From positions 7,782-71,781 of the forward strand of contig DATBIS010000005.1 of NCBI GenBank assembly GCA_036556805.1: a DNA stretch of 64,000 nucleotides. The letters run 5' to 3'. The stretch's first letter is position 1. The number at the start of each line of letters is the position of its first letter. The notes beneath the pieces were generated by a model. That model did no database searches, had not been told where the DNA came from, and worked only from the letters and a program-made list of their open reading frames with translations. This DNA comes from Actinomycetota bacterium (lineage in GTDB: Bacteria; Actinomycetota; UBA4738; HRBIN12). This document shows, one piece after another, positions 1 through 64,000 of the stretch. The translations under genes were made by a program, and so were the position numbers.

Positions 1-18
1 ACCGCGGCGCCGATCGCT

Positions 19-2502
19 TTGGTCGGGCTCGGGGCGTACTTCGCGATCCGATGGCTCGTGTCGGTTCACCAGAAGTGGCAGACCATTGCGATCTTCGCCG
101 TTCTGTTGTTGTCCGACGTGCTCTGGTGGATCTTCGCGAACCCGCCGACATGGGCTGCCGTCGCGGCTGCCATCCTCCTAGCCATCCTTCTTGTCGTTGC
201 TCTGGGATCGCTTGTGCCGCGGCCGCGCGTACTAGCCCTCATCGCAGCTTCGCTTGGAACGCTCGTCGTGGTGGGCGCGCTGGGATGGGTGGAGCTCGAC
301 GGCCTGCACAACCGGTGGGTGAGCGAGCCCGCCCAGTGGATCGACGAGCCGACGCGCGTGGCGCTCGCGGCCGTGAACGAGGTCGTGAGCGACGCGGGCG
401 TTCGACCGAACGTGCTCGTCATGAACTACAAGGACGAGAACGACGAGACGAGAACGAACGTCGCCTACGGCTGGGCGAAGACGTTCACGAACGTGTTCCG
501 CACCGGCCTCCCCGGCGACGCGGCGCAGTACTCGGCCACGTACCTCGGTACCGTCGACAACTTCCTGAAGGGCGTTGCCACCGACGGCAGGAGCGAGGGC
601 TACGACGTCGCCTCGGACGCGTACTTCCGCGAGCTCCAGGAGCGCGAGCACACGTTCACGGCCGAGCCGGTCGTGTTCCTCTACTCGGGGTTCTACCGGG
701 GCGAGGTCGACGTCGACGCGGCGCTCGCGCAGGGAACCGAGATCGGTCCGGGCATCGTGGTCCTTCGCGGCGACGGGCTATACGTGCCGCCGCCCGACGT
801 GGTCGGGCGCGCGACCGCGGCCGCCGAGGCCGAACGCGCGGCGCTCGCGGGCCACGCCGGCGCGCTCGGCGATCCACTGCACCTGCTCACGGTGCTGTTC
901 GGGCTGTTCCTGCTCGCGGTGCTCCCCGGCATGATCGCGGCGCCGTTCTTCGAGCTGAAGGACTGGCCGAGCCGCATCGCGCTCGTTCCGGCGATGTCGA
1001 TCGTTCTGTCGCTCCTCGCCGGCATCGCCGTGCTCACGGTCTGGCGCGGACCCCTGTCCGCCGCGAAGGCATGGGGGGTCGTCGGGGTTTCGGTCGGCGT
1101 CGCGACGGCGCTCCGCGTCGGTGCGCCGGCGATCGTCCGGAAGCTCGCGAGCCTCGGGAACTTCTTCAACACGATGTTCTCGGCCTTCTCGAACCGCGAT
1201 TTCGCGGTGCTGATGGGCGTGCAGTTCCTCGCCCAGGCGGGGCAGGGAGTCGTGCAGGGCGCGATCGGCAAGTCGATCGCGTTCGGCGGGCAGAAGGGGT
1301 TCGACGTCTCCAACGTGCCCTCGGCCGACTACCTGTTGAAGGTGGTGCTCGCGCTGTACGTCCCGTACACGCTGCTGTCGCCGTTCATCGGGGTGTTCAT
1401 CGACCGGTTCGCACGGCGTCGCGTGGCGTGGTGGGCGAACCTTTCGGCGGCCGCCGTCGTGGGCGTGCTCGGCATCGCGGTGCTGCTGCCGCTGGGCGGC
1501 GAGACCACCGAGGGAAAGGTCGGCGCCACCGCCGCGCTCGTCGTGGCCCTGCTGGCCGCGCAGGCCGTCGTGCGCGTCGTGCTCGCCGTGAAGTCCGCGG
1601 CGATCCCCGACGTGCTGTCGGGCCGCGATCTGTTGCAGGGCAACGGCCTGTCGCAGGCCGGCGGCGCGCTCTTCCAGATCGTGGGCATCGCGTTCGGCAC
1701 CGTCGTCGCGGGGCTCGCCGGCGCGTGGATCGCCGTGGTGGGGGGCGCCGCCGTGCTCGTGGTAGCCGCGTTCGTGGCGCTGCGCATGCAACGCGTCGAG
1801 GCGCATGCCCACACGTCGTCGTTCGCGAAGGAGGCCTCGCAGGTCGTGCGCACGATCGGTGCCGGGCTCCGGGAGCTTGCCGCGCGTCCAGCGGCGGCGC
1901 TCGGGTTGTCGTCGTTCCAGATGCTCCGGTACCAGTTCTGGGGGTTCGGCCTGTTCGTGTTCGCGCTCTACGCGAAGAATCTCGTCGAGGGCAACGATGC
2001 CGACACGCTGTCGCTCGTGCTGTCGGGGATCGGCGGGCTCTTCGGAGGCGCGCTCGGCATGGTGCTCGCCCAGAAGTGGAAGGACCGGGTGCCTCCGATC
2101 CGCCTGCTGCTCGCGTCGATGGCGCTGCTCGGGGCGGGGACGCTCGTGCTGGGCGGCCTCGTCTCGGTGCCCGGGTTCGCCGGCATGCTGTTCGTGGGCT
2201 TCTTCGCGTTCTTCCTCGGCAAGATCTCCGTCGACACGATCACGCAGCAGGCGATGCCGGACGACTTCCGCGGGAGGGCGTTCGCGCTGTTCGACATCGC
2301 GTACAACCTCGGGTTCATCGTGCCGGCGCTCGTGCTGTCGCTGATCTGGATCGAGGGCGATGCGACCCGGACGCGCGTGATCCTCATCGGGTCGGGCGCG
2401 GTCTTCCTCGCGCTCACGGCCCTCGTCGCCTGGTGGGCCCGTTCGATCCGGGACCAGTTCGCGCCGCAGGACGATCGTCCCGTGCCCGAGCCCGCCGCCT
2501 GA
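19..2502 (+). CDS. Large polytopic membrane protein: N-terminal TM plus extracytoplasmic region fused to a C-terminal MFS-type transporter domain (possibly 5' incomplete)
   Basis: 827-codon ORF with coding-like composition. The C-terminal ~430 aa show a repeated hydrophobic-helix MFS pattern with a basic loop (DRFARRRV). The frame is open back to base 1 and the listed start is TTG, so the true start may lie upstream of the window. Confidence 0.7.
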   Translation: MVGLGAYFAIRWLVSVHQKWQTIAIFAVLLLSDVLWWIFANPPTWAAVAAAILLAILLVVALGSLVPRPRVLALIAASLGTLVVVGALGWVELDGLHNRWVSEPAQWIDEPTRVALAAVNEVVSDAGVRPNVLVMNYKDENDETRTNVAYGWAKTFTNVFRTGLPGDAAQYSATYLGTVDNFLKGVATDGRSEGYDVASDAYFRELQEREHTFTAEPVVFLYSGFYRGEVDVDAALAQGTEIGPGIVVLRGDGLYVPPPDVVGRATAAAEAERAALAGHAGALGDPLHLLTVLFGLFLLAVLPGMIAAPFFELKDWPSRIALVPAMSIVLSLLAGIAVLTVWRGPLSAAKAWGVVGVSVGVATALRVGAPAIVRKLASLGNFFNTMFSAFSNRDFAVLMGVQFLAQAGQGVVQGAIGKSIAFGGQKGFDVSNVPSADYLLKVVLALYVPYTLLSPFIGVFIDRFARRRVAWWANLSAAAVVGVLGIAVLLPLGGETTEGKVGATAALVVALLAAQAVVRVVLAVKSAAIPDVLSGRDLLQGNGLSQAGGALFQIVGIAFGTVVAGLAGAWIAVVGGAAVLVVAAFVALRMQRVEAHAHTSSFAKEASQVVRTIGAGLRELAARPAAALGLSSFQMLRYQFWGFGLFVFALYAKNLVEGNDADTLSLVLSGIGGLFGGALGMVLAQKWKDRVPPIRLLLASMALLGAGTLVLGGLVSVPGFAGMLFVGFFAFFLGKISVDTITQQAMPDDFRGRAFALFDIAYNLGFIVPALVLSLIWIEGDATRTRVILIGSGAVFLALTALVAWWARSIRDQFAPQDDRPVPEPAA

Positions 2503-2515
2503 GCCGTCGGCGGGA

Positions 2516-2803
2516 TCAGGCCGGCGGGTTCCCGATGATCTCCTCGAACTCCGGGAAGTACGTCGCGATCTGCGAGACGTCGAACGAGGCGAGGATCTGC
2601 TCGTTCGACTCGCGCGCGAGCAGGAACGCGAAGCACGCGCGCACGAACTCCTCAGGGGTTCGATAGCTCCTTCCCAGCCGCTCGAAGTCGCCGCGCGACA
2701 TCGTGACCGCGTGCCGGGTCTCGCGATCGCCGTCGCGTACCACCACCGAGAACCGGGACAGGAACTGCTCCACGTCGGCGCGGCTGATCTCGACCTCGGG
2801 CAC
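2516..2803 (-). CDS. Hypothetical small protein (95 aa)
   Basis: ORF with E/F/I-rich, non-artefact composition. GTG start at 2803 is preceded by GGAGGAG on the minus strand. I recognise no family. Confidence 0.6.
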   Translation of the reverse strand: MPEVEISRADVEQFLSRFSVVVRDGDRETRHAVTMSRGDFERLGRSYRTPEEFVRACFAFLLARESNEQILASFDVSQIATYFPEFEEIIGNPPA

Positions 2804-2876
2804 GGTCTCCTCCGTTGGGCACGCGGGCTGGCAGACTGAAGCCTACGGGACGTTTCGCCGCGAAGGAGCCCGTCCG

Positions 2877-3653
2877 GTGCCCGAGATCCAGACCGAAGAC
2901 GCCGTCCTGCACGTCGAGATCGACGGCGAGGGGGAACCCGTCACCGTGCTCGCGCACGGCCTCACGAACTCCTGCAACGAGCTCGCGGCGTTCACGCCGA
3001 TGGTGCCCGGGACCAAGGTGCGGTTCTGCTTCCGGGGACACGGGCACTCCTCGACGCCGGCGTCCGGTTACCGTTTCGCGGACTTCGCCCGCGACCTCGA
3101 CGCCGTGGCGGCCTCGTTCGGCGCGACCAGGGCGGTGGGAACCTCCCTCGGAGCCGGCGCGATCTGCCACCTGCTCGAGCGGCGCCCGGACCGCTTCGAG
3201 CGGCTCGTGTTCTTGCTGCCCGCGGCGCTCGACCTCCCCTTCGGTCATCGCGACGTCTTCCTGCACACCGCGAAGCTTCTCGAGACGCTTCCGAAGGACG
3301 AGGCGATCGAGGCGATCCTCTCCGACGGCGGCCGACTCGCGAAGTACGAGGAAGCGCCGTGGCTTCGGGACTTCGACCTCGCCCTGTGGGAGGAGATGAA
3401 CCCCGTTGGGGTCGCGCGCGCGATCCGGGAGGTCGTGGACGACACGGCCGTGCGGGACCGGGAGTCGCTTCGTGCGGTCTCGGCCCCCGTGCTGATCGTG
3501 TGCCGCGAGGGCGACCTGATCCATCCCGCGGAGCTCGGGCGGATCCTCGCCGGGCTCCTGCCCAACGCCGAGCTGATCGTGGCGGCATCGGAGGACGAGC
3601 TCATCGCCACGATCCCCTCGCTCGTCACGAGGGTCGCGGAGTTCCTGTCGTGA
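2877..3653 (+). CDS. Alpha/beta hydrolase
   Basis: HG motif (VLAHGLTNS) and nucleophile elbow GTSLG. GTG at 2877 lies 8 nt after GAAGGAG. The ORF-track start 2703 would overlap the divergent gene. Confidence 0.8.
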   Translation: MPEIQTEDAVLHVEIDGEGEPVTVLAHGLTNSCNELAAFTPMVPGTKVRFCFRGHGHSSTPASGYRFADFARDLDAVAASFGATRAVGTSLGAGAICHLLERRPDRFERLVFLLPAALDLPFGHRDVFLHTAKLLETLPKDEAIEAILSDGGRLAKYEEAPWLRDFDLALWEEMNPVGVARAIREVVDDTAVRDRESLRAVSAPVLIVCREGDLIHPAELGRILAGLLPNAELIVAASEDELIATIPSLVTRVAEFLS

Positions 3654-4573
3654 GCGTGGACGTCGCGACGCCTCGCCGGGCGACCGATCGACGTGGCGAG
3701 CTCGTCGGGTCGGCGCTGGGCGCCGCGATGGGCGTGCAGTTCTCGTTCGTCGTGATCCTCGGCAAGGACCTCCTCGAACAGCACGGCCATCCCTTCATCC
3801 TGCTGACCGCCCGGTTCGCCGCGACGGCGGTCGCGCTCGCGGTGCTCGCGGCCGCGACGGGCCGGCCGATCCTTCCGGCTCCGGGAGAGCGGCTGGGGAT
3901 CTTCCTTGCGGGTCTGCTCGGCTATGGGACGGAGTCGGCGTTCTACTTCGGGGCGCTCGCACACGGCAACGCCGGCGCCGTCACGCTGCTCTTCTACACG
4001 TACCCCGTGATCGTGATGGTGGCCTCGATCGCGATGGACGGCAGGATCCCCGCTCGGCTCGTGGCCGCCCTGCTCCTCGCGGTGGGGGGAAGCGCGATCG
4101 TGGTGGTGGGCGGCTCGCGACTCGAGATCCAAACAACGGGGATCGTGCTCGCGCTGTGCTCGGCGACCGCGTACAGCTGCTACCTGCTCGGCGCCGACCG
4201 CGTGCTCAAGCGAAGCCACCCGATGACGGCTGCCCTCTGGCTCGCCGGGGGCGCCGCGCTCTCGAACGCGACGTTCGCGCTCGCGTTCGGCGACAACGCG
4301 ATCCCGCAGGGCGGCGAGTGGTGGCAGGTCGTCGGCATGTCGGCGTTCACGGTCGGCGCGTTCGTGGCGATGCTCGCGAGCCTGCAGCGGATCGGCGCCG
4401 TGCGAAACGGCATCATCGGCGTCATCGAGCCGCTTACGGTTGCGATCCTCGCGTGGGTGTTCCTCAGCGAGCCGATCACGTGGTCGACCGGGCTCGGCGG
4501 CGTCTTGATCCTCGGCGGGGCGGTGCTCGCGATGCTGCTCCGGACGACCGGCATCCGCGAGCCGGACGTCTAG
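3650..4573 (+). CDS. EamA/DMT-family transporter
   Basis: Ten-helix hydrophobic pattern typical of duplicated EamA domains. GTG at 3650 overlaps the upstream stop as GTGA. Confidence 0.8.
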   Translation: MSVDVATPRRATDRRGELVGSALGAAMGVQFSFVVILGKDLLEQHGHPFILLTARFAATAVALAVLAAATGRPILPAPGERLGIFLAGLLGYGTESAFYFGALAHGNAGAVTLLFYTYPVIVMVASIAMDGRIPARLVAALLLAVGGSAIVVVGGSRLEIQTTGIVLALCSATAYSCYLLGADRVLKRSHPMTAALWLAGGAALSNATFALAFGDNAIPQGGEWWQVVGMSAFTVGAFVAMLASLQRIGAVRNGIIGVIEPLTVAILAWVFLSEPITWSTGLGGVLILGGAVLAMLLRTTGIREPDV

Positions 4574-4614
4574 GGCGTCGCTAGGCTGCGAGGCATGGCG
4601 GCAGGTGCGCGACG

Positions 4615-5994
4615 GTGAGCTCCGAGCGCCTCACCAGCCTCGACGCGAGTTTCCTCTACCTGGAGCGGCCGGCCATGCACATGCACGTGGCCGGCCTCTC
4701 GGTGTTCGCGCCGCGCCCCGACGGGTCGCCGCTGCGGTACGAGGACGTCGAACGCACGATCCGGGAGCGGATCCATCTTGCCCCGCGGCTCCGCCAGAGG
4801 GTCCTCGCGGTCCCGGGCGGGATCGCGCGACCGGTCTGGGTGGACGACGACCGCTTCGACCTCGACTTCCACCTCCGTCGCTCGGCCGTGCCGAGGCCGC
4901 ACGGCCGCCGGCAGCTCGAGCGCGCGGTCGGCCGAGTGCTCAGCCGGCAGCTGGACCGATCGAAGCCGCTCTGGGAGCTCTACGTGTTCGAAGAGCTCGA
5001 GGAGGGCCGTACCGCGGTGCTCTTGAAGATGCATCACGCGATGACCGATGGGATCTCCGGCATGCTGATCGCCTCGGCGCTGTTCGACCTCGCGCCGGGC
5101 GCCTCGGCCCCGCCGCCGGCGCCATGGCATCCCGCACACCCGCCGGCTGCGGCCGATCTCGTTCGGGAGGCCGTGCTCGAGCAGGTGGCGAACCCGTTCG
5201 GGATCGCTGAGTACCTCGTGCGGGCCCCGACCGAGGCCGCCGCCAAGATCGGGACGGCGATCGCCGGGGTGCGCGCGCTCGTGGGCATGGGCCGGCCTCC
5301 CCGGGGCCCCTTCGACGTCCGGATTGGGCCGAACCGGCGCTTTGCGATGACCGACGCCCCCTTCCAGCGGTTCCGAGACGTGAAGCACGGCCTCGGCGGC
5401 ACCGTGAACGACGTCGTGCTCGCCTGCGTCGCCGGTGGGCTGCACGACCTCCTCCGGTCGAGGAAGGAGCCGACGCGCGGCCGCACGCTCCGGGTCATGG
5501 TGCCGGTGAGCGTGCGCGCGAAGGAAGAGGCCGGCGAGATGGGGAACCGCGTCGCGCCGGCGTTCGTCGACGTTCCCGTCGGCGCGATGTCGGCGAGGCG
5601 TCGGCTCGCGCGCATCCGCGAGGCGACTTCCGAGCTCAGGGCGTCGCCGATGGCCGTGGGGGCCGGGACGATCATCGGCTGGGGCGCGTACGCACCCCCG
5701 GCCCTTCACGCCGCGGCCGCGCGACTGACGTCGCGCGGCCGCTGGTTCAACCTCGTCGTCTCGAACGTGCCCGCTCCGCAGGTGCCGCTCTACCTCGCAG
5801 GCGCGCGTCTCGAGGCGAGCTATCCCTCGATGCCGCTGAACGTGAACGCCGCGCTCTCGATCGCGTGCACCTCGCTCGCGGGGACGATGGCGTTCGGCCT
5901 CACCGCGGACTGGGACGCGATCCCCGATCTCGAGGTGTTGGTGGAGGGGATCGAGCACGCGCTCGACGGTCTCTCCGCCGAGGCGGCTCGCTAG
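4615..5994 (+). CDS. Wax ester synthase/diacylglycerol acyltransferase (WS/DGAT)
   Basis: N-terminal LDASFLYLE and catalytic HHxxxDG motif (HHAMTDGISG). Length 459 aa is typical of the family. Confidence 0.85.
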   Translation: MSSERLTSLDASFLYLERPAMHMHVAGLSVFAPRPDGSPLRYEDVERTIRERIHLAPRLRQRVLAVPGGIARPVWVDDDRFDLDFHLRRSAVPRPHGRRQLERAVGRVLSRQLDRSKPLWELYVFEELEEGRTAVLLKMHHAMTDGISGMLIASALFDLAPGASAPPPAPWHPAHPPAAADLVREAVLEQVANPFGIAEYLVRAPTEAAAKIGTAIAGVRALVGMGRPPRGPFDVRIGPNRRFAMTDAPFQRFRDVKHGLGGTVNDVVLACVAGGLHDLLRSRKEPTRGRTLRVMVPVSVRAKEEAGEMGNRVAPAFVDVPVGAMSARRRLARIREATSELRASPMAVGAGTIIGWGAYAPPALHAAAARLTSRGRWFNLVVSNVPAPQVPLYLAGARLEASYPSMPLNVNAALSIACTSLAGTMAFGLTADWDAIPDLEVLVEGIEHALDGLSAEAAR

Positions 5995-6875
5995 TCGATC
6001 CCCTCCGCGAACCAGTCGGCGACGGCGGAGAGCCAGCGCCCGGGCGCCTCCAGCTGCGGGACGTGGCCGAGGTCAGCGAACAGCCGGTACCGCCACGCGG
6101 GATGGGCGGCGATCGCGGCCTCCGCCCACGCGACCGGCACGAGCCGGTCCCGGCGCCCGTGGAGGACCAGCACCGGACACGCGACGCCGTCCATCACGCG
6201 ACGCGCGATGTCCGGCCGGCGTCCCAGCCGGAGCATCGAGCGCGCGGCGCCGAGGAACGCTGCCGGCGCCTCCGGGTCCGCGCGACGCTGCCGCTCGAGC
6301 TCGATCGTGGCGCGGATCACGTCCTCCGGCACCGACCGAGGGTCGCTCGTGATCATGCGGAAACCCGCGCGCACGAGGGTCTCGACGTCGGCGCGACCGA
6401 ATCGGGCGCGCACGAACCAGTCGCCCAGGCGCGGGGTGCCGTACAGCCCGAAGACGGCCCCGACGGCGGGGTGCGGCGCGCCGCCGCGCATCGGGAGGAA
6501 GACCGAGGACGTGAGCGTGAGGCCCGCGACCGAGGCCGGCTCCACGACCGCCTGCAGCAACCCGAGCGCGCCGCCCATCGAGTTGCCGCACACGACGACG
6601 CGGCCGGTGGCGCGCTCCCGCAGGAAGCCGGAGAGCATCCGCCGCTGATCCATCAGCCCGCTCGGGCGGCCGGCGGCCGGCGTCGTCCCGAAGCCGATCA
6701 GGTCGACCGCGAGCACGCGTCCGAGGCCCGCGAGGCCCGGGGCGACGAGCGACCAGGTGAGCTGCGAGCCGCCGAGGCCGTGCACGAGCAGGAACGTCGT
6801 CGAGGGGTCGCCCTCCCATTCCCGGTAGGAGATCGGCCCGTCCAGGTCGGCCGTCTGCAACGGCGGCAGGTCCAC
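5991..6875 (-). CDS. Alpha/beta hydrolase
   Basis: LVHGLGGS oxyanion motif and GNSMGG nucleophile elbow. GTG at 6875 was chosen because the longer ORF (to 7190) overlaps the divergent AAA gene. Confidence 0.8.
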   Translation of the reverse strand: MDLPPLQTADLDGPISYREWEGDPSTTFLLVHGLGGSQLTWSLVAPGLAGLGRVLAVDLIGFGTTPAAGRPSGLMDQRRMLSGFLRERATGRVVVCGNSMGGALGLLQAVVEPASVAGLTLTSSVFLPMRGGAPHPAVGAVFGLYGTPRLGDWFVRARFGRADVETLVRAGFRMITSDPRSVPEDVIRATIELERQRRADPEAPAAFLGAARSMLRLGRRPDIARRVMDGVACPVLVLHGRRDRLVPVAWAEAAIAAHPAWRYRLFADLGHVPQLEAPGRWLSAVADWFAEGID

Positions 6876-6915
6876 GGCCGGCAGCCTAGCGGGAGCCGAT
6901 ATCGTTGGCGCCGTC

Positions 6916-8403
6916 ATGGACGGCACCACGGACCTCCGGCTGCTTCTCGCGTCTCGCCATCCGCTGATCGTCGCGCAGATGGACGACGAGGTGCGCTTCA
7001 TGGGGATCATCCGAAGGGCGGCGAGCGCCGCGAGCGTCCCCGTGTGGACCTGGTCGGCGACGCTCGGCCTCTGTCGTGACGGCATGAGCCAGCAGGTCGG
7101 CACGAACGACCCCAGGATCGCGCTCGCGTTCATCGCGGAGATCAAGGATTCCGGCGTCTTCGTGATGAACGACCTCCGACCGTTCCTCACCGACAGTCAG
7201 GTGGTCCGTCTGATGAAGGAGTTCGCCCAGCGGAACCTGCCCGGCCAGACCTTGGTGCTCACCGGCCCCTCTTCGGAGGTCCCCCCCGAGCTCCGCGGCA
7301 TCGCGCTTCCGTGGACGCTCGAGCCCCCGAGCCGCGACGAGGTCGCCGAGGAGGTTCGGCGCACGCTCGCCGACCTCACGGCTCGCCAGTTCACCGTGGC
7401 GCTCGACGAGAAAGGCATCGACGGGCTCGTCGAGGCGGTCCGTGGTCTCACGCTGCCCGAGGCCGAACGTCTGATCCTGCGTGCGGCGCTCGCCGACGGA
7501 AAGCTCGACACCGACGACGTCGCGGCGGTGCGCGAGGCGAAGGCCGAGCTGCTCGAGACCGACGGCGTGCTCGAGCTGATCCCCGGCGACGCGGGGTCGC
7601 TCGACAGCGTCGGCGGCATGGACAACCTGAAGGCGTGGCTCGCGACGCGCGGCCGCGGCTTCGAGCCGGCCGCGAAGCGCTTCGGCCTGGACCCCCCGCG
7701 AGGAGTGCTGCTCACCGGCGTCCCCGGCTGCGGAAAGTCGCTCGTGGCGAAGACGCTCGCGCGCACCTGGGGACTTCCCCTCGTCTTGCTCGACCCGGGC
7801 TCGATCTACGGCTCGTACGTCGGCGAGTCCGAGGCGCGTCTGCGGAGCGCGCTCAACACCGTCGAGGCGATGGCGCCCGTCGTGCTCTGGCTCGACGAGA
7901 TCGAGAAGGGATTCGCGGCCGGCACCGGCACCGGCGACTCCGGCGTGAGCCAGCGCGTGCTCGGCGCGTTCCTGCACTGGATGCAGGAGCGACCTCCCGG
8001 CGTCTTCCTCGTGGCCACGTCCAACGACGTCGAGCGCCTCCCGCCGGAGCTGCTGCGCCGCGGGCGGTTCGACGAGATCTTCTTCGTCGACCTGCCGACC
8101 CAGGCGGAACGGGAGGCGATCCTCCGTCTCCACCTGAAGAAGCGGCATCGCGACCCCGCCGGATTCGATCTCGCCGAGCTCGGCCGCGCCTGCGATGGCT
8201 TCTCGGGAGCGGAGATCGAGGGGGCGATCGTGGGGGCGATGTATCGCGCCTATGCGGCGGGGACCGACGTCTCCACGGACTCGATCCTGGAGGAGCTCCG
8301 GGACACGACTCCCCTTTCGCGGACCCGGGCCGAGGACGTCGAGGCGATGCGGGAGTGGGCGAGGGGACGGGCGACGCCGGCCACCACGCCCGACGCCGCC
8401 TGA
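6916..8403 (+). CDS. AAA+ ATPase, Ycf46-like architecture (N-terminal non-ATPase region plus one C-terminal AAA module)
   Basis: Walker A GVPGCGKS, Walker B VVLWLDEIE and an RRGRFDE arginine-finger region. A TATCGT hexamer ends 10 nt upstream of the ATG. Confidence 0.85.
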   Translation: MDGTTDLRLLLASRHPLIVAQMDDEVRFMGIIRRAASAASVPVWTWSATLGLCRDGMSQQVGTNDPRIALAFIAEIKDSGVFVMNDLRPFLTDSQVVRLMKEFAQRNLPGQTLVLTGPSSEVPPELRGIALPWTLEPPSRDEVAEEVRRTLADLTARQFTVALDEKGIDGLVEAVRGLTLPEAERLILRAALADGKLDTDDVAAVREAKAELLETDGVLELIPGDAGSLDSVGGMDNLKAWLATRGRGFEPAAKRFGLDPPRGVLLTGVPGCGKSLVAKTLARTWGLPLVLLDPGSIYGSYVGESEARLRSALNTVEAMAPVVLWLDEIEKGFAAGTGTGDSGVSQRVLGAFLHWMQERPPGVFLVATSNDVERLPPELLRRGRFDEIFFVDLPTQAEREAILRLHLKKRHRDPAGFDLAELGRACDGFSGAEIEGAIVGAMYRAYAAGTDVSTDSILEELRDTTPLSRTRAEDVEAMREWARGRATPATTPDAA

Positions 8404-8724
8404 GACCACGGAGCGCGACCGACCCGAACCCGATCGAGCGCGGCGCCGAACGTTCCATCGGCGGGAACATCGGCGGGCCGGGAAGCGTTTGCCCAGGTAG
8501 CCACGGAACAACGGGGGTGTGATCGGTGGCGGGCGGTCTTCACAGGACCTTCACGACCCGCGAGCTTTACAGGGCGAGCGGGGACCCCTTACCATATGAA
8601 CGAGCGGCCGACAAAGGCGTTCATGCCTGCACGCCCGTCCGCCTTGCACGACGACCGAGTCCCGAAGACCGGCACATGCTGCAGCCTGCGGCAGGGCGGC
8701 TTCGAGGGGGAGAGTGATACGTAG

Positions 8725-9657
8725 ATGCCGGAGCCAGCGCGCCCTCTGGGCACCGATGACGCCGACGACCTTCGCCTCTACCTGGAGGCGGCGGCCCGCG
8801 AGCCGCTGCTCACCAAGGAGGAAGAGGTGGAGCTGGCCATGACGATCGAACACGGCAAGGAGGCCGAAGATCGCCTCCGCGCCGGCCGCCTTCGCTCGGA
8901 GAAGTCCATCGCGAAGGCGCGCTCCGACGTGCGCCTCGCCGAGGCGGCGCGCCAGCGTTTCATCATGGCGAACCTCCGTCTGGTGGTCTCGGTGGCCCGG
9001 AAGTACCAGGGCCAGGGCCTGCCGCTCCTCGACCTGATCCAGGAGGGCAACATCGGCCTCATGCGCGCCGTCGAGCTGTTCGACTGGCGCCGCGGGTTCA
9101 AGTTCTCCACGTACGCGACGTGGTGGATCCGTCAGGGAATCACACGCGCGATCGCCGATCGCTCGCGCTCGATCCGCCTGCCGGTCCACATCCACGATCG
9201 CCTGCGGAAGCTGAACCGCACGCGGTTCCAGTTCGCGCAGTCGATGGGGCGGGAGCCCTCGCGGGAGGAGCTCGCGAAGGCCCTGGACACCACCGTGGAG
9301 GAGATCGACGACCTCACCGAGATGGGACGCCGCGAGCCGCTGTCGCTGCAGTCCCCGGTGGGGGAGGACACCGAGCTCGGTGACCTCATCGAGGAGGTCG
9401 ACTCCGACGCGGCGTTCAACGAGGTCGAGGACGCCCTGCTCCGCGAGGAGATCGGCGGCGCCGTCGACCGAGTGCTCGACGAGCGCGAGCGCCACGTCGT
9501 GGCGCTCCGCTACGGACTGGAGAACGGGCAGCCCCTGTCGCTCAGGGAGACCGGCAAGGTGCTGGGCCTCTCCGGCGAGCGCGTACGGCTGATCGAGCGA
9601 GAGGCGCTGCGCAAGCTGCGCGACTCGAACCTGATCAGCGCGGTCGCACTCGGCTGA
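8725..9657 (+). CDS. RNA polymerase sigma-70 family factor (group 1/2-like, short N-terminus)
   Basis: Regions 2-4 are recognisable ([43 protein letters not shown]-terminal HTH). RBS GGGGGAGAG precedes the ATG. Confidence 0.9.
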
Positions 9658-9674
9658 CCACCGGAGTCAGAAGC

Positions 9675-9703
9675 GAAGGCCGGGCGCGAAGCGCCCGGCC
9701 TTC
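9675..9703. terminator. Bidirectional hairpin between convergent genes
   Basis: Perfect 13-bp inverted repeat GAAGGCCGGGCGC-GAA-GCGCCCGGCCTTC between the sigma gene stop (9657) and the lipoprotein gene stop (9746). No clear T-tract. Confidence 0.5.
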
Positions 9704-9745
9704 GTGGTCTCCTCCGGCGGCCGACCGGCCGCCTCGTGATGCCTA

Positions 9746-10900
9746 TCAGCCGACCCCGCCGGGCGGCACCTCCTCGTCGAGGATCTGCGGAAGCTGGGTC
9801 GGCGCCGTGGGCGCGGGCGCGCGCGATGCAGCGTCCTCGACGCCGGCGACGAGGGGCGTCGGAGTACCCCCCTGCCTCGTGTCGACGGCGAAGAGGTCGA
9901 GCGGCGAGCCGCAACCGCCCGCACCTACGAGGAGCGTCCTTGGGTCGAGCCACCCGAGGACCGACGTCGGCCGCTGCTCGTCGGGAATCGCCGGCCGGTC
10001 CTTCGTGAGTCCCCTGAGGATGAGGGCCTGGCTCGCTTCGCACGAGTCGCCGGCATCCACCGCGATGCCCGAACCGCTCGGCGCGAGCGCGAGGTCCCGG
10101 ACGAACACGTCACCGATGCTGCGCCAGCCGTCGAGGAGCTCCCCGGGGTGCGACAGGTCGATCGAGTGAACCTGCGAGTACCCCTGCGGGTGGTGAGCGG
10201 TCCAGAAGAGCGACTGCCCGTCGGACGAGAACTCGAGGTCGGTGAACACCGCGCCGCTCTTGCTGAACACCAGCCGCCGGGGATCCTTCCCTTCGTTCGA
10301 CGAGAGCCAGATCGACTGCTGCCCCTTCCGCTCGAGCACGAACGCGAGCGCGAGGCCGCTGGGGTGGTACGCGACGTCCAGGTAGGTCCCGCGGGGCATC
10401 CGGTCGAGCGTCTGGATCTCTCCGTCGTCGAGCAACAGCTTCTCCGGCCGATCGGCGCCCTGCTGCGCGAACACGATCGCGATCCCGACGGGGTGGCCCC
10501 AGTCGGCGATGGTGGGTTCGATGTCCCCTGCGGAGTGAGGGAGCGCTTCCTTGCCCCCGACGACCTCGAGGCCGCCGAGCAAGACCCGGTCGCCGAGGGG
10601 CCCCCAGAGGAACGGTCCGGGGTCGGTCACCGGCCAGAGGCACGAGAGCTCGCCGTCCGATGGGTCGAGCGCCCACACGTGCCCTTCCGCCGTGAACGCG
10701 ACGGTCTGGGCGGCGTCGAAGCGCAGCCGGCTCCCGCAGTCGGGGAGGGGCTCGCCGTCGACCGTGGTGGTCGGGGGAGGCGCCGAGGTCGAGCTGCCGT
10801 TCGGAGGTGGCTGCGGCGAGTCTCCCCCCGGCGTGGAGCCGGTGGTGCACGCGCCCATCGAGAGCACGGCGACCACCGCGAGAGCGATCCGGGTTCGCAT
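9746..10900 (-). CDS. Lipoprotein with beta-propeller-like (TolB/WD40-like) domain
   Basis: ATG at 10900 is preceded by GGAGGGAAG. Signal peptide with lipobox-like LSMGAC. Repeated strand-rich segments. The upstream part of the 496-aa ORF is Arg-rich artefact. Confidence 0.7.
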   Translation of the reverse strand: MRTRIALAVVAVLSMGACTTGSTPGGDSPQPPPNGSSTSAPPPTTTVDGEPLPDCGSRLRFDAAQTVAFTAEGHVWALDPSDGELSCLWPVTDPGPFLWGPLGDRVLLGGLEVVGGKEALPHSAGDIEPTIADWGHPVGIAIVFAQQGADRPEKLLLDDGEIQTLDRMPRGTYLDVAYHPSGLALAFVLERKGQQSIWLSSNEGKDPRRLVFSKSGAVFTDLEFSSDGQSLFWTAHHPQGYSQVHSIDLSHPGELLDGWRSIGDVFVRDLALAPSGSGIAVDAGDSCEASQALILRGLTKDRPAIPDEQRPTSVLGWLDPRTLLVGAGGCGSPLDLFAVDTRQGGTPTPLVAGVEDAASRAPAPTAPTQLPQILDEEVPPGGVG

Positions 10901-10958
10901 CTTCCCTCCGACCGGACTCACGGTACACCTCGACCGGTTCCCCCGCGTCGAAGACGCG

Positions 10959-11624
10959 TCAGCCGGCGAGCTCTCGGGCCCTCGCAACCTGCCGCGTGAG
11001 CGACTCGCGAACGCGATCGGTGAAGGAGTCGACCTCGGCGGCGTCGGTGTCCTCGCTCGCGGGCAGGATCGGGCTCCCGAACGCGATCGCGACCGTCGGG
11101 CGCCACGGCCTGCCGAACCGCAATCCCGATCGCGGCCACCGGACCTGCGTACCCCAGATGCCGACCGGCACGACCGGTGCGCCGGTGGGCAGCGCGATGC
11201 GCGCCGCCCCCGTTCGCACGCGCTGCAGTCCGCCATCCGGGTCGTCGCTCACCCGTCCCTCCGGAGCGATTGCCGCGAGCGCACCCGATCGCACGGTTGC
11301 GATCGTCTCGTCGAGCGCCCCGCTGTCGCCCTCGCCCCGGCGGATCGGGATCTGCTCGTAGCGCCGGAGGATCCATCCGATTACCGGGATGCGGAACACC
11401 TCGGCGGCCACGAGGAACCGGCTCTCTCGGCGGACCCGCCGCGCGACGACGACGGCGAGCACCGGTCCGTCGAGGACGCTCACGTGATCGAACGCGAGGA
11501 GGGCGGAGCCGCGAAGCGGCACGTGCTCGGTGCCCTCGACGTGGACTCGGAAGAAGACCCGAACGAGCGCCGCCACGATCGGCACGCCGGCGCGCCACCA
11601 GCGGTTCAGCTCGGTGTCGCGCAC
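10959..11624 (-). CDS. plsC: 1-acyl-sn-glycerol-3-phosphate acyltransferase family
   Basis: HX4D motif (FDHVSVLD), IAPEGR motif and PVVPVGIWG block typical of LPLAT/PlsC acyltransferases. Confidence 0.85.
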   Translation of the reverse strand: MRDTELNRWWRAGVPIVAALVRVFFRVHVEGTEHVPLRGSALLAFDHVSVLDGPVLAVVVARRVRRESRFLVAAEVFRIPVIGWILRRYEQIPIRRGEGDSGALDETIATVRSGALAAIAPEGRVSDDPDGGLQRVRTGAARIALPTGAPVVPVGIWGTQVRWPRSGLRFGRPWRPTVAIAFGSPILPASEDTDAAEVDSFTDRVRESLTRQVARARELAG

Positions 11625-11707
11625 GCGTGGATGCTACCCGCTGGGGTTCCTCCGGTCGAAGGCCCGACGTCCACGGCGCGACGACCTCGCTCCCTATACT
11701 TCGGCGG

Positions 11708-12868
11708 ATGGACGCGGCGACGCTTCGCGACCTTGCCCGCAAGCGCCGCGACGAGTACGTCACGGCGCTCGAGCGGATGGTGAACGTCGATTGCGGCTCG
11801 TACACGCCGGCGGGCGTGAACGCCATCGCCGACCTGTGCGAGGAGCGCTTCACGTCGAACGGCTGGCGCGTCGAACGCAGACCGCACGCCCCGGCGGCCG
11901 GCGAGCCGGGGCTCGGAGACCTCCTGATCGGCCGCACGTCCGGCTCGGGAGGTGCGAACGCGCTTCTCGTCGGCCACATGGACACCGTGTTCGACGAGGG
12001 CACGGTGGCCGAGCGCCCCTTCCGGATCGACGGCGCAACCGCGTTCGGTCCCGGCGTGTCCGACATGAAGGGCGGACTGCTCCTCGGGTTCTTCGCCGTC
12101 GAGCTGGTCCGAGAGGCGGGGTTCGACCGATTCGGCGAGATCACCTACGTCTGCAATCCCGACGAGGAGATCGGGTCGCCGTTCTCCGGGCCGATCATTC
12201 GCGAGCTCGCGCCGAAGCACGACGCCGCGCTCGTGCTGGAGAGCGCGCGCGCGAACGGCGACGTGGTGTCGGCCCGCAAGGGCATCACGGACTTCCGCAT
12301 CACGATCACCGGCAGGGCGGCGCACGCGGGCGTCGAGCCCGAGAAGGGCCGGAGCGCCGTGCTCGAGGCCGCGCACAAGATCATCGACCTGCAGGCGTTG
12401 AACGGGCGGTGGCCCGGCGTCACCGTCAACGTCGGTGTGGCGCGCGGCGGGACGCGCACGAACGTCGTCCCCGAGCACGCAGAGCTGCACGTCGATCTGC
12501 GATCCCCGCGCGCGGACACCCTCGACGACGCGATGGCCGAGATCCAGAGCCTGTGCGCGCGCACCGTCGTCCCCGACGTCTCGATCGAGGTCACGGCGAA
12601 CGGCTGGCACCGCCCGATGGAGAAGACCGAGGGCGGCGCCCGGCTCGCGCGGACGGCGATCGAGCTCGCGAGCGAGCTCGGGTTCGAGCTGCACGACGCG
12701 GCGACCGGCGGGGCGTCCGACGCGAACACCACGAGCTCGGCCGGAACGCCGACGCTGGATGGGCTCGGGCCGATCGGCGGTGACGATCACGCGCCGGGCG
12801 AGTGGCTCGACCTCGACAGCGTCGTGCCACGCCTTGCCCTCCTCGCCGGGATCCTGACGAGGCTGTGA
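11708..12868 (+). CDS. M20-family metallopeptidase (carboxypeptidase G2-like)
   Basis: GHMDTV and GVSDMKGG motifs plus a dimerisation-domain pattern. ATG 11708 lies 7 nt after TATACT, so it is probably leaderless. The upstream part of the ORF is artefact. Confidence 0.85.
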   Translation: MDAATLRDLARKRRDEYVTALERMVNVDCGSYTPAGVNAIADLCEERFTSNGWRVERRPHAPAAGEPGLGDLLIGRTSGSGGANALLVGHMDTVFDEGTVAERPFRIDGATAFGPGVSDMKGGLLLGFFAVELVREAGFDRFGEITYVCNPDEEIGSPFSGPIIRELAPKHDAALVLESARANGDVVSARKGITDFRITITGRAAHAGVEPEKGRSAVLEAAHKIIDLQALNGRWPGVTVNVGVARGGTRTNVVPEHAELHVDLRSPRADTLDDAMAEIQSLCARTVVPDVSIEVTANGWHRPMEKTEGGARLARTAIELASELGFELHDAATGGASDANTTSSAGTPTLDGLGPIGGDDHAPGEWLDLDSVVPRLALLAGILTRL

Positions 12869-13967
12869 GCACGATCGATCGCTCCGACGCGCCGGCCGAC
12901 CCCGACCTCTACCGCGCGCTCGTCGAGGGGGTTCCCGCGATCGTGTACGTCGACGACCCCGACGAGCACTCCACGAACTTCTACACGAGCCCGCAGGCGG
13001 TCGACCTGCTCGGCTACTCGCAGGAGGAGTGGGGATCCACGCCCGATCTGTGGATCGACAAGATCCATCCGGACGATGTCGGGCGCGTGCTCGAGGAGAA
13101 TCGCCGTTCGAACGCGGAAGGGGATCGCTTCTTCGCCGAGTATCGGATGGTGACGAGGGACGAGCATGTCGTGTGGATCCGCGACGAGGCGGTGCTCGAG
13201 CGCGACGACGACGGCGAGCCGCTCCGCTGGCGCGGCCTCATGCTCGACGTCAGCGCGCAGAAGCAGGTCGAGGCGAGGTTGCACGAGAGCCTCGAGGTGC
13301 TGCGGCGCTCGAGCCAACAGCGGCGCGAGCTGATGGAGCGGCTGGAGACCGCACAGGAGGTGGAGCGGCGCAGGATCGCCGCCGACATCCACGACGACTC
13401 GATCCAGGTGATGAGTGCGCTGGACGTGCGGTTGCAGACGCTCTCGATGGGGGGTGGAGCGGATCCCGCCGGGCTCGAGGAGCTGCGCGAGATCGTCGCC
13501 GAAGCGATCGATCGGCTCCGCCACCTCACGTTCGAGCTCCGTCCGGTTGCCTTGGACCGCGAAGGGCTCCTCGTGGCGGTCCGCCAGTACCTGGAGCACA
13601 CACAGGCCGAGACCGGCCTCGAGTGGTCGCTCGAGGGGACCGCGCTCGTCGCCGACCCGATCCCCGAGGCCCGAGCGGTGCTCTACCGGATGGTGCAGGA
13701 GGTCGTCGTGAACACGGGGAAGCACGCGAAGGCGAGCCGGCTCGACGTCGAGATGGCAACCGCCGGCGCGGGCGTCGCGGTGCGCCTCCAAGACGACGGC
13801 ATCGGGTTCGACACGTCCGCGCTCGGGCGACCCGAACCCGGCCACCTCGGTCTCGTCACGAGCATGGAGCGGGCCGAGGTCGCGGGCGGCTGGTTCCGCG
13901 TGTCGAGCGCCCCGGGCTCCGGGACGACGGTGGAGTTCTGGCTACCGAGCGAGCGAGGCGACGAGAC

Positions 13968-13971
<4 letters not shown>
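12865..13971 (+). CDS. Sensor histidine kinase (PAS plus HisKA_3 plus HATPase_c), no cognate response regulator adjacent
   Basis: PAS-like block (VYVDDPDE...WIDKIHPDD...YRMVTRDEHVVWIRD), H-box ERRRIAADIHDDSIQ and a C-terminal ATPase domain. GTG 12865 overlaps the M20 stop (GTGA). Confidence 0.85.
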
Positions 13972-15149
<1,178 letters not shown>

Positions 15150-15150
15150 G

Positions 15151-16176
15151 TCAGGACTCCTTCCGGGTTCGCAGAGTGTGGGCGGACATCCGACGGTCGG
15201 TCAACCCAGATCGAGCGCGTCGGTGAGCCGCAGGCGCCGCGCCGCGTCGGTCCAGCCCGAGCAGCGCCGAGCCGAGCACCGGTGGGGCATCGAGCACGAG
15301 CGTCCGTGATCGAGGCGCGACGGCCAGCATGCCCTCTCGGATCCGCTCGAAGAACTCGTGGTCGTCGTTGCGGAAGATGCCGCCCCCCAGGACGACGTCG
15401 ACGTCGAGCTTCGTCATGTGAAGCCGCCTGATCGCGGCGCCCGCCATCGCGACGACCTCGTCGGCCTGATGGTCGACGATGCTCCGCGCGACGGCGTCCC
15501 CGTCCTTCGCCGCCTCGAACACGACGGGGGCGAGCTCGACGATGCGCTCGCCGTCGATCCGATCGAGGTGCATGGCCTCCACGACCTGGCGCGGACGACG
15601 CAGCCCGAAGAACGCGGGGATGAGGCGGCGCAGGGTCGTGGGGTCGCCCCGCCCGTCCTCGGCGCGAATCGCGTACCAGAGTCCCGCGCCGCCCACGTCG
15701 CCGCCGCCGCCCCAGTCCCCCGAGATCAGGCCGACCGCGGGGAAGCGGAAGACCCGGCCGTTCGGAGCCACCGCCGAGCAGTTCGTGCCGTAACCGCACA
15801 CCACCCCCACGCCCCATGGGCGATCGGTGCCGGCTCGCAGGACCGCGAAGGTGTCGTTGCGGACGACGTCCTCCGACGTGAGGCCCTGCGCGCCCAGCCA
15901 CTTCGCGATGCGTCGGTCGTCGGAGGGGAGGTCGGCGCCGGCGAGGCAGTAGACGCCGACGTCGGCGACGGGGAGCCGGGCAGGGTCGAGGCCGGCGTCG
16001 GCACAGGCCGCGCGCGCCGCCTCCATCACGAAGCCCAGGTGGTCGGGGCTGCCGGTCCCGTTGTGGTCCGAGCCGAGACGCCGAGCGGCTCCCACGACCG
16101 TGCCGTCGGCCCGCAGCAGGGCGGCGTCCACCTTGGAGCCTCCGGCGTCGACCGCGAGGAGTGCGGGTCGCCTCAC
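15151..16176 (-). CDS. BadF/BadG/BcrA/BcrD-type ATPase (N-acetylglucosamine-kinase-like sugar kinase), copy 1
   Basis: N-terminal LAVDAGGSK phosphate-1 motif and GGGD/GGGI ASKHA-fold motifs. GTG start overlaps the CE4 stop (GTGA). Confidence 0.8.
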   Translation of the reverse strand: MRRPALLAVDAGGSKVDAALLRADGTVVGAARRLGSDHNGTGSPDHLGFVMEAARAACADAGLDPARLPVADVGVYCLAGADLPSDDRRIAKWLGAQGLTSEDVVRNDTFAVLRAGTDRPWGVGVVCGYGTNCSAVAPNGRVFRFPAVGLISGDWGGGGDVGGAGLWYAIRAEDGRGDPTTLRRLIPAFFGLRRPRQVVEAMHLDRIDGERIVELAPVVFEAAKDGDAVARSIVDHQADEVVAMAGAAIRRLHMTKLDVDVVLGGGIFRNDDHEFFERIREGMLAVAPRSRTLVLDAPPVLGSALLGLDRRGAAPAAHRRARSGLTDRRMSAHTLRTRKES

Positions 16177-16823
16177 GGGAGTGCCTCCTCGGGAAGCTCG
16201 TCGAGCCGGACGAATCGGAACCCGTCGGCGCGAAGCCCGTCCACGATCGGCGGGACGGCGCCGTGGGTCCCGTCCGGCCAGGTGTGGAGCAGCACGACGG
16301 CTCCGTCGCCGTGCGCACGCACGCCCTCGATCGCGTCACGGGAGATCGCGGCGGCGTCGCGCCACGGCTCCCAGTCCTCGAGCGCCACGTCCCAATGCAC
16401 GTCGCGATAGCCGAGCTCGGCAAGCGGGCCTTGGACTCGCTCGTCGCCGTGACCGTCGCCGAACGGGCACCGGAACCAGGGTTTCGGATCGGTGCCGATG
16501 ATGTCGTAGATCGCCTCTGCCGCCTCACGAACGTCGGTTCGCAGGCCCTCGTCGGTGAACAGCGTCATGCGCGCGTGGTACTTGGAGTGGTTGCCGACGA
16601 GATGTCCGTCGACGGCGATCCGGCGGGCGGTCTCCGGCTGGGATTCCGCCCACCGCCCCTGCACGAAGAAGGTTGCGGCGACCCCCCGTTCGGCGAGGTG
16701 ATCCAGGATGCGCTCGGCGTTCTCGCTCGAGCGCCACGGGCGATCCGGATGCTCCGCGTCGAACGTCAGCGCGACGCGAGGGGCGGTCGGGAATGGGTCA
16801 GGAAAGTTTCCTAACGATTTCAC
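16173..16823 (-). CDS. Polysaccharide deacetylase (NodB homology domain, CE4)
   Basis: ALTFDAEHP (TFDD-like motif 1), GNHSKYH (motif 2) and RCPFG (motif 3). GTG start at 16823. Codons 3-8 coincide with operator box 1. Confidence 0.85.
   Translation of the reverse strand: MKSLGNFPDPFPTAPRVALTFDAEHPDRPWRSSENAERILDHLAERGVAATFFVQGRWAESQPETARRIAVDGHLVGNHSKYHARMTLFTDEGLRTDVREAAEAIYDIIGTDPKPWFRCPFGDGHGDERVQGPLAELGYRDVHWDVALEDWEPWRDAAAISRDAIEGVRAHGDGAVVLLHTWPDGTHGAVPPIVDGLRADGFRFVRLDELPEEALP
16798..16814. promoter_or_regulatory. Operator box 1: TCAGGAAAGTTTCCTAA (palindrome AGGAAA-S-TTTCCT)
   Basis: One of three near-identical 17-bp palindromes in the window. It lies at the 5' end of the CE4 operon and over the -35 region of the divergent GH4 gene. 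Confidence 0.7.
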
Positions 16824-16849
16824 CGCCGGGAGTGTACGATGCGCGGGCC

Positions 16850-18115
16850 ATGGGTGTGAAGGTTGCCGTCGTCGGAGGCGGGAGCACCTACACCCCCGAG
16901 CTCGTCGAGGGGTTCGTGACCCGTGGCGACCGGCTCCCCGTGGACGAGCTCGTGCTGCTCGACGTCGACCCCGACCGCCTCGCGGTGGTAGGGGCTCTCG
17001 CCGAGCGCATGGTGCGGAAGGCCGGCTGGCCGGGAGCGATCCGGCTCACGCAGAGCCGGGACGAGGCGCTCGAGGGCGCTGACTTCGTGATCGTGCAGCT
17101 CCGGGTGGGCGGCCAGGCGGCGCGCCTCACGGACGAGACGATCCCACCGTCGTACGGCTGCATCGGCCAGGAGACGACCGGCCCGGGGGGCTTCGCGAAG
17201 GCGCTGCGGACGGTGCCCGTCGTGCTCGAGCTCGCGCGCGAGACCTCGCGCCTCGGCGCCCCGGGCGCGTGGTTCGTCGACTTCACGAACCCGACCGGGC
17301 TGGTCACACAGGCGCTGCTCGACGAGGGGCACCGGGCGATCGGCCTCTGCAACGTCGCGATCGGGTTCCAGCGCAGGTTCGCGGCGCATTTCGGCGTCGC
17401 GCCGGACCGGGTGCGACTCGACCACGTCGGCCTCAACCACCTCAGCTGGGAGCGGGCCGTGTTCGTGGAGGGCGTCGATCGCCTGGCGGAGCTGCTCGAG
17501 GCGGCCGCCGACCTGGTCGCCGACGAGGCCGATATGCCGGTGGAGCTGGTTCGCGCGCTCGGCGCGATCCCGAGCTCCTACCTGCACTACTACTACCTCA
17601 CCTCCGAGGTGCTCGAGCATCAGCGGTCGCATCCGTCGCGCGCCGAGGAGGTCATGAGGATCGAGGCCGAGCTGCTCGAGCTCTACCGGGACCCCGAGCT
17701 CGACGTGAAGCCGAAGCTGCTCGAGGAGCGCGGCGGCGCCTTCTACTCCGACGCGGCGGCCGCGCTCGTCGCCTCGCTCCACGCCGGCACCGGCGACGTC
17801 CAGGTCGTGAACGTCCGCAACGTCGGCGCGATCCCGAACCTCCCAGCGGACGACGTCGTGGAGGTTTCCGCGACGATCGACCGAGACGGCGCGCACCCGA
17901 TCGCGACCGCACCGCTCGCCCCCGAGATGCTCGGGCTCGTGCAGCACGCGAAGGCGTACGAGCTCCTCGCGATCGAGGCGGCGACGACCGGGAACCGCAC
18001 CACCGCGCTCAAGGCCCTCATGGCGAACCCGCTCGTGGGCGACTACCGCGTCGCGGCACCGCTGCTCGACGCGCTGCTCGACGCGAACCGCGAGCTGCTG
18101 CCGCAGTTCGCCTGA
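16850..18115 (+). CDS. GH4 NAD/Mn-dependent glycosidase (6-phospho-beta-glucosidase-like, CelF/ChbF type)
   Basis: N-terminal KVAVVGGGSTYTPELVEGF Rossmann signature of family 4 glycoside hydrolases. 421 aa. TACGAT hexamer ends 9 nt upstream of the ATG. Confidence 0.9.
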   Translation: MGVKVAVVGGGSTYTPELVEGFVTRGDRLPVDELVLLDVDPDRLAVVGALAERMVRKAGWPGAIRLTQSRDEALEGADFVIVQLRVGGQAARLTDETIPPSYGCIGQETTGPGGFAKALRTVPVVLELARETSRLGAPGAWFVDFTNPTGLVTQALLDEGHRAIGLCNVAIGFQRRFAAHFGVAPDRVRLDHVGLNHLSWERAVFVEGVDRLAELLEAAADLVADEADMPVELVRALGAIPSSYLHYYYLTSEVLEHQRSHPSRAEEVMRIEAELLELYRDPELDVKPKLLEERGGAFYSDAAAALVASLHAGTGDVQVVNVRNVGAIPNLPADDVVEVSATIDRDGAHPIATAPLAPEMLGLVQHAKAYELLAIEAATTGNRTTALKALMANPLVGDYRVAAPLLDALLDANRELLPQFA

Positions 18116-18127
18116 CCCGGCGGACCG

Positions 18128-19363
18128 TCAGCCCTCCGGCAGCTCCGACGCGTGGCGCTGGATCTTCGCGAGGGCCTCGACCGCGTCCTGGACCCCGGCG
18201 TTCCCGTCCCGGAAGACGTTCTCCATGAAGTACACCGACTCGCGAAGGCCCGCGGCCTCGGCGACGGGGAACGACATCGATGCGGGGTCGAGCCGGTCGG
18301 CGAACTCGACGGCCACGGGGAGCCGGGAGAGCGACGGCTGGAACAGCTCGTATCGGCTCATCGGTGGGTACTGGACCTCCGCGGGGATCCCCTCGGCCTC
18401 CATCGCCGCGCAGACGACCTCGTTGGTTCGGCCGGCGAAGGCGTCGGGGTCGATCGCGATGAGGTAGTTGTAGAAGCTCCACCGCGTGATGCGCTCGTCG
18501 GCGGGCATCACGCGAACCCCGGGAACCTCGGCGACGAGCCGTTCGAACGCCTTGCCGGCGACCGCGCGCTCCTCTTGCTGTGCGGGGAACCGTCGCATCG
18601 CCACGACGAGGAGCGCGGCGTGCAGCTCGCTCAGGCGGTAGTTCGCGCCGAACGTGACCTCTTTCTCGTCGGGATCCTTCGGGCGGCCGCAGTCGATGAT
18701 CGAGTGTGCGCGCCTCGCGAGCGCCTCGTCGTTCGTGAGCAGCGAACCGCCCTCGCCGGCGGTGAGGATCTTCGAGGATTGGTGGCTGAAGGACCCGAAG
18801 CTCCCGATGCAGCCCGCGCCGCGGCCGCGCCACTGCTGGCCGTGCGCGTGCGCGCAGTCCTCGACGATCGCGAGGCCGTGGCGCTCGGCGATCTCGGTGA
18901 GGCGATCCATGTCCGCCATCTGGTGGCCGAGGTGCACGGGCAGGATCGCCTTCGTCCGCGGCGTGATCGCGCCTTCGACGAGGTCGGGGTCGATCGTCCA
19001 CGTGCGTGGCTCGACGTCCACGATGACGGGAAGCGCGCCGGCGGCCATCGGCGCGTACGCCGTCGCGCTGAACGTGAGCGCGGGGATGACGACCTCGTCG
19101 CCCCAGCCGATGTCGAGCGCCTTGAGCGCCACCTCCATCGTCACGGTGCCGTTCATCATCAGCACGCCGTGACGGGCACCCTGGTAGGCCGCGAACGCTT
19201 CCTCGAACGCGGCACCGTTGCGGCCGGGCTCCGGGAACCCGCCCCATGCACCGCTCCGCACGACCTCGCCGACCGCCGCGACGTACTCGTCGTCGGGCGA
19301 AGGCCACGCCGGGTACGGGGTGCCGCGAACGGGCGCCCCGCCGTTGATCGCGAGCTCCGCCAT
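18128..19363 (-). CDS. DegT/DnrJ/EryC1/StrS-family PLP aminotransferase
   Basis: Family blocks (MMNGTVTMEVALKAL, VIPALTFSAT, ILPVHLGHQMADM, SFSHQSSKILTAGEGG with the PLP lysine). ATG 19363 is preceded by GGAAGGAG. Confidence 0.85.
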   Translation of the reverse strand: MAELAINGGAPVRGTPYPAWPSPDDEYVAAVGEVVRSGAWGGFPEPGRNGAAFEEAFAAYQGARHGVLMMNGTVTMEVALKALDIGWGDEVVIPALTFSATAYAPMAAGALPVIVDVEPRTWTIDPDLVEGAITPRTKAILPVHLGHQMADMDRLTEIAERHGLAIVEDCAHAHGQQWRGRGAGCIGSFGSFSHQSSKILTAGEGGSLLTNDEALARRAHSIIDCGRPKDPDEKEVTFGANYRLSELHAALLVVAMRRFPAQQEERAVAGKAFERLVAEVPGVRVMPADERITRWSFYNYLIAIDPDAFAGRTNEVVCAAMEAEGIPAEVQYPPMSRYELFQPSLSRLPVAVEFADRLDPASMSFPVAEAAGLRESVYFMENVFRDGNAGVQDAVEALAKIQRHASELPEG

Positions 19364-19457
19364 CGTCACACGCTCCTTCCGTCGGGCCGCGGTCGCGGCC
19401 TTGGTAGTGTCCACCACGTGGGGGCCTCGTGACGAGGATCGAGCCGGAGGAGCCGCG

Positions 19458-20732
19458 CTGATCCTCGACCTCACGCCGGCACACGACGTCAGGATCGACG
19501 CGGGGACGAAGGGTTTTCCGGCGCTCACCGGATCGGTTCGCGCGGTGGACGTCGCCGCGGCGGGCTGGTCGCTCCCTCGCGACCTGCGCGCGCCGGTGAT
19601 GACCCTGCGCGCGACGGCGCTCGACCACAACCTCGCGCTCATGGCGTCGTTCTGTCGCAACCACGACGTGGACCTCGTTCCGCACGGTAAGACGACGATG
19701 GCGCCGCAGCTCTGGGACCGACAGCTCGAGGCGGGGGCCTGGGGGATCACGGCCGCCACCGTCGCGCAGGCGGCAGTCATGCGCTCGGTGAGGGTGCCGC
19801 GGATCCTGCTCGCGAACGAGCTCGTGGACGGCCCCTCGATCGACTGGGTCGCAGCACAGCTCGGAGACCCGGACTTCGACTTCGTGTGCTACGTGGACTC
19901 GCTGCGCGGCGTCGCGATCCTCGAGGAGCGCTTGGGCGCGGCCGGCGCGCCGAGGCCGCTGGGCGTGCTCGTCGAGATCGGCCACGAGGGCGGCCGCACG
20001 GGTTGCCGGACGGTGGACGCCGCGCTCGAGGTCGCGGGGGCGGTCGCGGCGAGCAAGCGTCTCGAGCTCGCCGGCGCCGCAGGCTACGAGGGGACGATCG
20101 GCGAGGGTCGCTCCCTCGACGCGATGACGGCCGTGAGCGCGTTCGTCGATCGGCTCGGCGAACTCGCGAGGGGCCTGCTCGAACGCGGCGCGGTCCGCGA
20201 CGGAGCGATCGTGAGCGCGGGTGGCAGCGTGTTCTTCGACGTCGTCGCCGACCGGCTGCGTGAGGCGCTTCCCGAGGGATCCGGCGCGCGCATCGCGTTG
20301 CGATCGGGCTGCTACCTCACGCACGACCACGGGACGTACGAGCGCAACTCGCCGTTCTCCGGACGCGCGGATCCCGCGCTGCGATTCCATCCCGCGATCG
20401 AGCTCTGGGGGAGGGTGCTCTCCCGACCCGAGCCGTCGCTCGCGCTGCTCGGCTTCGGGCGGCGCGACGCCCCCTTCGACACCGGGATGCCTGTGCCCCT
20501 GTCGATCCACTCGCCGTCGGGCGATCCGACACGGGCCGCGCGCGGGATCGAGGTGGAGCGCCTGAACGACCAGCACGCGTTCTGCCGAGTCGACCCGAAG
20601 ACGCCGCTCGAGGTCGGAGAGCTCGTGGCGTGCGGGATCTCGCACCCGTGCACGGCGTTCGACAAATGGCGCGTGCTGCCGGTCGTCGACGACCACCTGC
20701 GCGTGGTCGACGCCGTCGCGACGTTCTTCTAG
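19458..20732 (+). CDS. D-serine-dehydratase-like PLP enzyme (alanine racemase N-terminal fold, DSD1 type 'amino acid deaminase')
   Basis: PHGKTTMAP (PLP-lysine motif) and C-terminal GISHPCTAFDKW block. GGAGGAG (19446-19452) plus a 5-nt spacer precedes in-frame CTG 19458. The alternative canonical GTG at 19407 has no SD. Confidence 0.75.
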   Translation: MILDLTPAHDVRIDAGTKGFPALTGSVRAVDVAAAGWSLPRDLRAPVMTLRATALDHNLALMASFCRNHDVDLVPHGKTTMAPQLWDRQLEAGAWGITAATVAQAAVMRSVRVPRILLANELVDGPSIDWVAAQLGDPDFDFVCYVDSLRGVAILEERLGAAGAPRPLGVLVEIGHEGGRTGCRTVDAALEVAGAVAASKRLELAGAAGYEGTIGEGRSLDAMTAVSAFVDRLGELARGLLERGAVRDGAIVSAGGSVFFDVVADRLREALPEGSGARIALRSGCYLTHDHGTYERNSPFSGRADPALRFHPAIELWGRVLSRPEPSLALLGFGRRDAPFDTGMPVPLSIHSPSGDPTRAARGIEVERLNDQHAFCRVDPKTPLEVGELVACGISHPCTAFDKWRVLPVVDDHLRVVDAVATFF

Positions 20733-21616
20733 CGTTTCGGGAAGCCCTCGGTGTCGCCCACGGTCGTGGCGACCGCCGCACCGCACCGCGCGCCCTCGGC
20801 GAGCGCTGTCGCCGGGTCCGCGCCCGAGAGACGGGCGGCGAGATAGCCGGCGTTGAACGCGTCGCCGGCGCCGACGGGGTCGACGTCCGCGCGAGGCTCG
20901 CCCTCGAGCTCGTGCCAGCCGCCGCGCTCGTCGAGCGCGGCGGCGCCCCGAGGCCCGCGCTTCACCACCACCTCACGGGGACCGCTCGCGCGGCAACGCC
21001 GCGCGAGCTCCTCCGCCGAACCCGGCCCCACGAGCGCGGCGAGCTCCCGCTCGCCCGCCAGCACCAGCGTGGCGCGTTCGACCAACGGAAGCACGAGCTC
21101 GGGCGCGCGATCCGAACCCCAGAGCCCCGCCCGGAGGTTCGGATCGACCGCGCGGACGCCGCCGGCGCGTTCGAGCAGCGAGATCGCCGCACGCCCCGGA
21201 CCGTCGCCGATCAGCGCCGTGATGCCGGTCACGAGCACGGCGCGGGCGTCCTCGACCGGCACACCGTCCAGATCCTTGGGCGACAGCGCGCTCGCGGCCG
21301 ACGCCAAGCGGTAGTAGACGACCGCGCCGGTCGTGTCGCGGAGCATGAGGCCGGTCGGGCGGCCCGGGTCCCGCGTCACCCAGCGGACGTCGACGCCCTC
21401 GCGCTCGAGCGCGGCGGCCACGCGTTCGCCCGGGACGTCGGCGCCCAGCCTGCTCACCCAGGCCGTACGCAATCCCAAGCGGGCGAAGCCGACGCACGCA
21501 TTGCTCTCCGCGCCGCCGTGCGTCACGTGAAGCGAGCCGGCGCCCGCGAGCGTTCCCTCGGCGACGAGCGAGAGCATCGTCTCGCCGACCGCGACGAGGT
21601 CGAAGCGCGCGCTCAC
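20729..21616 (-). CDS. kdgK: PfkB-family sugar kinase, 2-dehydro-3-deoxygluconokinase-like
   Basis: GGAESN and C-terminal DPVGAGDAFNAGY PfkB signatures. GTG start overlaps the eda stop (GTGA). Confidence 0.8.
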   Translation of the reverse strand: MSARFDLVAVGETMLSLVAEGTLAGAGSLHVTHGGAESNACVGFARLGLRTAWVSRLGADVPGERVAAALEREGVDVRWVTRDPGRPTGLMLRDTTGAVVYYRLASAASALSPKDLDGVPVEDARAVLVTGITALIGDGPGRAAISLLERAGGVRAVDPNLRAGLWGSDRAPELVLPLVERATLVLAGERELAALVGPGSAEELARRCRASGPREVVVKRGPRGAAALDERGGWHELEGEPRADVDPVGAGDAFNAGYLAARLSGADPATALAEGARCGAAVATTVGDTEGFPKR

Positions 21617-22227
21617 GGCGAGGCGGCGACGCGCGCGACGGCGGCGGCGCGCGCCGCGACGCGCTTCAGCTCGCCGTCTCCGTGCGGCGGCGTCCGGCCC
21701 ACCAGCTCGCCGCCCAGCCCCACGCAGGTGGCCCCGGCCTCGAGGTAGCCCTGCACCTCCTTGATCGCGATGCCTCCCGTCGGCACGAACGGCGTCGTGG
21801 GGAACGGTCCGCGCAACGCGCGCACGTATGCGGGGCCTCCCGTCGAGGCGGGGAAGAGCTTCACGGCCTTCACGCCCAGCGCGAGCGCCCGGAGGATCTC
21901 GGTGGCGGTGAACGCGCCGGCGATCGGCTCCAGCCCGCGGTCCAGCGCCTCGGCGATCACCTCGTCGACGGTTCCGGGGGTCACGACGAACCGGGCTCCG
22001 GCGTCGGCGCAGGCGCGCACCTGCTCGGCGGTGACCACGGTGCCCACGCCGACCGTTCGCCCCTTCGCGGCCGACCTCTCGACCGCATCGAGGGCGCCCG
22101 GGGTGTCGATCGTGACCTCGGAAAGACCGATCCCGCCCGCGTCGAGCGCATCGAGGGTCGCTTCGACGTCCCCCTCGGAACGGAACCGAACGATCGCGAG
22201 CACGCGGGACGATTCGATCACCGACAT
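21613..22227 (-). CDS. eda: KDPG/KHG aldolase
   Basis: Typical Eda length (204 aa) and blocks (VLAIVR, GIGLSEVT, GAGTV-like GVGTVV, KLFPA with the Schiff-base lysine, PTGGI). Confidence 0.85.
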   Translation of the reverse strand: MSVIESSRVLAIVRFRSEGDVEATLDALDAGGIGLSEVTIDTPGALDAVERSAAKGRTVGVGTVVTAEQVRACADAGARFVVTPGTVDEVIAEALDRGLEPIAGAFTATEILRALALGVKAVKLFPASTGGPAYVRALRGPFPTTPFVPTGGIAIKEVQGYLEAGATCVGLGGELVGRTPPHGDGELKRVAARAAAVARVAASP

Positions 22228-22281
22228 CGCGCGCTCCCTTGACCCGGGCGGACGGCCCAGCGTAGCATCGCGCGAGTTCAG

Positions 22282-22298
22282 TTAGGAAACTTTCCTAT
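22282..22298. promoter_or_regulatory. Operator box 2: TTAGGAAACTTTCCTAT
   Basis: Second copy of the palindrome, in the eda / ROK divergent intergenic region. It starts 14 nt after a TAGCAT hexamer (22263-22268) and ends 8 nt before the SD GGGAGGG (22307-22313). Confidence 0.7.
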
Positions 22299-22383
22299 CA
22301 CGGATCGGGAGGGTGCGACGCCGACGGAACAGACGTTCGCCGCGGGGACGCCCAGCCTCCTTCGCGCGATCAACGAGCGGACC

Positions 22384-23523
22384 GTGCTCGAGTTCATCCG
22401 GCAGGTCGGTCCCGTCTCCCGCGCGCAGATCGCGAGGGACTCCGGACTCTCGAAGCCGACGGTCTCGCAGGCGCTCTCGGCGCTCGCGCGCGCGAAGCTC
22501 GTGCGCGAGGCCGGGCGATCGTCGGGCGGGAAGGGGCCCACCGCCGTGCTCTACGAGCTGAACCCGAGGGCCGGATGGGTGGTGGGCATCGACGTGGGCC
22601 GCGACCGCGTGCGCGCGGCGATCGCCGACCTCACCGGGGACTTCATCGCTCGCCGCGACGAGCGGGCGCGGGTGCGGAGCGCGGACACCCTCCTCGAGCA
22701 GATCGGAGAGATCTCCCACGGCCTCGCGGCCGAGGCGGGCATCCGCTGGCGGCAGGTCACCTCGGCGGCCGTCGCGAGCCCCGGAGTCCTGGAGCCCGCC
22801 CGAGGCAAGGTCTCGCTCGCTCACAACCTGCCGGGATGGGGGCGCCTCGGCCTCGTGGAGGCGCTGCGGAAGGAGCTCGGCACGGCACTCACGTTCGAGA
22901 ACGACGTGAACCTCGCGACGGTGGGCGAGCAGTGGCGCGGCCTCGGCAAAGACGTGCAGAACTTCGTGTTCCTGCACGTCGGGACCGGGGTGGGGATGGG
23001 GTTGGTGGTAAACGGCCGCCTGTTCCGGGGCGCGCACGGTGCGGCCGGCGAGGTCGGGTACCTGCCGCTCGCGACCGCCGACCCGCACGATCCCGAGAAC
23101 CTGCGTCACGGCGCCCTCGAGGGGGCGGTGGGAGCGGCCGGCGTGGTGGAGCTCGCTCGCTCGCTCGGCATGGAGGCCCCACTCACGCCGAGGAAGATCT
23201 TCCACGCCGCGCGAAAGGGCGATCCCATCCCCCGGAAGGTGGTCGACCTGGTCGCGGACCGGATCGCGCTCGGGATCGCCGCCGTGGTCCCCGTGGTCGA
23301 TCCCGAGCTCGTGATCCTCGGGGGAGGGATCGGACAGAACGGTGACCTCCTGCTCGAGCGGATCGAGCGCGAGCTGCAGACGCTCTCGCCCTTCCACCCC
23401 AGGATCGAGATTTCGGCGCTGGGTGAAGACGCGGAGCTGAACGGGGCCGTCGCCACCGCACTTCAGGAGGCCCAGGACCAGTTGTTCGCCCGCGCCGACG
23501 CGCGGGGAGGCATCGCCGTATGA
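22384..23523 (+). CDS. ROK-family transcriptional repressor (NagC/CsnR-like); N-terminus probably extends to about 22318
   Basis: wHTH (VSRAQIARDSGLSKPTVSQAL) plus a ROK sugar-kinase-like domain. 22384 is the first canonical start, but the conserved helix LLRAINERT is encoded in-frame upstream (see findings). Confidence 0.85.
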   Translation: MLEFIRQVGPVSRAQIARDSGLSKPTVSQALSALARAKLVREAGRSSGGKGPTAVLYELNPRAGWVVGIDVGRDRVRAAIADLTGDFIARRDERARVRSADTLLEQIGEISHGLAAEAGIRWRQVTSAAVASPGVLEPARGKVSLAHNLPGWGRLGLVEALRKELGTALTFENDVNLATVGEQWRGLGKDVQNFVFLHVGTGVGMGLVVNGRLFRGAHGAAGEVGYLPLATADPHDPENLRHGALEGAVGAAGVVELARSLGMEAPLTPRKIFHAARKGDPIPRKVVDLVADRIALGIAAVVPVVDPELVILGGGIGQNGDLLLERIERELQTLSPFHPRIEISALGEDAELNGAVATALQEAQDQLFARADARGGIAV

Positions 23524-23588
23524 CCCCGGCCACGTACACCCAAGGAGACCGGCATCGTCCCCGCGATCGGGAGAGGGAGGAACGGCAC

Positions 23589-24941
23589 ATGAAGCGATTG
23601 TTGGTGTCGACGCTCGTGTTCGCGCTCGCCGTGACCGCGTGCACCGCGGGTGGCAACACCTCGACCCCCGCCACCATCAACCCGAGCGAGTCGCACGAAC
23701 CGGTGACCCTCGAGATCTGGGGCGCCTGGTCGGGCCGCGAGCTCAAGCAGTTCAACCAGATCTTCGACGGGTTCACCGCCCAGTACCCGTGGATCACGGT
23801 GAACAGCACGGGCAGTGTGGGAGACCAGAAGATCATCGCTGGCATCAACAGCGGCACGCCGCCGGACGTGGTGCTCTCGTTCACGCCCGACCGGGTCGGC
23901 GCGTTCTGCGCGACCGGCGGTTGGCAGGACCTGATGCCGTATATGGACCAAACGGGCTTCGATCTCAGCCAGATCCCGGAGGGGGCGCTCGCGTACACGA
24001 GCTACGGCGGCAGCCAGTGCGCGCTGCCGTTCCTCACGGACACGTACGGCCTGTACTACAACATCGACATGTTGGAGAAGGCGGGCATCTCGGATCCTCC
24101 GAAGACGCTCTCCGAGCTGCAGGCCGATGCGAAGAAGCTCACCGTCATCAACTCGAGCGGCGAGATCGAGGTCGCGGGGTTCGTGCCCTGGTTCGGGTAC
24201 TACGAGTTCAGCCCGTTGAACATGTCCATCATGTTCGATGCCCCCTGGTACAACGCCGACGGGACCCAGTCGGCGGTCGGGACGGACCCCGCCTGGCAAA
24301 CGATGTTCGAGTGGCAGAAGCAGTTCATCGCGGACGTGTACGGCGATGGTGACTTCGCGACGGGGGCCGACCGGCTCCAGCGCTTCGTCGCCGGTGCGGG
24401 CGAGGAGTTCTCGACGGCGCACGACATGTACACCGGCCGGATCGCGATGAACCTCGACGGCGAATGGCGCACGGCGTTCATCGCGGACGAGAAGCCCGAC
24501 ATGAACTACGGGACGGCGCCGCTGCCGACGCCCGACGACCTCGCGAGCAACTACGGCATGGGCCCGATGTACGGCACGATCATCGGCATGCCCAAGGGCT
24601 CCCCGCACCCCGCCGAGGCGTGGCTGCTGCTCCAGTACATGGCGACGGACACGGATACGCTCGTGTACATGGCGAACAACGTGCGGAACGTGCCGACGAC
24701 GCTCGCGTCGCTCGACTCGCCAGACCTGGACGTGACGCCGCAGTTTCAGACGTTCCTGGACATCTTCACGAACCCGCTGTCGCGGGACAAGGAGCCGACG
24801 GCGATCGGGTCCGCCGACCAGGAGACGGTCTCGAGCTTCGCCGAGAAGTGGCAGACGAACGCGGACTCGGACCTCGCCGGCGGACTGCAGCAAGCCGCCA
24901 CGCAGATCGACGACCAGCTCGCCCAGCAGCAGGGACCATAG
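23589..24941 (+). CDS. ABC transporter solute-binding lipoprotein (family 1, oligosaccharide type)
   Basis: ATG 23589 follows GGGAGAGGGAGG. Signal peptide with lipobox LAVTAC. SBP_bac_1-like blocks (LEIWGAW, AGINSGTPPDV). Confidence 0.85.
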   Translation: MKRLLVSTLVFALAVTACTAGGNTSTPATINPSESHEPVTLEIWGAWSGRELKQFNQIFDGFTAQYPWITVNSTGSVGDQKIIAGINSGTPPDVVLSFTPDRVGAFCATGGWQDLMPYMDQTGFDLSQIPEGALAYTSYGGSQCALPFLTDTYGLYYNIDMLEKAGISDPPKTLSELQADAKKLTVINSSGEIEVAGFVPWFGYYEFSPLNMSIMFDAPWYNADGTQSAVGTDPAWQTMFEWQKQFIADVYGDGDFATGADRLQRFVAGAGEEFSTAHDMYTGRIAMNLDGEWRTAFIADEKPDMNYGTAPLPTPDDLASNYGMGPMYGTIIGMPKGSPHPAEAWLLLQYMATDTDTLVYMANNVRNVPTTLASLDSPDLDVTPQFQTFLDIFTNPLSRDKEPTAIGSADQETVSSFAEKWQTNADSDLAGGLQQAATQIDDQLAQQQGP

Positions 24942-25046
24942 GGAGGAGCCACGGCCGCATCGACCACGCAGATCACGCGGGCGCCCGTCGAGGTCGCCGC
25001 CATCCGGCGGCGGCCTCGCCGGCGCGACCCGAAGCACGCGCTCACC

Positions 25047-25952
25047 GTGCTGGCGTTCATGGCACCGTGGATCCTCGGGTTCCTGGGCCTGATCCTCTAC
25101 CCGATGCTCTCGAGCCTGTACTTCTCGTTCACGAGGTACTCGCTGCTCGACCAGCCCCAGTGGATCGGTCTGGACAACTACGTCTTCATGTTCACGAAGG
25201 ACCCGTACTTCTGGATCACGCTGCGGAACACGCTATGGATCATCGTGGTGGGCGTGCCGTCGAGGGTCGCGTTCGGCATCATCACCGCCTGGCTCCTCAC
25301 CCTCCCAAGGAAGGGCACGCGGACCTATCGCACGATGTACTTCATGCCCTCGATCGCGCCGCCAGCCGCGGCCGCGCTCGCGTTCGTCCTGGTCTTCCAG
25401 CCTGCGTTCGGGCCGGTGAACCAGATCCTTCGCGGACTCGGGATGCGTGAACCGCCGCTCTGGTTCTACGGACCGGGATCGTCGAAGTGGGGCCTGGTGC
25501 TGCTCGGTCTGTGGGGCATCGGGGACGCGATGATCATCTTCCTCGCCGGGCTCCTGAACGTGCCCCGCCAGCTCTATGAGGCGGCGGACATCGAGGGCGC
25601 GAACGGCCGGCAGAAGTTCCGCCACGTGACGCTCCCGATGATCTCGCCGGTGATCTTCTTCTCCACCGTGATCGGGATCATCTACGGCTTCCAGCTGTTC
25701 ACCCAGGCCTACGTCGCGAGCGTGGCGACGAGCGGCTCGTCGGTGACCGACGTGGCTTCGAACATCGGAAGCCCGCAGAACTCGATGCTGTTCTTCTCGG
25801 TGTACCTGTACAAGACCGGCTTCCAGGACTTCCGCATGGGGTACGCGTCGGCGCTCGCGTGGGTGCTCTTCGTGATCACGATGGTGTGCACCCTCACCAT
25901 CATCAAGGGCTCGCGGCGCTGGGTCTTCTATCAGGGGGGTGGCTTTCGATAG
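25047..25952 (+). CDS. ABC sugar permease (MalF/CUT1 type); start may be upstream at about 24951
   Basis: Six-TM BPD_transp_1 pattern with an EAA-like loop (YEAADIEGANGRQKF). GTG 25047 is the first canonical start, but the basic N-terminal segment is encoded in-frame upstream after an SD. Confidence 0.8.
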   Translation: MLAFMAPWILGFLGLILYPMLSSLYFSFTRYSLLDQPQWIGLDNYVFMFTKDPYFWITLRNTLWIIVVGVPSRVAFGIITAWLLTLPRKGTRTYRTMYFMPSIAPPAAAALAFVLVFQPAFGPVNQILRGLGMREPPLWFYGPGSSKWGLVLLGLWGIGDAMIIFLAGLLNVPRQLYEAADIEGANGRQKFRHVTLPMISPVIFFSTVIGIIYGFQLFTQAYVASVATSGSSVTDVASNIGSPQNSMLFFSVYLYKTGFQDFRMGYASALAWVLFVITMVCTLTIIKGSRRWVFYQGGGFR

Positions 25953-25984
25953 CGACGGCGACCGCGGCACCACCTGCAGCACGC

Positions 25985-26848
25985 GTGGCCGACATCACGC
26001 CACGTCCCGTCCCCGAGGTCGTGCGTCGCCGGCGCTTCCTCCTCGCGGTCGGGCGCCATGCCGTGCTCATCAGCGTGGCGGCGGCCTTCCTGGCGCCGTT
26101 CCTCTTCATCGTGTTCACGTCGCTCATGACCAGCCAGCAGGCCGTGACGCCGTCGTTTTGGCCACGACCGTTCCAGTGGTCGAACTACGTGGACGTGTTC
26201 CGCCGGATCCCATTCGTCACGTACTTCTGGAACACCACGCAGATCGCCGTGGGCGCGACGATCGGGGTCCTCGTGTCGTGCATCCCCGTGGCGTACGCCT
26301 TGTCGAGGATGCGCTGGCGCGGCCGCCAGTTCGCGTTCGTGCTGATCCTTTCGACGCTGATGCTGCCGTTCCAGGTGACGGTCGTGCCCCTGTACGTCAT
26401 CTGGGTGCGGCTCGGCCAGATCAACCACCTCACGCCGCTGATCCTCCCGGCGTTCCTCGGCGACGCCTTCTCGATCTTCCTGCTCCGGCAGTTCTTCCTC
26501 ACGATCCCGGAGGAGCTCTCCGACGCGGCTCGCGTCGACGGGGCGAGCGAATGGCAGATCATGACGCGCGTGATCGTGCCGCTCGCGAAGCCCGCGATCG
26601 CGGCCGTCGCGTTGTTCCAGTTCCTCTATTCGTGGAACGACCTCTTCGGGCCGCTGCTCTTCCTCGGCGGCAACCAGAAGCTGTGGACGCTCACGATCGG
26701 GCTGTCGGAGTTCCAGTCCCGGCACGGCGTCGAGTGGAACCTCACGATGGCGGCGTCGGTGCTCTTCATGCTGCCGATCATCGTGCTGTTCTTCCTGGCG
26801 CAGCGAGCGTTCATCGAGGGCGTCACCCTCACCGGCGTGAAGGGCTGA
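25985..26848 (+). CDS. ABC sugar permease (MalG/CUT1 type)
   Basis: EAA loop (SDAARVDGASEWQIMTRV) and six TM helices. GTG 25985 is the first start after the upstream stop. The listed ORF start 25859 overlaps the previous permease. Confidence 0.8.
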   Translation: MADITPRPVPEVVRRRRFLLAVGRHAVLISVAAAFLAPFLFIVFTSLMTSQQAVTPSFWPRPFQWSNYVDVFRRIPFVTYFWNTTQIAVGATIGVLVSCIPVAYALSRMRWRGRQFAFVLILSTLMLPFQVTVVPLYVIWVRLGQINHLTPLILPAFLGDAFSIFLLRQFFLTIPEELSDAARVDGASEWQIMTRVIVPLAKPAIAAVALFQFLYSWNDLFGPLLFLGGNQKLWTLTIGLSEFQSRHGVEWNLTMAASVLFMLPIIVLFFLAQRAFIEGVTLTGVKG

Positions 26849-26857
26849 CGCCCTCCC

Positions 26858-27814
26858 ATGTCGATCCGGGTCGCCCTGTTCGGGTGCGGGTGGATTCAGG
26901 ACTTCCACGCGCGCGGCGTGCGGGCGCACCCGGATGGCGAGCTCGTCGCGGTCGCGAACCACCGCGAGGAGACCGCGCACGCGTTCGCCGAACGACACGA
27001 GATCGAACGCGTGACGACGGACTGGCGGACGCTCGCCGCCGATCCCGCCGTGGACGCCGCGATCGTGGCGACGCCGAACGCCCTGCACGCACCCCAGGCC
27101 GTGGAGCTCCTGCGCGCCGGCAAGCACGTGCTGGTCGAGAAGCCGATGGCGACCTCGGTCGCCGAGTGCGACGCGATGATCCAGGCGGCCGCGGAGGGAT
27201 CGGCGTCGCTCATGGTCGCGCACTGCTGGCGCTTCCACGACGACGTCAGGGCTTTGGGGCGCCGGATCGAGGCCGGCGAGCTCGGCGAGATCGTGAAGAC
27301 CCGAGGGTACGGCGTGCACGTGGACTGGGGGCCCTCGGGATGGTTCGTCGATCGCGAGCTCGCGGGCGGCGGCGCACTCGTCGACATGGGGGTCCACGCG
27401 ATCGACACCGCGCGGTTCCTCCTGGGCGACCCGGTGCCGGAGCGGGTCTGCGCGGCGATCGGCACGCGCTACGCAGCCGGGCGGTACGAGGTCGACGACG
27501 ACGGGGTCGTGCTGATCACGTGGTCGAACGGGACGACCTCCCTCGTGGAGTGCGGGTGGTGGCAGCCGCACCGGGGCGGACCCGAGGCGGATACCGAGGT
27601 CTACGGCACGAGGGGCTACGATCGCGTCTGGCCCGCGGAGGCCCCCGCCGACGACGAGCTTGGGCTCCAGCCCATGTATTCGGCACAGGTGGGGGAGTTC
27701 CTCGACGCCGTCGGCGAGGGCCGGCGGCCGCGGCCTTCCGGCGAGGACGGGAGGATCGTGATGCAGGTGGTCGAGCGAGCGTATGCCTCCGCGCTCGAGG
27801 CGCACGCGACGTGA
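26858..27814 (+). CDS. Gfo/Idh/MocA-family NAD(P)-dependent oxidoreductase (or NAD-dependent glycosidase-like)
   Basis: N-terminal Rossmann VALFGCGWI and the EKP motif (VLVEKPMA). Confidence 0.85.
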   Translation: MSIRVALFGCGWIQDFHARGVRAHPDGELVAVANHREETAHAFAERHEIERVTTDWRTLAADPAVDAAIVATPNALHAPQAVELLRAGKHVLVEKPMATSVAECDAMIQAAAEGSASLMVAHCWRFHDDVRALGRRIEAGELGEIVKTRGYGVHVDWGPSGWFVDRELAGGGALVDMGVHAIDTARFLLGDPVPERVCAAIGTRYAAGRYEVDDDGVVLITWSNGTTSLVECGWWQPHRGGPEADTEVYGTRGYDRVWPAEAPADDELGLQPMYSAQVGEFLDAVGEGRRPRPSGEDGRIVMQVVERAYASALEAHAT

Positions 27815-28797
27815 GCGTCTTCCTCGGCGTCGACGGCGGTGGGACGAAGACGCACGCCGTGGTGGCGGACGGGGCTGGCACTCCCCTCGGGGTCGGCGTG
27901 AGCGGCGCGTCCAACTGGGAGGACGTGGGCCTGGACGGCGCCGTCGCCACGGTGGGCGCGGCGGTCGAGGAGGCCTTCGGGCAGGCGAACCTCGGCCCTT
28001 CGGATGCGACGGCGGCCGTCTTCGGCCTCGCCGGACTGGACTGGGAGAGCGATCGCCGGCGCCTCGCGATCGTCCCGGAGTCGCTCGGGCTTGCGTGCGA
28101 GTGGCTGACGGTGAACGACTCGTTCGTCGCGCTCCGCGCCGGCGCCAACCATCCGTGGGGGATCGTCGTGATCGCCGGCACCGGGGCCGTCGCCGCCGGC
28201 CGGGACCCCGATGGGCAGGAGTTTCGAACCCTCGGGCTCGGCCCGGTGTACGGCGACTACGGGAGCGCCTCGGAGATCGGAGAGGCGGCGATGCGCGCCG
28301 TGGCGGAGTGGTTCATCGGGCTCGGCGGCGCGACGGCGCTCACCGACGCCTTGTGCCTGCATGCTGGCGTCGACACCGCGCAAGAGCTCCTCGAACGCTA
28401 CAGCCGGAGCCAGGAGCCACTCGACCCGATCGCCCGCGTCGTGATGAAGGTCGCCGACGAGGGCGACCCGACTGCGAGGACCATCGCCGAGCGCGCCGGC
28501 GCCGGCCTGGGTGCTCGCGCGGCGCTCGTGGCGCGCAAGCTCTCGATGCAGCAGTTGCCCGTCGAGGTGGTGCTCGCAGGAGGAGTGTTCCGGAGCGCGA
28601 ACCGCGCGTTGATGGCCGCGTTCGAGATGGAGCTTCGCCGAACGGTGCCGCGCGCGGCGGTCTCGCGGCTGGAGGTCCCGCCGGTCGTCGGGGCCGTGCT
28701 GCGCGCGATGGAGCTCGTCGGCGTTGAGCCGCCCGGAGCCGTGCACCTGCACCTCTCGCTCGAGGTGATCAAGCACCTCGGCTACGAGTTCGCCTGA
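27811..28797 (+). CDS. BadF/BadG/BcrA/BcrD-type ATPase (N-acetylglucosamine-kinase-like sugar kinase), copy 2
   Basis: FLGVDGGGTKT phosphate-1 motif and AGTGAV, GGGVF motifs. GTG 27811 overlaps the upstream stop (GTGA). Only the last 328 codons of the 952-aa track ORF are credible. Confidence 0.8.
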   Translation: MSVFLGVDGGGTKTHAVVADGAGTPLGVGVSGASNWEDVGLDGAVATVGAAVEEAFGQANLGPSDATAAVFGLAGLDWESDRRRLAIVPESLGLACEWLTVNDSFVALRAGANHPWGIVVIAGTGAVAAGRDPDGQEFRTLGLGPVYGDYGSASEIGEAAMRAVAEWFIGLGGATALTDALCLHAGVDTAQELLERYSRSQEPLDPIARVVMKVADEGDPTARTIAERAGAGLGARAALVARKLSMQQLPVEVVLAGGVFRSANRALMAAFEMELRRTVPRAAVSRLEVPPVVGAVLRAMELVGVEPPGAVHLHLSLEVIKHLGYEFA

Positions 28798-28801
28798 ACG
28801 T

Positions 28802-29635
28802 TCAGACGCGCGACGCGGCCTCGGCCTGGCGGCCCAGGTAGCCCCAGACGAGCAGCACCTGGTAGAGCTCGCGGAGGTCGTCCGTCTCGTAGCGCAGGGT
28901 CCGCGCCGCGGGCCGTTCCGTTCGCGGCACGAGCATCCCCATGTCGACGATCGCCGTGCTCGCGTCCACCTCGAACGTGTAGGGCGGCGGCGGGCGGAAC
29001 GGCCGCAGCGTCCCCGCGCCGATCACGGCCTGTTCGGCGGCGCCCTTGATCACGGTGCGTGCCCACTCCGGGGAGAGCGATCGCGCGGACGTTCGCCCGA
29101 ACGCCTCCTTCACGGCGACGGTGCGCACGCCCGGAAGCGCGGCCTCGGCCTGCTGGCAGCACGCGCGGTCGCCCACCACCAGAGCGACCGGAACCCCGAA
29201 GCTTCCGGCGAGCGCCGCGTTCAGCAACGTCTCGTTCCACGAATCGCCGTTGACGCGCACGTCGGTGAAGAACCCCGCGTAGGTGTGGTCGAGGATCGCC
29301 TGGCTCGTGCCGGCTCCCGCGTGGTACCCGAGGAAGAGCGCGCAGTCCGTGCCGGTCTCGAGCCCGGTCATCATCGAGAACGGCACCTTCGGCGCGCCCT
29401 GCACGAGCTCGGCGCGCTGATCGAGCTTCTGCGGCAACAGGTTCCCCATGTCGCCGTGCGAGTCGCTCACCACCACCCGGGAGGCCCCCGCCTCGAAGGA
29501 ACCCGCGATCGCGGCGTTGGCCTCCTCGGTCATGATCTCGCGGGCCCACGCGTAGTCGTCGGTCCCGCGGGTCATCTGACGTGCCGACGTGAGGCCGGCG
29601 ATGCCTTCCATGTCGATCGAGATGAACACGTCCAT
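28802..29635 (-). CDS. M55 peptidase, DppA-like D-aminopeptidase
   Basis: N-terminal ISIDMEGIAG and SDSHG motifs characteristic of the DppA/M55 family. 277 aa. Confidence 0.8.
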   Translation of the reverse strand: MDVFISIDMEGIAGLTSARQMTRGTDDYAWAREIMTEEANAAIAGSFEAGASRVVVSDSHGDMGNLLPQKLDQRAELVQGAPKVPFSMMTGLETGTDCALFLGYHAGAGTSQAILDHTYAGFFTDVRVNGDSWNETLLNAALAGSFGVPVALVVGDRACCQQAEAALPGVRTVAVKEAFGRTSARSLSPEWARTVIKGAAEQAVIGAGTLRPFRPPPPYTFEVDASTAIVDMGMLVPRTERPAARTLRYETDDLRELYQVLLVWGYLGRQAEAASRV

Positions 29636-29800
29636 GGGTGACGAACTCTATACTTCTCGCGCTCATGACAACGGTCTAGCCGACAACCCCACGCGATCTC
29701 GCCGGACGGGCTCCCGTCCGGCTTCAGGTTCGGCGCGCTCGGTTGGGCCGTTCGCACGTTCCCCGCCGTCGCGCCCTGCAAGAAAGGACGCTCGACGCTC

Positions 29801-31075
29801 GTGGCTCGACGACTTCCCGCGCCGTTCGTGTACCTCCTGAGCGAGGCCCTCATCGGCTTCTTCTTCACGATGACCACGGTCGTGTTCTCGATCTACCTGA
29901 TCCGCGACGTCGGCCTCGACCCGCTTCAGCTCGTGCTGATGGGCACGGCGCTCGAGGCGACGTACTTCCTCTTCGAGGTGCCGACCGGCGTCGTCGCCGA
30001 CGTCGTGAGCCGCAAGGTCTCGATCGTGATCGGCCTGGTGCTCTCGGGGATCGCGTTCCTCGCGCTCGGCCTCGTGCGAAGCTTCGGTGCCGCCATCCTC
30101 ACGCAGCTCCTCTGGGGCTTCGGCGCGACGTTCACGAGCGGCGCCGACGTCGCGTGGATCACCGACGAGGTCGGTGAGGAGGCGGCTCGCCCCCTCTACC
30201 TCCGAGCGGGTCAGTACGGGAACCTGGGCGGGCTGCTCGGCATCGTCGTCGGGATCTCGCTCGCGACGGTCGCGCTCTCCATGCCGATCGTGATCTCCGG
30301 GATCGGGTTCGTCGCGCTCGGCCTGATGCTGGTCGTCGTCATGCCCGAAGAGCACTTCGTGAAGCCGGTCCGCTCGGAGGGTGAACGCATCCACCACTCG
30401 CTTCGGAAGACGCTCGGCGGCAGCGCGCGCGCGATCCGCGGCCATCCGGTGCTGTTCCTGATCCTCGTGGTTGCCGCGCTGCACGGGATGTCGACGGAGG
30501 GCTTCGACCGCCTCGCCGACTTCCACATCCTGCAGGACATCGGGCTCCCCTCGTTCTGGACGTTCGATCGCATCGTGTGGTTCGGCGTGATCGACGCCGG
30601 CGCGCTCCTGCTCGGCATCGCCGCCACCGAGGTCGTGAAGCGGAAGGTCGACCTCGAGCACGTGAACGGGGCGGCGCGAGCGCTGCTCGTCATCGACGTG
30701 GCGCTGATCGCGCTGGTGGCACTCTTCGGCCTGTCGGGTGCGTTCGGCCTGGCGCTCGCCGGGATCTGGCTCGTGGCCGGCCTTCGCACGGTTCGCGACT
30801 CCGTCTTCACGGCGTGGACCAACCGTGGGCTCGATGCGGGCACGCGAGCGACGATCAACTCGATCGTGGGGCAAGCCGACGCGATCGGCCAGACGGCGGG
30901 CGGGCCCGTGCTCGGAGTGATCGCGCGCGCGGCCTCGGTGCCCGCCGCGATCGTGGTATCGGGCCTCGTCCGGCTACCGGCGCTCGTGTTCTACGGCGTC
31001 GCGATCCGCCGCGGGACCGTCGGCGCCGTCCGGCCCGACGAGGTCGCCGACCTCGACGCGGCGGCCGAGAGCTGA
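29801..31075 (+). CDS. MFS transporter
   Basis: 12-TM pattern and 424 aa. Start (GTG 29801) is uncertain. Confidence 0.75.
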   Translation: MARRLPAPFVYLLSEALIGFFFTMTTVVFSIYLIRDVGLDPLQLVLMGTALEATYFLFEVPTGVVADVVSRKVSIVIGLVLSGIAFLALGLVRSFGAAILTQLLWGFGATFTSGADVAWITDEVGEEAARPLYLRAGQYGNLGGLLGIVVGISLATVALSMPIVISGIGFVALGLMLVVVMPEEHFVKPVRSEGERIHHSLRKTLGGSARAIRGHPVLFLILVVAALHGMSTEGFDRLADFHILQDIGLPSFWTFDRIVWFGVIDAGALLLGIAATEVVKRKVDLEHVNGAARALLVIDVALIALVALFGLSGAFGLALAGIWLVAGLRTVRDSVFTAWTNRGLDAGTRATINSIVGQADAIGQTAGGPVLGVIARAASVPAAIVVSGLVRLPALVFYGVAIRRGTVGAVRPDEVADLDAAAES

Positions 31076-31082
31076 TCCGGCG

Positions 31083-31769
31083 CTATTCGTACGGGTCCTC
31101 GGGCGCAGGGATCTCGACGACGCTCGTCGCCGCGAGCTCGGGGACGTCGTCGACGATCCCCGCGAAGGTCCCCGTCACCGTGACCCACTGGTCGCGCGCG
31201 GGCCGATCGCCCGCGACGCCGACGATCCGGATCACGACGGGGGTGGCGTCGGCCGCGCAGCAGGCGATCTGGTAGCGGGCCAGAGGAAAGCTGCCCTCCC
31301 CCGTACCCGCCACGAAACCCGTGAGGAGGACGCTCGCGCCTCGCAGGCTCGTGCCGTCTCGATCGAACGAGCGTTGCCCGAACTCGAGAAGCGTCATCGG
31401 GCGGGCAGGCGCATCGGCGGGAAGCGGGTCGAAGACCGCCGCACCCGCTCGGATGTCGACGGTTGCGCCGCGATCCACGCCGAAGCTCCCGAGCGTCGGC
31501 GGGGCGACGAGCAGCAGCGCGCTGATCGGCGCGAGGAGGAGCCACCCGGCGCCGACGTGAGCACCATGAGAGCGGTCCGGGTCGATCGGCGGGGTCGATC
31601 GGATCGCGCGGGCCACGGTCACGATGCCGATCACGATGACGGCCACCGCCGCGGCGGCGAGCCACGGTCCCATCCCACCGCGGACGTATCGACGATAGGT
31701 CCCCGTGACGGTGAGCCGCATCAGCACCGCGCCGACGAGCAAGCTGATCGTTCCGCCGGCCGCGTTCAC
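31083..31769 (-). CDS. TIGR03943/DUF1980-type two-TM protein (partner of COG0701 permease)
   Basis: Two N-terminal TM helices and a C-terminal soluble domain with a CC motif (YQIACCAADA). GTG 31769 overlaps the permease stop (GTGA). It is the only credible part of the 1325-aa track ORF. Confidence 0.7.
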   Translation of the reverse strand: MNAAGGTISLLVGAVLMRLTVTGTYRRYVRGGMGPWLAAAAVAVIVIGIVTVARAIRSTPPIDPDRSHGAHVGAGWLLLAPISALLLVAPPTLGSFGVDRGATVDIRAGAAVFDPLPADAPARPMTLLEFGQRSFDRDGTSLRGASVLLTGFVAGTGEGSFPLARYQIACCAADATPVVIRIVGVAGDRPARDQWVTVTGTFAGIVDDVPELAATSVVEIPAPEDPYE

Positions 31770-32791
31770 AGCAACCACCAACCGACCAAGGCGCTCGACG
31801 CCACGGCGGCCACCAACGTGAGCGGCGCGAAGCGCGTCGCAAAACGCCGGCCGAAGGTTCCCGCCTGCAAGGCGACAAGCTTGACGTCGACCATCGGCCC
31901 CACGACGAGGAACGCCAGGCGAGCGCTCAGGGAGAACTGCGTGAGGCTGGCGGCCACGAACGCGTCGGCTTCCGAGCAGATGGCCATCGCCACCGCGAGG
32001 CCGGCCATCGCGAGCACGGAGAGCGGGCCGGCGCCCGCCACGCCGTCGAGCACGCTCCGCGGCACGACCGTCTGGAGGGTGGCCGCCGTCGCGGCGCCGA
32101 CGATGAGGAACCCGCCCGCGTGGAGGAAGTCGTGCTGCGCGGTGGCCACGAGCACGGCGAGGGGAGGCCCGTCGACGGCGGAACGCCGGCGACGGGCTCG
32201 GTCGAGGAGCTCGTCGCGGCCCCGACGAGCCCAGATGAGCCCGACGAGGTTCGCGGCGAGCAAGCTCGCCGCGAACCGGGCGACGACCATCTCGGGCCGG
32301 CCCGGGAACGCCACCGCGGTCGCAACGAGGACCACCGGGTTGATCGCGGGCGCCGAAAGCAGGAACGCGAGCGCGGCCGCCGGCGGCGCGCCCTGCGCCA
32401 CCAGCCGTCCGGCGATGGGCACCGATCCGCACTCGCAGCCCGGGAGGACGGCGCCGGCCGCGGCGGCGACCGGGACCGCCAGCGCGGGTCGATCCGGAAG
32501 CATCCTTGGGAAGAATCCCGCCGGCACGAGCGCCGCGACGACGGCGCTCACGGTCACGCCCAACACGAGGAAGGGCATCGCCTGCACCGCGATCGCGACG
32601 AAGACCGTCGCCCAGTGGGCGATCGCGGGGCGATCGAGGAGGTCCTGCAGCGCCGGGCGAAGCACCGCGGCGGCGACGACCACGAGCACGACGACCGCGA
32701 GGCCCGCGGTCGTGCGGCGCGTTCCCGGACCACGCAGGTCGTCGGTCGGCGCGATGTTCGCGCCGACCTCCTTGCCGATCCAACCCGACAT
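31766..32791 (-). CDS. Predicted permease (COG0701 / ArsP_1-like)
   Basis: Polytopic protein with a conserved PGCECG motif (LPGCECGSVP) and a second CSEADAF block. ATG 32791. Confidence 0.75.
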   Translation of the reverse strand: MSGWIGKEVGANIAPTDDLRGPGTRRTTAGLAVVVLVVVAAAVLRPALQDLLDRPAIAHWATVFVAIAVQAMPFLVLGVTVSAVVAALVPAGFFPRMLPDRPALAVPVAAAAGAVLPGCECGSVPIAGRLVAQGAPPAAALAFLLSAPAINPVVLVATAVAFPGRPEMVVARFAASLLAANLVGLIWARRGRDELLDRARRRRSAVDGPPLAVLVATAQHDFLHAGGFLIVGAATAATLQTVVPRSVLDGVAGAGPLSVLAMAGLAVAMAICSEADAFVAASLTQFSLSARLAFLVVGPMVDVKLVALQAGTFGRRFATRFAPLTLVAAVASSALVGWWLL

Positions 32792-32936
32792 CGGGCGGCG
32801 AGCATACAGCGGCGTTCCACCGCCCCGGACCGGGAACGATCGCGGGAACGCACGGTCCACGCTGCCGACATGCGTTGTTCTCACGAGCGTGGCAGCATGT
32901 GTCGACGGGCAGCCGTTCGAAGAGGGGGAGGGGACG

Positions 32937-34811
32937 ATGGCCGGGAAGAGGCTCCGAGGATTCTCCGCGCAGGCGATGCTCGTCCTGCTTGCCGTCGGCG
33001 TGGTCGTCGCGGCTCCGCTCGCCGCGCCGAACCGTGCGAGCAACGACGTCATCATCTCCGGTGCGAGATCGATCAACGATCAGCTCCTCGTCACGTTCGC
33101 GAGACCGGCGTCGACGACCACCGACGTCCACCTGCTCGCGTTCAACGACTTCCACGGCAACCTCGAGGCCGCCGGGCTCAACATCTACGGGCACTTCGCC
33201 GGCGGCGCCGCGTACCTCGCGAAGGCAATCAAGGACCGGCAGGCTCTGTACGGCAACCTCGAGACGACGATCTTCGCGGGCGACAACATTGGAGCGAGCC
33301 CCCTCGCGAACGGCCTGTTCTTCGAGGAGCCGGCCACGATCGTCGCGAACCTCATGAACGTCGACTTCGCGTCGGTCGGGAACCACGAGTTCGACAAGGG
33401 CAGCACAGAGCTCCAGCGCATCCAGAACGGTGGCTGCCGACCGGTCGAAGGCTGCACGGCGGCTCCGTACGCGCTGCCCGACGGCACGACCACCGACGTC
33501 TTCCCCGGCGCGGACTTCCAATACCTGTCCGCGAACGTGGTCGTGGACTCGACCGGCAAGACGCTCTTCCCCGCCTACGGGATCCAGAAGTACAAGGGGA
33601 ACAGCGGCAGGAAGTTCAGCGTCGGGTTCATCGGCGAGGTGCTGGAATCGACCCCGACGATCGTCACGCCCACCGGGGTCGCGGGCCTCACGTTCCAGGA
33701 CGAAGCCGATGCGGCGAACGCCGCCGTGCGGACGCTCCAGAAGATCGGCGTGCGGACGTCGGTGCTCGTCGTTCATGAGGGCGGGTTCCAGACCGGCGGC
33801 GTCCTGAACGGCTGCAACGGGAGTCTCGCGGGGAGTCCGATCGTCGACATCGCGAGCCGTCTCGACCCGTCGATCAAGGTGATCGTGTCGGCGCACACGC
33901 ACGCCGAGTACCGTTGCACGCTGACGACCGGCGGCGTGACGCGACTCATCACGAGCGCGTCGTCCTTCGGCCGGATCCTCACCGACATCACGCTCACGAT
34001 CGCCGACAAGACCGGCGACCTCGTTGCGTCGAGCGCGGAGAACGTGATCGTCGACAACGCGCTCAACGCGCCGGGGCCCGGCGTGACGCGCATCCCGGAT
34101 CCGTCGAAGGCGGATCCCCAGGTGCAGGCGGTCGTCGACCAGTATGTGACGGCCTCGGCGCCGCTCGCGAACCAAGTCATCGGCCGGATCCAGGGCGATC
34201 TCACCCGGACCGGGTCCGCGTTCGGCGAGTCGACGCTCGGCGACGTGATCGCGGACGCGCAGTTCGCGGCGACCGAACCGGCGACCCTGGGGGACGCGCA
34301 GCTCGCCTTCATGAACCCGGGCGGCATCCGCGGGGACCTTCTCGCATCCGCGATCTCCTCCGGCGGTGAGGCCGTCGGCGAGGTCACATACGGCGAGGCG
34401 TTCACCGTGCAGCCGTTCGGCAACAGCCTCGTGACGAAGACGATGACCGGCGACATGATCCGACGCGTGCTCGAGCAGCAGTTCGTCGGCTGCGGAGGGC
34501 AGACCGTGCAGCGGATCCTCCAGATCTCGGCGTCCTTCTCGTACGAGCAGGATCCCGCTTCGGCGACCTGCTCGGGTCATATTGGGACGATGTGGGTGGA
34601 CGGGGTCGAGGTGGCGTCCACCGATTCGTTCCGCGTCACGATGAACAACTTCCTCGCGTTCGGCGGGGACGGGTTCACCGTGTTCAACGAGGGCACGGAC
34701 GCGCTGGGCGGCGCCCAGGACATCGACGCGCTCGTGGCCGCGTTCCAGGCGGCCGAGCCTACAGGCATCGCGGTGCCGCCGCTCGATCGGATCGTCGCGA
34801 TCGCGGCCTAG
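32937..34811 (+). CDS. Secreted bifunctional metallophosphatase/5'-nucleotidase (UshA family)
   Basis: Signal peptide. Metallophosphoesterase motifs (NDFHGNL, GDNIGASP, GNHEFD, SAHTHAEY) and a C-terminal 5'-nucleotidase domain. RBS GGGGGAGGGGA precedes ATG 32937. Confidence 0.85.
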   Translation: MAGKRLRGFSAQAMLVLLAVGVVVAAPLAAPNRASNDVIISGARSINDQLLVTFARPASTTTDVHLLAFNDFHGNLEAAGLNIYGHFAGGAAYLAKAIKDRQALYGNLETTIFAGDNIGASPLANGLFFEEPATIVANLMNVDFASVGNHEFDKGSTELQRIQNGGCRPVEGCTAAPYALPDGTTTDVFPGADFQYLSANVVVDSTGKTLFPAYGIQKYKGNSGRKFSVGFIGEVLESTPTIVTPTGVAGLTFQDEADAANAAVRTLQKIGVRTSVLVVHEGGFQTGGVLNGCNGSLAGSPIVDIASRLDPSIKVIVSAHTHAEYRCTLTTGGVTRLITSASSFGRILTDITLTIADKTGDLVASSAENVIVDNALNAPGPGVTRIPDPSKADPQVQAVVDQYVTASAPLANQVIGRIQGDLTRTGSAFGESTLGDVIADAQFAATEPATLGDAQLAFMNPGGIRGDLLASAISSGGEAVGEVTYGEAFTVQPFGNSLVTKTMTGDMIRRVLEQQFVGCGGQTVQRILQISASFSYEQDPASATCSGHIGTMWVDGVEVASTDSFRVTMNNFLAFGGDGFTVFNEGTDALGGAQDIDALVAAFQAAEPTGIAVPPLDRIVAIAA

Positions 34812-34817
34812 ACCTGC

Positions 34818-35378
34818 ATGGGGGCGCCCGGGCCTCGGCCCGGGCGCCCGTTCGAAGGGGGCCTCGTGGCGATCGTTCGGTCGGATCGGCCCGTGTCGAC
34901 GAGGCGGATCGCCGCCGCCGCCCGACGACTCCTGGAAGCGTCGACGCTGTGCACGATCTCGACCGTGTCCGCTGGCGGGCGCCCTCACGCCAACACCGCG
35001 TACTTCTCGTGGAACCGATCGTTCGACCTCGTCTGGCTCTCGGATCCGGGCTCGACGCATTCACGACATCTGCGAACGACGCCGTCGGCGGCGGTCGTCG
35101 TCTACGACTCGCGTCAGACGTGGGGCGAGGCCGACCGCGGGATCCAGCTGTTCGGTTCCGCGAGCGAGGCGACCGGCTCCGCGCGACGAGAGGCCGAGCG
35201 CTCCTACGCGCGCCGGTTCCCCGACTACACGGACGCCGGCGACTATCGCTTCTACCGATTCAGGCCGCGGCGGCTGAAGCTGTTCGACGAGACGGTGTTC
35301 GGCTCGGGCGTCTTCGTGTCGGCGGCCGTGCGGGGCGGCGACGTCGCATGGACGCGCACGGATGTGGTCGCCGCCTAG
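34818..35378 (+). CDS. Pyridoxamine 5'-phosphate oxidase-like FMN-binding split-barrel protein
   Basis: LCTISTVSAGGRPHANTAYF block typical of the PNPOx-like family. The start could be the GTG a few codons downstream. Confidence 0.65.
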   Translation: MGAPGPRPGRPFEGGLVAIVRSDRPVSTRRIAAAARRLLEASTLCTISTVSAGGRPHANTAYFSWNRSFDLVWLSDPGSTHSRHLRTTPSAAVVVYDSRQTWGEADRGIQLFGSASEATGSARREAERSYARRFPDYTDAGDYRFYRFRPRRLKLFDETVFGSGVFVSAAVRGGDVAWTRTDVVAA

Positions 35379-35396
35379 GTGCGGGGGGGCCGTCCT

Positions 35397-36155
35397 CTAC
35401 GCGAGGCCCTTCGCGGCCCACGCCTTCGCCGTGAGCTCGAACGGAGCGGCCGGGAGCAACTGCCGACACCGCTCGCGGAGCCGTGCCCTTCGTTCCTCGT
35501 CGAGCGTCGTCACGTGTGCGCCGGCCGGGCCGACGCCGAGCGTGAACGGCGCCCACCACTCGTCGAACGTCGGGTGGCCGACCGTCACGGACAGCTGGGT
35601 ATCGACCACCTCGCGCACGCCGGCCGACTCGAACAGCTCGGCCAGGTGGCCTTCGCGCGCCCCCGCCAGCCCCGACTCGTCCTCGAGGCCGGGCTCGAGC
35701 TCGCGAGCGGCCTCCCAGAAGACGCCGAGCGGACCCTCGCCGCCTGCGTGATCCCAGACGCACGCCGCCACCACCCCGCCGCCGCGAGTCACCCGCCGCA
35801 TCTCGCGGAGCCCTTCGACCGGGTCGGTCATGAAGTGGACGACGAGCTGCGCGAGCGCAGCATCGAACGCCGCCGCCTCGAACGGCAGGTGCTCGGCGAT
35901 GGCCTGCTGCACCTCGACCCCGGGCTGACGCGATCGCACCGCCGCGACGAAGGTCTCCGACGGATCGACCGCGGACACCGCGTCGGGCCCGAGTCTCGCC
36001 GCCAAGACCGCCGTGAGCGCCCCCGAACCGCAGCCGACGTCGAGCGCTCGATCACCGCCCGCGACCATCGCGAAGTCGGCGAAGCGGGGCGCGAGCGGCT
36101 GGGAGTACCTCCCCATGAAACGGTCGTAGGCGTCCGGCTCGACCTCGAAGCTCAC
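35397..36155 (-). CDS. Class I SAM-dependent methyltransferase
   Basis: Motif I LDVGCGSG and the N-terminal YDRFMGRYS block of this family. GTG start at 36155. Confidence 0.85.
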   Translation of the reverse strand: MSFEVEPDAYDRFMGRYSQPLAPRFADFAMVAGGDRALDVGCGSGALTAVLAARLGPDAVSAVDPSETFVAAVRSRQPGVEVQQAIAEHLPFEAAAFDAALAQLVVHFMTDPVEGLREMRRVTRGGGVVAACVWDHAGGEGPLGVFWEAARELEPGLEDESGLAGAREGHLAELFESAGVREVVDTQLSVTVGHPTFDEWWAPFTLGVGPAGAHVTTLDEERRARLRERCRQLLPAAPFELTAKAWAAKGLA

Positions 36156-36250
36156 GGGCTTGATCCTAGTGGTCGACGGTCAGGCCACGGTTGCGGAGCT
36201 CGGCTTGCAGTTCCTCCGGTACCCTGCTTTCCTTCGCTCGAGGTCACCAT
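36152..36250 (-). CDS. Possible 32-codon upstream ORF coupled to the methyltransferase
   Basis: ATG 36250 lies 7 nt after GGAAAGGAG. Its TGA overlaps the methyltransferase GTG (GTGA). Composition is not clearly coding, so this is speculative. Confidence 0.25.
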   Translation of the reverse strand: MVTSSEGKQGTGGTASRAPQPWPDRRPLGSSP

Positions 36251-36343
36251 CTCGGTGCTCCTTTCCCGCGATCGCCCTGCTTCCGGCGATGCGCTTCCTC
36301 ATGGGTAGAACGCCGACGGCCTTCATGAGGTTCGCGCCCTGTC

Positions 36344-36359
36344 GGTGACATGTGTCACA
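36344..36359. promoter_or_regulatory. CRP/FNR-type half-site pair GGTGA-N6-TCACA
   Basis: GGTGACATGTGTCACA in a ~430-bp intergenic region. It has one mismatch to the TGTGA-N6-TCACA consensus. Confidence 0.3.
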
Positions 36360-36588
36360 GGTCGCCGGCAAGCCGACGTGGGGTTCCGTTCGTCGTGGAC
36401 GCACGAGCGGGTTGCGTTCTCGGGGAAGGAGGACCAGAGTACGAGCCGATGCCCTCGGCTGAGATCTCCCCGCCGCCGGCCTAGAGCCGGCCCTCACCAC
36501 ATCGGCCGCACAGCCCACGCGTTCGTCGTTTTCGCGGTCTCCGGAATGCGTCCCATCGAACCGGCGCGCGCGCGTGAGAGGAGATCCC

Positions 36589-37101
36589 ATGAGTCGTTCG
36601 TTTCTCGAACCCGCATTCGCACACCACGTCTGGGCAACGCTTCGCGTGATCGATGCTTGTGTCGATCTGAGCGACGACGAGCTCCAGACCAACGTCCCCG
36701 GCACGCGTGGACCGATGCTCGCGACGCTTCGCCACGTCGTCGAAGGCGACGCGAACGACCTGTTCATCCTGACCGGCGACCGCGCCTACGACGTCGACGT
36801 GGAGCCGATGTCGCTCGCCGAGGTCCGCTCGCTGATGGAGCGCACGGGCGCCGGATGGGCGCAGCTCGTTGCCGGAGCGCCCGATCTCGATGCCGTCGTG
36901 CGGGAGATCGACGACACCGATGGTTATCAGCGGTGGGCCCCAGTCGGACTCAGGCTCGCAGGAACGCTGGAGCACGGCATCGACCATCGCAGTCAGATCT
37001 GTACCGCCCTCACGACGCTCGGCATGGACCCACCCAAGATCGACGTCATGAGCTTCGGCCTGGACGTCGGCCGAGTCCGGGAGAAGATGCCGGACTCGTA
37101 G
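36589..37101 (+). CDS. DinB-family protein
   Basis: Four-helix DinB pattern with His residues (HHVWAT, LRHVVEGD, EHGIDHRSQ). ATG 36589 follows GAGAGGAG. Confidence 0.75.
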   Translation: MSRSFLEPAFAHHVWATLRVIDACVDLSDDELQTNVPGTRGPMLATLRHVVEGDANDLFILTGDRAYDVDVEPMSLAEVRSLMERTGAGWAQLVAGAPDLDAVVREIDDTDGYQRWAPVGLRLAGTLEHGIDHRSQICTALTTLGMDPPKIDVMSFGLDVGRVREKMPDS

Positions 37102-37171
37102 TGCGGTGACCGCGCCGTCCCACGCGACGCGCCGCGGGTCGGCAACATGACGGAACTGGTGGTGTATTATG

Positions 37172-37185
37172 ACTGACTAGTCAGT
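37172..37185. promoter_or_regulatory. Perfect 14-bp palindrome ACTGACTAGTCAGT, probable TetR operator
   Basis: Located 30 nt upstream of the TetR start, flanked by AT-rich hexamers TATTAT and TTTATA. Confidence 0.6.
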
Positions 37186-37214
37186 TTATACGGCCGGAAT
37201 GGCTGAGGAGGTTC

Positions 37215-37811
37215 GTGCCCCGTCTCGCCGAAGCAGCACGCACGGAACGGCGACAGCACCTGATCGACGCGGGGTGGCGCTGCGCATCCGTGCAGGGCTT
37301 CCGATCGCTCACCGTCGATGACGTGTGCGCCGAGGCCGGCGTGTCGAAGGGAGCCTTCTACCTCTACTTCGACCAGAAGCAGGACCTGCTGCTCGCGCTG
37401 CTTGAGGACGACGCCGCCGGCGTGGACGCGATCATGCAAGCACTGGAGCGCTCGCGGGCAAGCGGCGTGGAGCGCCTCCGTCGTCTCGTTCGGGCCGAGC
37501 TCGAACGCGGGGACGACATCGCAAGGCTTCAGGTTCGGGCTGATCTTTGGGCCGAGATGTCCTCGAATCCCAACCTTCGGGAGCGGTTCGCGGAGGTCGT
37601 GCGCCGACGCCGACTCGTCTTGCGATCGTGGATCGACGAGGCGATCGAGGCCGGCGAGCTCATCGACATCCCCCCCAACGCTCTCGCGGCGATCCTACTG
37701 GCCCTGGGCGACGGGCTGATGCTCCATGCGGGTCTCGATCCGTCGGGTTTTCGTTGGACGAACGTCAGCCGGGCCTTGGACGCCATCCTCGAAGGGATTG
37801 CTCGCGCATGA
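37215..37811 (+). CDS. TetR-family transcriptional regulator
   Basis: N-terminal HTH (LTVDDVCAEAGVSKGAFYLYF). GTG 37215 follows GAGGAGG. Confidence 0.9.
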   Translation: MPRLAEAARTERRQHLIDAGWRCASVQGFRSLTVDDVCAEAGVSKGAFYLYFDQKQDLLLALLEDDAAGVDAIMQALERSRASGVERLRRLVRAELERGDDIARLQVRADLWAEMSSNPNLRERFAEVVRRRRLVLRSWIDEAIEAGELIDIPPNALAAILLALGDGLMLHAGLDPSGFRWTNVSRALDAILEGIARA

Positions 37812-37899
37812 CCGGCCGGCCTTCATGGATCGGATGGGATGGCAGCGTCGTGCGCGTTCCTGTCCACGAGAGCGAGCGCCGATCCGGCTCCGCGATCGG

Positions 37900-39951
37900 A
37901 TGAAGCGAGAGATGCGCTTCCTCGGGCTGGCCTCGGCTCGGTTGCGCCGGGCCGGCTACCTTCGGAAGTGGCTCGTCCTCGGCGTCCTCATCGGCATCGT
38001 CGCGGGCTTCGGAGCGATCGCGTTCAGCGCGGCGCTCCGCTGGGCCACGCACCTGCTGCTGGGCGTCATCGGCGGCTACACGCCTCCGGCCCCGGCCGGC
38101 GAAGGCGCGACGTTGGGCTCGGGCTCCCACTTCACGCGGCCGTGGGCGATCCCATTCGTGGTGGGGCTCGGCGGCCTGGTCTCCGGCATCCTTGTCTTCG
38201 GCTTCGCGCCAGAGGCCGAAGGTCACGGGACGGACGCGGCCGTCGGTGCCGTCCATCACGGCCCGAAAGGCATCCGCGGTCGGGTCTCCTTCGTGAAGAT
38301 CCTGGCCTCCGCCATCACGATCGGCTCGGGTGGTTCCGGAGGGCGAGAGGGGCCCACCGCTCAAATCAGCGCGGGTTTCGGCTCGATGCTCGGCCGCTGG
38401 CTCGATCTCACGCCGTCCGATGCGAGGATCGCGGTGACGGTCGGCATCGGCTCGGGGATCGGGGCCATCTTCCGCGCACCGCTCGGCGGGGCGGTGCTCG
38501 GGGCTGAGGTGCTCTACCGCGAGGACGTGGAGGCCGATGCCCTCATTCCGTCGCTGATCGCCTCGATCGTCGGCTTTGCCGTGTTCGGCGCGGCGGAAGG
38601 CTTCTCCCCGATCTTCGGCACGACCGGATATCACTTCCACCAACCGGCCGAGCTCATCTACTACGCGGTGATCGGCGTGACGGGCGGGCTCCTCGGCCGC
38701 TTGTACGCGAGGTCCTTCTACGGCCTCGCTCACCTGAATCGAAGGGTGCCGGGGAGCCCGCTGATCAAGCCCGCCGTCGCGGGCCTGATGGTCGGCGTCA
38801 TCGCGCTCGTCGTGCCCGAGGTGCTCGCAACCGGCTACGGTTGGGTGCAGGTCGCGATGACCGGGGCGATCCTCACGCTCCCGTTGTGGGTGGTGATCGC
38901 GCTGCCGTTCGCGAAGATCCTGGCGACCTCGCTGTCCATCGGATCGGGCGGATCCGGCGGCATCTTCGGGCCGGGGATGGTGATCGGTGGATTCCTCGGG
39001 GCCGCCGTCTGGAGGCTTGCGCACGACCTTCCCGCCGTGCCCCATTCGCCCGCTCCGTTCGTCGTCGTCGGCATGATCGCTTGCTTCGGCAGCATCGCGC
39101 ACGCGCCGCTCGCCGTGATGCTCATGGTGGCCGAGATGACGGGGACCCTCGAGATGTTGGCGCCCGCCATGGTTGCCGTCGGTCTGGCGTCGGTGGTGGT
39201 TGGGGACGCGACGATCTACGAGAGCCAGCTTCGCAACCGAACCGAGTCTCCGGCGCACCGTTTCCGGTTCGGCCTGCCGCTGCTGGCTTCCCTTCCGGTC
39301 ACGGAGGCCATGCGTCCGCCCCGCCTCGTGCTCGCCCAAGACGTGACGGCGCGGGAGGCCTGCGAGCAGCTCGTCGAGCTCGGCCTTGCGGGAGCGCCGA
39401 TCGGGGACCGGAGCGGCGTCTATCAGGGCTCGGTGGACGTCGATCTCGTCGCGAGCGCCGATCCCGAAGGGCGCGTGGGCTCACTGACCGACGGCCACCA
39501 CTCGTCCGTGCCGGACGATGCCACCCTCGACGCGGTGGTCGAGATCTTCTCCACGGAACACGTGGCCTGGGTGCCGATCCTGGATGCCGAGCGACGCATC
39601 GTCGGCATCGTGAGCACGGCCGACCTGATCGGAGCCTACCGACACTCGCTCGCCGCGAGCCTTCGAAGCCTCCGCTCGATCTTCTCCGGATCCATCCTCG
39701 TCGAGGGAGAGGTTCGATCCGGCTCCGAGGCCGTGGATCGAACGATCGCCGACGCAGGATGGCCTCCTGGCACGGTCGTGGTCGCGATCCAGCGTGGCGA
39801 GCAGCTGATCTTCCCCGAGCCGACCACGACGATCCGGGAGGACGACGTCCTCAGCGCGCTCGTGCCGAGCTCGGCGGAGCAACGGCTTCGCCGCGCTCTT
39901 GGAGCCGAGTCGGAACCGGACGAGGGCGCGATGGACGTGCCGATGGTCTGA
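37900..39951 (+). CDS. ClC-family chloride channel/antiporter with C-terminal CBS pair and TrkA-C (RCK_C) domain
   Basis: GSGGSGGREGP and GIFGPG selectivity motifs. CBS-like and TrkA-C-like C-terminus. Start chosen where third-position GC rises. ATG 37825 or 37912 are alternatives. Confidence 0.85.
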   Translation: MKREMRFLGLASARLRRAGYLRKWLVLGVLIGIVAGFGAIAFSAALRWATHLLLGVIGGYTPPAPAGEGATLGSGSHFTRPWAIPFVVGLGGLVSGILVFGFAPEAEGHGTDAAVGAVHHGPKGIRGRVSFVKILASAITIGSGGSGGREGPTAQISAGFGSMLGRWLDLTPSDARIAVTVGIGSGIGAIFRAPLGGAVLGAEVLYREDVEADALIPSLIASIVGFAVFGAAEGFSPIFGTTGYHFHQPAELIYYAVIGVTGGLLGRLYARSFYGLAHLNRRVPGSPLIKPAVAGLMVGVIALVVPEVLATGYGWVQVAMTGAILTLPLWVVIALPFAKILATSLSIGSGGSGGIFGPGMVIGGFLGAAVWRLAHDLPAVPHSPAPFVVVGMIACFGSIAHAPLAVMLMVAEMTGTLEMLAPAMVAVGLASVVVGDATIYESQLRNRTESPAHRFRFGLPLLASLPVTEAMRPPRLVLAQDVTAREACEQLVELGLAGAPIGDRSGVYQGSVDVDLVASADPEGRVGSLTDGHHSSVPDDATLDAVVEIFSTEHVAWVPILDAERRIVGIVSTADLIGAYRHSLAASLRSLRSIFSGSILVEGEVRSGSEAVDRTIADAGWPPGTVVVAIQRGEQLIFPEPTTTIREDDVLSALVPSSAEQRLRRALGAESEPDEGAMDVPMV

Positions 39952-40147
39952 CCTGGCGAAACGAGAAGAGCGTGAGCACGCCTCGGGTGATCGAGGCGGC
40001 CGCGGCGGTCACATGAAACTCCCCCTCGAAACACGGTGATGTGGAGGCGCTCGCCCGACGGTGGGCATGCACGCCGTGCTGACACGCGTTGACCGAAGCG
40101 ATGGGCGATGTCATCGTCCCCGGGGAGTCGATCTGGCACGGGCAGGG

Positions 40148-41515
40148 ATGATCATGACCGGATTCGATAGTGACCTGGTTCTGCCCGCTGACCCCGCCTA
40201 TCACGAGCTACGCAAGAGCTGGAACTCCATGATCGACCGGCGACCCGCGGCGATCGCGCGGTGTCGACAGGTATCCGACGTCGTTGGGGCGCTCAAGCAC
40301 GCCGGTCAAGAGGGGCTGGAGGTGGCGGTCCGGGGAGGTGGCCACAGCGTGTCCGGCCTCTCGTCGACCGACGGCGGGATCCAGATCGATCTCCGCCCGA
40401 TGAATCGGATCGAGGTCGATCCCGCAGCCAGGCGCGCGCGCGTGCAGGGCGGAGCGCTCATCCGCGACCTGGATCGCGAGACCCATGCATTCGGTCTTGC
40501 GACGACCGGGGGCCTCGTCTCGCACACCGGGGTCGGCGGACTGACCCTGGGTGGTGGCTACGGGGCGCTCGCACGAAGCCACGGGCTCGCGTGCGACAAC
40601 CTCGTCGCCGTGGAGATCGTCACGGCCGAGGGCAGGGTAGTGCGAAGCACGGAGAGCGAAGTTCCGGAGCTGCTTTGGGGTCTCCGCGGTGGCGGCGGCA
40701 ACTTCGGGATCGTCACGGAGTTCGAGTTCCGACTCCACCCCGTGGAGTGGATCGTGTCGGGTTCGATGGAGTTCGACATCGATCGCGGAGCGCAGCTGTT
40801 CCGCGCCTACCGCGATGTCGCGGCCGACGCAGATCGTCGGTACCTGAGCGCCTTCGATTTCAGCGGAGGTCGCGCCGCGCGTCCCGGCTCCGGTGAGCCC
40901 GCGCTCTCTCCACCTGCCGTCGGGTTGTGGTACACGTTCGTTGGCTCGGATCTCGAGGCGGGTGCCGCGTTCGCCGATGCGCTCCGCAAGGTTGCCAAGC
41001 CCCTTCAGGAGGATGCCGAGGTGAAGGCATATCCTTCCATGCAGGCTGAAGGCGACGAAGGCTCGATGAGACCGGGCCGTCGCCAGTACTGGAAGGCCTC
41101 CCTGCTCCGGGAGCTCTCCGATGCGATGATCGATGCGTTCTTCGAGCGAGGGGAGCGACTCGTGGGCACGCCATGCTGGCAAGAGGTCGTTTCCCTCGGG
41201 GGCGCCATCTCGGACATCGGTGAAGGCGACACCGCCTACAGCAACCGCGACGCCGCCTTCGACCTCATCGTCGGTGCCTCGTGGGACGACCCAGAGGAGG
41301 ACCAGCTCTCCATGTCGCTCTGCCGGGAGACCTGGCGGCTGATGACGCCATTCTCGAGTGGCGTGTACGTCAACAACCTGGGAGAGGATGCTCAAGAGCG
41401 GGTCGCTGAGGCCTACGGTGCGAGCAAGCTTGCGCGGCTCGTGACCCTGAAGGACCGGTGGGATCCCACCAACGTGTTCCACCTGAACGCCAACATCAAG
41501 CCGTCTGCATCCTGA
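40148..41515 (+). CDS. FAD-binding oxidoreductase (FAD_binding_4 plus BBE-like C-terminus)
   Basis: GGGHS motif (VRGGGHSVSG), GLTLGGGYG, and C-terminal DPTNVFHLNANI (BBE domain). Confidence 0.85.
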   Translation: MIMTGFDSDLVLPADPAYHELRKSWNSMIDRRPAAIARCRQVSDVVGALKHAGQEGLEVAVRGGGHSVSGLSSTDGGIQIDLRPMNRIEVDPAARRARVQGGALIRDLDRETHAFGLATTGGLVSHTGVGGLTLGGGYGALARSHGLACDNLVAVEIVTAEGRVVRSTESEVPELLWGLRGGGGNFGIVTEFEFRLHPVEWIVSGSMEFDIDRGAQLFRAYRDVAADADRRYLSAFDFSGGRAARPGSGEPALSPPAVGLWYTFVGSDLEAGAAFADALRKVAKPLQEDAEVKAYPSMQAEGDEGSMRPGRRQYWKASLLRELSDAMIDAFFERGERLVGTPCWQEVVSLGGAISDIGEGDTAYSNRDAAFDLIVGASWDDPEEDQLSMSLCRETWRLMTPFSSGVYVNNLGEDAQERVAEAYGASKLARLVTLKDRWDPTNVFHLNANIKPSAS

Positions 41516-41610
41516 CCCCGATCTCCGACGGATTCGCTCGCCTTGACGCGGTGAGGCTGCGGAGAGGGGATGTGGAGGTCGGGCCCCCTCGAACCCTCGC
41601 CGATTTCACC

Positions 41611-41706
41611 AGCGGAGGCGGACGGGAATCGAACCCGCCTGGGAGCTCTCGCCCCCACTACGGTTTTGAAGACCGCGGGGCCCACCAGGAACCCTGACGC
41701 CTCCGC
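41611..41706 (-). tRNA. selC: tRNA-Sec (anticodon UCA)
   Basis: Minus-strand sequence GCGGAGGCG...CGCCTCCGC forms an 8-9 bp acceptor stem. Anticodon loop is CUUCAAA on a GCGGU/ACCGU stem. Long extra arm (about 20 nt), T-loop GGGTTCGATTCCC, about 96 nt, no encoded CCA. Exact ends +/-2 nt. Confidence 0.75.
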
Positions 41707-41819
41707 AGCCGAGCATACTCGCGACCCTTAGCCGCCCCTTTACGAAGGGTTGGACGAGCGCTGAGGGCGCCCTCCGCAGACTGCGCGTAGTACGAGCAGT
41801 CGAGAGAAGGAGGGGAGCC

Positions 41820-42209
41820 ATGGTGGGAAGGACGGTTCGGACGATGCTTGCCGGGCTCGTGGTGCTCGCGGCGTTCTCGCTGGCGCCGACCGCGTCGGCG
41901 AAGGCCGCCGACGTGATCAAGGAGGGGTCCTGCAGCGACTCGAGCGACTGGAAGCTCAAGCTGAAGACCGAGGACACCGGGATTGAGGTTGAGTTCGAGG
42001 TGGACTCGAACGTCAACGGCCAGACCTGGAAGGTGAAGATCTTCGAGAACGGCGAAAGGATCTTCAACAAGAACCGCACGACCAAGGCGCCGAGCGGATC
42101 CTTCGAGGTGAAGATCACGGCCGACGACAGGCCGGGCGTCGATCACTTCCGAGGTCGGGCCAAGAACCCCGACACGGGCGAGCTCTGCGTGGGCAAGGCT
42201 CACATCTAG
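41820..42209 (+). CDS. Small secreted beta-rich protein, two Cys, unknown function
   Basis: ATG follows GAAGGAGGGGAG. Signal peptide ending ASA-KA. Visibly lower GC than neighbours. Confidence 0.75.
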   Translation: MVGRTVRTMLAGLVVLAAFSLAPTASAKAADVIKEGSCSDSSDWKLKLKTEDTGIEVEFEVDSNVNGQTWKVKIFENGERIFNKNRTTKAPSGSFEVKITADDRPGVDHFRGRAKNPDTGELCVGKAHI

Positions 42210-42316
42210 GAACAAGCACGGTGGGAAGCCCCGGGCCGAAGGCCCGGGGCTTCCCGGTGCCCGGCCCGATCATGCCGGTCGGGAGTACGCTCCCGGGACG
42301 AGCCGGGAGGTGGCGG

Positions 42317-42754
42317 ATGAAGGTCGAACGGACCATCTCGATCGAGCGACCCCCAAGTGAGGTCTTCGATCTCATCTCGGACGTTCGCAACGACCCCAAG
42401 TGGCACACCGACGTCCTGGAGGTGCGATCGTCGACCGGGACCGTCGGCGAGGGGACCGTCTTCCAGGTGAAGGTCAAGCCCTCGATGGGAGTCTCTCGCG
42501 GCACGATGACGGTTGCCCGGTTCGAGCCGGGGCACCTCGTCGAGTTCAGCGGCCGGATGGGGAAGATGTCGCCGACGGTGACGACCATCTGCGAACCCGA
42601 GGGAACGGGCACCCGCGTCACGCGCCGCGTCGAGATGGTGCCGCCCGGAGTCATGCGGATCATGAGTCCGCTCATGAGCCGGATGATCGGCAAGTCGAAC
42701 GAGGGGTTCCTCGTGAATCTGAAGCGGCTCCTCGAGGGTTCGAACGCCGACTAG
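42317..42754 (+). CDS. SRPBCC-superfamily (polyketide cyclase/dehydrase-like) protein
   Basis: N-terminal ISIERPPSEVFDLISDVRNDPKWH block typical of the SRPBCC/START-like fold. ATG 42317 follows GGGAGG. Confidence 0.75.
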   Translation: MKVERTISIERPPSEVFDLISDVRNDPKWHTDVLEVRSSTGTVGEGTVFQVKVKPSMGVSRGTMTVARFEPGHLVEFSGRMGKMSPTVTTICEPEGTGTRVTRRVEMVPPGVMRIMSPLMSRMIGKSNEGFLVNLKRLLEGSNAD

Positions 42755-42770
42755 TCCATGATGGACTAGT
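42750..42770. promoter_or_regulatory. Perfect 21-bp palindrome ACTAGTCCAT-G-ATGGACTAGT, probable PadR operator
   Basis: 10-1-10 palindrome 22 nt upstream of the PadR GTG. It overlaps the TAG stop of the upstream SRPBCC gene. Confidence 0.6.
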
Positions 42771-42792
42771 ATCCCCGTCGACGGGAGGGGAC

Positions 42793-43341
42793 GTGGCGTC
42801 GAAGGTCGAGGTCGTGGTGCTGGGTCTGCTGGAGGAGGGGGGGCCCGCGCACGGCTACGCGCTGCTCGAGCGATTGCGCGACCGGTCGATGGGCTTCTGG
42901 GTCGAGGTGGGGAAGGCCTCGGTGTATCAGTCCCTCCGACGTCTGGAGCGCGAGGGATTCGTGACCGGGCGCGAGCAGGACGGTGAAGTCGGCCCCGACC
43001 GGCGCGTGTTCCGGATCACGGGTTCCGGGAGGAAGCGTCTCCGCGACGCCGCGACGGAGCTCGCGGGGGACCGCGCACTCTCGGACACGACGGCGGGCGC
43101 CGCGCTCGGGGTCGCGAACGCCCTCCCCGTCGGAGGACGACGCCGGCTCGCCGAGGCGCGCGAGCAAGCGCTCCGGGACCTCCTCGACGCCGTCGGGGCC
43201 GAGCGGGACCGGCTCGCGAGCGAACCCGAGTCGGCGAGCGGCACCGCCGACGCGATGCTGGCGCGCGAACAGGCGCTCGCGGAGGCCGAGCTCGTGTGGC
43301 TGCGCGCGTTCCGCCGTTCGATCGGAAACGCCACGCCCTAA
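42793..43341 (+). CDS. PadR-family transcriptional regulator
   Basis: wHTH block (VVLGLLEEGGPAHGYALLERL...SVYQSLRRLEREGFV). GTG 42793 follows GGGAGGGG. Confidence 0.85.
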   Translation: MASKVEVVVLGLLEEGGPAHGYALLERLRDRSMGFWVEVGKASVYQSLRRLEREGFVTGREQDGEVGPDRRVFRITGSGRKRLRDAATELAGDRALSDTTAGAALGVANALPVGGRRRLAEAREQALRDLLDAVGAERDRLASEPESASGTADAMLAREQALAEAELVWLRAFRRSIGNATP

Positions 43342-43377
43342 GGCTTCGGCGTCGGCCTGCCGTTCTACGATGGGACG

Positions 43378-44181
43378 ATGATGGAAGCGGCCTTCTTCGA
43401 TCTCGACAAGACGATCATCTCGCGGTCGTCGTCGCTCGCGCTCTCGCGGCCGATGTACCGGGCCGGCCTCGTCTCGCGCGGACAGCTGCTGCGCGGCGCG
43501 TACGCGCAGATGGTGTACCTCCTCGTCGGGGCCGACGAGAAGAAGATGGAGCGCCTCAAGGAAGGCATGCTCGCGCTCACGAAGGGATGGGATCGCGTGC
43601 AGGTCGAGGAGCTCGTGCGCGACGTGATCCTCGAGGTCATCGACCCGTACGTCTACCAGGAGGCCCTCGACCTGATGGAGCTCCATCGCAGCGAGGGCCG
43701 CAGGATCTACATCGTCTCGAGCTCGCCCGAAGAGGTCGTGCGCCCGCTCGCGGCGCACTTCGGCGTCTCGGGCGTCATCGCCACGCGCGCCGAGGTGGAC
43801 GAGACCGGCCGCTACACCGGCGAGCTCGACTTCTACTGCTACGGCGAGCAGAAGGCCGAGGCCGTTCGCGAGCTCGCCGAGCGCGTCGGGATCGACCTCG
43901 ACCGATCGTACGCGTACACGGACTCGATCACCGACCTGCCGCTGCTGGAGGCCGTCGGCAACCCCATCGCGGTGAACCCCGATCGCGAGCTTCGGCGCGC
44001 GGCGGAGGAGCGCGACTGGCCCGTGCGCGACTTCCACCGGCCCGTCCGGCTCCGGACCCGCATCGCCGACGCCGTGCCGAAGTCCACGCTGTCGGTCGCC
44101 GCGGGACTCGGCGCGGCGGCGATCGCGGCGATCCTGCTCTGGGTGGTGCTCCGCTCCAAGGCCTCCGGCCGTCGCGCCTGA
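43378..44181 (+). CDS. HAD-IB family hydrolase (SerB-like) with C-terminal TM anchor
   Basis: DLDKT motif I (FFDLDKTI), VSSSP motif II, and YTDSITDLPLL motif IV. TACGAT ends 6 nt upstream of the ATG. Confidence 0.85.
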   Translation: MMEAAFFDLDKTIISRSSSLALSRPMYRAGLVSRGQLLRGAYAQMVYLLVGADEKKMERLKEGMLALTKGWDRVQVEELVRDVILEVIDPYVYQEALDLMELHRSEGRRIYIVSSSPEEVVRPLAAHFGVSGVIATRAEVDETGRYTGELDFYCYGEQKAEAVRELAERVGIDLDRSYAYTDSITDLPLLEAVGNPIAVNPDRELRRAAEERDWPVRDFHRPVRLRTRIADAVPKSTLSVAAGLGAAAIAAILLWVVLRSKASGRRA

Positions 44182-44266
44182 CGAGCCGCCGCGTCCTGCT
44201 GCGTTGCGCACCTCCGTCGAACGGGTGTAGGTTCGAGATGGTCGTCTTCGAGCGACCACGAGGGGA

Positions 44267-44329
44267 GCAGAACCCACGCGCGTTCTGCCGCGGGAGGCAT
44301 GCTCAGGCCCCGGGGGCGGTTCGCCGCCC
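44267..44329. terminator. Two hairpins in the convergent gap (GCAGAAC-N8-GTTCTGC; GGGCGG-TTCG-CCGCCC)
   Basis: Inverted repeats seen between the HAD stop (44181) and the M15 peptidase stop (44392). No T-tracts. Confidence 0.35.
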
Positions 44330-44391
44330 GGCGCCCGAGCACGTGCACACGCGCTGCTATCTGCTCCCCTCTTCTTTGTGTCCGATCCGCG

Positions 44392-45630
44392 CTAGGCGGC
44401 GGAGCTCGCAAGAGGTGCCCTGCGGTACTCGAAGTGATTGCCGTCGGGAACGGCGAAGCCCCCGCCCCAGATGAATCCCCACCGCTCGAGCACGCGCACG
44501 AGCCTCGGGTCTTGGTGCGGCGTCGCACCGTAGGGATTCACGTCGGCGTTGCAGTCGAACGCGATGCCCCATGCGTGGTGCGAGATGAGGTTCGTGGGGT
44601 TGCGGTTGACGAACTTCGGCGCGTAACAGCCGTTGTACGCGTGCACCGTGCTCGCGAGCCCCTTCCGTTCGAGCGCCGTCATCGCCCCGCGGAGCTGAGG
44701 GATGAGGCCTCGGTTGCACGTGACCGAGCCGAGGACGGGAACGGTGGCGGTCTCGATGTGCTCCCGAACCCACGCGGGGTCGATCTTCAGGTAGCCGGGC
44801 CGGGCGGGGTCGGGCCGCGCCGCGAACTCGCCGAACAGCGCCTTGATGAGCACGGGCGGGAGCACCGCGTCGCCCTGGCGGAAGTACGGGGTCTCGCCGG
44901 GTGATCGCACCACGACGCGCTGCGTCGCACCGCCTCCCGGCGGCAGGAGGTTCCGGAGTGATCGCCCGATGCGTTTCGAATTCGGCCGATGCGGGCCCGA
45001 AGGGCCGAGCAGTAGGTACCGGTCATGCGTGACGCCGATCCGAGCGCCCGTGTCGCGCGAGACCATCAGCTCGGCGGCACCGACGAGCTCGTCGGGAAGA
45101 ACCGCTCCGATCGTGATGGCCGCGCCTCCTTCGAAACGCATGACGGCCCCGGGCCCAAGGCCGCGGAGCTCCGCGGAGGAGATCCCGAGGATGCCCTCGC
45201 CGCGGCGAAGGGCAGCGATCGCACCTCGGTCTGAGCTCGGAAGGAAGTCGCCGAACGTCTTCGGATCGACCGCTGCTGCGTCGATCGGGATCATGTACGG
45301 AGCCGGAGGGCGGTCGACGACGTCGCCCTCCGCGGAGGCGGAGCCCAGCATCCACACGTTGTCCTCGGCGACGACCGTCACGCGCTCGACGTCGGGCAGC
45401 CCGAGGACGCGATCGCCGAAGCCGGCGGGAATGCCGCTCGGGATCCAGGCGAGGACCGTGGTCGGCCGCGCGGGCGCCGGCACCGCCGGAGGTTCGGCGC
45501 CCTCGCCGGGCGCCGCATGCGTCGGCGCCGCGAGCGGCTCGGCGACGCGACCCTGGATCGCGATCGTCACGGCCGCCCCCACGATCAGGCCGGCGGCGAG
45601 CGCGCCGGCGGTCCTCACGATCGGGCTCAC
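44392..45630 (-). CDS. Membrane-anchored M15-family peptidase (VanY / D-Ala-D-Ala carboxypeptidase-like C-terminal domain)
   Basis: N-terminal TM helix and C-terminal SHHAWGIAFD ... DGNHFEY zinc-ligand pattern. GTG 45630 overlaps the anti-sigma stop (GTGA). Confidence 0.75.
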   Translation of the reverse strand: MSPIVRTAGALAAGLIVGAAVTIAIQGRVAEPLAAPTHAAPGEGAEPPAVPAPARPTTVLAWIPSGIPAGFGDRVLGLPDVERVTVVAEDNVWMLGSASAEGDVVDRPPAPYMIPIDAAAVDPKTFGDFLPSSDRGAIAALRRGEGILGISSAELRGLGPGAVMRFEGGAAITIGAVLPDELVGAAELMVSRDTGARIGVTHDRYLLLGPSGPHRPNSKRIGRSLRNLLPPGGGATQRVVVRSPGETPYFRQGDAVLPPVLIKALFGEFAARPDPARPGYLKIDPAWVREHIETATVPVLGSVTCNRGLIPQLRGAMTALERKGLASTVHAYNGCYAPKFVNRNPTNLISHHAWGIAFDCNADVNPYGATPHQDPRLVRVLERWGFIWGGGFAVPDGNHFEYRRAPLASSAA

Positions 45631-47552
45631 GAGCCGGCCGGCGGGATGGTGAGCGCCATCGCCATCACCGTCGAGAGCGGTCGGCCCGGCGCACGCAGCG
45701 AGAGAAGCCGGCCTCCCTCGATCCAGTCGAGCTCGTCGCGGTGGGGATCCCAGCGCCCCGGCACGCCGTCGACGGACACCTTCACGAGTTCCGAGGTCGT
45801 CGCCGGGAGGATCGTCGCGGGTTCGACGTGGAGATCGATCCGCCGGTCCGCCCCGTTCGGGTCGGCCGGCGCGAACGTCACGGTCACGCCGGTCACGCCG
45901 TCGGTGTTCGTGAGGTGGACGGTCTCGACCGCGTAGCCCTCGGGCAGGAGCGTGGGGAGGCGCAGCGGGAACGAGGTGTGACGCCGGGCCTGCGCGAGCG
46001 TGAGGGTTCCCGCGCTCGCCTTCGCGGAGAGCCAGGCGCGTGGAAGGCGCTCGCCGGTGACGGGCAGCGTGGCGGCGATCTGCAGGAGCTCGTCCCGCGA
46101 CAGGTTGGTCTCCAGCACGAGGTCGCGGTCACCCGCGTGGATGGTAAGGCGGCGGCCGCGCGTGTCGGTGGCCGGCTCGTAATACGCGACGCCGTTCGCG
46201 AGCTGCACCCTCTCGGCCGCGAGGTCGGCGCCGCCGAGCGGCGTCACGGCACCGGCCTCCCGCCGTTCACCCACGCGCAGGTACGACACGCCGCTCGCAT
46301 ACGTGATGAGCGCGTCGGGCGCCGACGGTCCGGCGTCGTCCGGCGGGACGACCGCCGAGGCCGGAGCGAGGTCGGCGAGGTACCCGGGCGTGAGGGGCTC
46401 GAAGCCGACCTCGCGGCGAAGGTCGGCCGCGGGGACCTCCGGCTGCACGACGCCGCCCGGGATCACGAAGTCTGCCTCCGGCGGGGTCACGAGCCGGATC
46501 GACGTGGCGGCGAGCTGCACGATCGGCCGCGAGGGGTCCTCCGGCGGCAAGCCGAACAGCCGCGCCCACTCGGTGCGATCGGAGCCCGGCGAGGGATAGA
46601 CCGTCGCGCGAAGCGGGAACCATCGCTGGGCGTCGACCCAGAGCACGACGCGGTCCTCCCCGAAGACCGGCCGCCACGTGCCGCCGACGTCGCGGAAGGC
46701 GAACAGCGGCGCCGCGCGCTCGAACGGCAGCTCCACGCGCACGGCGTCGCGACCGAGCACGGTGCCGGTGCCCGTGACCGTGATCCTGCCCGGGTTCGCG
46801 AGGACGTCGACCGGCACGACGAGGTCCGTCGCGAGTGACGCCTGCGTCGCGTACGGGGAGGACGTGCTCACCGGCTCTCGCGAGGGGAGACACGCGCTCG
46901 CGTCGATCACGGTCGGACACGGGAGGGTCCCGCGTCGATACATCGCGGTGCCGTTCGCGATGAACGTGAGGTCGGTGGGCGTGCGCGCGTCCGGATAGCT
47001 CGTCTCGTCGGTGACGTCGAGGCGGTAGCGGCCCGGTGAGGCGAACGCCACGCGCATCGAGAACGTGCGGCGAGCGATCCCCGGGAGTCCGCGCTCGACG
47101 ATCCGGAATGAGGCCTGGTAGGCATCCAGGTGGCGCGCGGCGGCCCGGACGCCCTTCACCACGAAGTCGGCCGTCACGGCGTTGCCCGACGGGCGCCACC
47201 ACGGCCCGCCGACGGCGACGCTGCCGGCGACCAGCCCCACGACGAGGGCGGCGGCGACCGGCGTCCGGCGGCCCGTGCGCCCGACCGACCCTCGGTGGGA
47301 CGCCGGTCGCCGCCGGGCGCGGGGCCCGCCGCCCTCGGCCTCGACCGACGCCATGATCCTGTCGGCGAGGTCGGGGATCTGCTCGGCGGGTCGGATGCGC
47401 ACCGACTGGCGAAGCCGCTCGGCGTTCGCCCGGAACGCCAGGCAGGCGACGCAGGAGGCCACGTGCTCGTCGAGCGCGGCGGCATGGCGGGCGGACAGAC
47501 GCTCGCCGTCCATGCGCTCGGAGAGACTCGCTCGCGCGCGGGAGCAGTTCAC
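45627..47552 (-). CDS. Anti-sigma factor (zf-HC2, one TM) with large LolA/RseB-like extracytoplasmic domain
   Basis: HVASCVACLAF (H-x3-C-x2-C), followed by a TM segment and a beta-rich domain. GTG 47552 overlaps the sigma stop (GTGA). Confidence 0.75.
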   Translation of the reverse strand: MNCSRARASLSERMDGERLSARHAAALDEHVASCVACLAFRANAERLRQSVRIRPAEQIPDLADRIMASVEAEGGGPRARRRPASHRGSVGRTGRRTPVAAALVVGLVAGSVAVGGPWWRPSGNAVTADFVVKGVRAAARHLDAYQASFRIVERGLPGIARRTFSMRVAFASPGRYRLDVTDETSYPDARTPTDLTFIANGTAMYRRGTLPCPTVIDASACLPSREPVSTSSPYATQASLATDLVVPVDVLANPGRITVTGTGTVLGRDAVRVELPFERAAPLFAFRDVGGTWRPVFGEDRVVLWVDAQRWFPLRATVYPSPGSDRTEWARLFGLPPEDPSRPIVQLAATSIRLVTPPEADFVIPGGVVQPEVPAADLRREVGFEPLTPGYLADLAPASAVVPPDDAGPSAPDALITYASGVSYLRVGERREAGAVTPLGGADLAAERVQLANGVAYYEPATDTRGRRLTIHAGDRDLVLETNLSRDELLQIAATLPVTGERLPRAWLSAKASAGTLTLAQARRHTSFPLRLPTLLPEGYAVETVHLTNTDGVTGVTVTFAPADPNGADRRIDLHVEPATILPATTSELVKVSVDGVPGRWDPHRDELDWIEGGRLLSLRAPGRPLSTVMAMALTIPPAGS

Positions 47553-48085
47553 CGCGCCTCCTCTTCCTCGTCCTCGTCGGCAAGCGCCCGGCAGAGCGCG
47601 GCTCGCGCCCGGTGCATGCGGCTCTTCACGGTCCCCACGCGCACGCCGAGCACGTCGGCCGCCTCCTGGTAGGAGAGCCCGAAGACCTCGATCAGCAGGA
47701 AGGGCTCGCGATGGTCGTCCGACACGGACGAGAGCGCGGCGTCGAGCTCCGCGCGCGCGATCGGGTCGGTCCAGTACCCGACCGGCGGACGTTCTCGCTC
47801 GTGGCGCGCGACGTGGCTCCGCTGCCGGCGCATCGCGTCCATCGCGCAGTTGCGTGCGATGCGGAAGAGCCACGACGAGAAGCGCGAGTCGCCGCGGTAG
47901 GTCCCGAAGAACCGGTAGACGCGGAGGAACGCGTCCTGCGTCACGTCCTCGGCCATCGTCCGATCCCGGGTGAGGTGCCACGCGAACCGAAACACGTCGG
48001 CCTGGTACGCGCGCACGAGGTCCTCGAACGCGCCGAGGTCGCCCCCCTGGGCCCGGGCGACCGTTCGCGGGTCGGGTTCCTGCAC
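47549..48085 (-). CDS. ECF (group 4) sigma factor
   Basis: Region 2 (FEDLVRAYQADVFRFAWHLT, DVTQDAFLRVY) and region 4 (LSYQEAADVLGVRVGTVKSRMHRAR). GTG 48085 follows GAGGGGAG. Confidence 0.9.
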   Translation of the reverse strand: MQEPDPRTVARAQGGDLGAFEDLVRAYQADVFRFAWHLTRDRTMAEDVTQDAFLRVYRFFGTYRGDSRFSSWLFRIARNCAMDAMRRQRSHVARHERERPPVGYWTDPIARAELDAALSSVSDDHREPFLLIEVFGLSYQEAADVLGVRVGTVKSRMHRARAALCRALADEDEEEEAR

Positions 48086-48199
48086 GCGGCTCCCCTCTGA
48101 CCTGCCGGTCACGAAGAGCTTACGGACGCCGCAAGGGGCGCCTGCGCTCGAGCGTGCCCGTCCACGCACTCCGAACGAGAGTTGCGAACACCGCCTTGC

Positions 48200-48226
48200 A
48201 GACGTGGCGAGGCCGTGCGAAGTTCC
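48200..48226 (-). promoter_or_regulatory. ECF-type promoter GGAAC-N17-CGTCT
   Basis: Minus strand reads GGAACTTCGCACGGCCTCGCCACGTCT about 115 nt upstream of the ECF sigma start. This matches the common ECF -35 GGAAC / -10 CGTC pattern, suggesting autoregulation. Confidence 0.5.
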
Positions 48227-48249
48227 GTGCCGGACCGCGGTCCGCGGCC

Positions 48250-48531
48250 TCAGCCGAGCGCGGCGGGGTGCTCGAGCCGGTCGGCGAGGCGCTCGGCCTT
48301 TCGGATCGCGAGGTAGGGCCGTCCCGCGGAGACCTCTGCGGCGATCGCGAGGAGCTCGGCCTCGAGCCGGGCCCCCATGCGCCCACCCCGTCCGCGCACG
48401 AGCGGCTCGAGCCGGCCGACGGCTTCATCGAGTCGCCGGAGCGCGTTCGGCAGCTCCTGCCGGCGGGCCCGGAAGGCGTCGAGGGAGACGATCTCACCCA
48501 TGGCGCCGACGATAACGAGGACCTCCGACAC
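48250..48531 (-). CDS. Hypothetical small helical protein (start uncertain; ATG 48501 alternative)
   Basis: 93-codon ORF downstream of the BNR gene on the same strand, with coding-like composition. No recognisable family. Confidence 0.5.
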   Translation of the reverse strand: MSEVLVIVGAMGEIVSLDAFRARRQELPNALRRLDEAVGRLEPLVRGRGGRMGARLEAELLAIAAEVSAGRPYLAIRKAERLADRLEHPAALG

Positions 48532-48561
48532 GCCGCCGACCTGCGACGACGGTGTGAGCCG

Positions 48562-49626
48562 CTACGCCACGCGCACCGAGGTGACCGGCGCGATCCGCTC
48601 GGCAGCCGTGAACCACGTCTTCCCGGCGTCGCCCGACCCGAACACCTCGCCCGAGGTCGCGCCGAAGAAGAGCTCGAGCTCGTCTCCCTGTCCACCGGCG
48701 CCGAACGCCTGCCGGTAGATCGTGAGATACGCCTCCTGCGGCAGACCGTCCGACCGGGCGGTCCAGCTCGCTCCGGCGTCGCGCGTCTCGTACACGCGCA
48801 GCTTGCCCTCCGGCACCACGCGATCCTCCGCGCCCACGAGCGGGATCACGAACGCGCTGTCGGGGTCGGCGGGATCGAGGGCGAGCGGGAAGCCGAACTT
48901 GCTCGACAGCCCCTCGTGGATGTCGATCCACGATCCGCCCTCGTCGTCGGAGCGGTAGACGTTCCCGTGGAACTGCATGAACAGCCGCTCCGGCCGCGCG
49001 GGAGCCCGGTGCATGTTGTGCACGCAGAGCGTGTTCGTCCCCTCGCGCGCCTCCTCGGGCATGTACTCGGGAACCAGGCCGGTGTACCCGGTGCGCCAGG
49101 ACTGACCCGCGTCCTCGGTGATCCACACACCGACGGCTGAGATGCCGATCGCGAGCCGGCTCGGGTCTCCCGGCCACGGGCAGATCGAATGCAGGGCGAG
49201 TCCCCCGAGGCCAGGCTGCCAATCGCCGCCCTCGCGCTCCTTCGCGAGCGCCTCGTTGATCTCCCAGCTCTCGCCGCCATCGGTCGAGACGAACAGCGAG
49301 GCGGGATCGACCCCTGCGTACAGCAGGCCGTCGGCCTCGCCGGGCTTCACGACCCAGATGCGTTCGAGCGTCGTCTCGCTTCCCTCGGGGAACGCCGGAC
49401 CCTTCGCGACCTGCCATTCCTCGGCCGCCACGTCGTCCGTGAAATAGAGCCGTGGGCCGTAGAACCCCGACGTGACGCTCGCGAAGTAGCGCCCCGAGCG
49501 AGGATCCCGGATCGCGAACTCCACGACGTTGCCGGCGAACGCCCGGTGCGCGACGTCGAACGCCGAGCCCGGGGTCCCTCGCAGGACGAACAGCCCCTTC
49601 TTGGTGCCGACCAGAACCTCGGTCAT
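48562..49626 (-). CDS. Cytosolic BNR/Asp-box repeat beta-propeller protein (sialidase-fold / Ycf48-like)
   Basis: Five Asp-box motifs (STDGGESW, TEDAGQSW, SDDEGGSW, TRDAGASW, SGDAGKTW). No signal peptide. ATG overlaps the upstream stop (ATGA). Confidence 0.8.
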   Translation of the reverse strand: MTEVLVGTKKGLFVLRGTPGSAFDVAHRAFAGNVVEFAIRDPRSGRYFASVTSGFYGPRLYFTDDVAAEEWQVAKGPAFPEGSETTLERIWVVKPGEADGLLYAGVDPASLFVSTDGGESWEINEALAKEREGGDWQPGLGGLALHSICPWPGDPSRLAIGISAVGVWITEDAGQSWRTGYTGLVPEYMPEEAREGTNTLCVHNMHRAPARPERLFMQFHGNVYRSDDEGGSWIDIHEGLSSKFGFPLALDPADPDSAFVIPLVGAEDRVVPEGKLRVYETRDAGASWTARSDGLPQEAYLTIYRQAFGAGGQGDELELFFGATSGEVFGSGDAGKTWFTAAERIAPVTSVRVA

Positions 49627-49889
49627 GCCGATCCTCCCGTGATCGAGGGGAGGACGTGCAGGCGATCCTGCGGCGTGAGCGGGGCGTCCTCCCTGGTCAT
49701 CTCCCCGTTCACGAAGACGTTCACGTGACGGCGCACCTGGCCCTGATCATCCAGGATCCAGCCGACGGTCCTCGGGTGGATGCGCTCGAGCTCGCGCAGG
49801 ACCGCGAGCAGCGAGGCCCCCTCGATCTCCACCTCGGCGTTGCCGCCCGCGAGGTCCTTCAGCGGCGCGCGCAGCAGCACGATCGCCAT
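49623..49889 (-). CDS. ThiS/MoaD-family beta-grasp protein with GG followed by two extra residues
   Basis: 88 aa. C-terminus is ...LHVLPSITGGSA. VFVNGE block typical of ThiS/MoaD. TAGACT ends 7 nt upstream of the ATG. Confidence 0.75.
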   Translation of the reverse strand: MAIVLLRAPLKDLAGGNAEVEIEGASLLAVLRELERIHPRTVGWILDDQGQVRRHVNVFVNGEMTREDAPLTPQDRLHVLPSITGGSA

Positions 49890-49936
49890 CGGCCGAGTCT
49901 ACGACCGGGCGGACCCGGACACTTTCGCGGTCTTGC

Positions 49937-51058
49937 TCAGCGGAAGAGCGCCACCCGGCGGTACGTGCCGTTCGAGACGTTCGTGAAGATGCCGCCGACC
50001 GCGAGGTTGGTGCCGTCCGTCGCGAACGCCCAGATCTGCTTGTTCGGCTTCGGCACCCACGTCGGGTCCGGAGCCCCGTTCGACGGATCGAGGGCCGCGA
50101 GCCGCGGGATCGTGAACGTCTGATCCTTGAGCGTGATGAAGTGCCCGCCGGCGATCACCTGTCCGTTGTAGTACGTGACCGCATTCACGTCGCCGTCGGT
50201 GCCGGTCGTCCACCGGAGCTGGCCCGTCGAGGTCCACGACCTCACCTTTCCGAGCAGGCCGGCGATCGCCGCGTACACGTTGCCGTCGGGTCCGGTCACG
50301 AGGCCGAAGACCTCGTCGCTCGACTGATACGCCCACGGCAGCGTCGCGCCGGAAACGGCGTCGAGGCGGACGATGTGCCGCTGGTTCTGGCCGTTGAGCT
50401 CGGTGAAGTAGCCGCCCGCGATCACGGCGCCGCCCGCCATCGTGAGCGCCTTCACGCGGTCGTTCGCCGACGCGGTCCATGAGAGAAGGGCTCCCGCGGT
50501 CGTCACGGCGCCGAGGCGCTGCCGCGACTGCCCGCCCATCGTCGTGAACTTGCCGCCCACGTACACCGTGGACCCGCTCACGAACAGGGCGCTCACCGTG
50601 TCGTTGGCGCCCGTGGCCCAGGGGATCACGGCGCCGCTCTGGTCGACCGCGCCGATGCGGGTACGGGAGGTCCCGTTGATGTTCGTGAACGATCCGCCGA
50701 CGATGATGTTCGTGCCGTCGGTGGCGAGCGCCTCGACGGTCCCGTTCGTCGTCGGCGCCCACGACAGCAAGCCGCCGGTCGTGAGGTCGATCGCCGCGAG
50801 GTGCTGCCGCGACGTCGTTGTCAAGCCATCGGGCGAGATGACGTTCGTGAACGCGCCCCCGATGTACAGCGTGTTGCCGAGGATGAGCTGCGCCTTGACC
50901 GCCGCGGTCGCGCCCCAGGTCTTGAACACCGGCTTCTGCGGTGGCGATGCCAAGGCCGGTTGGGCTGCGAGCACGAGGCCGAGGGTCGTGATGAGCGCGA
51001 CGGCGCCGGAGCGGGCGAGATGCCTGCGCGCCGTGGCGAGGCCGGTCCGAGGGGTCAC
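49937..51058 (-). CDS. Secreted repeat beta-propeller protein (delta-60 / DUF5122-like repeats)
   Basis: Signal peptide (ARRHLARSGAVALITTLGLVLAAQPALA). About 7 repeats of GG.FT...G..R..L.A.D...G....W. Confidence 0.75.
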   Translation of the reverse strand: MTPRTGLATARRHLARSGAVALITTLGLVLAAQPALASPPQKPVFKTWGATAAVKAQLILGNTLYIGGAFTNVISPDGLTTTSRQHLAAIDLTTGGLLSWAPTTNGTVEALATDGTNIIVGGSFTNINGTSRTRIGAVDQSGAVIPWATGANDTVSALFVSGSTVYVGGKFTTMGGQSRQRLGAVTTAGALLSWTASANDRVKALTMAGGAVIAGGYFTELNGQNQRHIVRLDAVSGATLPWAYQSSDEVFGLVTGPDGNVYAAIAGLLGKVRSWTSTGQLRWTTGTDGDVNAVTYYNGQVIAGGHFITLKDQTFTIPRLAALDPSNGAPDPTWVPKPNKQIWAFATDGTNLAVGGIFTNVSNGTYRRVALFR

Positions 51059-51326
51059 CGTTCCTCCTGGAGCGTTGGGGGGAGCACTCTGGTCGGCGGA
51101 CGCTCCCGCGAAGGTCAGAATCTACCCGAAGGGCGCGCGCAAACGCATCCCCCCCACGGCCATTTTCCGGTGATCTCCGTCACCGGGTTTCTTCCTTGGC
51201 CCGTCGCAGTCGTCGCCCGCCGCCGTCGAAGGAAACCGCCGGCTCGGGGATAGGCCGAGCCGCGGCGCGCCGGTACGCTCGTCGCCACTCCCTCGGCCGA
51301 GCTCGAGTTCGCCGCGGGGAGGGGAG

Positions 51327-52418
51327 ATGGTCGACGTCGCGAGGGTCGTGCTCGCGCTCGAGGAGCACGATGTCGCCGAGGAGGTGATGCACTTCCTCGA
51401 TCGAAGCGGCCGCTCGCGCGTCGTGGCGACGGCCACGGACGACCGGCAGCTCCTCGAGGCGGTGCGCCAGCTCGAGCCCGACGCCGTCGTGGCGCAGCCT
51501 TCTCTGCTGAACGGCGAGCACTTCGACCGCGCGGTCTTGGCCGTGGACACGCGGGAGTCGGTGGCGGGCCTCCGCGCGGCCATGCGGGCGGGCGCGCGCG
51601 GGTTCTTCGTCTGGCCGTCCGAGCGAGAGGCGCTCGCGACCGCGGCCGCCCGCACCGCGAGCGCCGGTCAGGTCTCCCACGCCCGCGCTCGGACGATCGC
51701 GGTGTTCGCGCCGCGCGGGGCCGGCGGCACGTTCGTCGCGACGCACCTCGCGGCGGCCGTCGCGCGCCGCACGCTGGACTGCCTGCTCGTCGATGCGGAT
51801 CCCCTCTTCGGCGACGTGACGGCCGCCCTGGGCGCCCTCGCGGCCGAAGGCGCGCCACCGCGGACGATCGGCGACCTGCTGCCGCTCGTCGAGGAGCTCG
51901 ACGAGTCGGCCGTTCGCGAGGCGGCCTGGGCCCACCCGGACGGGTTCCGCGCGTTGCTCGCTCCCGAAGGTCCCGGCGAGGCTTCGATGGAGGCGGCCGA
52001 GCTCCGGCGCGTGCTCGCGGCCGCCGCGACCGCGGCCGACGTCGTCGTCGTGCACCTTCCCCGGTCGCTCGACGATCTCGCGATCGCGGCGATCGAGTGG
52101 GCGGACCGCGTCGTGTTCGTGCTGAGCCTCGACGCGCTTTCGTTCCGTTCGGCGAAACGAGCGTGCGAGCGATTGCGTGGCGTCCAGGTGGAGTTCGTGG
52201 TGAATCGGGCCGCGCGTGCGGAGGTGACGCCCGGCGACGTCGTGCGCGTCTTCGGAAGGGAGCCACTCGCCGTGCTCCCGTTCGACCGCGCGGTCGCCCG
52301 CGCGCAGGACCACGGCTGTTTGGTGCCGCCGCGAAGCCGATTGGGACGGGCGGTCGATCGACTCGCCACGCGTCTGCTCGAGGAGGCGAACCGGACCCCA
52401 GCCGAGGAGCCGCGCTAG
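51327..52418 (+). CDS. TadZ/CpaE/Ssd-like protein (receiver-like N-domain plus MinD/ParA-fold with degenerate Walker A)
   Basis: ParA-fold block IAVFAPRGAGGTFVATHLA...LLVDADPLFGDV. The expected KGGxGK[ST] lysines are absent. ATG follows GGGGAGGGGAG. Confidence 0.7.
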   Translation: MVDVARVVLALEEHDVAEEVMHFLDRSGRSRVVATATDDRQLLEAVRQLEPDAVVAQPSLLNGEHFDRAVLAVDTRESVAGLRAAMRAGARGFFVWPSEREALATAAARTASAGQVSHARARTIAVFAPRGAGGTFVATHLAAAVARRTLDCLLVDADPLFGDVTAALGALAAEGAPPRTIGDLLPLVEELDESAVREAAWAHPDGFRALLAPEGPGEASMEAAELRRVLAAAATAADVVVVHLPRSLDDLAIAAIEWADRVVFVLSLDALSFRSAKRACERLRGVQVEFVVNRAARAEVTPGDVVRVFGREPLAVLPFDRAVARAQDHGCLVPPRSRLGRAVDRLATRLLEEANRTPAEEPR

Positions 52419-54391
52419 CGAATCCCCGCCATCTGCCGTGCGAATGCGAGTGGCGACGTCGCCGTGAGGTCGATCGCGGGCTCCACGGTCGAGAAGGACT
52501 CCACGTTGTCCCTGAATTTCGCGTCGTTCGAGAACGTCTCGAAAACGTCGACGCCGTCCGCGGGGCACGGACGCATGTGCGGCAACGATCCGTGGAAGAG
52601 CGTGCCGTTCGGGCCCTCGACGACGGCGCCCGCAAGGATGGGGGGCGTCCCGTCGAGCGAGCCGACGATGTTGGTGACCTGATGCTGAAGGCAGTGGGGA
52701 AACGTGGTGCCGGCGCCGACGATCAGCGAGGTACCCCACGCGTTGGCGCCGAGGATGTTCGCGAGCCAGCGCGCGCTCCAGTCCGCGTACTCGTCCGTGC
52801 CGGTGAGCTCGTCGTACTCGCTCGCCATCACGGAGAGGCCGGCGCCGTGCGAGGTCGTGTCCCACACGGCCCAGGGGAAGCCGAACTGGAACGGGTCGCG
52901 GCCCGCCTGCTCGATCGCACCGTCCAGCTGCCGTTTGAGATCGGCGAGCAGTGCCTCGCGCGTCGTCGCGAGCCCCTGGGGGTCGCCGGCCTCCTCGATC
53001 GCGCGGTAGAGGTCGTAATGCGCGAGACCGCTCACGTCGTACAGGTTCAACGTGTCGCCGCCGGTCCCTTCGATATACGCGTTCGCCCAGCGCGCGGCCT
53101 CTTCCAGGTAGAACGAAGGGTCTGGATGAGGGAGCCCCCGCGCGAGGTCGGTGTCCGCCGTCGCGAAGAAGAGCTCGACCGCGCCGAGCTCGAGGTCGGA
53201 GCGCCACTCGCGCTCGGGGTAGAAGCCGAACGGGATCACGGTGAGCAGCTTGTCCGGGTTGGTGTCCGCGAGGTCGTAGATGTGTTGGGCGGCCGTCAGA
53301 CATCGGTCGGCGAGCTCCGGATCGGAGGACCGGAACACGATCGAGCACAGGGCGAAGGCGGCGGCATCCCGCCCCGCGAGGTTCGGCGAGATCGGGGAGC
53401 CGGGAGGGCCGGCGCGGAACACCGGCCGGTCGCGAAGGTACCGGAACCGCGGGTCGTTGCCGTGCAGCTCGTCGTCGTCCTGGGGAAGCCGCCAGATGTC
53501 GTGGTCACCGACGACGGTCTCGTTCCCGGATCCGATCCCCACCTGGTAGTAGAGCGTGCGGGTCTTGTCGTTCCACAACCGAAGCAGGAACTCGACGCCG
53601 AACCTGACCTCCTCGGTGAAGTCGGCGGTTGCCGAGTCGCCGCCCATCTGTTCGGGGAAATCCCGAACGCCCGCAAGCAATACCGCGACGGTGTAGCTCG
53701 TGGTCTGCACGAACTTCACGTAATCACCGGCGTCCCACCACCCACCCGATGCGTCGATCCTCCGGCCGAGAGGCGAGAGCTCGCCCTCGAACTCGCCCGA
53801 CGGCCGGTACTCGGGCGTGAGATAGGTCATCGCGTTGGCGTCGTTGAGGTGCGCGGGGGCCGTGCGGAGGTCGGAGGGGATGTAGTCGGCCCCATCACGC
53901 TCGTTCTGGAAGAACGAGAGCGAGTTCGCGATCACGTCCCGGTACACGTTCGCCGCCGTGTCGATCGTGAACGGGGGGGAAGTTGCCGGCCCCGGCCCGA
54001 CGACCGTGATCGTGTACGAGCCCGGTTGCCGCACCCCGTCGAAGTCGATCGCGTACACGTGCGGGAAGGCGTCGTTCCACGACCCGAGTTCGGCACCGAT
54101 GGGTGCGCGTAGCTTCACTCGGCCGTCGTCGTCGACCAAGGTGAAGAGCGCACCGGCCTCGGGGACGTTCGCCATCACGTAGGCGCGCTTCGAGGCCTCG
54201 ATCGAGTAGCCGACCTGGTTGACGCGCACGAACGCGGTGCTGGCGGGGACGCTCGGGGGAGGCGAGGGAGCCGAGTTCGGCAACAGGGTGGAGGACGAGG
54301 GAGAGGAGGTGCAGGCTCCGGCGAGAAGTCCGACGAGAATCAGCGCGATCGGCGAGCGTCGATGGGCGGCAGCCGTCCGCGGTCCGTTCAA
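52415..54391 (-). CDS. GH9 glycoside hydrolase lipoprotein with N-terminal Ig-like (CelD_N-type) domain
   Basis: GH9 signature GGWWDAGDYVKF and DHDIWRLPQDD block. Ig-like VNQVGYS domain. TTG 54391 gives signal peptide MNGPRTAAAHRRSPIALILVGLLAGAC. The track start TTG 54457 would place the operator inside the coding region. Confidence 0.8.
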   Translation of the reverse strand: MNGPRTAAAHRRSPIALILVGLLAGACTSSPSSSTLLPNSAPSPPPSVPASTAFVRVNQVGYSIEASKRAYVMANVPEAGALFTLVDDDGRVKLRAPIGAELGSWNDAFPHVYAIDFDGVRQPGSYTITVVGPGPATSPPFTIDTAANVYRDVIANSLSFFQNERDGADYIPSDLRTAPAHLNDANAMTYLTPEYRPSGEFEGELSPLGRRIDASGGWWDAGDYVKFVQTTSYTVAVLLAGVRDFPEQMGGDSATADFTEEVRFGVEFLLRLWNDKTRTLYYQVGIGSGNETVVGDHDIWRLPQDDDELHGNDPRFRYLRDRPVFRAGPPGSPISPNLAGRDAAAFALCSIVFRSSDPELADRCLTAAQHIYDLADTNPDKLLTVIPFGFYPEREWRSDLELGAVELFFATADTDLARGLPHPDPSFYLEEAARWANAYIEGTGGDTLNLYDVSGLAHYDLYRAIEEAGDPQGLATTREALLADLKRQLDGAIEQAGRDPFQFGFPWAVWDTTSHGAGLSVMASEYDELTGTDEYADWSARWLANILGANAWGTSLIVGAGTTFPHCLQHQVTNIVGSLDGTPPILAGAVVEGPNGTLFHGSLPHMRPCPADGVDVFETFSNDAKFRDNVESFSTVEPAIDLTATSPLAFARQMAGIR

Positions 54392-54392
54392 A

Positions 54393-54409
54393 ATAGGAAA
54401 CTTTCCTAA
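54393..54409. promoter_or_regulatory. Operator box 3: ATAGGAAACTTTCCTAA
   Basis: Third copy of the palindrome. On the minus strand it lies between a TACGAT hexamer (54433-54428) and the TTG start at 54391. Its AGGAAAG half could double as the SD. Confidence 0.7.
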
Positions 54410-54477
54410 CTTTCTTTGGTCGGCGGCATCGTAGCGCCGCGCCGGAATCGCGGTCAAGCGGCTGCTACCGTCCCTGC

Positions 54478-55251
54478 ATGCCGACCATCGCGAAGATCAA
54501 CGTCACGCCCGTGAAGGCGACGACCCTGCATCACCCCGAGGCCGTGCGGCTCGAGCGGTACGGGCCCGTCGGCGACCGAGTGTTCTTCTTCGTCGACGAC
54601 GAGAACCGGCGTATCGCGGGCGACGGCAAGCGTCCGCTGATGGGCATCCGCGCCGAGTTCGACGCTGAGCAGGATCGGTTGGCGTTCGGGCTGGGCGGCA
54701 ACACGCATGAAGGATCCGCCGCGGCGACCGGCGAGGCATTCTCGATCGACTACTACGGCCGAACGGTGTCGGCTCGACTTCTCGACGGAGACTGGGCCGA
54801 GCTCCTCTCGAGCTATCTCGGCCGCCCCGTCCGGCTGGCCCGGCTCGAGGCGCCCGGCACGCTCGTCGACGAAGGCGTGACGATGGTCTCGCACGCGTCG
54901 GTCGAGGAGCTCGGCCGCCGGGCAGGTCGCGACGCGCCCGACCCTCGCCGGTTCCGTATGACGTTCGACCTCGACGGGTGCGAGCCCCACGAGGAGGACA
55001 CGTGGTTCGGCCGCACGGTGTCGGTCGGCGAGGCCGAGCTGGTGATAGGCGGTCCGATCCCTCGGTGCGTGATCACGACGCTCGATCCCGACACCGGGCG
55101 GCCGGACTTCCCCACGCTCAAGGTGATCGCGGCGTATCGCGACCTGCTTCCCGGCGAGGGCCTGCCGTTCGGCGTCTACGCGCAGGTGACGCGGCCCGGA
55201 ACCGTGCGGGTCGGGGACGAAGTAGAGGTCACGCCGGCGGCGACCGCCTAG
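54478..55251 (+). CDS. MOSC domain-containing protein (MOSC_N plus MOSC)
   Basis: C-terminal PIPRCVITTLDPDTG with the conserved Cys. 257 aa. Confidence 0.8.
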   Translation: MPTIAKINVTPVKATTLHHPEAVRLERYGPVGDRVFFFVDDENRRIAGDGKRPLMGIRAEFDAEQDRLAFGLGGNTHEGSAAATGEAFSIDYYGRTVSARLLDGDWAELLSSYLGRPVRLARLEAPGTLVDEGVTMVSHASVEELGRRAGRDAPDPRRFRMTFDLDGCEPHEEDTWFGRTVSVGEAELVIGGPIPRCVITTLDPDTGRPDFPTLKVIAAYRDLLPGEGLPFGVYAQVTRPGTVRVGDEVEVTPAATA

Positions 55252-55643
55252 CGGTCGATGACGGCGATCGCCTCGATCTCGACGAGCTGCCCCGTGTAGC
55301 CGAGGAGCGCCACGCCGAGCAGCGTGCTGGGCGCCGCGGCGATCGGCGACGCCTGCACGGCCTCCCACACGGCGTTCTGCACGTCGTGGTCGACGCCGGC
55401 GACGAACACGGTGGTCTTCACGACGTCGCCCGGCCCTGCGCCGGCGGCGGCGAGGGCCGCGAGGAGGTTCGCGATCACCTGCTCGGTCTGCGTCACCGGA
55501 TCCTCCGGACCGACGAGCTCGCCGGCCGCGTCGAGCGGCACCGCACCCGCGGTGAACACGAGCGACGACCCACGCGCGATCGCCACGTGTGCGTAGCCGG
55601 GAGGCGTCGCGAGTCCCTCCACGTTGCGACGTTCGACCGGCAT
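55248..55643 (-). CDS. RidA/YjgF-family protein
   Basis: Blocks GYAHVAI, VFTAGAVPLD, KTTVFV and EIEAIAV typical of RidA. ATG 55643 (or 55652). The upstream part of the 316-aa ORF is artefact. Confidence 0.8.
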   Translation of the reverse strand: MPVERRNVEGLATPPGYAHVAIARGSSLVFTAGAVPLDAAGELVGPEDPVTQTEQVIANLLAALAAAGAGPGDVVKTTVFVAGVDHDVQNAVWEAVQASPIAAAPSTLLGVALLGYTGQLVEIEAIAVIDR

Positions 55644-55686
55644 CGCCCGCATGCTCTCACGGACCCCGACCCCTACACTCCCGCGC

Positions 55687-56478
55687 GTGCAAGCAGCCGA
55701 CGAGCTCGTCGCGTTCGCCGAGGATCCCGGGGCGTTCGTCGCGCTCGGCCCCGACGAGGAGCGTGCCCTCACCGATCGCGCGTGCGTGACGTTCTCGCCG
55801 GGAGAGCACTTCTGGTCGACGTCGGTCGAACGCCTGCGGTTCGGAGCGGACGAGGTGGACGAGGCCGTTGCCGAGATCCACGCGTGGATGGCGGATCGCG
55901 GCCGGCGGGCGGCCGCGTGGCGCTTCGGGCCGTCGACGACCCCGCCCGACCTCCGCGACCGGCTCGTCGCGCTGGGTTGGGAGCCGGAGTCGGACGAGGG
56001 ATCGACGATCCTGCTGCTCTCGGACGCACCACGTGTGGCGCCGTCCCCGTTCGACGTGCGGCTCGTCTCGACGTTCGAGGAGCATCTCGCGGCCGTGGAG
56101 GTCGGCAACCAGGGCTTCGGCTTCCCCGTGGCCGACGCCGAGGACGAACGCCGGCGCGCCCGTTCGACCTTCGAAGCCGAACGAGAGGGCGGCCACACCC
56201 TGCGTCTGGTCGCCTACGACGGCGACCGCCCGATCGCGACGGGGCGAGCGTGGCTCTCCCCGCTCGGGTTCTACCTCGGCGGCGGTGCCACGCTTCCCAC
56301 CGACCGGGCCCGCGGAGCGATGAGCACGCTGGTGGCGCGAGCATGGGAGGAGGCCGTGCGCCGCGGGACGCCGGCGCTCGTGACCCACGGCGGGGAGATG
56401 TCCGCGTCCCCGCTGCTGAAGGCGGGCTTCCGACCGCTCGGCCGGGTTCGCCATCTCGTCGATCGAACGCTCATGTAG
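55687..56478 (+). CDS. GNAT-family N-acetyltransferase (two-lobed)
   Basis: Acetyl-CoA-binding-like block (GGGATLPTDRARGAMSTLVARAWEEA). Start uncertain (GTG 55687; ATG 55651 alternative). Confidence 0.6.
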   Translation: MQAADELVAFAEDPGAFVALGPDEERALTDRACVTFSPGEHFWSTSVERLRFGADEVDEAVAEIHAWMADRGRRAAAWRFGPSTTPPDLRDRLVALGWEPESDEGSTILLLSDAPRVAPSPFDVRLVSTFEEHLAAVEVGNQGFGFPVADAEDERRRARSTFEAEREGGHTLRLVAYDGDRPIATGRAWLSPLGFYLGGGATLPTDRARGAMSTLVARAWEEAVRRGTPALVTHGGEMSASPLLKAGFRPLGRVRHLVDRTLM

Positions 56479-57094
56479 CGCTCGGGTGCAGCAGCGGCAC
56501 GAGCGCTTGCCGTCCGGTGCGGAGCAACGCGAGGAGCGACGGCGGCGTGATGACGGTCGCCGTTCCGCCGCGCGGCCGGGACAGCGGGGAGACGTAGCCC
56601 GATGCCGTCCAGCGCGCGAGTCCGTCGTCGAGCACGACGTGCGGCGCGCCCAGCCGGAGGACGAACGCGCCCACCGGGAGCTCCGTGAACGAGCTTTCGT
56701 GCAGCCGCGCGCCGCGGACGGCCGGGTCGAACCGCTCGCGGTGGAGTTGGGCATCGATCGCGTCGGCACCCACCTGGTCGGGGTGGAGGTCGCGCCACAA
56801 CGAGACGAGATCCATGTAGTCGGCGTGACGGCAGAGCGCGCACGGCCGATGGCCGGCCGCAAGCGCCGTCGCCTCGTCCAGGAAGAAGAGCTCGGTGAAC
56901 CTGCCGGGCTGCATGAGCGGCGCGCGGTGCCAGCCGCGGAACTCGAGCCGGCACGCGATCCACCGGCGTACGGCGTGGTGCCGCCGGATGCGTCCGCCGT
57001 CATCGTGCAGGCAGCCACGGTTCCCGTAGACGAGCCCGCGACCAGGGTCGGCCACGAGCTCGCCGAGCGGCGTCACTCGATTCTGTAGCGTCAT
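56471..57094 (-). CDS. Conserved hypothetical protein with Ada-like Zn-ribbon motif
   Basis: 207-aa ORF with coding composition. AAGHRPCALCRH resembles the Ada metal-binding motif. Confidence 0.6.
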   Translation of the reverse strand: MTLQNRVTPLGELVADPGRGLVYGNRGCLHDDGGRIRRHHAVRRWIACRLEFRGWHRAPLMQPGRFTELFFLDEATALAAGHRPCALCRHADYMDLVSLWRDLHPDQVGADAIDAQLHRERFDPAVRGARLHESSFTELPVGAFVLRLGAPHVVLDDGLARWTASGYVSPLSRPRGGTATVITPPSLLALLRTGRQALVPLLHPSAT

Positions 57095-57118
57095 CGCGCC
57101 GGCACCTCGCTCGGCGAC

Positions 57119-58105
57119 CTACTGGATCCCGTCGCTCACGGGCTCGGACCGGCAGGAGTTCCCGATCCAGCTCTCGGCCGACGTCCAGGAATGAGCCTTC
57201 TGAGGTCGAGGGTGGACGACGGCCGTGGAGAACGGCGGTCCCGCCGGGCTCTTCCCGGTGTCGGTGCCCACGCGGACGCAGTAGCCGTTCGGCACCGTGC
57301 TCGCGGCGATCACGACGGACCCTTCCTGGACGCGTCCTCCAACATCGAGAAGCGTCTGGAGGTCGGCGGGGTAGCGGCCGTTCCGCTCCTGATAGCGCGC
57401 GGCCGCGGAGGCGAGGCTATCCGCCGTGCGGGCGTTCGCGGCTTGCCGGATCGCCGTGCGGACCTCCGTCCTCGTCTCGACGGCGCCGACAACGACCAGC
57501 ACCGCGACGATACACGCGAGGCACGACCCGACGGCACCGATCCGTCGCGCCCAGATACCGGCGGCCGGCCCGACGGAGCCAGTCCGCCGGTCCGCACCGG
57601 TCGCCGAGAAGACCAGGGTCAGCGCGACGACCGCGGCGACGCCGACGGTCACGCCCTGCAGCCAACCCAACGAGGTACGGCGCAGTCCTCCCGGCCCGAC
57701 GATCGATACCTCGAACCACGCCGTGAGCGCTCCGAGCAGGAGCACGGCGATCGCGACGCTCCCGAAGGCAATACGCTGTTTCGTCGTCGTTCGAGGCGAC
57801 GAACGGGCCGCGGGGACGATGGCGATGCCGGCCCCGAGGGTCCAACCGGCGCCAGCCCCGATGAGCGCACTCACCAGGAGACGTGTCGGGTTGCCGTCGA
57901 TGATCGGCTCGCCGAGGACGTTGACTCCGAACGCCGTCCCGCCGATGAGGCCCACCACGGCCGCGAGAAACCCGAACCCCACCGGGATCGTTACACGCGG
58001 AGGCAGGGCGGTGGTCGCGAACTGCGCGACGCGACGATGGGAGAGGGTCACGGCCCCGAGTGTCGGCGTTCGACGCGACCGTGGGAAGGGCCCCACCGAG
58101 CACAT
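57119..58105 (-). CDS. Polytopic membrane protein with C-terminal pseudopilin-like extracytoplasmic domain
   Basis: About 5 TM helices, then AAARYQERNGRYPADLQTLLD, which resembles the GspG/type IV pilin-fold core. Start is ATG 58105 or GTG 58051. The upstream ORF part is artefact. Confidence 0.6.
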   Translation of the reverse strand: MCSVGPFPRSRRTPTLGAVTLSHRRVAQFATTALPPRVTIPVGFGFLAAVVGLIGGTAFGVNVLGEPIIDGNPTRLLVSALIGAGAGWTLGAGIAIVPAARSSPRTTTKQRIAFGSVAIAVLLLGALTAWFEVSIVGPGGLRRTSLGWLQGVTVGVAAVVALTLVFSATGADRRTGSVGPAAGIWARRIGAVGSCLACIVAVLVVVGAVETRTEVRTAIRQAANARTADSLASAAARYQERNGRYPADLQTLLDVGGRVQEGSVVIAASTVPNGYCVRVGTDTGKSPAGPPFSTAVVHPRPQKAHSWTSAESWIGNSCRSEPVSDGIQ

Positions 58106-58171
58106 CGCACGATCGCCACGTTCCCGATACAGACCAAACCCGCTCGTCGGCCCACGCCATACGATCGCGGT

Positions 58172-58697
58172 GTGCTCTTGGAGGGATACGTCGTCCTGTT
58201 CGCCCTGCCGTTCGTTCTCTTCGGCGTCGTCGCCTGGGGCCGGCGGCGAAGGGCTTCGTTGGGCGCGATCGTGGCTCGTTGTCTGCTGGCCCTCAGTCTC
58301 CTTTGGATGCTTTCGCTCGCGGTCTTCCCGATCGAGACGAGCCGCTGGTTCGTCACGCTGTCGCCCCTCGGAGGAGCCCAGCTTGTCCCGCTTCGAACCG
58401 TTCGCAGCATGCTTGCGGATGGGCTCGCGGATCCGGAATGGCGTCAGCTCGCTGGCAACGTGGCGCTGTTCGCTCCCTTCGGGGCGGCACTTCCTCTCGC
58501 GGCGCACCGGTTCCGCCGTGCAGCGCGAACGATCGCGGCGGGAGCGTTGCTGTCGATCGGGATCGAGCTCGCGCAGGGCGTCCTCCCGATTCACGGTCCC
58601 GTATCGACGACGTTCTGCTCAAACCCTCGGCACGGCCGTTGGGTACGCGGGGTTTGCGCTGCTGGTCGCGGTCGACCGGCGTGCGCGAAGCGGTTAG
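58172..58697 (+). pseudogene. VanZ-family membrane protein interrupted by two 1-nt deletions
   Basis: The VanZ sequence runs in three frames: ...IELAQGVLPIHG (frame A), RIDDVLL (frame C), TLGTAVGYAGFALLVAVDRRARSG* (frame B). Frame switches lie at about 58598-58600 and about 58621-58623. Confidence 0.65.
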
Positions 58698-58734
58698 CTG
58701 ACCTTCATTGGGCCCGGCGTGTTGAGGGGCCGGA

Positions 58735-59337
58735 TCACGACGGGTCTGCCGCGCTGAGACCGCGTTCGTGTGCCTCGGCCCGCTCGTCGCTCCACCATGG
58801 AGGGCGGACGCCGTGGCCTGCCGTATCGATGTGGTTTTCCTCGACCTCCTCGCCGTACTCCCACGCCTCGCCGCGCTTGGTCGCGAGGATCGCGTTGATC
58901 TCCCCGGCGTGGTACGTCCAGTGCGCCGCCACCATCACGACGATGTCCCCGAGCGGGAACGTCTGGTTCCAGTGCACGGGTCGCGGGTCGTCGAGGCTCT
59001 CCACCTTCTCGACGGACGCGAGCCAGCGGCCGTACGAGCGTTCGAACCAGTCGATCACCTCGGCGAGGTACGAGGCATCGGGTTCGACCCGATCGCGAAG
59101 CCCTCGGGGCCAGTCGGTCTCGTCCCAATGCCGCGGTTCCTGGTCGAACGCGTAGGAGTGGTACACGGCGCTCCATCCGGCGGTGTGCTTCGCGAGCCCC
59201 AGGACCGAGCGGTAGCCTCCGGCGGCGAACAGCGCCTCCTCGATCGTGACGTTGCGGACGTTGTCGACGAAGGTCCGGTGCGCATCCTCGAGCAGCGCGA
59301 TCGCGAACGACTTGTCGGAGACCATCGGTTCGATCAT
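58735..59337 (-). CDS. DinB_2-superfamily protein
   Basis: Conserved His triad context (LAKHTAGW, AAHWTYHAGEI). 200 aa. Confidence 0.75.
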   Translation of the reverse strand: MIEPMVSDKSFAIALLEDAHRTFVDNVRNVTIEEALFAAGGYRSVLGLAKHTAGWSAVYHSYAFDQEPRHWDETDWPRGLRDRVEPDASYLAEVIDWFERSYGRWLASVEKVESLDDPRPVHWNQTFPLGDIVVMVAAHWTYHAGEINAILATKRGEAWEYGEEVEENHIDTAGHGVRPPWWSDERAEAHERGLSAADPS

Positions 59338-59401
59338 GGCGCGCGCCGCTTGGTTTGTCAGGTACGCAGGTGGGTACGCCTACGACACAAGGAGGAGCGA
59401 C

Positions 59402-59476
59402 ATGGGTGTACTCATGACGATTTTGCTGGCCGTGGTCGTGATCGCTGCGATCATGTGGGTCGTACGCCGGGCATAG
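59402..59476 (+). CDS. 24-aa hydrophobic micro-protein MGVLMTILLAVVVIAAIMWVVRRA
   Basis: ATG lies 4 nt after a perfect AAGGAGGAG. Single TM helix with an RR tail. The 3' end overlaps the convergent amidotransferase gene by 26 nt. Confidence 0.45.
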   Translation: MGVLMTILLAVVVIAAIMWVVRRA

Positions 59477-60203
59477 TCACCGGCTCTCGACGTTTCGAGA
59501 ACTCCGCGACCTCGCGCGCAAAGGCTTCGCCAGACCCCCGCGCGAGGTCGCGGTACGTCTGCCATCGTTCGGCCGTCTCCTTCTTCAGCGTCTCGAGGTC
59601 GGTGCCCTTCGTGCGCATCTCGTCGCCGTAGGTCGCGATCCACGAATAGATCGCGCCCGGGCTCACCTCGAGGTGGAACTGCACCCCCCACGCCTTCTCG
59701 CCGACCTTGACGACCTGGTTCAGGGCGCCGGTTCGTCCCACGATCGAGCCGTTCTCGGGTTCGCCGAACGTGTCGTAGTGGAACTGAAACACCGTCGGCC
59801 GCGGTCCGAGCGCTCCGAGCACGGGGTCGCCCGCGGTCTCCGACGCCATCTCCACCTGAGCCCAGCCGATCTCGGGTCGCTCGGCCTTGCGGACGGGTGC
59901 CCCGCCGACGCTCGCGAGCAGCTGCGCCCCGAAGCAGACGCCGAGCGTCGGCACGCCCCCCGCGACAGCCTTCTCGAGCAGCTGCCGTTCCACCGACATC
60001 CACCGAAGGTCGGCCTCGTCCTCGACGCCGGCGATCGCGCCGAGCGAAAGGACGCCGTCGTACTCCGAGACGTCCCGCGGCGGCGCGGGGCGCCGGTATG
60101 CGAACCACGGCTCGATCGCGAGGCCGGCGTCGACGAGCGGACCCGCGAGCTCGTTCAGGTGGTCGTCGAGCTCGTGCTGGATGACGAGCAGCCGTGGACG
60201 CAT
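59451..60203 (-). CDS. Class I glutamine amidotransferase-like protein
   Basis: GVCFGAQLL nucleophile-elbow Cys and FHLE (His-Glu) motif. Confidence 0.8.
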   Translation of the reverse strand: MRPRLLVIQHELDDHLNELAGPLVDAGLAIEPWFAYRRPAPPRDVSEYDGVLSLGAIAGVEDEADLRWMSVERQLLEKAVAGGVPTLGVCFGAQLLASVGGAPVRKAERPEIGWAQVEMASETAGDPVLGALGPRPTVFQFHYDTFGEPENGSIVGRTGALNQVVKVGEKAWGVQFHLEVSPGAIYSWIATYGDEMRTKGTDLETLKKETAERWQTYRDLARGSGEAFAREVAEFSKRREPVTMPGVRPT

Positions 60204-60249
60204 CGCCCGAGAATACTCACCGGTTCGGCGGGTCGGAGATGATGGCGCG

Positions 60250-61047
60250 GTGTCCTCAGCCGCCGAGCTGATCGATCAGGGGCTCCAAGCCGCCTTTCAC
60301 GGTTGGGACCTGTCGTGGTTGGAAGGGCGAGCGCGAGAGGCTCGTCCTCCTTGGCACTATCCGTCGCTCGTTCGAGAGGCCGCGAACCGGGCACGCCGGA
60401 TGCTCGACATCGACACGGGTGGCGGCGAAATGCTCGCCGCACTCGCTCCCTTGGCTTGCTTCGTGGTGGCAACCGAGGGATACGCGCCGAACGTCGGGGT
60501 TGCCGCCGAACGACTCGCCTCCGCCGGGATTCCCCTCGTGCACGCCGGCTCGGCGCCCGACAACGTCGAGCAGAGCGGCTCAACCCCTCTCGAGACATCC
60601 TCCGCACTTCCCTTCCGGGACGAGGCATTCGAGCTCGTCGTCGATCGCCACTCTTCCTATTGGCCATCCGAGGTTCGGCGCGTTCTCGCCGAGGGAGGCC
60701 GCTTCCTCACGCAGCAACGCAACGAGGCAGGAACTGCCGGAGCCTCATGGGAGGAGCTCTTCGGCCGAACACGAACACCGGAGCAGCGCTTCGACCTTGC
60801 CTTCGCGCGGCGCCAGCTCGCGCAGGCCGATTTCGAGGTGGTCAGGGCCGAGGAAGCCGATACGCCGATCGCGTTCAACGATGTCGGGGCGGTCGTGTAC
60901 TACCTGCGCGCGATCCCTTGGGCCGTCCAGGGGTTCGATCCGGCCGGTGACCGAGTGGTCCTCGAGCGAATCCACGAGCGCATCCGTCGTGACGGTCGGC
61001 TGGTCGTTCGTGGCTCCTGCATGCTGCTTGAGGCCATCGCGAGATGA
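60250..61047 (+). CDS. Class I SAM-dependent methyltransferase
   Basis: Motif I LDIDTGGGE and motif-post-I/II pattern (FELVVDRHS, LAEGGRFLTQQ). GTG 60250. The upstream part of the ORF is artefact. Confidence 0.7.
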   Translation: MSSAAELIDQGLQAAFHGWDLSWLEGRAREARPPWHYPSLVREAANRARRMLDIDTGGGEMLAALAPLACFVVATEGYAPNVGVAAERLASAGIPLVHAGSAPDNVEQSGSTPLETSSALPFRDEAFELVVDRHSSYWPSEVRRVLAEGGRFLTQQRNEAGTAGASWEELFGRTRTPEQRFDLAFARRQLAQADFEVVRAEEADTPIAFNDVGAVVYYLRAIPWAVQGFDPAGDRVVLERIHERIRRDGRLVVRGSCMLLEAIAR

Positions 61048-61296
61048 CGTTCATTCCGCGGCCCCGCAGCTAGCCGGCGACCGATCTCACCGACGGTCAC
61101 CCCGCGGCGAGGAGGCACGTCCCCTCCGGGCGTGTCGCCAAATCCGCCGGCCTGGGGATGGTTTCGGGTCGGCGTGGGCGTGTAACGTTCGCGTCGCTTC
61201 ACTCGGCGGCACCGAGCTTTCCGCGGCCGCCTCTCCTCTCCCTCCATCTTCCCCGTGCCGCGCGCTGCGCGGCGCGACGTTCGGCGAGGGGACGGG

Positions 61297-62562
61297 ATGG
61301 TAGGCGACGCGCTGACCGAGGTACGAAGGGAGCTCCGCGAGCGCTTGCTCGAGCGCGACGGCACCCGCGGGTTCCCGGCGACCACGCGGGCGGAGCGACG
61401 GGTGTTCGTTCGCGAGGAAGCGCTCGACGTGCTCCGTTCGAGCGGCATGATCCTGCCACAGCGCGAGCTCGCGCGCGTGGTGAACGAGGTCTCCGACGAG
61501 GTCGTCGGCTTCGGACCGATCGAGTTCCTCTTGAAGGATCCCGAGGTCACCGAGGTGATGGTGAACGGCGCCGACGACGTGTTCGTGGAGCGGAAGGGGC
61601 GGATCGAGAGGGCGCCCGACGGTCTATTCGAGGGGGAGGAGGCCGTCGTGCACCTGATCGAGCGGATCGTGGGGCCGCTGGGTCTCAGGGTCGACGAATC
61701 GTCGCCTTGGGCGGACGCGCGACTTCCCGAGGGCAGCCGAGTCCACGCGATCATCCCGCCTCTTTCGCTCCGCGGTCCGGTGCTCACGATTCGCAAGTTC
61801 TCTCCGGTTCCGCTGACGGCCGAGGGCATGGTGGCGCATGGGAGCATCGGCCCGCGGATGCTTCGGTTCCTCGTCGCCTGCGTGCGCGGCCGCATGAACA
61901 TCGTCGTCTCCGGCGGTGCGGGAGCGGGCAAGACCACGTTGCTCGGCCTGCTGTGCGGATTCATCGGCGACGAGGAGCGACTGATCACGATCGAAGACGC
62001 CGCCGAGCTGCGGATCGCCAAGCCGCACGTGATCTCGTTGGAGGCTCGACCCGCGAACGTCGAGGGCCGCGGTGAGGTGACCGTACGCGACCTGGTCCGC
62101 AACGCGCTGCGGATGCGCCCGGATCGCATCATCGTGGGGGAGGTTCGCGGCGGCGAGGCCCTCGACATGCTGCAGGCGATGAACACCGGCCACGAGGGCT
62201 CGCTCAGCACGGCGCACGCGAACGGCACCCGGCACCTGCTGTGGCGGCTGGAGACGATGGCATTGATGTCCGACGTGGACCTGCCGGCGGCCCATGTGCG
62301 AAGTCAGGTCGCGGCCGCCATCGATGTGATCGTCCATCTCGCGCGCCTTCGGGACGGACGGCGCGTCGTGTGGGAGGTCGCGTCCGTCGAGGGCACGCGT
62401 CGGGGCGAACCGGTCGTGCAGCCGTTGTTCTCGTTCCGTCCCCACGGGGGCGGCGGTCGCTTTCACGCTCATGGAGCACTCCCGCGACAGCTCGAGACGC
62501 TCGCCGAGCGGGGCCAGTTCCTCGACGAGGATCTCTTCGAAGCGGGTGCGGACGAAGCGTGA
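61297..62562 (+). CDS. tadA: Tad/Flp pilus secretion ATPase (CpaF/TadA, T2SS-E family)
   Basis: Walker A GGAGAGKTT, Asp box ITIEDAAEL, Walker B RIIVGEVRGGEA, His box NTGHEGSLSTAHAN. ATG 61297 follows GAGGGGA. Confidence 0.9.
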   Translation: MVGDALTEVRRELRERLLERDGTRGFPATTRAERRVFVREEALDVLRSSGMILPQRELARVVNEVSDEVVGFGPIEFLLKDPEVTEVMVNGADDVFVERKGRIERAPDGLFEGEEAVVHLIERIVGPLGLRVDESSPWADARLPEGSRVHAIIPPLSLRGPVLTIRKFSPVPLTAEGMVAHGSIGPRMLRFLVACVRGRMNIVVSGGAGAGKTTLLGLLCGFIGDEERLITIEDAAELRIAKPHVISLEARPANVEGRGEVTVRDLVRNALRMRPDRIIVGEVRGGEALDMLQAMNTGHEGSLSTAHANGTRHLLWRLETMALMSDVDLPAAHVRSQVAAAIDVIVHLARLRDGRRVVWEVASVEGTRRGEPVVQPLFSFRPHGGGGRFHAHGALPRQLETLAERGQFLDEDLFEAGADEA

Positions 62563-63380
62563 ACGAATCGACCGTGCTCGCGGTGATGGTCGGCCTGTGC
62601 GGCTGCTGCTGGGCCGCCGCCAGGACGTCGGTCGAACATGAGCTCGCGCTGGCGAATCTGGTGCCGGGACGAGCGGCCCGCGCGCCGCGGCAACGGAGCC
62701 TCCGCCGCATGCGCGATGCCGCCGTCGTCGGCGCGGCGGTGGCGCTCGGGGGGGCGCTGCTCGGACTGCCGGGTGTGGCGATCGGGCTTGCCGCGTGCGC
62801 CGGTGCGACCCTCGTGGCCCGACGGCGGCGATCGAAGCGTCGTGTCGAACTCCTCGAGGCGCAGCTCGCCGACGCCGTCGGCGCGATCTCCGCGGCGCTC
62901 CGAGCGGGGCTCTCGCTCTCGCAGGCGCTCGGGTACGCGGCTCGCGAGACCGAGGCGCCGCTCGGCGAGACGCTGCACCGCGCGGCGGGACGGGAGTCGT
63001 GGGGAGAGTCGCTCGAGACCGCCCTGGATCGCTGGGCCGACGAGGTGGGGAGCGACGATGCCCGGCTCGTGAACGGGGTCCTCGCGCTGCACCGGCGCAC
63101 CGGAGGCGATCTGCCTCGGGTCCTCGATCGTGTCGCCGACACGCTGCGCGATCGTCGCGAGACGGCGCGCGAGGTGCGTGCGCTCACGGCGCAGGCGCGT
63201 CTCTCCGGCGCGATCCTCGGCCTGCTCCCGATCGGATTCTTCGGATTCCTGCTGCTCACGTCCCGGCGCGACATCGCGGCCGCCTTCGAGACGCCGGTCG
63301 GCGTCGCGGCCGTCGCCCTCGGCCTCGCGATGCAGGGCGCGGCGTTCGTATGGATACGCCGGCTCTTACGGGTGGCCTGA
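62559..63380 (+). CDS. tadB: Tad pilus inner-membrane platform protein TadB (T2SS-F domain)
   Basis: T2SSF-like block (LADAVGAISAALRAGLSLSQAL) and C-terminal TM helices. GTG overlaps the tadA stop (GTGA). Confidence 0.8.
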   Translation: MNESTVLAVMVGLCGCCWAAARTSVEHELALANLVPGRAARAPRQRSLRRMRDAAVVGAAVALGGALLGLPGVAIGLAACAGATLVARRRRSKRRVELLEAQLADAVGAISAALRAGLSLSQALGYAARETEAPLGETLHRAAGRESWGESLETALDRWADEVGSDDARLVNGVLALHRRTGGDLPRVLDRVADTLRDRRETAREVRALTAQARLSGAILGLLPIGFFGFLLLTSRRDIAAAFETPVGVAAVALGLAMQGAAFVWIRRLLRVA

Positions 63381-64000
63381 GTGGAGGGGATCGCCTTCGC
63401 GGTCGTTGCGGCCTGCGCTGTCGTCGCCTTCCTTCAGACCGTTCGCTCGCTGGCGAGCCCGAGCGTCCCGCTGACGATCGCCGTCCCATCCGGCTCCGCG
63501 ACTCACAAGATCAGTCGGGCGCGACGCATCGTGCGAGGTCTCGGCCGTCGCGCCTGGCTACAGCGGCTGAGCGGCATGCGTCCGACGGACGACGCGACCG
63601 CGGAGCTCGTGGGCGCGGCGGCCGTGCTCGCCGTCGTTCCCTGTGTGGCACTCCTGCTCTCGCCGTCGCCCGGCCCGCTGCTCGCACCGGTCCCGGCGGC
63701 CGTGGCCCTTCGAGGGCCGCGGATCTCGCGGGCCCGAGCCGTTGCCCGGCGCGCGGCCGAGATCGATGCCGAGCTCCCTCAGTTCCTCGACGCGCTCGCC
63801 GCGGCATCCACCGCCGGCCTCTCCGCCCCGCTCGCCGTCCGTCGCGCGACCGGCGTCGTACGAGGAGCGCTTCACGACGAGCTGATGTCGGTCGTGCGTG
63901 CGTCGGACCTGGGATCACGGTGGCGAGACGAGCTCCGCGCGCTCGCCGAGCGGACCGATCTCCTTGACCTGCGCCGCGCCGTGTCCGTTTTGACGCGCAC
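63381..64000 (+). CDS. tadC: Tad pilus platform protein TadC (T2SS-F domain), 3' truncated by window end
   Basis: My own translation from GTG 63381, directly after the tadB stop, stays open to base 64000. It contains ELPQFLDALAAASTAGLSAPLAV typical of the T2SSF domain. Not in the ORF track because it has no stop. Confidence 0.7.
   Translation, partial: MEGIAFAVVAACAVVAFLQTVRSLASPSVPLTIAVPSGSATHKISRARRIVRGLGRRAWLQRLSGMRPTDDATAELVGAAAVLAVVPCVALLLSPSPGPLLAPVPAAVALRGPRISRARAVARRAAEIDAELPQFLDALAAASTAGLSAPLAVRRATGVVRGALHDELMSVVRASDLGSRWRDELRALAERTDLLDLRRAVSVLTR

Follow-up and report, generated by a model that had tools for sequence, protein, structure and literature searches.

Three CsnR-type palindromes at promoters of a predicted ROK regulon in an uncultured soil actinobacterium

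The same 17-bp palindrome is found at three promoters in a 64,000-nucleotide stretch of actinobacterial DNA, referred to here as the window, and one copy precedes a gene for a ROK-family regulator. This raises the question of which protein reads the palindromes, and whether they represent a known regulatory code. The sequence-only reading had proposed the code of the Streptomyces ROK repressor CsnR, in a different lineage and with different target genes. Based on the sequence comparisons described below, the three palindromes are very likely CsnR-type operators of the ROK repressor encoded at 22318-23523, and the locus is an instance of the known CsnR system in a new host with few new target genes.

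The palindromes were first assessed for their rarity. The 13-bp core AGGAAASTTTCCT had three exact matches in the 64-kb window against 0.00 expected (100 dinucleotide-preserving shuffles, 0 occurrences), which confirmed the three AT-rich palindromes reported earlier. No weaker copies were detected in the window, as a search with the 15-mer at up to three mismatches returned the same three sites only (0.06 expected). A position matrix derived from 134 related sites scored the boxes at 30-38 bits, and no other site in the 64 kb reached 8 bits. The central base of the box was C or G throughout this clade. Box 1 was located within codons 4-9 of the leftward gene, while box 2 lay 55 nt upstream of the start codon of the divergent eda gene and box 3 lay 69 nt upstream of a divergent MOSC gene. 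The features of the locus are listed in Table 1.

Table 1. Positions of the boxes, promoters and genes in the window.
Feature	Position	Strand	Description and basis
Box 1, CsnR-type	16798..16814 (core 16800-16812)	none	TCAGGAAAGTTTCCTAA; 38 bits; CE4/GH4 divergent control region
Box 2, CsnR-type	22282..22298	none	TTAGGAAACTTTCCTAT; 35 bits; predicted autoregulatory operator of the csnR-like ROK operon
Box 3, CsnR-type	54393..54409	none	ATAGGAAACTTTCCTAA; 30 bits; directly 5' of the GH9 lipoprotein gene
CE4 operon predicted promoter	16831..16860	-	-35 TTCACA 16860-16855, 18-nt spacer, -10 TACACT 16836-16831
GH4 putative -10 hexamer	16835..16840	+	TACGAT, read from sequence; invariant among relatives
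ROK operon predicted promoter	22239..22268	+	TTGACC-18-TAGCAT
GH9 predicted promoter	54428..54457	-	TTGACC-18-TACGAT
MsiK/MalK-type ABC ATPase, CE4 operon	13968-15149	-	Pfam, NCBIfam; order MsiK-BadF-CE4 conserved
BadF-type kinase, CE4 operon, downstream of CE4	15151-16176	-	Pfam, NCBIfam; order MsiK-BadF-CE4 conserved
CE4 polysaccharide deacetylase	16173..16823	-	Pfam
GH4 glycoside hydrolase, csnH-like, divergent from CE4	16850..18115	+	Pfam Glyco_hydro_4 and 4C
PfkB sugar kinase (kdgK), divergent from ROK	20729-21616	-	Pfam
KDPG aldolase (eda), divergent from ROK	21613-22227	-	Pfam
ROK-family predicted repressor, csnR-like	22318..23523	+	N-terminal winged HTH; Pfam ROK 5.7e-48 and HTH families; alignment
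Sugar ABC transporter solute-binding protein, csnE-like	23520..24941	+	Pfam SBP_bac_1; after ROK in most relatives
Two ABC permeases, csnF/csnG-like	25047..26848	+	Pfam BPD_transp_1; synteny
GFO/IDH/MocA oxidoreductase, ROK operon	26858..27814	+	Pfam; after permeases in most relatives
Second BadF/BadG-type sugar kinase, csnK-like position	27811..28797	+	Pfam; BadF after GFO by synteny
GH9 catalytic domain with CelD_N Ig-like domain	52415..54391	-	Pfam; lipoprotein-type signal peptide

CsnR of Streptomyces is a ROK repressor that responds to glucosamine (GlcN) oligomers (PMC6097792), and its in vitro binding is weakened by these oligomers, with (GlcN)2 acting best. The published CsnR-box consensus, AGGAAANTTTCCT (PMC6097792), was matched exactly by all three window sites, so the GGAAA-N-TTTCC operator given in the sequence-only reading was right. 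At S. lividans csnA, the site that CsnR binds was determined as CCTCTTCTGGTAGGAAACTTTCCTATCAGT (quoted in PMC4856308), and window positions 22283-22300 (box 2) were identical to it in 18/18 bases. For csnN106 the operator reads TTAGGAAACTTTCCTAA, and no gel shift is seen with it in a delta-csnR strain (PMC3048496); the flanks of the window boxes agreed with both the csnN106 and the csnA operators. The main binding determinants are reported to be A5 and T9 of the 13-mer (PMC6097792), and both were present in all three window boxes. The proposal of the same code in a different lineage therefore held for the code, while the lineage is an extension and no surprise, given that conservation of the CsnR box across many actinomycete genomes has been described before.

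A promoter scan with a sigma-70-like model was run on each of the three box regions. One promoter was called per region, on the strand named earlier and with the -10 hexamers TACACT, TAGCAT and TACGAT as earlier proposed. The boxes were downstream of these hexamers as described, but not by a few nucleotides, as the distances to the 17-mer were 16, 13 and 18 nt for boxes 1, 2 and 3. Given this gap, the boxes would follow the predicted transcript start closely, beginning at ~+7 to +12 and spanning ~+7 to +28, a spacing kept in relatives. This predicted placement is compatible with a repressor operator, and the positions were near-universally conserved in relatives; for csnN106, overlap of the box with the transcription start has been reported (PMC3048496). 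The CE4 -10 hexamer ended 7 nt before the GTG start, and the CE4 operon mRNA is therefore probably leaderless. The predicted placement of box 1 within the first codons of a leaderless gene would be a modest addition to the known system. On the opposite strand, the scan did not call a GH4 promoter and no matching -35 hexamer was present; we therefore infer this promoter from a TACGAT hexamer ending 9 nt before the ATG, and box 1 would cover its -35 region.

Given that the three boxes are located downstream of a -10 hexamer, they are predicted to be transcribed, and could be read as RNA-level elements, i.e., 5'-terminal hairpins for mRNA stability or translation rather than DNA operators. Box 1 with its flanks did fold at -12.4 kcal/mol (z = -3.4); however, boxes 2 and 3 folded no better than shuffled sequence (z ~-1), and the palindrome reads alike on both divergent transcripts only at the DNA level. 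The identical sequence is, moreover, a proven protein-binding site (Streptomyces/csnN106). The half-site variants seen in GH9 orthologues, such as TTAAGAAGGTTTCCTAA, disrupted the pairing and were uncompensated, which favours protein-DNA recognition over RNA pairing. The chance that an RNA element explains the boxes is, in our view, negligible.

The gene identities given earlier for CE4, GH4, ROK and GH9 were confirmed by Pfam, and the copy said to precede a ROK gene is box 2, whose directly adjoining gene carries Pfam ROK and HTH domains. The csnEFG-, csnH- and csnK-like genes (ABC transporter, GH4, kinase) were all present in genomic association with ROK, with GH4 and one kinase located outside the ROK operon at a second box, 4-6 kb away. 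Within the operon, the true start of the solute-binding protein may be an internal ATG near 23589, the permease genes lie at 25047-25952 and ~25859/25985-26848 (the second start is uncertain), and the GTG start of the second kinase overlaps the GFO stop codon (GTGA). The first 11 codons of the CE4 gene (VKSLGNFPDPF) were those of an SIS-domain gene which heads the CE4 operon in relatives and is deleted here; its product is interpreted as GlcN-6-P deaminase-like. The predicted TTG start of GH9 was 2 nt past box 3. In the window ORFs that were compared with Pfam, no chitosanase gene of family GH46, GH75, GH5 or GH2 appeared. An Eda-PfkB pair beside the box and ROK recurred in ~18 related loci, and the eda-kdgK pair is a possible additional target of box 2. 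The claim of different target genes therefore applies to CE4, GH9, the GFO oxidoreductase and possibly eda-kdgK, while the ROK, ABC transporter, GH4 and kinase set is csnREFGHK rearranged.

Conservation was analysed in related loci. The exact core GGAAANTTTCC occurred 134 times in 1.29 Mb from 80 related loci, against a chance expectation of ~0.2 by our own composition-based estimate, and all of these copies were located in 5' regions. The box was found 5' of the ROK gene in 76/76 related loci, 5' of GH4 in 59/60 loci and 5' of GH9 in ~46/65 orthologues. The comparisons thus show the identity of the boxes with CsnR sites bound in experiments, their place next to predicted promoters, the gene content, and conservation over ~76 species-level genomes. 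Box 1 was invariant as TCAGGAAAsTTTCCTAA in 56 related loci, as were the CE4 promoter block AGTGTACGATG and the GH4 start ATGGGTGTGAAGGT among relatives. At the ROK promoter, TTGAC, TAGCAT and the box kept a fixed spacing in ~70 relatives while the spacer sequences diverged; the same pattern was observed at the CE4/GH4 region, and the GH9 orthologue loci displayed a similar -35/-10/box layout. In 46 metagenomic orthologue loci, the GH9 start had one box-like site upstream, and none was found elsewhere in the 457 kb of GH9 orthologue loci. GH9 thus appears to be a conserved CsnR-box target, which would be a further modest addition to the known system.

The relatives also bear on which protein binds the boxes. 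Another transcription factor could bind the palindromes with the ROK adjacency incidental, as box-ROK binding is predicted here and the ROK protein is likened to CsnR by operator and context. We consider this highly improbable, since a box directly 5' of ROK in every related locus is a classic autoregulation signature, and CsnR of Streptomyces is itself a ROK protein binding this very sequence. In addition, three loci of other phyla (L069, L073 and L079) carried a variant box, AGGAATTCTTCCT, changed at positions 6 and 8 with A5 and T9 kept, and in the same loci the ROK recognition helix SKPTVSQAL was changed to SKPTVSL(A/T)L.

ROK proteins usually contain a cysteine-based zinc-binding motif. 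The window ROK protein had no cysteine, as did 10 of 11 aligned relatives, and therefore lacks this motif, which left its Pfam ROK assignment unaffected. The winged helix-turn-helix region was invariant among the aligned relatives. ROK matches from Streptomycetaceae in a plasmid collection were paralogues with 47-49% identity, and neither an upstream box nor synteny was found at these matches. The database annotation starts the gene at GTG 22384; our predicted start is ACG 22318, 4 nt past a Shine-Dalgarno sequence, GGGAGGG (22307-22313). This call was made from start-codon analysis and independent assemblies. An ACG was located 2-8 nt past a Shine-Dalgarno sequence in 68/80 loci, ACC never occurred at that position, and 50 of the loci had no canonical in-frame start. 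A conserved ACG thus seems to serve as the start codon of the repressor gene. We tentatively suggest, at somewhat less than even confidence, that the CsnR circuit of this clade combines two undocumented features, a repressor made from a conserved ACG start and a GH9 lipoprotein as its extracellular arm. If true, the former would build weak translation into an autoregulatory loop, and the latter would make this the first GH9 from actinobacteria with chitosan or glucosamine oligomers as its substrate.

We infer the binding itself, the effector, the transcription start sites and the enzyme substrates as follows. A ROK repressor dimer would contact each AGGAAA-S-TTTCCT box with the winged helix-turn-helix at its N-terminus, and as the boxes are just downstream of the -10, the bound repressor would block RNA polymerase at three promoters. 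The predicted targets are the operon that starts with the ROK gene itself (followed by the genes for the sugar-binding protein, both permeases, the GFO oxidoreductase and a BadF-type kinase), the CE4 deacetylase operon with its BadF-type kinase and MsiK ATPase, and the GH9 lipoprotein gene; the divergent GH4 would be reached through box 1, and the eda-kdgK pair possibly through box 2. By analogy with Streptomyces CsnR, glucosamine oligomers freed from chitosan outside the cell would be imported by the ABC transporter and bind the sugar domain of the repressor, which would release the DNA and allow uptake and breakdown to be switched on.

The regulon alone points to chitosan as the GH9 substrate. 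GH9 was not found among the CsnR targets in published cases, which are GH46, GH75, GH5 and GH2, and the window enzyme was only distantly related to solved GH9 structures. The boxes could be ROK operators that serve another pathway or effector. Candidates are chitin oligomers that are partially acetylated, a different amino sugar, and cello-oligosaccharides, which come into question because cellulases dominate family GH9. The GH9 protein with its CelD_N domain had endoglucanases as its top PDB matches and a cellobiosidase model in NCBIfam, the CE4 deacetylase and NagK-like kinase hint at acetylated substrates, and the GFO oxidoreductase, a DegT aminotransferase and the D-serine-dehydratase-like/KdgK/Eda set are absent from the Streptomyces csn cluster. 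However, the operator has the same sequence as one that CsnR binds, and CsnR responds to GlcN oligomers; the CE4 operon of relatives is headed by the SIS-domain protein interpreted as deaminase-like; GH4 and the ABC transporter agree with csnH and csnEFG in family and context; and proven exo-beta-glucosaminidases exist in GH9 (PMC6096475). A different pathway or effector is accordingly judged unlikely, and glucosamine oligomers from chitosan are the preferred reading.

Comparison with known systems places the locus among sugar-responsive regulators. Similar to NagC and Mlc, the E. coli ROK-family repressors for uptake of amino sugars and glucose, the ROK protein carries its sugar-binding ROK domain behind a winged HTH and is predicted to repress transport and catabolism genes in response to a sugar. 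Mlc is controlled by sequestration to the PTS EIICB. Mlc and other ROK regulators were among the PDB relatives of the window protein, and NagC and Mlc were the NCBIfam regulator models that it matched (E ~1e-22 to 1e-36, far below equivalog cut-offs). It differs from both in operator sequence and, having no cysteines, in the zinc site. The GH9 exo-beta-D-glucosaminidases of Vibrionaceae (VC0615, PBPRA0520, VP2484) likewise have an N-terminal Ig/Fn3-like domain and are tied to a glucosamine-oligomer utilisation pathway (PMC6096475); these enzymes were absent from the PDB matches of the window GH9 at E <= 1e-10. The Vibrio GH9 was proposed to act intracellularly on PTS-imported GlcN-GlcN-6-P (Hunt et al. 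2008, as cited in PMC6096475), whereas the window GH9 has a lipoprotein-type signal peptide. The DasR/dre system of Streptomyces, which covers chitin and GlcNAc genes, is also an actinobacterial amino-sugar polymer regulon with a repressor and a palindromic operator (PMC6097792), but DasR belongs to the GntR family and its operator is different; the DasR and CsnR regulons are normally kept separate (reviewed in PMC6097792).

The closest system is CsnR itself, known from S. lividans/coelicolor (SSPG_04872/SCO2657; csnA, csnREFGHK) and from csnN106 of Kitasatospora sp. N106, with a 13-bp operator identical to that of the window. The window system resembles the SCO2657 system in operator and gene content. 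In both, the gene of a ROK protein with an HTH at its N-terminus is preceded by a box and is the first of an operon for an ABC transporter; the regulon, predicted in the window, also takes in GH4 and a sugar kinase, matching the csnREFGHK gene set (PMC6097792); and a glycoside hydrolase gene for a secreted enzyme, located elsewhere, has a box of its own. The csnN106 box overlaps the transcription start, and the window boxes are just after the predicted one. In contrast to the Streptomyces system, GH4 and one kinase share a second, divergent operator with CE4 and MsiK, joined in relatives by the SIS-domain gene, and the place behind the permeases in the ROK operon is taken by a GFO oxidoreductase. 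A GH9 stands in for GH46, GH75, GH5 or GH2 as the secreted enzyme, box 1 lies within coding sequence, no central base other than C or G occurs in this clade, and the host belongs to a lineage of uncultured soil Actinomycetota for which MAGs are the sole source.

The three palindromic boxes (box 1 to box 3) share the core AGGAAASTTTCCT, which had three exact matches in the 64-kb window, a sequence of 70.5% G+C, and none in 100 dinucleotide-preserving shuffles of that window. The three sequences, their coordinates and the common core were all exactly as the sequence-only reading had given them. A search with a 15-mer allowing up to three mismatches returned no additional box in the window. Scored with a position matrix derived from related sites, the three boxes reached 30–38 bits and nowhere else in the 64 kb attained 8 bits. 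Weaker extra boxes in the window were ruled out by these two scans. Chance is excluded as the origin of the boxes, as is a repeat element, by the shuffles together with the conservation observed among relatives. The boxes are therefore real and non-random, and they form a closed set within the window.

Genes were called from third-position GC content combined with Pfam and NCBIfam scans. Box 1 lies between two divergent units, with the CE4 deacetylase, kinase and ABC ATPase genes running leftward and the GH4 gene running rightward. Box 2 also separates divergent units, namely a leftward KDPG aldolase-PfkB pair and the rightward ROK operon, which encodes the ROK regulator, a sugar-binding protein, two permeases, a GFO/IDH/MocA oxidoreductase and a second BadF-type kinase, in that order. 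Box 3 is located 31 kb away, between the GH9 gene and a MOSC-domain gene. Each of the other window ORFs that were scanned against Pfam matched an unrelated family or had no match.

Boxes, neighbouring genes and predicted promoters, with positions in the window
Feature	Position	Sequence	Remark
Box 1	16798-16814	TCAGGAAAGTTTCCTAA	17-mer
Box 2	22282-22298	TTAGGAAACTTTCCTAT	17-mer
Box 3	54393-54409	ATAGGAAACTTTCCTAA	17-mer
CE4 polysaccharide deacetylase	16173-16823		leftward from box 1
BadF/BadG-type sugar kinase	15151-16176		leftward from box 1
MalK/MsiK-type ABC ATPase	13968-15149		leftward from box 1
GH4 glycoside hydrolase	16850-18115		rightward from box 1
KDPG aldolase	21613-22227		leftward from box 2
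PfkB kinase	20729-21616		leftward from box 2
ROK operon	about 22318-28797		rightward from box 2
GFO oxidoreductase	26858-27814		in ROK operon
GH9 gene	52415-54391		CelD_N domain, lipoprotein-type signal peptide
CE4 predicted promoter		TTCACA-18-TACACT	
ROK predicted promoter		TTGACC-18-TAGCAT	
GH9 predicted promoter		TTGACC-18-TACGAT	

The ROK regulator carries a winged HTH at its N-terminus and is 100% identical to a protein annotated in the metagenome-assembled genome (MAG) of an unclassified Actinomycetota bacterium. It contains no cysteine, as is the case for nearly all aligned relatives, and is thus missing the zinc site that ROK proteins usually form with cysteines. An ORF at 27783-28727 was rejected as a gene; it had no Pfam match, and the real gene of this interval, read in a different frame, encodes the BadF-type kinase (27811-28797). 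The segment 18128-22227, embedded in or adjoining the regulon, encodes a DegT-type sugar aminotransferase, a D-serine-dehydratase-like PLP enzyme, the PfkB kinase and the KDPG aldolase. These genes, together with the GFO gene, recur between GH4 and ROK in subsets of relatives, and it is only speculation that the set might convert glucosamine to KDG/KDPG by oxidation or deamination.

A consensus scan of the three box regions called exactly one sigma-70-like promoter in each, against 0.0 expected, and every one was on the strand that had been named from the sequence alone. The distance from the −10 hexamer to the 17-mer was 16 (CE4), 13 (ROK) and 18 nt (GH9), which places the box starts at roughly +7 to +12 relative to the predicted transcription starts. 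This predicted position is that of a repressor blocking RNA polymerase. The GH4 promoter was not called by the consensus scan. Nine nucleotides separate the GH4 ATG from an invariant TACGAT (16835-16840), which may be the GH4 −10 hexamer, with box 1 then covering the −35 region.

A scan of one genome per species yielded 80 related ROK loci, all from uncultured MAGs, with ROK identities of 63–78% and labels that were almost all Actinomycetota, Actinomycetes or Actinobacteria. The exact core GGAAANTTTCC occurred 134 times in the 1.29 Mb of these loci, compared with about 0.2 occurrences expected by chance according to our composition-based estimate. As seen in the synteny map, the copies occupy two fixed places, the gap between the CE4 operon and GH4 and the stretch directly upstream of ROK. 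When a less stringent matrix was used, a site preceded ROK in all loci with sufficient upstream DNA (76/76) and GH4 in 59/60; 9 of the 146 sites fell elsewhere, mostly before other operons, for example a second ABC transporter. The invariable association of box and ROK gene (76/76) contradicts the alternative that some factor other than the ROK protein binds the boxes. Box-anchored alignments further showed TTGAC, TAGCAT and the box at constant spacing, with freely variable spacers.

Extra high-scoring boxes were observed in several relatives (L001 at 5977, L002 at 5852, L050 at 5928, L019 at 6803, L045 at 1615 and L049 at 1505), either ahead of a second operon for an ABC transporter or in the gap between CE4 and MsiK, and regulon size therefore differs between species. 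In three loci with Dormiibacterota or Chloroflexi labels (L069, L073 and L079), the operator some 30 nt before the ROK start is a variant, TAAGGAATTCTTCCTAA, which keeps the AGGAA-N3-TTCCT spacing and positions 5 and 9 and is changed at positions 6 and 8. At these loci the recognition helix of the ROK protein is SKPTVSL(A/T)L as opposed to SKPTVSQAL, a small hint that regulator and operator may co-vary.

For GH9, 80 orthologue loci from soil metagenomes were analysed. The exact core was found upstream of GH9 in 7 of the 65 evaluable loci, and box 3 had on that count been taken as lineage-specific. This reading was dropped when a less stringent matrix revealed, in 46 loci, one degenerate box (e.g. 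TTAGGAAGGTTTCCTAT or TTAAGAAGGTTTCCTAA) directly ahead of the GH9 start and none elsewhere in the 457 kb of GH9 loci, which identifies GH9 as a conserved regulon member. The half-site changes in these boxes are uncompensated, which favours protein-DNA recognition over RNA pairing. An RNA hairpin or terminator role is a weak alternative and was rejected, given that two of the three window boxes fold no better than shuffles. The sole start of the window GH9 frame is a TTG, 2 nt after box 3 (54389-54409), with no Shine-Dalgarno-containing leader; the orthologues have a 5'UTR of 30–90 nt with a clear Shine-Dalgarno sequence and an ATG after the box.

Box 1 lies within codons 4–9 of the leftward gene, whose start reads (G/A)TG AAA TCG TTA GGA AAs TTT CCT GAC and encodes the N-terminus V/M-K-S-L-G-N/K-F-P-D (window 16790-16823, minus strand). 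Among relatives this gene starts with either GTG or ATG. Since the −10 hexamer ends only 7 nt before this start, the CE4/SIS mRNA is predicted to be probably leaderless. The CE4/GH4 control region includes a 60-bp block that hardly varies among relatives. In most relatives the leftward gene encodes a 345-aa SIS-domain protein (e.g. L005 4179-5228). The window has lost this gene except for the first 11 codons, which now form an in-frame fusion with CE4, and no homologue of the SIS protein turned up elsewhere in the 64 kb.

No ATG, GTG or TTG is present in frame upstream of the conserved first helix of the ROK gene, and this N-terminal helix is clearly translated. The database annotation starts at GTG 22384, thereby cutting into the winged HTH. 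A strong Shine-Dalgarno sequence, GGGAGGG (22307-22313), is followed after 4 nt by an in-frame ACG (22318-22320). Across the 80 ROK loci, ACG occupies this position in 68 and ACC in none, and threonine codons elsewhere in these genes are about 1:1 ACG:ACC. Fifty of the 80 loci are without any canonical in-frame start, and many have an in-frame stop directly after the box. The window sequence at this predicted start was confirmed by independent assemblies, one of which (L163) is 100% identical over 3143 nt. Another (L164, SRR11614242) has a 1-nt insertion (TTTCCTATT) directly after box 2 (cf. window 22299), and the stretch between box 2 and the ACG is therefore not coding. We found nothing directly relevant in the literature on natural bacterial ACG start codons. 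The ROK gene offers a natural setting in which a non-canonical ACG start could be tested cleanly; this candidate start and GH9 are the side observations most worth experiment.

Given the sequence, geometry, gene content and conservation seen here, a CsnR-type switch is the best-supported model for the three boxes. A ROK dimer would occupy them and repress four units, namely its own operon with the transporter genes, the operon of CE4, kinase and MsiK, the GH9 lipoprotein gene and, via the shared box 1, GH4. Glucosamine oligomers made outside the cell and imported by the ABC transporter would then release the repressor. From the Streptomyces work we infer the binding itself, which molecule is the effector, where transcription starts and what the enzymes act on. 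It is possible but less likely that the boxes serve a different effector or pathway, as the operator is identical to that of a GlcN-responsive repressor and the SIS-domain protein heading the CE4 operon in relatives reads as GlcN-6-P deaminase-like.

The CsnR-type reading implies that a large group of uncultured soil actinobacteria uses the Streptomyces repressor/operator code almost letter for letter, and chitosan-responsive genes can therefore be predicted in MAGs from the 13-bp motif alone. It also provides candidate enzymes for soil glucosamine-polymer turnover, namely the GH9 lipoprotein, GH4 hydrolase, CE4 deacetylase, BadF-type kinases and GFO oxidoreductase. The understanding of how the CsnR system works is unchanged, and the interest of the finding is modest.

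The published operator consensus of chitosanase genes is AGGAAANTTTCCT, in which positions 5 and 9 matter most (PMC6097792). In S. lividans, the ROK protein CsnR binds both the csnA box and the box of csnR itself, with (GlcN)2 as best effector; csnR heads the csnREFGHK cluster of ABC transporter, GH4 hydrolase and sugar kinase genes, and cluster and box are conserved across many actinomycete genomes (PMC6097792). The experimental csnN106 operator, TTAGGAAACTTTCCTAA, overlaps the start of transcription and gives a gel shift that is no longer seen in a delta-csnR strain (PMC3048496). Window 22283-22300 is identical over 18 bases to the CsnR site at S. lividans csnA, CCTCTTCTGGTAGGAAACTTTCCTATCAGT (quoted in PMC4856308). 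The match to the consensus and to both operators bears out the CsnR operator named in the sequence-only reading, and its assignment of a ROK/CsnR-type regulon is supported. Genes for ROK proteins of 47–49% identity (Embleya, Streptomyces sp. N50), obtained by tblastn of a plasmid collection, were rejected as orthologues, having no upstream box and no csnEFG neighbours. A degenerate box-like site, TTAGTAAAGCTTCCTAA, was observed at L161 10195-10211 (Streptomyces sp. N50, 1.47-Mb record), just downstream of the 47%-identical ROK paralogue without csnEFG neighbours, and a wider ROK subfamily may use similar operators.

GH9 exo-glucosaminidases are known from Vibrionaceae (PMC6096475) and are not documented in actinobacteria according to a review of actinobacterial chitinolysis (PMC6097792). 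The window GH9 is not close to the Vibrionaceae enzymes, and its best PDB matches are endoglucanases (about E = 1e-16). The window has a ROK regulator, an ABC transporter, GH4 and a kinase, as well as a secreted hydrolase that is encoded apart from them and preceded by a box of its own. This gene set is the published CsnR regulon, rearranged, and the window system is best read as the CsnR box and regulon already described, extended to a new, uncultured lineage and to some further targets.

Follow-up and report, generated by a model that had tools for sequence, protein, structure and literature searches.

Salmonella DgaE acts on a 6-phospho-amino-aldonate and produces KDPG directly. An already described counterpart of the enzyme considered here is OngC, which uses the non-phosphorylated acid 2-amino-2-deoxy-D-gluconate (glucosaminate, GlcN1A), converts it to KDG and NH3 ahead of the kinase KdgK, and in vitro also deaminates D-Ser and D-Thr (Jiang et al. 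2022). For chitosan-related loci, the csnREFGHK cluster includes a GH4, and the CsnR operator of csnN106 has been validated experimentally. The window analysed here, a stretch of 64,000 nucleotides from Actinomycetota, harbours a CsnR-type chitosan-oligosaccharide locus. Whereas the ong cluster has the OngB deacetylase and RidA, both are missing from the window, and unlike in the OngC setting the deaminase is accompanied by GH4, CE4, Gfo/Idh/MocA and DegT genes. The original prediction had presented a glucosaminate ammonia-lyase of this kind as an undescribed solution; since OngC is exactly such an enzyme and is already characterized, this claim to novelty fails for glucosaminate deamination.

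Organization of the locus

Genes were placed in the window by third-position GC content and Pfam, and the predicted positions of the DegT, PLP enzyme, kinase, aldolase and Gfo/Idh/MocA genes were confirmed. Identities in the following list refer to the syntenic contig L081.

13968-15149, minus strand: MsiK/MalK-type ABC ATPase (Pfam ABC_tran plus OB_MalK; 89% identical to the ortholog)
15151-16176, minus strand: BadF/BadG-type sugar kinase 1, NagK-like (Pfam BcrAD_BadFG; weak NCBIfam match NagK_SO3507; 79% identity)
16173-16784, minus strand: CE4 polysaccharide/chito-oligosaccharide deacetylase (Pfam Polysacc_deac_1, E 8e-26; 77% identity)
16799-16813: CsnR-type operator box 1, CAGGAAAGTTTCCTA, in the gap from which the CE4 and GH4 genes diverge; it departs from the palindrome at 1-2 positions
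16856-18115, plus strand: GH4 glycoside hydrolase, CsnH-like (Pfam Glyco_hydro_4 plus 4C; 87% identical to GH4a)
18128-19363, minus strand: DegT/DnrJ/EryC1 aminotransferase (Pfam E 1e-87), divergent from the deaminase
19458-20732, plus strand: OngC-type fold-type III PLP enzyme, the deaminase (PF14031 D-ser_dehydrat; predicted GlcN1A ammonia-lyase)
20729-21616, minus strand: PfkB kinase, KdgK (Pfam PfkB E 4e-44; 78% identity)
21613-22227, minus strand: KDPG/KHG aldolase, Eda, first gene of the eda-kdgK operon (Pfam Aldolase E 6e-39)
22283-22297: CsnR-type operator box 2, TAGGAAACTTTCCTA, in the eda/ROK divergent region
22369-23523, plus strand: ROK-family repressor, CsnR-like (Pfam ROK plus HTH; 92% identity, dN/dS 0.07)
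23598-24941, plus strand: CUT1 ABC importer SBP (Pfam SBP_bac_1)
25047-25952 and 26021-26848, plus strand: CUT1 ABC importer permeases (Pfam BPD_transp_1)
26858-27814, plus strand: Gfo/Idh/MocA oxidoreductase (Pfam), candidate GlcN C1 dehydrogenase (85% identity)
27811-28797, plus strand: BadF/BadG-type sugar kinase 2 in a CsnK-like position (Pfam BcrAD_BadFG E 6e-28; weak match NagK_SO3507)
52415-54229, minus strand: GH9 glycoside hydrolase (Pfam Glyco_hydro_9 plus CelD_N)
54394-54408: CsnR box 3, perfect, 165 bp upstream of the GH9 gene

As judged by sequence, the deaminase-eda-kdgK module sits in a chitosan/chito-oligosaccharide utilization locus with a CsnR-type ROK repressor. The deaminase and kdgK genes meet tail to tail in the predicted CTAG stop overlap (20729-20732), and eda and kdgK overlap by 4 bp. 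Top NCBIfam matches of the PfkB protein are KDG/KDGal kinases, below cut-off, and Eda scores 155.2 bits against TIGR01182 eda, for which the cut-off is 156.05. In line with the prediction, no SIS, NagB or NagA gene lies within the cluster; the clusters of L081 and a further contig, L083, carry a NagB-II/GlmS-like SIS gene plus NagK-like kinases. The best solved relative of the DegT protein is L-glutamine:2-deoxy-scyllo-inosose aminotransferase (5W70, E 1e-68). Its gene adjoins the deaminase also in L081, L083, L085 and L086. An M55 DppA-like peptidase at the cluster end is conserved in the window and L081.

CsnR-type operators

The window contains three CsnR-type boxes, where chance alone would give 0.03. 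The predicted operator at the head of the eda-kdgK operon proved real: box 2 is a perfect match, separated by 56 bp from the eda ATG on its downstream side, and has the same core as the csnN106 CsnR operator. A plus-strand promoter-like site, TTGACC-18-TAGCAT, precedes the box, which occupies the stretch 15-29 nt beyond it. eda-kdgK and the repressor gene have a common control region with a perfect CsnR operator. The positions of boxes 1 and 2 are also boxed in L081 and L083, and the distant GH9 gene is probably a further member of the predicted CsnR regulon. No CsnR box was found upstream of the deaminase gene.

Identity of the PLP enzyme

The deaminase carries both predicted signatures, the PLP lysine in PHGKTT and a C-terminal SHPC block, and neither varies among its homologs; D-threonine aldolase 4V15 reads SHVD in place of SHPC. 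Of 78 alignment columns with a conservation of 93% or more among KDG-linked family members, 75 are identical in the window protein. Calling the enzyme DSD1-type is imprecise, for it is distant from DSD1 proper: chicken D-serine dehydratase (3ANU) matches only at E 0.065, whereas PDB 3GWQ matches over the full length (E 8e-83). Within the fold-type III PLP enzymes, the 19458-20732 product belongs to the OngC/3GWQ clade. As a stand-in for the characterized OngC (PPRY_b0288) we used a Vibrio ortholog (L084) identified by context. It resides in a canonical ong cluster of GH20, Eda, KdgK, SSS, RidA and OngB genes, divergent from the deaminase and RpiR, in which the amidohydrolase matches PpOngB (9KB1) at E 2.8e-170. 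The window deaminase aligns with this PF14031 protein over 402 aa at E 2e-75; the identity of about 34-35% limits the transfer of function, the actinobacterial members being known from their sequences. Family members are labelled 'D-serine deaminase-like' or 'amino acid deaminase' in the sources.

Genomic linkage of the deaminase

The original prediction had proposed examining co-occurrence of the gene trio. The DegT/deaminase/kdgK(-eda) order recurs in three further contigs, L081, L085 and L086, whose deaminases are 68%, 81% and 67% identical to that of the window, and this adjacency is not due to chance. In L083 (58% identity) the same operator precedes RidA, which stands in place of eda-kdgK. 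Scored within 7 kb of the deaminase across 80 genomes, KdgK/Eda occurs in 25 of the 80 family loci, and 35 contain an enzyme of 2-keto-3-deoxy acids (KdgK, Eda, DapA-type, RraA-type or HpcH/HpaI-type). RidA is present in 33, and 30 have an amidohydrolase that is D-aminoacylase-like or related. The linked genes are arranged in five or more different orders, and loci with them fall on both sides of the deaminase tree. In L073 and L079, transporters homologous to the window CUT1 importer adjoin the deaminase. Among complete genomes, the clade nearest to the window protein (L001-L004, L018 and L082; 56-63% identity) has no adjacent KdgK/Eda, and its neighbours are a YkuD protein, an Orn/DAP-decarboxylase-like protein and an amidohydrolase.

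Leader and translation start

The leader between DegT and the deaminase is near-identical in L081, L085 and L086, in contrast to coding regions of only 67-81% identity. It contains the following elements:

19385-19400: conserved palindrome GGCCGCGGTCGCGGCC, of putative function
19402-19410: extended -10-like element TGGTAGTGT, 3' of the palindrome
19420-19424: GGGGG, 3' of the -10-like element
19429-19461, plus strand: 10-codon mini-ORF VTRIEPEEPR*, remnant of the ancestral start and a second GH4 gene

The predicted start at 19458 turned out to be a non-canonical CTG. It is homologous to the starts of relatives; PGAP picks GTG 19407, which falls within the conserved -10-like element, leaving the true start uncertain. 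The GTG equivalent to 19429 is the deaminase start in L085 and the GH4b start in L081, where the GH4b stop overlaps the deaminase start. In the window this GTG is out of frame and opens the mini-ORF, the TGA of which overlaps CTG 19458; L086 has a 4-codon version with an ATGA overlap. Because the ancestral GTG is frameshifted and the homologous start is a CTG, expression of the deaminase in this genome is uncertain.

Proposed pathway and alternative explanations

Synteny, family-wide linkage and homology to the OngC ortholog support well the predicted conversion of glucosaminate to KDG for the adjacent KdgK and Eda, which is very probably the role of the deaminase. The enzyme would catalyse a PLP- and metal-assisted α,β-elimination on GlcN1A, releasing ammonia and KDG; the products of the convergent eda-kdgK operon would phosphorylate KDG and cleave the resulting KDPG to pyruvate and glyceraldehyde-3-P. 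GlcN1A would most likely be the oxidized chain end of imported, C1-oxidized oligomers, freed by GH4, an arrangement that fits L081 and a Klebsiella locus (L062) equally well. Because SIS genes persist in the syntenic L081 and L083, we regard the deaminase route as a parallel branch that does not replace the GlcN-6-P route. For this overall reading, an OngC-type glucosaminate deaminase feeding KdgK/Eda in a chitosan locus alongside the GlcN-6-P route, we estimate a probability of roughly two-thirds; we infer enzyme activities, operator occupancy and expression.

One alternative is the full pathway of the original prediction, in which free GlcN from chitosan would undergo cytoplasmic C1 oxidation by the Gfo/Idh/MocA enzyme, the lactone would open and the deaminase would form KDG as the main GlcN exit. 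It departs from our reading in two points alone, where GlcN1A comes from and whether NagB is replaced. C1 oxidation by this protein is plausible from its homology, as the top solved relatives include a C1-oxidizing aldose-aldose oxidoreductase and glucose-fructose oxidoreductase (GFOR), but 1,5-anhydrofructose reductase and glycoside 3-dehydrogenases are equally similar. The gene is conserved in L081 and co-transcribed with the importer, the window cluster lacks SIS/NagB-II and OngB, and deacetylase-free GFO-SDR-GFO-SDR-HpcH aldolase-deaminase operons exist in Alphaproteobacteria (L026, L052, L067 and L034). The cluster, however, has no lactonase, and the SIS gene and NagK-like kinases kept in L081 and L083 indicate that the GlcN-6-P route is ancestral to it. 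Furthermore, translational coupling of deaminase and GH4 in L081 and the position of the Klebsiella deaminase after PTS-EIIC and GH4 point to an aldonate freed from a glycoside. We therefore consider this route possible but doubtful. More unlikely is a different substrate, D-galactosaminate, D-mannosaminate or a 6-phospho-amino-aldonate yielding KDPG directly as with DgaE, for which the probability is very low. Two sugar kinases in the cluster, the best matches of KdgK to bifunctional KDG/KDGal kinases and the likeness of Eda also to KDPGal aldolases would suit it; yet the gluco configuration is the better fit to a CsnR/chitosan context and to an operator regulon based on GlcN, and a phosphorylated substrate would make KdgK superfluous and is at odds with the acid used by OngC.

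A general D-serine/D-threonine dehydratase, perhaps tied to the neighbouring M55 D-aminopeptidase, would render the kdgK-eda adjacency metabolically meaningless. The family names, the in vitro activities of OngC, retention of the peptidase and the missing KdgK linkage in the nearest genome clade agree with this function, but we judge it improbable: four contigs share the DegT-deaminase-kdgK-eda order at 67-81% identity, the 2-keto-3-deoxy-sugar-acid enzymes in the 35 loci represent four unrelated folds and would be superfluous for D-Ser/D-Thr catabolism, and the cluster lacks an amino-acid transporter. Somewhat less remote, though still unlikely, is that the deaminase is a decaying remnant with little or no translation after loss of GH4b and the canonical start, the module being dead here and functional in relatives. 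The altered start region would accord with decay, as would the deaminase being the least conserved cluster enzyme relative to L081 (68% against 76-92%). Against this, the ORF is intact over 424 codons with normal GC3, 75 of the 78 family-conserved positions are retained, and a dN/dS of 0.30 versus L081, close to that of Eda (0.28), indicates purifying selection. In addition, the TGA/CTG overlap would permit termination-reinitiation, for which the L086 mini-ORF offers an analogue.

The chemistry of a glucosaminate deaminase feeding KdgK and Eda is thus known; what is new is its occurrence inside a chitosan-utilization cluster of an uncultured actinobacterium.

Gene content and operators of the cluster

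Frame analysis and Pfam searches yielded the following genes in the window, which has a G+C content of ~70%.

Genes of the putative chitosan cluster and the outlying GH9 gene, called by frame analysis and Pfam
13968-15149, minus strand, MsiK-type ATPase
15151-16176, minus strand, BadF-type kinase
16173-16784, minus strand, CE4 polysaccharide deacetylase
16856-18115, plus strand, GH4
18128-19363, minus strand, DegT aminotransferase
end at 20732, plus strand, PF14031 PLP protein (deaminase)
20729-21616, minus strand, PfkB kinase (kdgK)
21613-22227, minus strand, KDPG aldolase (eda)
22369-23523, plus strand, ROK regulator
23598-26848, solute-binding protein (SBP) and two permeases (CUT1 ABC importer)
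26858-27814, Gfo/Idh/MocA oxidoreductase (GFO)
27811-28797, second BadF-type kinase
28802-29635, minus strand, M55 D-aminopeptidase (DppA-like)
52415-54229, minus strand, GH9 glycoside hydrolase (CelD_N and GH9), CsnR box 165 bp upstream

Three CsnR-box palindromes are present in the window (at 16799, 22283 and 54394), compared with 0.03 expected. Box 1 lies between CE4 and GH4 (16799-16813), box 2 between eda-kdgK and the ROK gene (22283-22297), and box 3, which is perfect, in front of GH9 (54394-54408). The operator from which the kdgK-eda operon had been predicted to start is indeed present as box 2, a perfect palindrome TAGGAAACTTTCCTA. The threefold occurrence of the palindrome and the identity of its core with that of the experimentally validated csnN106 CsnR operator argue that the locus is a CsnR-type chitosan-oligosaccharide cluster, with the remote GH9 gene probably belonging to the regulon too. 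By analogy with other GH9 enzymes, the GH9 product might be an exo-β-glucosaminidase.

In Streptomyces, CsnR controls the six genes csnREFGHK (Dubeau et al. 2011, reviewed in PMC6097792), which are described as encoding a ROK regulator, an ABC importer, a GH4 enzyme and a kinase. The two systems share the ROK repressor gene in first position, the SBP, two permeases, GH4, a sugar kinase, a palindromic operator with identical core and an MsiK-type ATPase. In contrast to the Streptomyces genes as described there, the window cluster additionally comprises CE4, GFO, DegT, the PLP enzyme, KdgK and Eda. The control region of the repressor is shared by eda-kdgK only, not by the deaminase. No CsnR box with up to four mismatches was found upstream of the deaminase/DegT pair (19300-19560), where a different conserved palindrome is located. 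In a simple sigma-70 scan, the ROK gene alone had a promoter-like site, which lies immediately upstream of the box; eda and the deaminase had none.

Several further features of the cluster were recorded. The CE4 gene, situated between the BadF-type kinase and GH4 and easily missed by simple ORF scoring, leads a CE4-kinase-MsiK operon that is divergent from GH4, with CsnR box 1 in the gap. Between CE4 and GH4, the related loci L081 (L081:2092-3159) and L083 harbour a SIS gene (NagB-II/GlmS-isomerase-like) that is cleanly absent from the window (16784-16856); the second GH4 gene of L081 is likewise missing. The SBP and permeases (23598-26848) display 56-71% identity to their L081 counterparts at a dN/dS of 0.31-0.45, compared with 83-92% for the flanking ROK, GFO and kinase genes, and the G+C content of this region is lower (0.656). 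The low conservation and the lower G+C suggest either a change in transporter specificity or recombinational replacement. The M55 DppA-like D-aminopeptidase at the cluster end is kept in L081 as well (86% identity), and a link to glucosaminate, formally a D-α-amino acid, is conceivable.

Assignment of the PLP enzyme

The deaminase (19458-20732), which is deposited identically as 'hypothetical protein VH989_00455' from a soil MAG labelled Actinomycetota, combines a C-terminal PF14031 domain (E 4e-16) with an N-terminal alanine-racemase-like barrel that carries the PLP lysine and aligns to the structure 3GWQ, including PHGKTTMAPQL; PF01168 is recorded for most of its homologues. Both motifs named in the original prediction, PHGKTT and the HPC block (here SHPC), are present, and the gene ends tail-to-tail against kdgK with a CTAG stop overlap of 4 bp (20729-20732), as had been described. 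The nearest solved structure is 3GWQ, which matches over the full length (E 8e-83, ~41-45% identity) and shares the same motifs; it is a structural-genomics entry whose name 'D-serine deaminase' is an annotation and not the outcome of an assay. D-Threonine aldolases (4V15, 7DIB) follow at E 1e-26 to 1e-18, and chicken D-serine dehydratase, the DSD1-type enzyme (3ANU, E 0.065), as well as D-threo-3-hydroxyaspartate dehydratase (3WQC, E 0.014) match in the N-terminal domain only. These aldolases and dehydratases belong with the deaminase to one superfamily (alanine-racemase-like barrel and PF14031 domain) and have in common with it the PLP lysine as well as a metal-binding His near the C-terminus. 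As the matches rank 3GWQ before the D-threonine aldolases and these before the DSD1-type enzymes, the label 'DSD1-type' is appropriate for the superfamily and the common H-x-C motif, but not for the clade. Activity as a D-threonine aldolase or a racemase was rejected on account of the genomic context and of the metal motif, which is H-x-D in D-threonine aldolases (SHVD in 4V15) and H-x-C at the aligned position in the window protein (SHPC). Among 78 columns conserved to at least 93% in KDG-linked family members (KDG, 2-keto-3-deoxygluconate), 75 are identical in the deaminase, including K95, H413 and C415; the remaining three carry A to V, G to R and L to M exchanges.

A characterized enzyme of this kind exists. 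In Pseudoalteromonas prydzensis, the ong cluster (for oxidised N-acetylglucosamine) encodes OngC, which releases NH3 from glucosaminate (2-amino-2-deoxy-D-gluconate, GlcN1A) to give KDG, the next step being taken by KdgK. OngC, which also accepts D-Ser and D-Thr, is a PLP enzyme of fold type III and was described as a distant relative of the D-Ser deaminases and D-Thr aldolases (Jiang et al. 2022, PMC9537276). Given this precedent, the proposal that a glucosaminate lyase of the present type would be an undescribed solution does not hold. The publication identifies OngC only by PPRY_b0288 and a length of 415 aa, and the PDB holds no entry for it; as a stand-in we used a Vibrio ortholog (L084:9950-11221), retrieved by tblastn in PLSDB and validated by its ong context. 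It is located on a 1.85-Mb replicon in a cluster with GH20, Eda, KdgK, an SSS transporter, RidA and a D-aminoacylase-fold protein on one strand and the PF14031 protein and RpiR on the other, and the amidohydrolase of this cluster matches PpOngB (9KB1) at E 2.8e-170. The deaminase aligns to the ortholog with E 2e-75 (35% identity, 402 aa), has the PHGKTT and SHPC..FDKW motifs in common with it, and resembles OngC in its fold type III and its length (~415-425 aa for both). As in the ong systems, KDG would be handed over to an adjacent KdgK, which in Vibrio and Klebsiella is accompanied by KdgA/Eda. We assign the deaminase to the OngC/3GWQ clade as a predicted GlcN1A deaminase.

The surroundings differ. 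Unlike the ong cluster, the window contains no OngB (a GlcNAc1A deacetylase of the D-aminoacylase fold), OngD/RidA, RpiR regulator, SSS transporter or GH20, but instead a ROK/CsnR operator, a CUT1 ABC importer, GH4/GH9, CE4, GFO and DegT; its host is an actinobacterium, and the feedstock is likely deacetylated, that is, chitosan-derived. Searching the 64-kb window by tblastn with representatives of RidA, D-aminoacylase and other amidohydrolases gave no match, and homologues of IclR, GntP and DapA were not found there either. The dga route of Salmonella also deaminates an amino-aldonate to a 2-keto-3-deoxy acid that is cleaved by KDPG aldolase. However, DgaE is of the unrelated fold type I and acts on the 6-phosphate after uptake by a mannose-family PTS, making a KDG kinase unnecessary, and the system is under sigma-54 control, whereas the deaminase is of fold type III and PTS genes were not found in the window.

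Other systems acting on glucosaminate reportedly include a Pseudomonas D-glucosaminate dehydratase (EC 4.3.1.9) and, in pseudomonads, glucosaminate ammonia-lyase loci with an amino-acid-type ABC transporter, annotated from fitness data (Price et al., GapMind). The enterobacterial loci L041, L058, L063, L065 and L066 encode RidA, an amino-acid-type SBP, permeases, an ATPase and the deaminase, a gene order that may correspond to that of these pseudomonad loci.

Leader and start codon of the deaminase gene

The leader separating DegT and the deaminase (19364-19461) is almost identical in four contigs, namely the window, L081, L085 and L086. It comprises a palindrome GGCCGCGGTCGCGGCC (19385-19400), an extended -10-like element TGGTAGTGT, GGGGG and a GTG codon (19429), which serves as the start of the deaminase in L085 and of the second GH4 gene (GH4b) in L081. 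In the window, this GTG opens an out-of-frame mini-ORF of 10 codons (19429-19461, VTRIEPEEPR and stop), whose TGA overlaps CTG 19458; in the relatives, the deaminase starts at the position corresponding to this CTG. The mini-ORF looks like a remnant of the deleted second GH4 gene. The start proposed by PGAP, GTG 19407, falls within the -10-like element, and translation of the deaminase in the window may require ribosomes to reinitiate at a near-cognate codon. Apart from this, the ORF is intact and its dN/dS relative to L081 is 0.30 (neighbouring genes, 0.07-0.45), which argues that the deaminase is under purifying selection. Together with the conservation of residues, this value leaves the interpretation as a pseudogene unsupported, although the start-codon problem remains.

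Conservation of the gene neighbourhood

A second MAG, L081, whose deaminase is 68% identical, retains nearly the whole cluster in the same order and in addition encodes the NagB-II/GlmS-like SIS protein and GH4b, the latter translationally coupled to the deaminase. The succession DegT, deaminase and PfkB(-Eda) is found in L085 (81%) and L086 (67%), and in L083 (58%) the order is GH4-DegT-deaminase-ROK-SBP, with RidA occupying the eda-kdgK slot under the same operator.

For 80 genome loci, we counted genes located at most 7 kb from a deaminase homologue. KdgK/Eda are present in 25 loci, RidA in 33, D-aminoacylase-like proteins or other amidohydrolases in 30 and IclR regulators in 22, and several loci carry GntP permeases. 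Aldolases for 2-keto-3-deoxy acids other than Eda occur as well: the DapA type in Dormibacterota, the RraA type in several lineages and the HpcH/HpaI type in Rhodobacteraceae, here in an operon with GFO and SDR. Counting any type, a 2-keto-3-deoxy-acid enzyme accompanies the deaminase in 35 of the 80 loci; the gene orders number at least five, and the loci are spread over the tree. This comparative evidence speaks strongly for a 2-keto-3-deoxy sugar acid as the product of the family. Synteny, the KdgK/Eda count and the alternative aldolase pairings thus bear out the significance that the original prediction attached to the deaminase-kdgK-eda neighbourhood.

The survey also brought up variants of this arrangement. 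In an ong-like set of actinomycete loci (L033, L044, L046, L047, L049, L054, L061, L072 and L077, from Nocardia, Mycolicibacterium, Actinocrinis and Peterkaempfera), RidA-IclR-KdgK is divergent from the deaminase, a D-aminoacylase-like deacylase, Eda and GntP. These actinobacterial D-aminoacylase-like neighbours are not specifically closer to PpOngB than to classical D-aminoacylases, and are here not designated OngB orthologs. In Klebsiella sp. BIGb0407 (L062:2981-11143), a D-aminoacylase and RpiR on the minus strand are followed by GH4, a chb-like PTS EIIC, RidA and the deaminase on the plus strand; this locus seems to be a PTS/GH4 variant of the pathway for oxidised chitobiose and differs from the SSS-type ong cluster described for Klebsiella. 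Loci from Rhodobacteraceae and Devosia (L026:4783-11281, L052, L067 and L034) exhibit the arrangement RraA-like / GFO, SDR, GFO-like, SDR, HpcH/HpaI aldolase, deaminase / RidA, and may encode a non-phosphorylative pathway of amino-sugar oxidation. In Actinomadura and related genera, the deaminase and RidA are repeatedly accompanied by a 382-aa protein family lacking a Pfam match (L068:13147-14295 and eight other loci). The closest deaminase clade in complete genomes and long contigs (L082, corresponding to the L001 region, L002-L004 and L018; 56-63% identity) does not adjoin KdgK, but is surrounded by a YkuD L,D-transpeptidase-like protein, an Orn/DAP-decarboxylase-like PLP enzyme, a metallo-β-lactamase-fold protein and an amidohydrolase, and may use a different substrate.

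Origin of glucosaminate and relation to the GlcN-6-P route

Two sources of GlcN1A have to be weighed. Oxidation of GlcN at C1 in the cytoplasm by GFO, as put forward originally, is a conceivable fit: the gene appears co-transcribed with the importer, solved relatives of the protein include C1-oxidising enzymes, and the GFO-deaminase operons of alphaproteobacteria agree with such a role. Alternatively, GlcN1A might be released from imported oligomers that are already oxidised. The coupling of the deaminase to a GH4 gene in L081 points in this direction, as does its position in Klebsiella L062 behind the chb-like PTS-EIIC, GH4 and RidA and beside D-aminoacylase and RpiR; moreover, the ong route starts with LPMO-oxidised oligomers (PMC9537276). 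Of the two, we slightly favour the release from oxidised oligomers.

The relatives L081 and L083 keep NagK-like kinases and the NagB-II-like SIS gene, the latter being lost from the window cluster. Their retention argues that the deaminase branch runs beside the GlcN-6-P route without replacing it. DegT adjoins the deaminase in five contigs and is most similar to aminotransferases for non-nucleotide keto-sugars and inososes (5W70, E 1e-68); by analogy, the pair of GFO and DegT recalls an oxidation-transamination of the NtdC/NtdA type.

Discussion

The gene arrangement was observed correctly in the original prediction, and comparative genomics as well as homology to a characterized family lend good support to the proposed sequence from glucosaminate via KDG to KDPG. 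The locus does not reveal new chemistry. What is new is where the module occurs: it is of the OngC type, lacks deacetylase and RidA, and lies within a CsnR-controlled chitosan regulon in Actinomycetota. Also new is the evidence for a wide occurrence of ong-like clusters beyond Proteobacteria, whereas complete ong pathways (GlcNAc1A to GlcN1A to KDG) had been reported only in Gamma- and Betaproteobacteria (PMC9537276).

Some soil Actinomycetota might possess an undescribed, CsnR-controlled oxidative branch of chitosan utilization, in which GFO would oxidise GlcN or the reducing end of imported GlcN oligomers intracellularly and the OngC-type lyase would deaminate the product without a deacetylase. 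Semi-phosphorylative entry into the Entner-Doudoroff pathway would then bypass toxic GlcN-6-P, DegT would add a transaminative removal of the amino group, and OngC-type catabolism of amino-aldonates would extend beyond Proteobacteria, with a wide occurrence in Actinomycetota, Chloroflexota and Dormibacterota. For this combination as a whole, we estimate a probability of roughly one in four.

According to the literature, little is known of how actinomycetes catabolize glucosamine and chitosan apart from CsnR, the importer, GH4 and a kinase. Judging from the window locus and from numerous others in Actinomycetota, Chloroflexota and Dormibacterota, the OngC module appears to have a far broader distribution than reported. 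These loci offer a source of predicted glucosaminate lyases for biocatalysis, and the placement of the module in a chitosan regulon without a deacetylase provides candidates for testing by which means soil bacteria exploit chitin fragments that are deacetylated or have been oxidised by LPMOs or oxidases.

Follow-up and report, generated by a model that had tools for sequence, protein, structure and literature searches.

A predicted split CsnR-type regulon with a Gfo/Idh/MocA–DegT accessory pair in an uncultured soil actinobacterium

An operon found in an uncultured soil actinobacterium raises the question of whether it is an equivalent of the csnREFGHK cluster of Streptomyces and Kitasatospora (Dubeau 2011; Viens 2015; reviewed in PMC6097792) and what the role of its last two genes could be. 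The operon lies in a 64,000-nt stretch of contig DATBIS010000005.1 (assembly GCA_036556805.1), the whole of which is referred to as the window (Table 1). Judged from the sequence, the region is the transport arm of a CsnR-type regulon that serves chitosan/glucosamine oligosaccharides. Comparison of loci revealed that the core of this island is kept in dozens of related MAGs.

Table 1 Predicted features of the window
Feature	Position	Strand	Basis
MalK/MsiK-type ABC ATPase, probably dedicated to the csn system	13968..15149	-	ABC_tran, OB_MalK
BadF1, BadF-type kinase, CsnK orthologue	15151..16176	-	PF01869
CE4 polysaccharide deacetylase, apparently cytoplasmic, ~216 aa	16173..16823	-	PF01522 at 8e-26
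CsnR box AGGAAAGTTTCCT, CE4/GH4 divergent control region	16800..16812		Perfect match; position conserved in relatives
GH4 glycosidase, CsnH orthologue, 6-phospho-beta-glucosidase subfamily	16850..18115	+	PF02056, PF11975
DegT/DnrJ/EryC1 aminotransferase, putative functional partner of Gfo	18128..19363	-	PF01041 at 1e-87
Accessory insertion	19518..22227		Pfam, NCBIfam
D-serine-dehydratase-like (DSD) fold-type III PLP enzyme	19518..20732	+	
PfkB kinase	20729..21616	-	
KDPG aldolase (eda)	21613..22227	-	
Sigma-70-like promoter TTGACC-18 nt-TAGCAT, csnR operon	22239..22268	+	Consensus scan
CsnR box AGGAAACTTTCCT, csnR operon operator	22284..22296		Perfect consensus match; between divergent eda (-) and csnR (+)
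csnR orthologue, ROK-family repressor with N-terminal wHTH	22318..23523	+	Pfam ROK 4e-48, HTH; start uncertain
CsnE orthologue, CUT1 solute-binding lipoprotein	23589..24941	+	SBP_bac_1/8, lipobox
CsnF orthologue, permease 1	25047..25952	+	BPD_transp_1
CsnG orthologue, permease 2	25985..26848	+	BPD_transp_1, MalG/UgpE-like matches; start uncertain, within 25949-25985
Gfo/Idh/MocA oxidoreductase (Gfo), accessory, not CsnH	26858..27814	+	Pfam, PDB alignments, motifs
BadF2, BadF/ASKHA monosaccharide-kinase-like, CsnK paralogue, optional Gfo partner	27811..28797	+	PF01869
GH9 lipoprotein, CelD_N and GH9	52415..54391	-	Pfam; TTG start, RR...LLAGAC lipoprotein signal
Third CsnR box, 3 nt upstream of GH9 start codon	54395..54407		Perfect match

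The csnR operon and its CsnR boxes

The first-pass annotation had described an operon of six genes, coding for a ROK regulator, a solute-binding lipoprotein (SBP), two permeases of the CUT1 type, a Gfo/Idh/MocA protein and a BadF-type kinase. Both domain content and codon composition confirm these genes, all of which lie on the forward strand. The products match ROK with an N-terminal wHTH, SBP_bac_1/8, BPD_transp_1 (twice), the N- and C-terminal GFO_IDH_MocA domains and BcrAD_BadFG, and the GC fraction at third codon positions ranges from 0.89 to 0.93 for the called frames and from 0.53 to 0.79 for the alternative ORFs overlapping them. Several starts were revised. In csnR, the first canonical start is GTG 22384, with none upstream, and the conserved N-terminus QTFAAGTPSLLRAINERT is encoded upstream of this codon, reaching back to about 22318, where an ACG is preceded by the Shine-Dalgarno sequence GGGAGG. 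For the SBP, the most likely start is ATG 23589 rather than 23520; it yields MKRLLVSTLVFALAVTAC with a lipobox (AVTAC, preceded by MKRLLVSTLVFAL). As for permease 1, a basic N-tail is encoded in frame 5' of the first canonical GTG, and the true start is probably upstream of this codon. With the corrected starts, the successive gaps measure about 65 nt, no more than 105 nt, no more than 32 nt, 9 nt and -4 nt. The GTGA at 27811-27814 shared by the Gfo stop and the kinase start, noted earlier as a 4-nt overlap, is present.

An operator had also been placed at the 5' end of the operon, where the sequence does fit the published consensus of the CsnR box, AGGAAANTTTCCT, without a mismatch (for CsnR biology, see PMC6097792). 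In the Streptomyces loci and most of the related loci, csnR is headed by a box at the corresponding place. The window contains three perfect boxes, whereas 0.34 matches with up to 2 mismatches would be expected, and the 2.56-Mb assembly contains no further perfect box. The consensus scan found one sigma-70-like site (0.3 expected) 15 nt upstream of the csnR box; this pattern match may represent the promoter of the operon.

The second box controls a divergon about 5 kb upstream of the operon, in which orthologues of CsnH and CsnK are found together with a CE4 deacetylase and a MalK-type ATPase. The presence of an MsiK-type ATPase in a box-controlled unit (13968-16823), proposed earlier, is confirmed by the MalK-type domains and the box. 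In most relatives, the CE4-BadF1-ATPase unit likewise begins with CE4. Further MalK-type paralogues are encoded in the genome, at 46-52% identity to this ATPase, and in one other lineage a MalK-type ATPase closes an SBP-permease-permease-GH4-kinase operon. The third box precedes the gene of the GH9 lipoprotein, a candidate for the extracellular chitosan-active enzyme of the regulon. In one relative, the GH9 orthologue adjoins the csnR box on the strand opposite to csnR. A box of its own on a secreted glycanase gene is also a feature of the Streptomyces/Kitasatospora CsnR regulon, but the CsnR-box families reported so far are GH46, GH2, GH5 and GH75.

Comparison with the Streptomyces csn cluster

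Seven Streptomyces loci were examined for csn orthology. They consist of a box and a ROK gene, followed by SBP-permease-permease (six of seven) and then by GH4 and a BadF-type kinase (seven loci). The window's csnR and the box-associated Streptomyces ROK are reciprocal best hits (36-38% identity, 213-224 bits vs 94-147 for the next paralogue). The Streptomyces importer proteins also find their best matches within the genome in the operon: CsnE in the SBP (38% identity, 283 bits vs 70 for the next), CsnF in permease 1 (45%, 220 vs 152 bits) and CsnG in permease 2 (48%, 275 vs 172 bits). All six Streptomyces csn products have their best match on the window's contig. The identities to the Streptomyces csn proteins are only 36-54%, and the low value for CsnR (36-38%) was counted against the best explanation.

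The last two genes behave differently. CsnH is a GH4 enzyme according to the literature (PMC6097792, PMC5635096), and the best match of the Streptomyces csn GH4, the fifth gene, is the GH4 of the divergon (54-56% identity), which matches 6-phospho-beta-glucosidases in the PDB at 5e-114. The kinase encoded by the sixth gene best matches BadF1 (44-49%, 176-193 bits); BadF2 shares only 30-33% with it (48-66 bits) and 31% with BadF1. Therefore, the last two genes of the operon do not correspond to CsnH and CsnK. The earlier proposal of a csn-like operon stands with regard to the perfect box, the repressor and CsnEFG, but the gene order does not mirror csnR-E-F-G-H-K, as the orthologues of CsnH and CsnK sit in the neighbouring divergon.

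The identical 13-bp operator consensus, the ROK repressor as first gene followed by a CsnEFG-type CUT1 importer, and the box-controlled GH4 and BadF-type kinase orthologues are shared with Streptomyces/Kitasatospora csnREFGHK. In contrast, the regulon of the window is split, with GH4 and the CsnK orthologue in a separate divergon alongside CE4 and a seemingly dedicated MalK-type ATPase, and no close MalK-type gene was found inside the csn cluster of the Streptomyces loci examined. The operon also ends in an oxidoreductase and a paralogous kinase. Further additions are a DegT aminotransferase and, in the genome at hand, a glucosaminate-deaminase-like/KDG module.

Linkage and relatives of the Gfo-DegT pair

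Gfo and DegT occur together. Both are present in 26 of 40 related loci and neither in the remaining 14, with no discordant case (Fisher p = 4e-11, kinship ignored). At the genome level (n = 41), 11 genomes have both, one Gfo alone, none DegT alone and 29 neither. In one relative, both have decayed into fragments containing stops, and in a distant genome a DegT-family gene (40% identical) lies immediately 5' of a 54% Gfo orthologue. Gfo has been gained, lost and pseudogenised jointly with DegT. The sampled Streptomyces genomes yielded no Gfo orthologue. Among the 26 Gfo-positive loci that could be evaluated, BadF2 was detected in 13, and its absence from the other half was counted against the best explanation. 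Gfo and BadF2 form a lineage-restricted accessory, neither of them being CsnH or CsnK.

The opposite reading, in which the six genes are a full csnR-E-F-G-H-K equivalent, is highly improbable. Gfo would be an NAD-dependent GH109/GH4-like CsnH splitting GlcN oligomers, and BadF2 would be CsnK. NAD-dependent glycosidases with a Gfo fold do exist (GH109), and both genes occupy the operon positions of Streptomyces CsnH and CsnK. Nevertheless, the true orthologues lie nearby under their own box, the CsnH of Streptomyces is a GH4 (PMC6097792, PMC5635096), the 14 related loci lacking Gfo retain GH4, the 318-aa protein shows GFO_IDH_MocA domains only, and the strict linkage to DegT is left unexplained.

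In relatives without the DSD-PfkB-Eda insertion or a second GH4 at this place, DegT is divergent from csnR across a shared box. In the window, the insertion stands between DegT and the csnR box, and the new promoter region of DegT contains no box-like site at up to 4 mismatches. Co-regulation of DegT is therefore only a possibility here.

The insertion suggests another role for Gfo, namely that of a glucosamine (aldose) 1-dehydrogenase forming glucosaminate, which the DSD-like enzyme would convert to KDG, with PfkB and KDPG aldolase providing an oxidative Entner-Doudoroff-type exit. Indeed, the module adjoins the csnR box, and its chemistry class matches the established OngC-KdgK chemistry of the oxidised-chitin (ong) pathway in Pseudoalteromonas, which likewise combines a fold-type III PLP D-serine-dehydratase-like enzyme with a PfkB kinase (PMC9537276). 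Kinship to OngC is judged by chemistry class; the window's module lies outside the reported operon and includes a KDPG aldolase, as expected for the step that would follow. Among PDB entries, Gfo best matches an aldose-aldose oxidoreductase, with glucose-fructose oxidoreductases also near. However, the module is an insertion in a minority of relatives, with DSD orthologues in only 4 of 41 genomes. Nine of the 12 Gfo-positive genomes have no DSD, and four loci (L032, L037, L041 and L056) carry DSD-PfkB-Eda without Gfo; this independence weighs against the C1-dehydrogenase role suggested in the first-pass annotation, which is quite unlikely and would likewise not account for the DegT linkage. 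The D-x3-H motif of Gfo, against D-x3-Y in the aligned aldose-aldose oxidoreductase, and its NADP(H)-type signature are further counterarguments.

This signature is the conserved stretch VAVANHRE, which has no NAD-specifying acidic residue. With EKP and D-x3-H (DMGVH), Gfo matches the aligned 1,5-anhydrofructose reductase (AFR) and DgpA chains; inositol dehydrogenases likewise carry D-x3-H. The EKP lysine motif and the D-x3-H catalytic pair are thus shared with AFR and myo-inositol 2-dehydrogenase (IolG), two ring-C2 enzymes, and the aligned AFR chain also has no acidic residue after strand beta2. AFR prefers NADPH and reduces glucosone to mannose. Sequence similarity to AFR and IolG, however, amounts to no more than about 1e-29. 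Against the PDB, Gfo scores about 1e-30 at best, every NCBIfam equivalog score is far below its cut-off, and no close characterised relative turned up.

DegT is closest to aminotransferases acting on non-nucleotide cyclitol substrates, its best PDB matches being L-glutamine:2-deoxy-scyllo-inosose aminotransferases (1e-68) and AHBA synthase. Together with the top NCBIfam match of Gfo (myo-inositol 2-dehydrogenase, 2.5e-43, below the cut-off), this could indicate a pair whose substrate is a cyclitol or an aminocyclitol (scyllo-inosamine or inosose, for instance) and that became embedded in the CsnR regulon by chance. Such a coincidence is very unlikely, as Gfo lies inside the importer operon in 26 of 26 Gfo-positive loci, DegT and csnR share a box in many loci, and neither other iol genes nor an inositol transporter are found nearby.

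Possible chemistry and known counterparts

In the proposed scheme, GlcN oligomers released extracellularly would enter via CsnEFG and the ATPase. They would then be phosphorylated by BadF1, deacetylated by CE4 where needed and cleaved by GH4, and (GlcN)2 would relieve CsnR, as it does in Streptomyces. The chb system of E. coli comprises the deacetylase ChbG and the GH4 phospho-beta-glucosidase ChbF. The window similarly pairs a deacetylase with a GH4 6-phospho-beta-glucosidase-type enzyme for cytoplasmic chito-oligosaccharide processing, but its deacetylase belongs to CE4 and not to the YdjC family, an ABC transporter and a BadF kinase take the place of the PTS, and regulation would be exerted by a ROK repressor.

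DegT and Gfo would jointly strip the amino group from a GlcN-derived sugar. DegT would transaminate it to a keto sugar, passing the nitrogen to an amino acid, and Gfo would reduce the keto group in an NADP(H)-dependent manner. The most likely site is C2, with GlcN converted via a 2-keto sugar to mannose or glucose; this regiochemistry is tentative, and the substrate may be free, phosphorylated or glycosidically linked. The neutral hexose would be phosphorylated by BadF2, whose best PDB hits are 2e2n, titled 'hexokinase' and presumably a broad-specificity enzyme, and then MurNAc/GlcNAc kinase. As a NagB-like deaminase is also present in the genome, a second deamination route is not required, and no anticorrelation between Gfo/DegT and NagB was seen in the relatives.

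GenD2/GenS2, KanD2/KanS2, NtdC/NtdA and RifL/RifK resemble the window's pair in that a sugar dehydrogenase using NAD(P) is obligately coupled to a PLP-dependent DegT-family aminotransferase; in most of them, both partners come from the Gfo/Idh/MocA and DegT families. To our knowledge, these pairs and WbpB/WbpE all act at C3 and are mostly biosynthetic, and none is C2 catabolic. GenD2/GenS2 at least acts on non-nucleotide substrates and works efficiently in the amine-to-hydroxyl direction in vitro, deaminating amino-sugar residues essentially quantitatively in reverse with 2-oxoglutarate and NAD(P)H (PMC4340712). Unlike these biosynthetic C3 pairs, that of the window belongs to a regulon for the catabolism of a 2-amino sugar, and it resembles them only remotely in sequence.

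Gfo and DegT could also act at C3, interconverting 3-hydroxy and 3-amino sugars for a purpose other than bulk GlcN catabolism. Degradation of a 3-amino sugar or conversion of GlcN to a 2,3-diamino sugar would be examples. Besides GenD2/GenS2, NtdC/NtdA, RifL/RifK and KanD2/KanS2 are reportedly precedents. The GenD2/GenS2 precedent (PMC4340712), sub-threshold NCBIfam matches of Gfo to UDP-GlcNAc 3-dehydrogenase, levoglucosan dehydrogenase and glycoside 3-dehydrogenases, its PDB neighbours DgpA and 6jw6, and an atypical second GH4 adjoining DegT in several relatives speak for this reading. It is nonetheless rather unlikely: chitosan has no 3-amino group, the module is part of an operon for sugar import and catabolism that also encodes a monosaccharide kinase, the NADP(H)-type signature is more in keeping with reduction, and no glycosyltransferase or exporter was found alongside the module by Pfam.

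The reading as a whole, a split CsnR regulon with a Gfo/DegT accessory pair that would deaminate a GlcN-derived sugar, is considered moderately probable, the proposed chemistry included. The window carries a rearranged version of the already known chitosan-sugar uptake system of Streptomyces, extended by an add-on, uncharacterised so far, whose constant companion is a sugar aminotransferase.

Gene content, operators and neighbouring units

Since the G+C content of the window is about 70%, genes were called by third-position GC. GC3 is 0.89-0.93 in the six called plus-strand frames of the operon (22282-28797), compared with 0.53-0.79 in the overlapping alternative ORFs. Together with the Pfam domains of the products, these values agree with the first-pass annotation, which had read a ROK repressor, a solute-binding protein (SBP), two permeases, a Gfo/Idh/MocA oxidoreductase (hereafter Gfo) and a BadF-type kinase (BadF2). 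All six proteins score below the NCBIfam equivalog cut-offs. The four-nucleotide overlap noted at 27811 was also seen, with the stop of Gfo and the start of BadF2 lying in GTGA (27811-27814), and the start sites could be refined. For the regulator, a conserved N-terminus, QTFAAGTPSLLRAINERT, is encoded 5' of the first canonical start (22240-22384 region), where no in-frame ATG, GTG or TTG is present for it; in the csnR leader, a GGGAGG Shine-Dalgarno sequence stands 5 nt ahead of ACG 22318. For the SBP, ATG 23589 is the most likely start and would yield a lipoprotein signal. Permease 1 has a basic N-tail encoded 5' of its first canonical start (24942-25047). Downstream of the operon, the BadF2 stop is separated by 4 nt from a convergent gene for a DppA-like M55 D-aminopeptidase, which is followed by a TetA(P)-like MFS gene (28802-31075); both recur beside the 3' end of the operon in relatives.

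Genes of the operon and of the box-associated units in the window
Feature	Position	Strand	Domains and remarks
ROK regulator frame (csnR)	22384-23523	+	Pfam ROK + N-terminal winged helix
SBP frame	23520-24941	+	Pfam SBP_bac_1/8
Permease 1 frame	25047-25952	+	Pfam BPD_transp_1
Permease 2 frame	25859-26848	+	Pfam BPD_transp_1
Gfo	26858-27814	+	Pfam GFO_IDH_MocA N- and C-terminal domains
BadF2	27811-28797	+	Pfam BcrAD_BadFG
MalK/MsiK-type ATPase	13968-15149	-	
BadF1, BadF-type kinase	15151-16176	-	
CE4 polysaccharide deacetylase	16173-16823	-	
GH4	16850-18115	+	Closest solved structures 6-phospho-beta-glucosidases (5e-114)
DegT/DnrJ/EryC1 aminotransferase (DegT)	18128-19363	-	Between GH4 and csnR
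D-serine-dehydratase-like fold-type III PLP enzyme (DSD)	19518-20732		Between GH4 and csnR
PfkB kinase	20729-21616	-	Between GH4 and csnR
KDPG aldolase (Eda)	21613-22227	-	Divergent from csnR across shared box region
GH9 lipoprotein	52415-54391	-	CelD_N + GH9; TTG start, CsnR box 54395-54407 3 nt upstream

The CsnR box is a 13-bp operator with the palindromic consensus AGGAAANTTTCCT (PMC6097792). A perfect match, AGGAAACTTTCCT, is located at 22284-22296, just 5' of the regulator gene, which bears out the operator proposed for the 5' end of the operon; a sigma-70-like promoter pattern (22239-22268) lies 15 nt 5' of it. The window scan revealed further perfect boxes at 16800-16812 and 54395-54407. 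These three perfect boxes compare with 0.34 expected even when up to 2 mismatches are allowed, and the assembly (2.56 Mb, 89% complete) contains no other perfect copy. A one-mismatch box on contig C139 of the same assembly was judged a chance match because its surroundings are GC-rich, with no AT-rich flank and no relevant gene adjoining. In the known system, CsnR leaves the DNA on (GlcN)2, CsnE binds GlcN oligomers, and chitosan acts as inducer.

The box at 16800 separates a minus-strand CE4-BadF1-ATPase unit from the plus-strand GH4 gene. Indeed, the MsiK-type ATPase previously placed in a box-controlled unit is found behind this box. Since the genome contains several MalK-type paralogues, this one among them, it is a dedicated subunit rather than a shared MsiK. 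An orphan PAS/HisKA_3 histidine kinase gene (12802-13971) adjoins the ATPase gene on the opposite strand, in convergent orientation. This neighbourhood is kept in many relatives (L018, L019, L023, L030, L034, L038 and others), and the kinase might belong to the regulation of the system. As for the third box, it precedes the gene for a GH9 protein for which a PDB search gave no match at 1e-30. The families reported under CsnR boxes in the known system are GH46, GH2, GH5 and GH75, whereas GH9 falls outside that set. In one relative (L065), a GH9 orthologue adjoins the csnR box on the strand opposite to csnR.

Orthology to the Streptomyces csn cluster

According to the laboratory that defined the system, the csnREFGHK cluster of Streptomyces comprises genes for the repressor, the ABC transporter, CsnH as a GH4 hydrolase and CsnK as a putative saccharide kinase (PMC6097792, PMC5635096). 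With the GH4 of the window as query, 400 genomes from the phylum were searched to find reference loci. The Streptomyces genomes (7-10 Mb) carry one GH4 orthologue each, with 54-56% identity to that of the window; two of these proteins were recognized by exact look-up as 6-phospho-beta-glucosidases of Streptomyces sp. NPDC058326 and NBC_00704. Six of the seven fetched Streptomyces loci are arranged as box, ROK, SBP, permease, permease, GH4 and BadF-type kinase, and the seventh (L109) as box, ROK, GH4 and kinase.

When the six Streptomyces csn products were searched against the window's genome, all best matches fell on the window's contig. CsnR retrieved the ROK regulator, CsnE the SBP (38% identity), CsnF permease 1 (45%), CsnG permease 2 (48%), CsnH the GH4 at 16850-18115, and CsnK the kinase BadF1 at 15151-16176. 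In the reverse search, the window's regulator retrieved the box-associated ROK protein in three Streptomyces genomes with 188-216 bits, the next paralogue scoring 144-147; the two are thus reciprocal best hits in the three genomes, at 36-38% identity. The Streptomyces kinase is 44-49% identical to BadF1 (176-193 bits) and 30-33% identical to BadF2 (48-66 bits), and BadF1 and BadF2 share 31% identity with each other.

Judged by these orthology searches, the regulon is a genuine CsnR regulon, in which the first four genes of the operon are assigned as orthologues of csnR and csnEFG, and the last two, Gfo and BadF2, as neither CsnH nor CsnK. In Streptomyces, the fifth gene is csnH, a GH4 gene, whereas the fifth gene here is Gfo and GH4 stands under a separate box. 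Likewise, csnK in sixth position is the kinase of the Streptomyces cluster, whereas the sixth gene here is the paralogue BadF2, and the orthologue BadF1 is encoded elsewhere. The earlier description as a csnR-E-F-G-H-K-like operon consequently holds for R, E, F, G and the regulon and has to be abandoned, on best-match orthology, for H and K. The known CsnR regulon is present here in a re-wired form.

The island and the Gfo-DegT pair in relatives

Regulator homologues are 69-96% identical among the 120 matches listed, and the close homologues of the regulator and of Gfo come almost exclusively from soil metagenomes or MAGs labelled Actinomycetota or Actinomycetes bacterium. The GTDB class of the window's MAG, as covered by the class-level GH4 search, comprises 293 genomes of 2-4 Mb and no Streptomyces. 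Named cultured genera that matched in the CsnR alignment (L082-L106: Amycolatopsis, Kutzneria, Umezawaea, Rhodococcus rhodnii and others) were rejected as csn references. With 46-51% identity, their ROK proteins, from Pseudonocardiales and further genera, are closer to the MAG CsnR than is Streptomyces CsnR (36-38%). No csn-type neighbours were found beside these genes, and a box upstream of them is seen in two loci only (L085, L098), each time as a one-mismatch copy.

With the window's proteins, 11 same-family loci and 80 named loci were annotated (tblastn). The conserved core consists of ATPase, BadF1 and CE4 on one strand, a box and GH4 on the other strand, then a further box ahead of CsnR, SBP and the two permeases. 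Intermediates occur in other lineages, for example in L116, where SBP, two permeases, GH4, BadF1 and ATPase form a single operon. Two accessory modules vary among relatives. The first comprises DegT and Gfo, often with BadF2 after them. Where other insertions are absent, DegT is divergent from csnR, with a box common to both, and Gfo stands at the 3' end of the transporter operon. The second module (DSD-like, PfkB, Eda; 19518-22227 in the window) is an insertion adjoining the csnR box in a minority of relatives. The window has both, and the second module has pushed DegT away from the csnR box; in the DegT-DSD intergenic region, which holds the new DegT promoter, no box-like site was detected at up to 4 mismatches.

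Several relatives carry a second, divergent GH4, 34-38% identical to that of the window, between DegT and the csnR box (L017 9650-10921, L018 6859-8136, L021 1833-3113 and others); the window has none at that position. In two loci, L019 (11610-15203, genome G009) and L020 (genome G018), permease 2 and Gfo are separated by genes for a GH35-like protein (723 aa) and a GH1 enzyme, and another Gfo/Idh/MocA protein is encoded farther 3'.

Gfo and DegT are inherited strictly as a pair. Of the 40 species-level loci in which both flanks could be seen, 26 have both genes, 14 have neither, and none has Gfo only or DegT only (Fisher's test, p = 4e-11, calculated without phylogenetic correction). At the whole-genome level, 11 of 41 relatives have both and 29 neither; DegT never occurs alone, and the sole Gfo-only genome (G024) is 82% complete. 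In genome G005 (contig C6; L026 5742-9214 and about 15300-16200), Gfo and DegT are each broken into two pieces, with in-frame stops in DegT, and GH4 is fragmented as well. CsnR, SBP, permeases and BadF2 look intact there, which suggests that part of the island decayed jointly.

At E <= 1e-55, Gfo orthologues are confined to this family, one other family (66-69% identity) and one distant genome, and the sampled Streptomyces genomes yielded none. The distant genome (G556; L131 9540-13623) has a DegT-family gene (40% identical) directly 5' of the Gfo orthologue (54%), in an apparent operon that also includes a DJ-1/PfpI protein and an AraC-DJ-1/PfpI regulator; no sugar transporter was found at this locus. 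DJ-1/PfpI enzymes act on 2-oxoaldehydes; their presence could hint at a keto-sugar intermediate or have no bearing on it. In half of the loci that could be evaluated, Gfo is accompanied by BadF2. A fusion of Gfo and BadF2, apparent in some relatives as open frames of 614-645 aa, was rejected because the genes do not share a reading frame.

Possible chemistry of the accessory enzymes

DegT matches PF01041 at 1e-87 over residues 48-393 of 434, the query beginning 23 residues 5' of the chosen ATG start. Its nearest structures are L-glutamine:2-deoxy-scyllo-inosose aminotransferases (1e-68) and AHBA synthase, and nucleotide-sugar aminotransferases are less close. Gfo has the Pfam domains PF01408, PF22725 and PF02894. 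Its best PDB matches among the 60 listed reach only about 1e-30 and are aldose-aldose oxidoreductase, 6jw6 (which we take to be KanD2), 1,5-anhydro-D-fructose reductase (AFR) and the C-glycoside 3-oxidoreductase DgpA; none of the matches listed is a close characterised relative. VEKP, with the EKP lysine, and DMGVH (D-x3-H) fall on the catalytic motifs in the alignments with AFR and DgpA. D-x3-H is common to the Gfo, AFR, 6jw6 and DgpA chains, and the aldose-aldose oxidoreductase chain has D-x3-Y. An assignment of Gfo as a GH109-like NAD-dependent glycosidase finds no positive support in these comparisons, since the protein (318 aa) matches only generic GFO_IDH_MocA families and no GH109 structure is among the 60 PDB matches listed.

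Past strand beta2, Gfo carries VAVANHRE, at least 90% conserved in 120 orthologues. This segment is without the NAD-specifying acidic residue and has His and Arg instead; read against Rossmann folds in general, Gfo would therefore probably prefer NADP(H) and act reductively. A precedent for such a pair exists in GenD2/GenS2, which, given 2-oxoglutarate and NAD(P)H, convert a 3''-amino to a 3''-hydroxyl group on free glycosides almost completely (PMC4340712). Joint inheritance and loss are expected of GenD2/GenS2-type pairs, and the same is found for Gfo and DegT. BadF2 has as closest solved structures a MurNAc/GlcNAc kinase and 2e2n, titled 'hexokinase' and presumably the broad-specificity Sulfolobus tokodaii enzyme.

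An oxidative route is attractive for this window alone. Gfo would make glucosaminate from GlcN, followed by an OngC-like deaminase, KDG kinase and aldolase; the DSD-PfkB-Eda insertion fits the OngC-type sequence from glucosaminate via KDG to KDPG, of which the second-half chemistry is established (PMC9537276). However, the route fails as a general role of Gfo, because only 4 of 41 relatives have a DSD orthologue, the DSD-PfkB-Eda module is present without Gfo in several loci, and the link to DegT is left unexplained. The C1 sugar dehydrogenase considered in the first-pass annotation fails as a general role for the same reasons, and a general coupling of Gfo to DSD was rejected on the gene distribution in relatives.

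In the reading that we favour, DegT would transaminate a GlcN-derived sugar, Gfo would reduce the keto sugar so formed, and BadF2 would phosphorylate the neutral hexose. GlcN, or a GlcN residue, would thus pass through a 2-keto sugar to mannose or glucose and on to hexose-6-phosphate, the amino group being transferred directly to glutamate or another amino acid, in contrast to the ammonia release by NagB. The most economical site of action would be C2, because the chitosan amine sits there and AFR- and IolG-type enzymes act at ring C2. C2 stays tentative, since every characterised Gfo/Idh/MocA-DegT pair known to us acts at C3. Replacement of NagB by the module was rejected, as NagB-like genes show no complementary pattern in relatives. 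The window's own genome has a NagB-like gene on another contig (C100:4687-5767; 148 bits against an equivalog cut-off of 237), directly followed by a third GH4 that is cut by the contig end. A literature search for a transaminative GlcN or glucosone pathway found nothing relevant. It is conceivable, though we would not expect it, that DegT, the NADP(H)-type Gfo and BadF2 make up an undescribed transaminative GlcN route, and that abundant uncultured soil actinobacteria carry it as a mobile addition to the CsnR chitosan regulon.

Large pools of soil carbon and nitrogen are bound in chitosan and other glucosamine polymers. To our knowledge, Streptomyces CsnH and CsnK are still biochemically uncharacterised, and the intracellular fate of the sugars after uptake is poorly known. 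The present results extend the CsnR operator and regulon to a deeply divergent, abundant uncultured actinobacterial lineage in which the 13-bp box is unchanged. There, re-wiring has given the regulon a split divergon, a dedicated ATPase, a CE4 deacetylase and, as a target, GH9. Moreover, the orthology correction prevents the Gfo/Idh/MocA enzyme from being labelled as CsnH. The Gfo-DegT accessory is a part of the system worth experiment, as the aminotransferase-oxidoreductase pair is a well-defined candidate, accessible to testing, for a new step of amino-sugar deamination.
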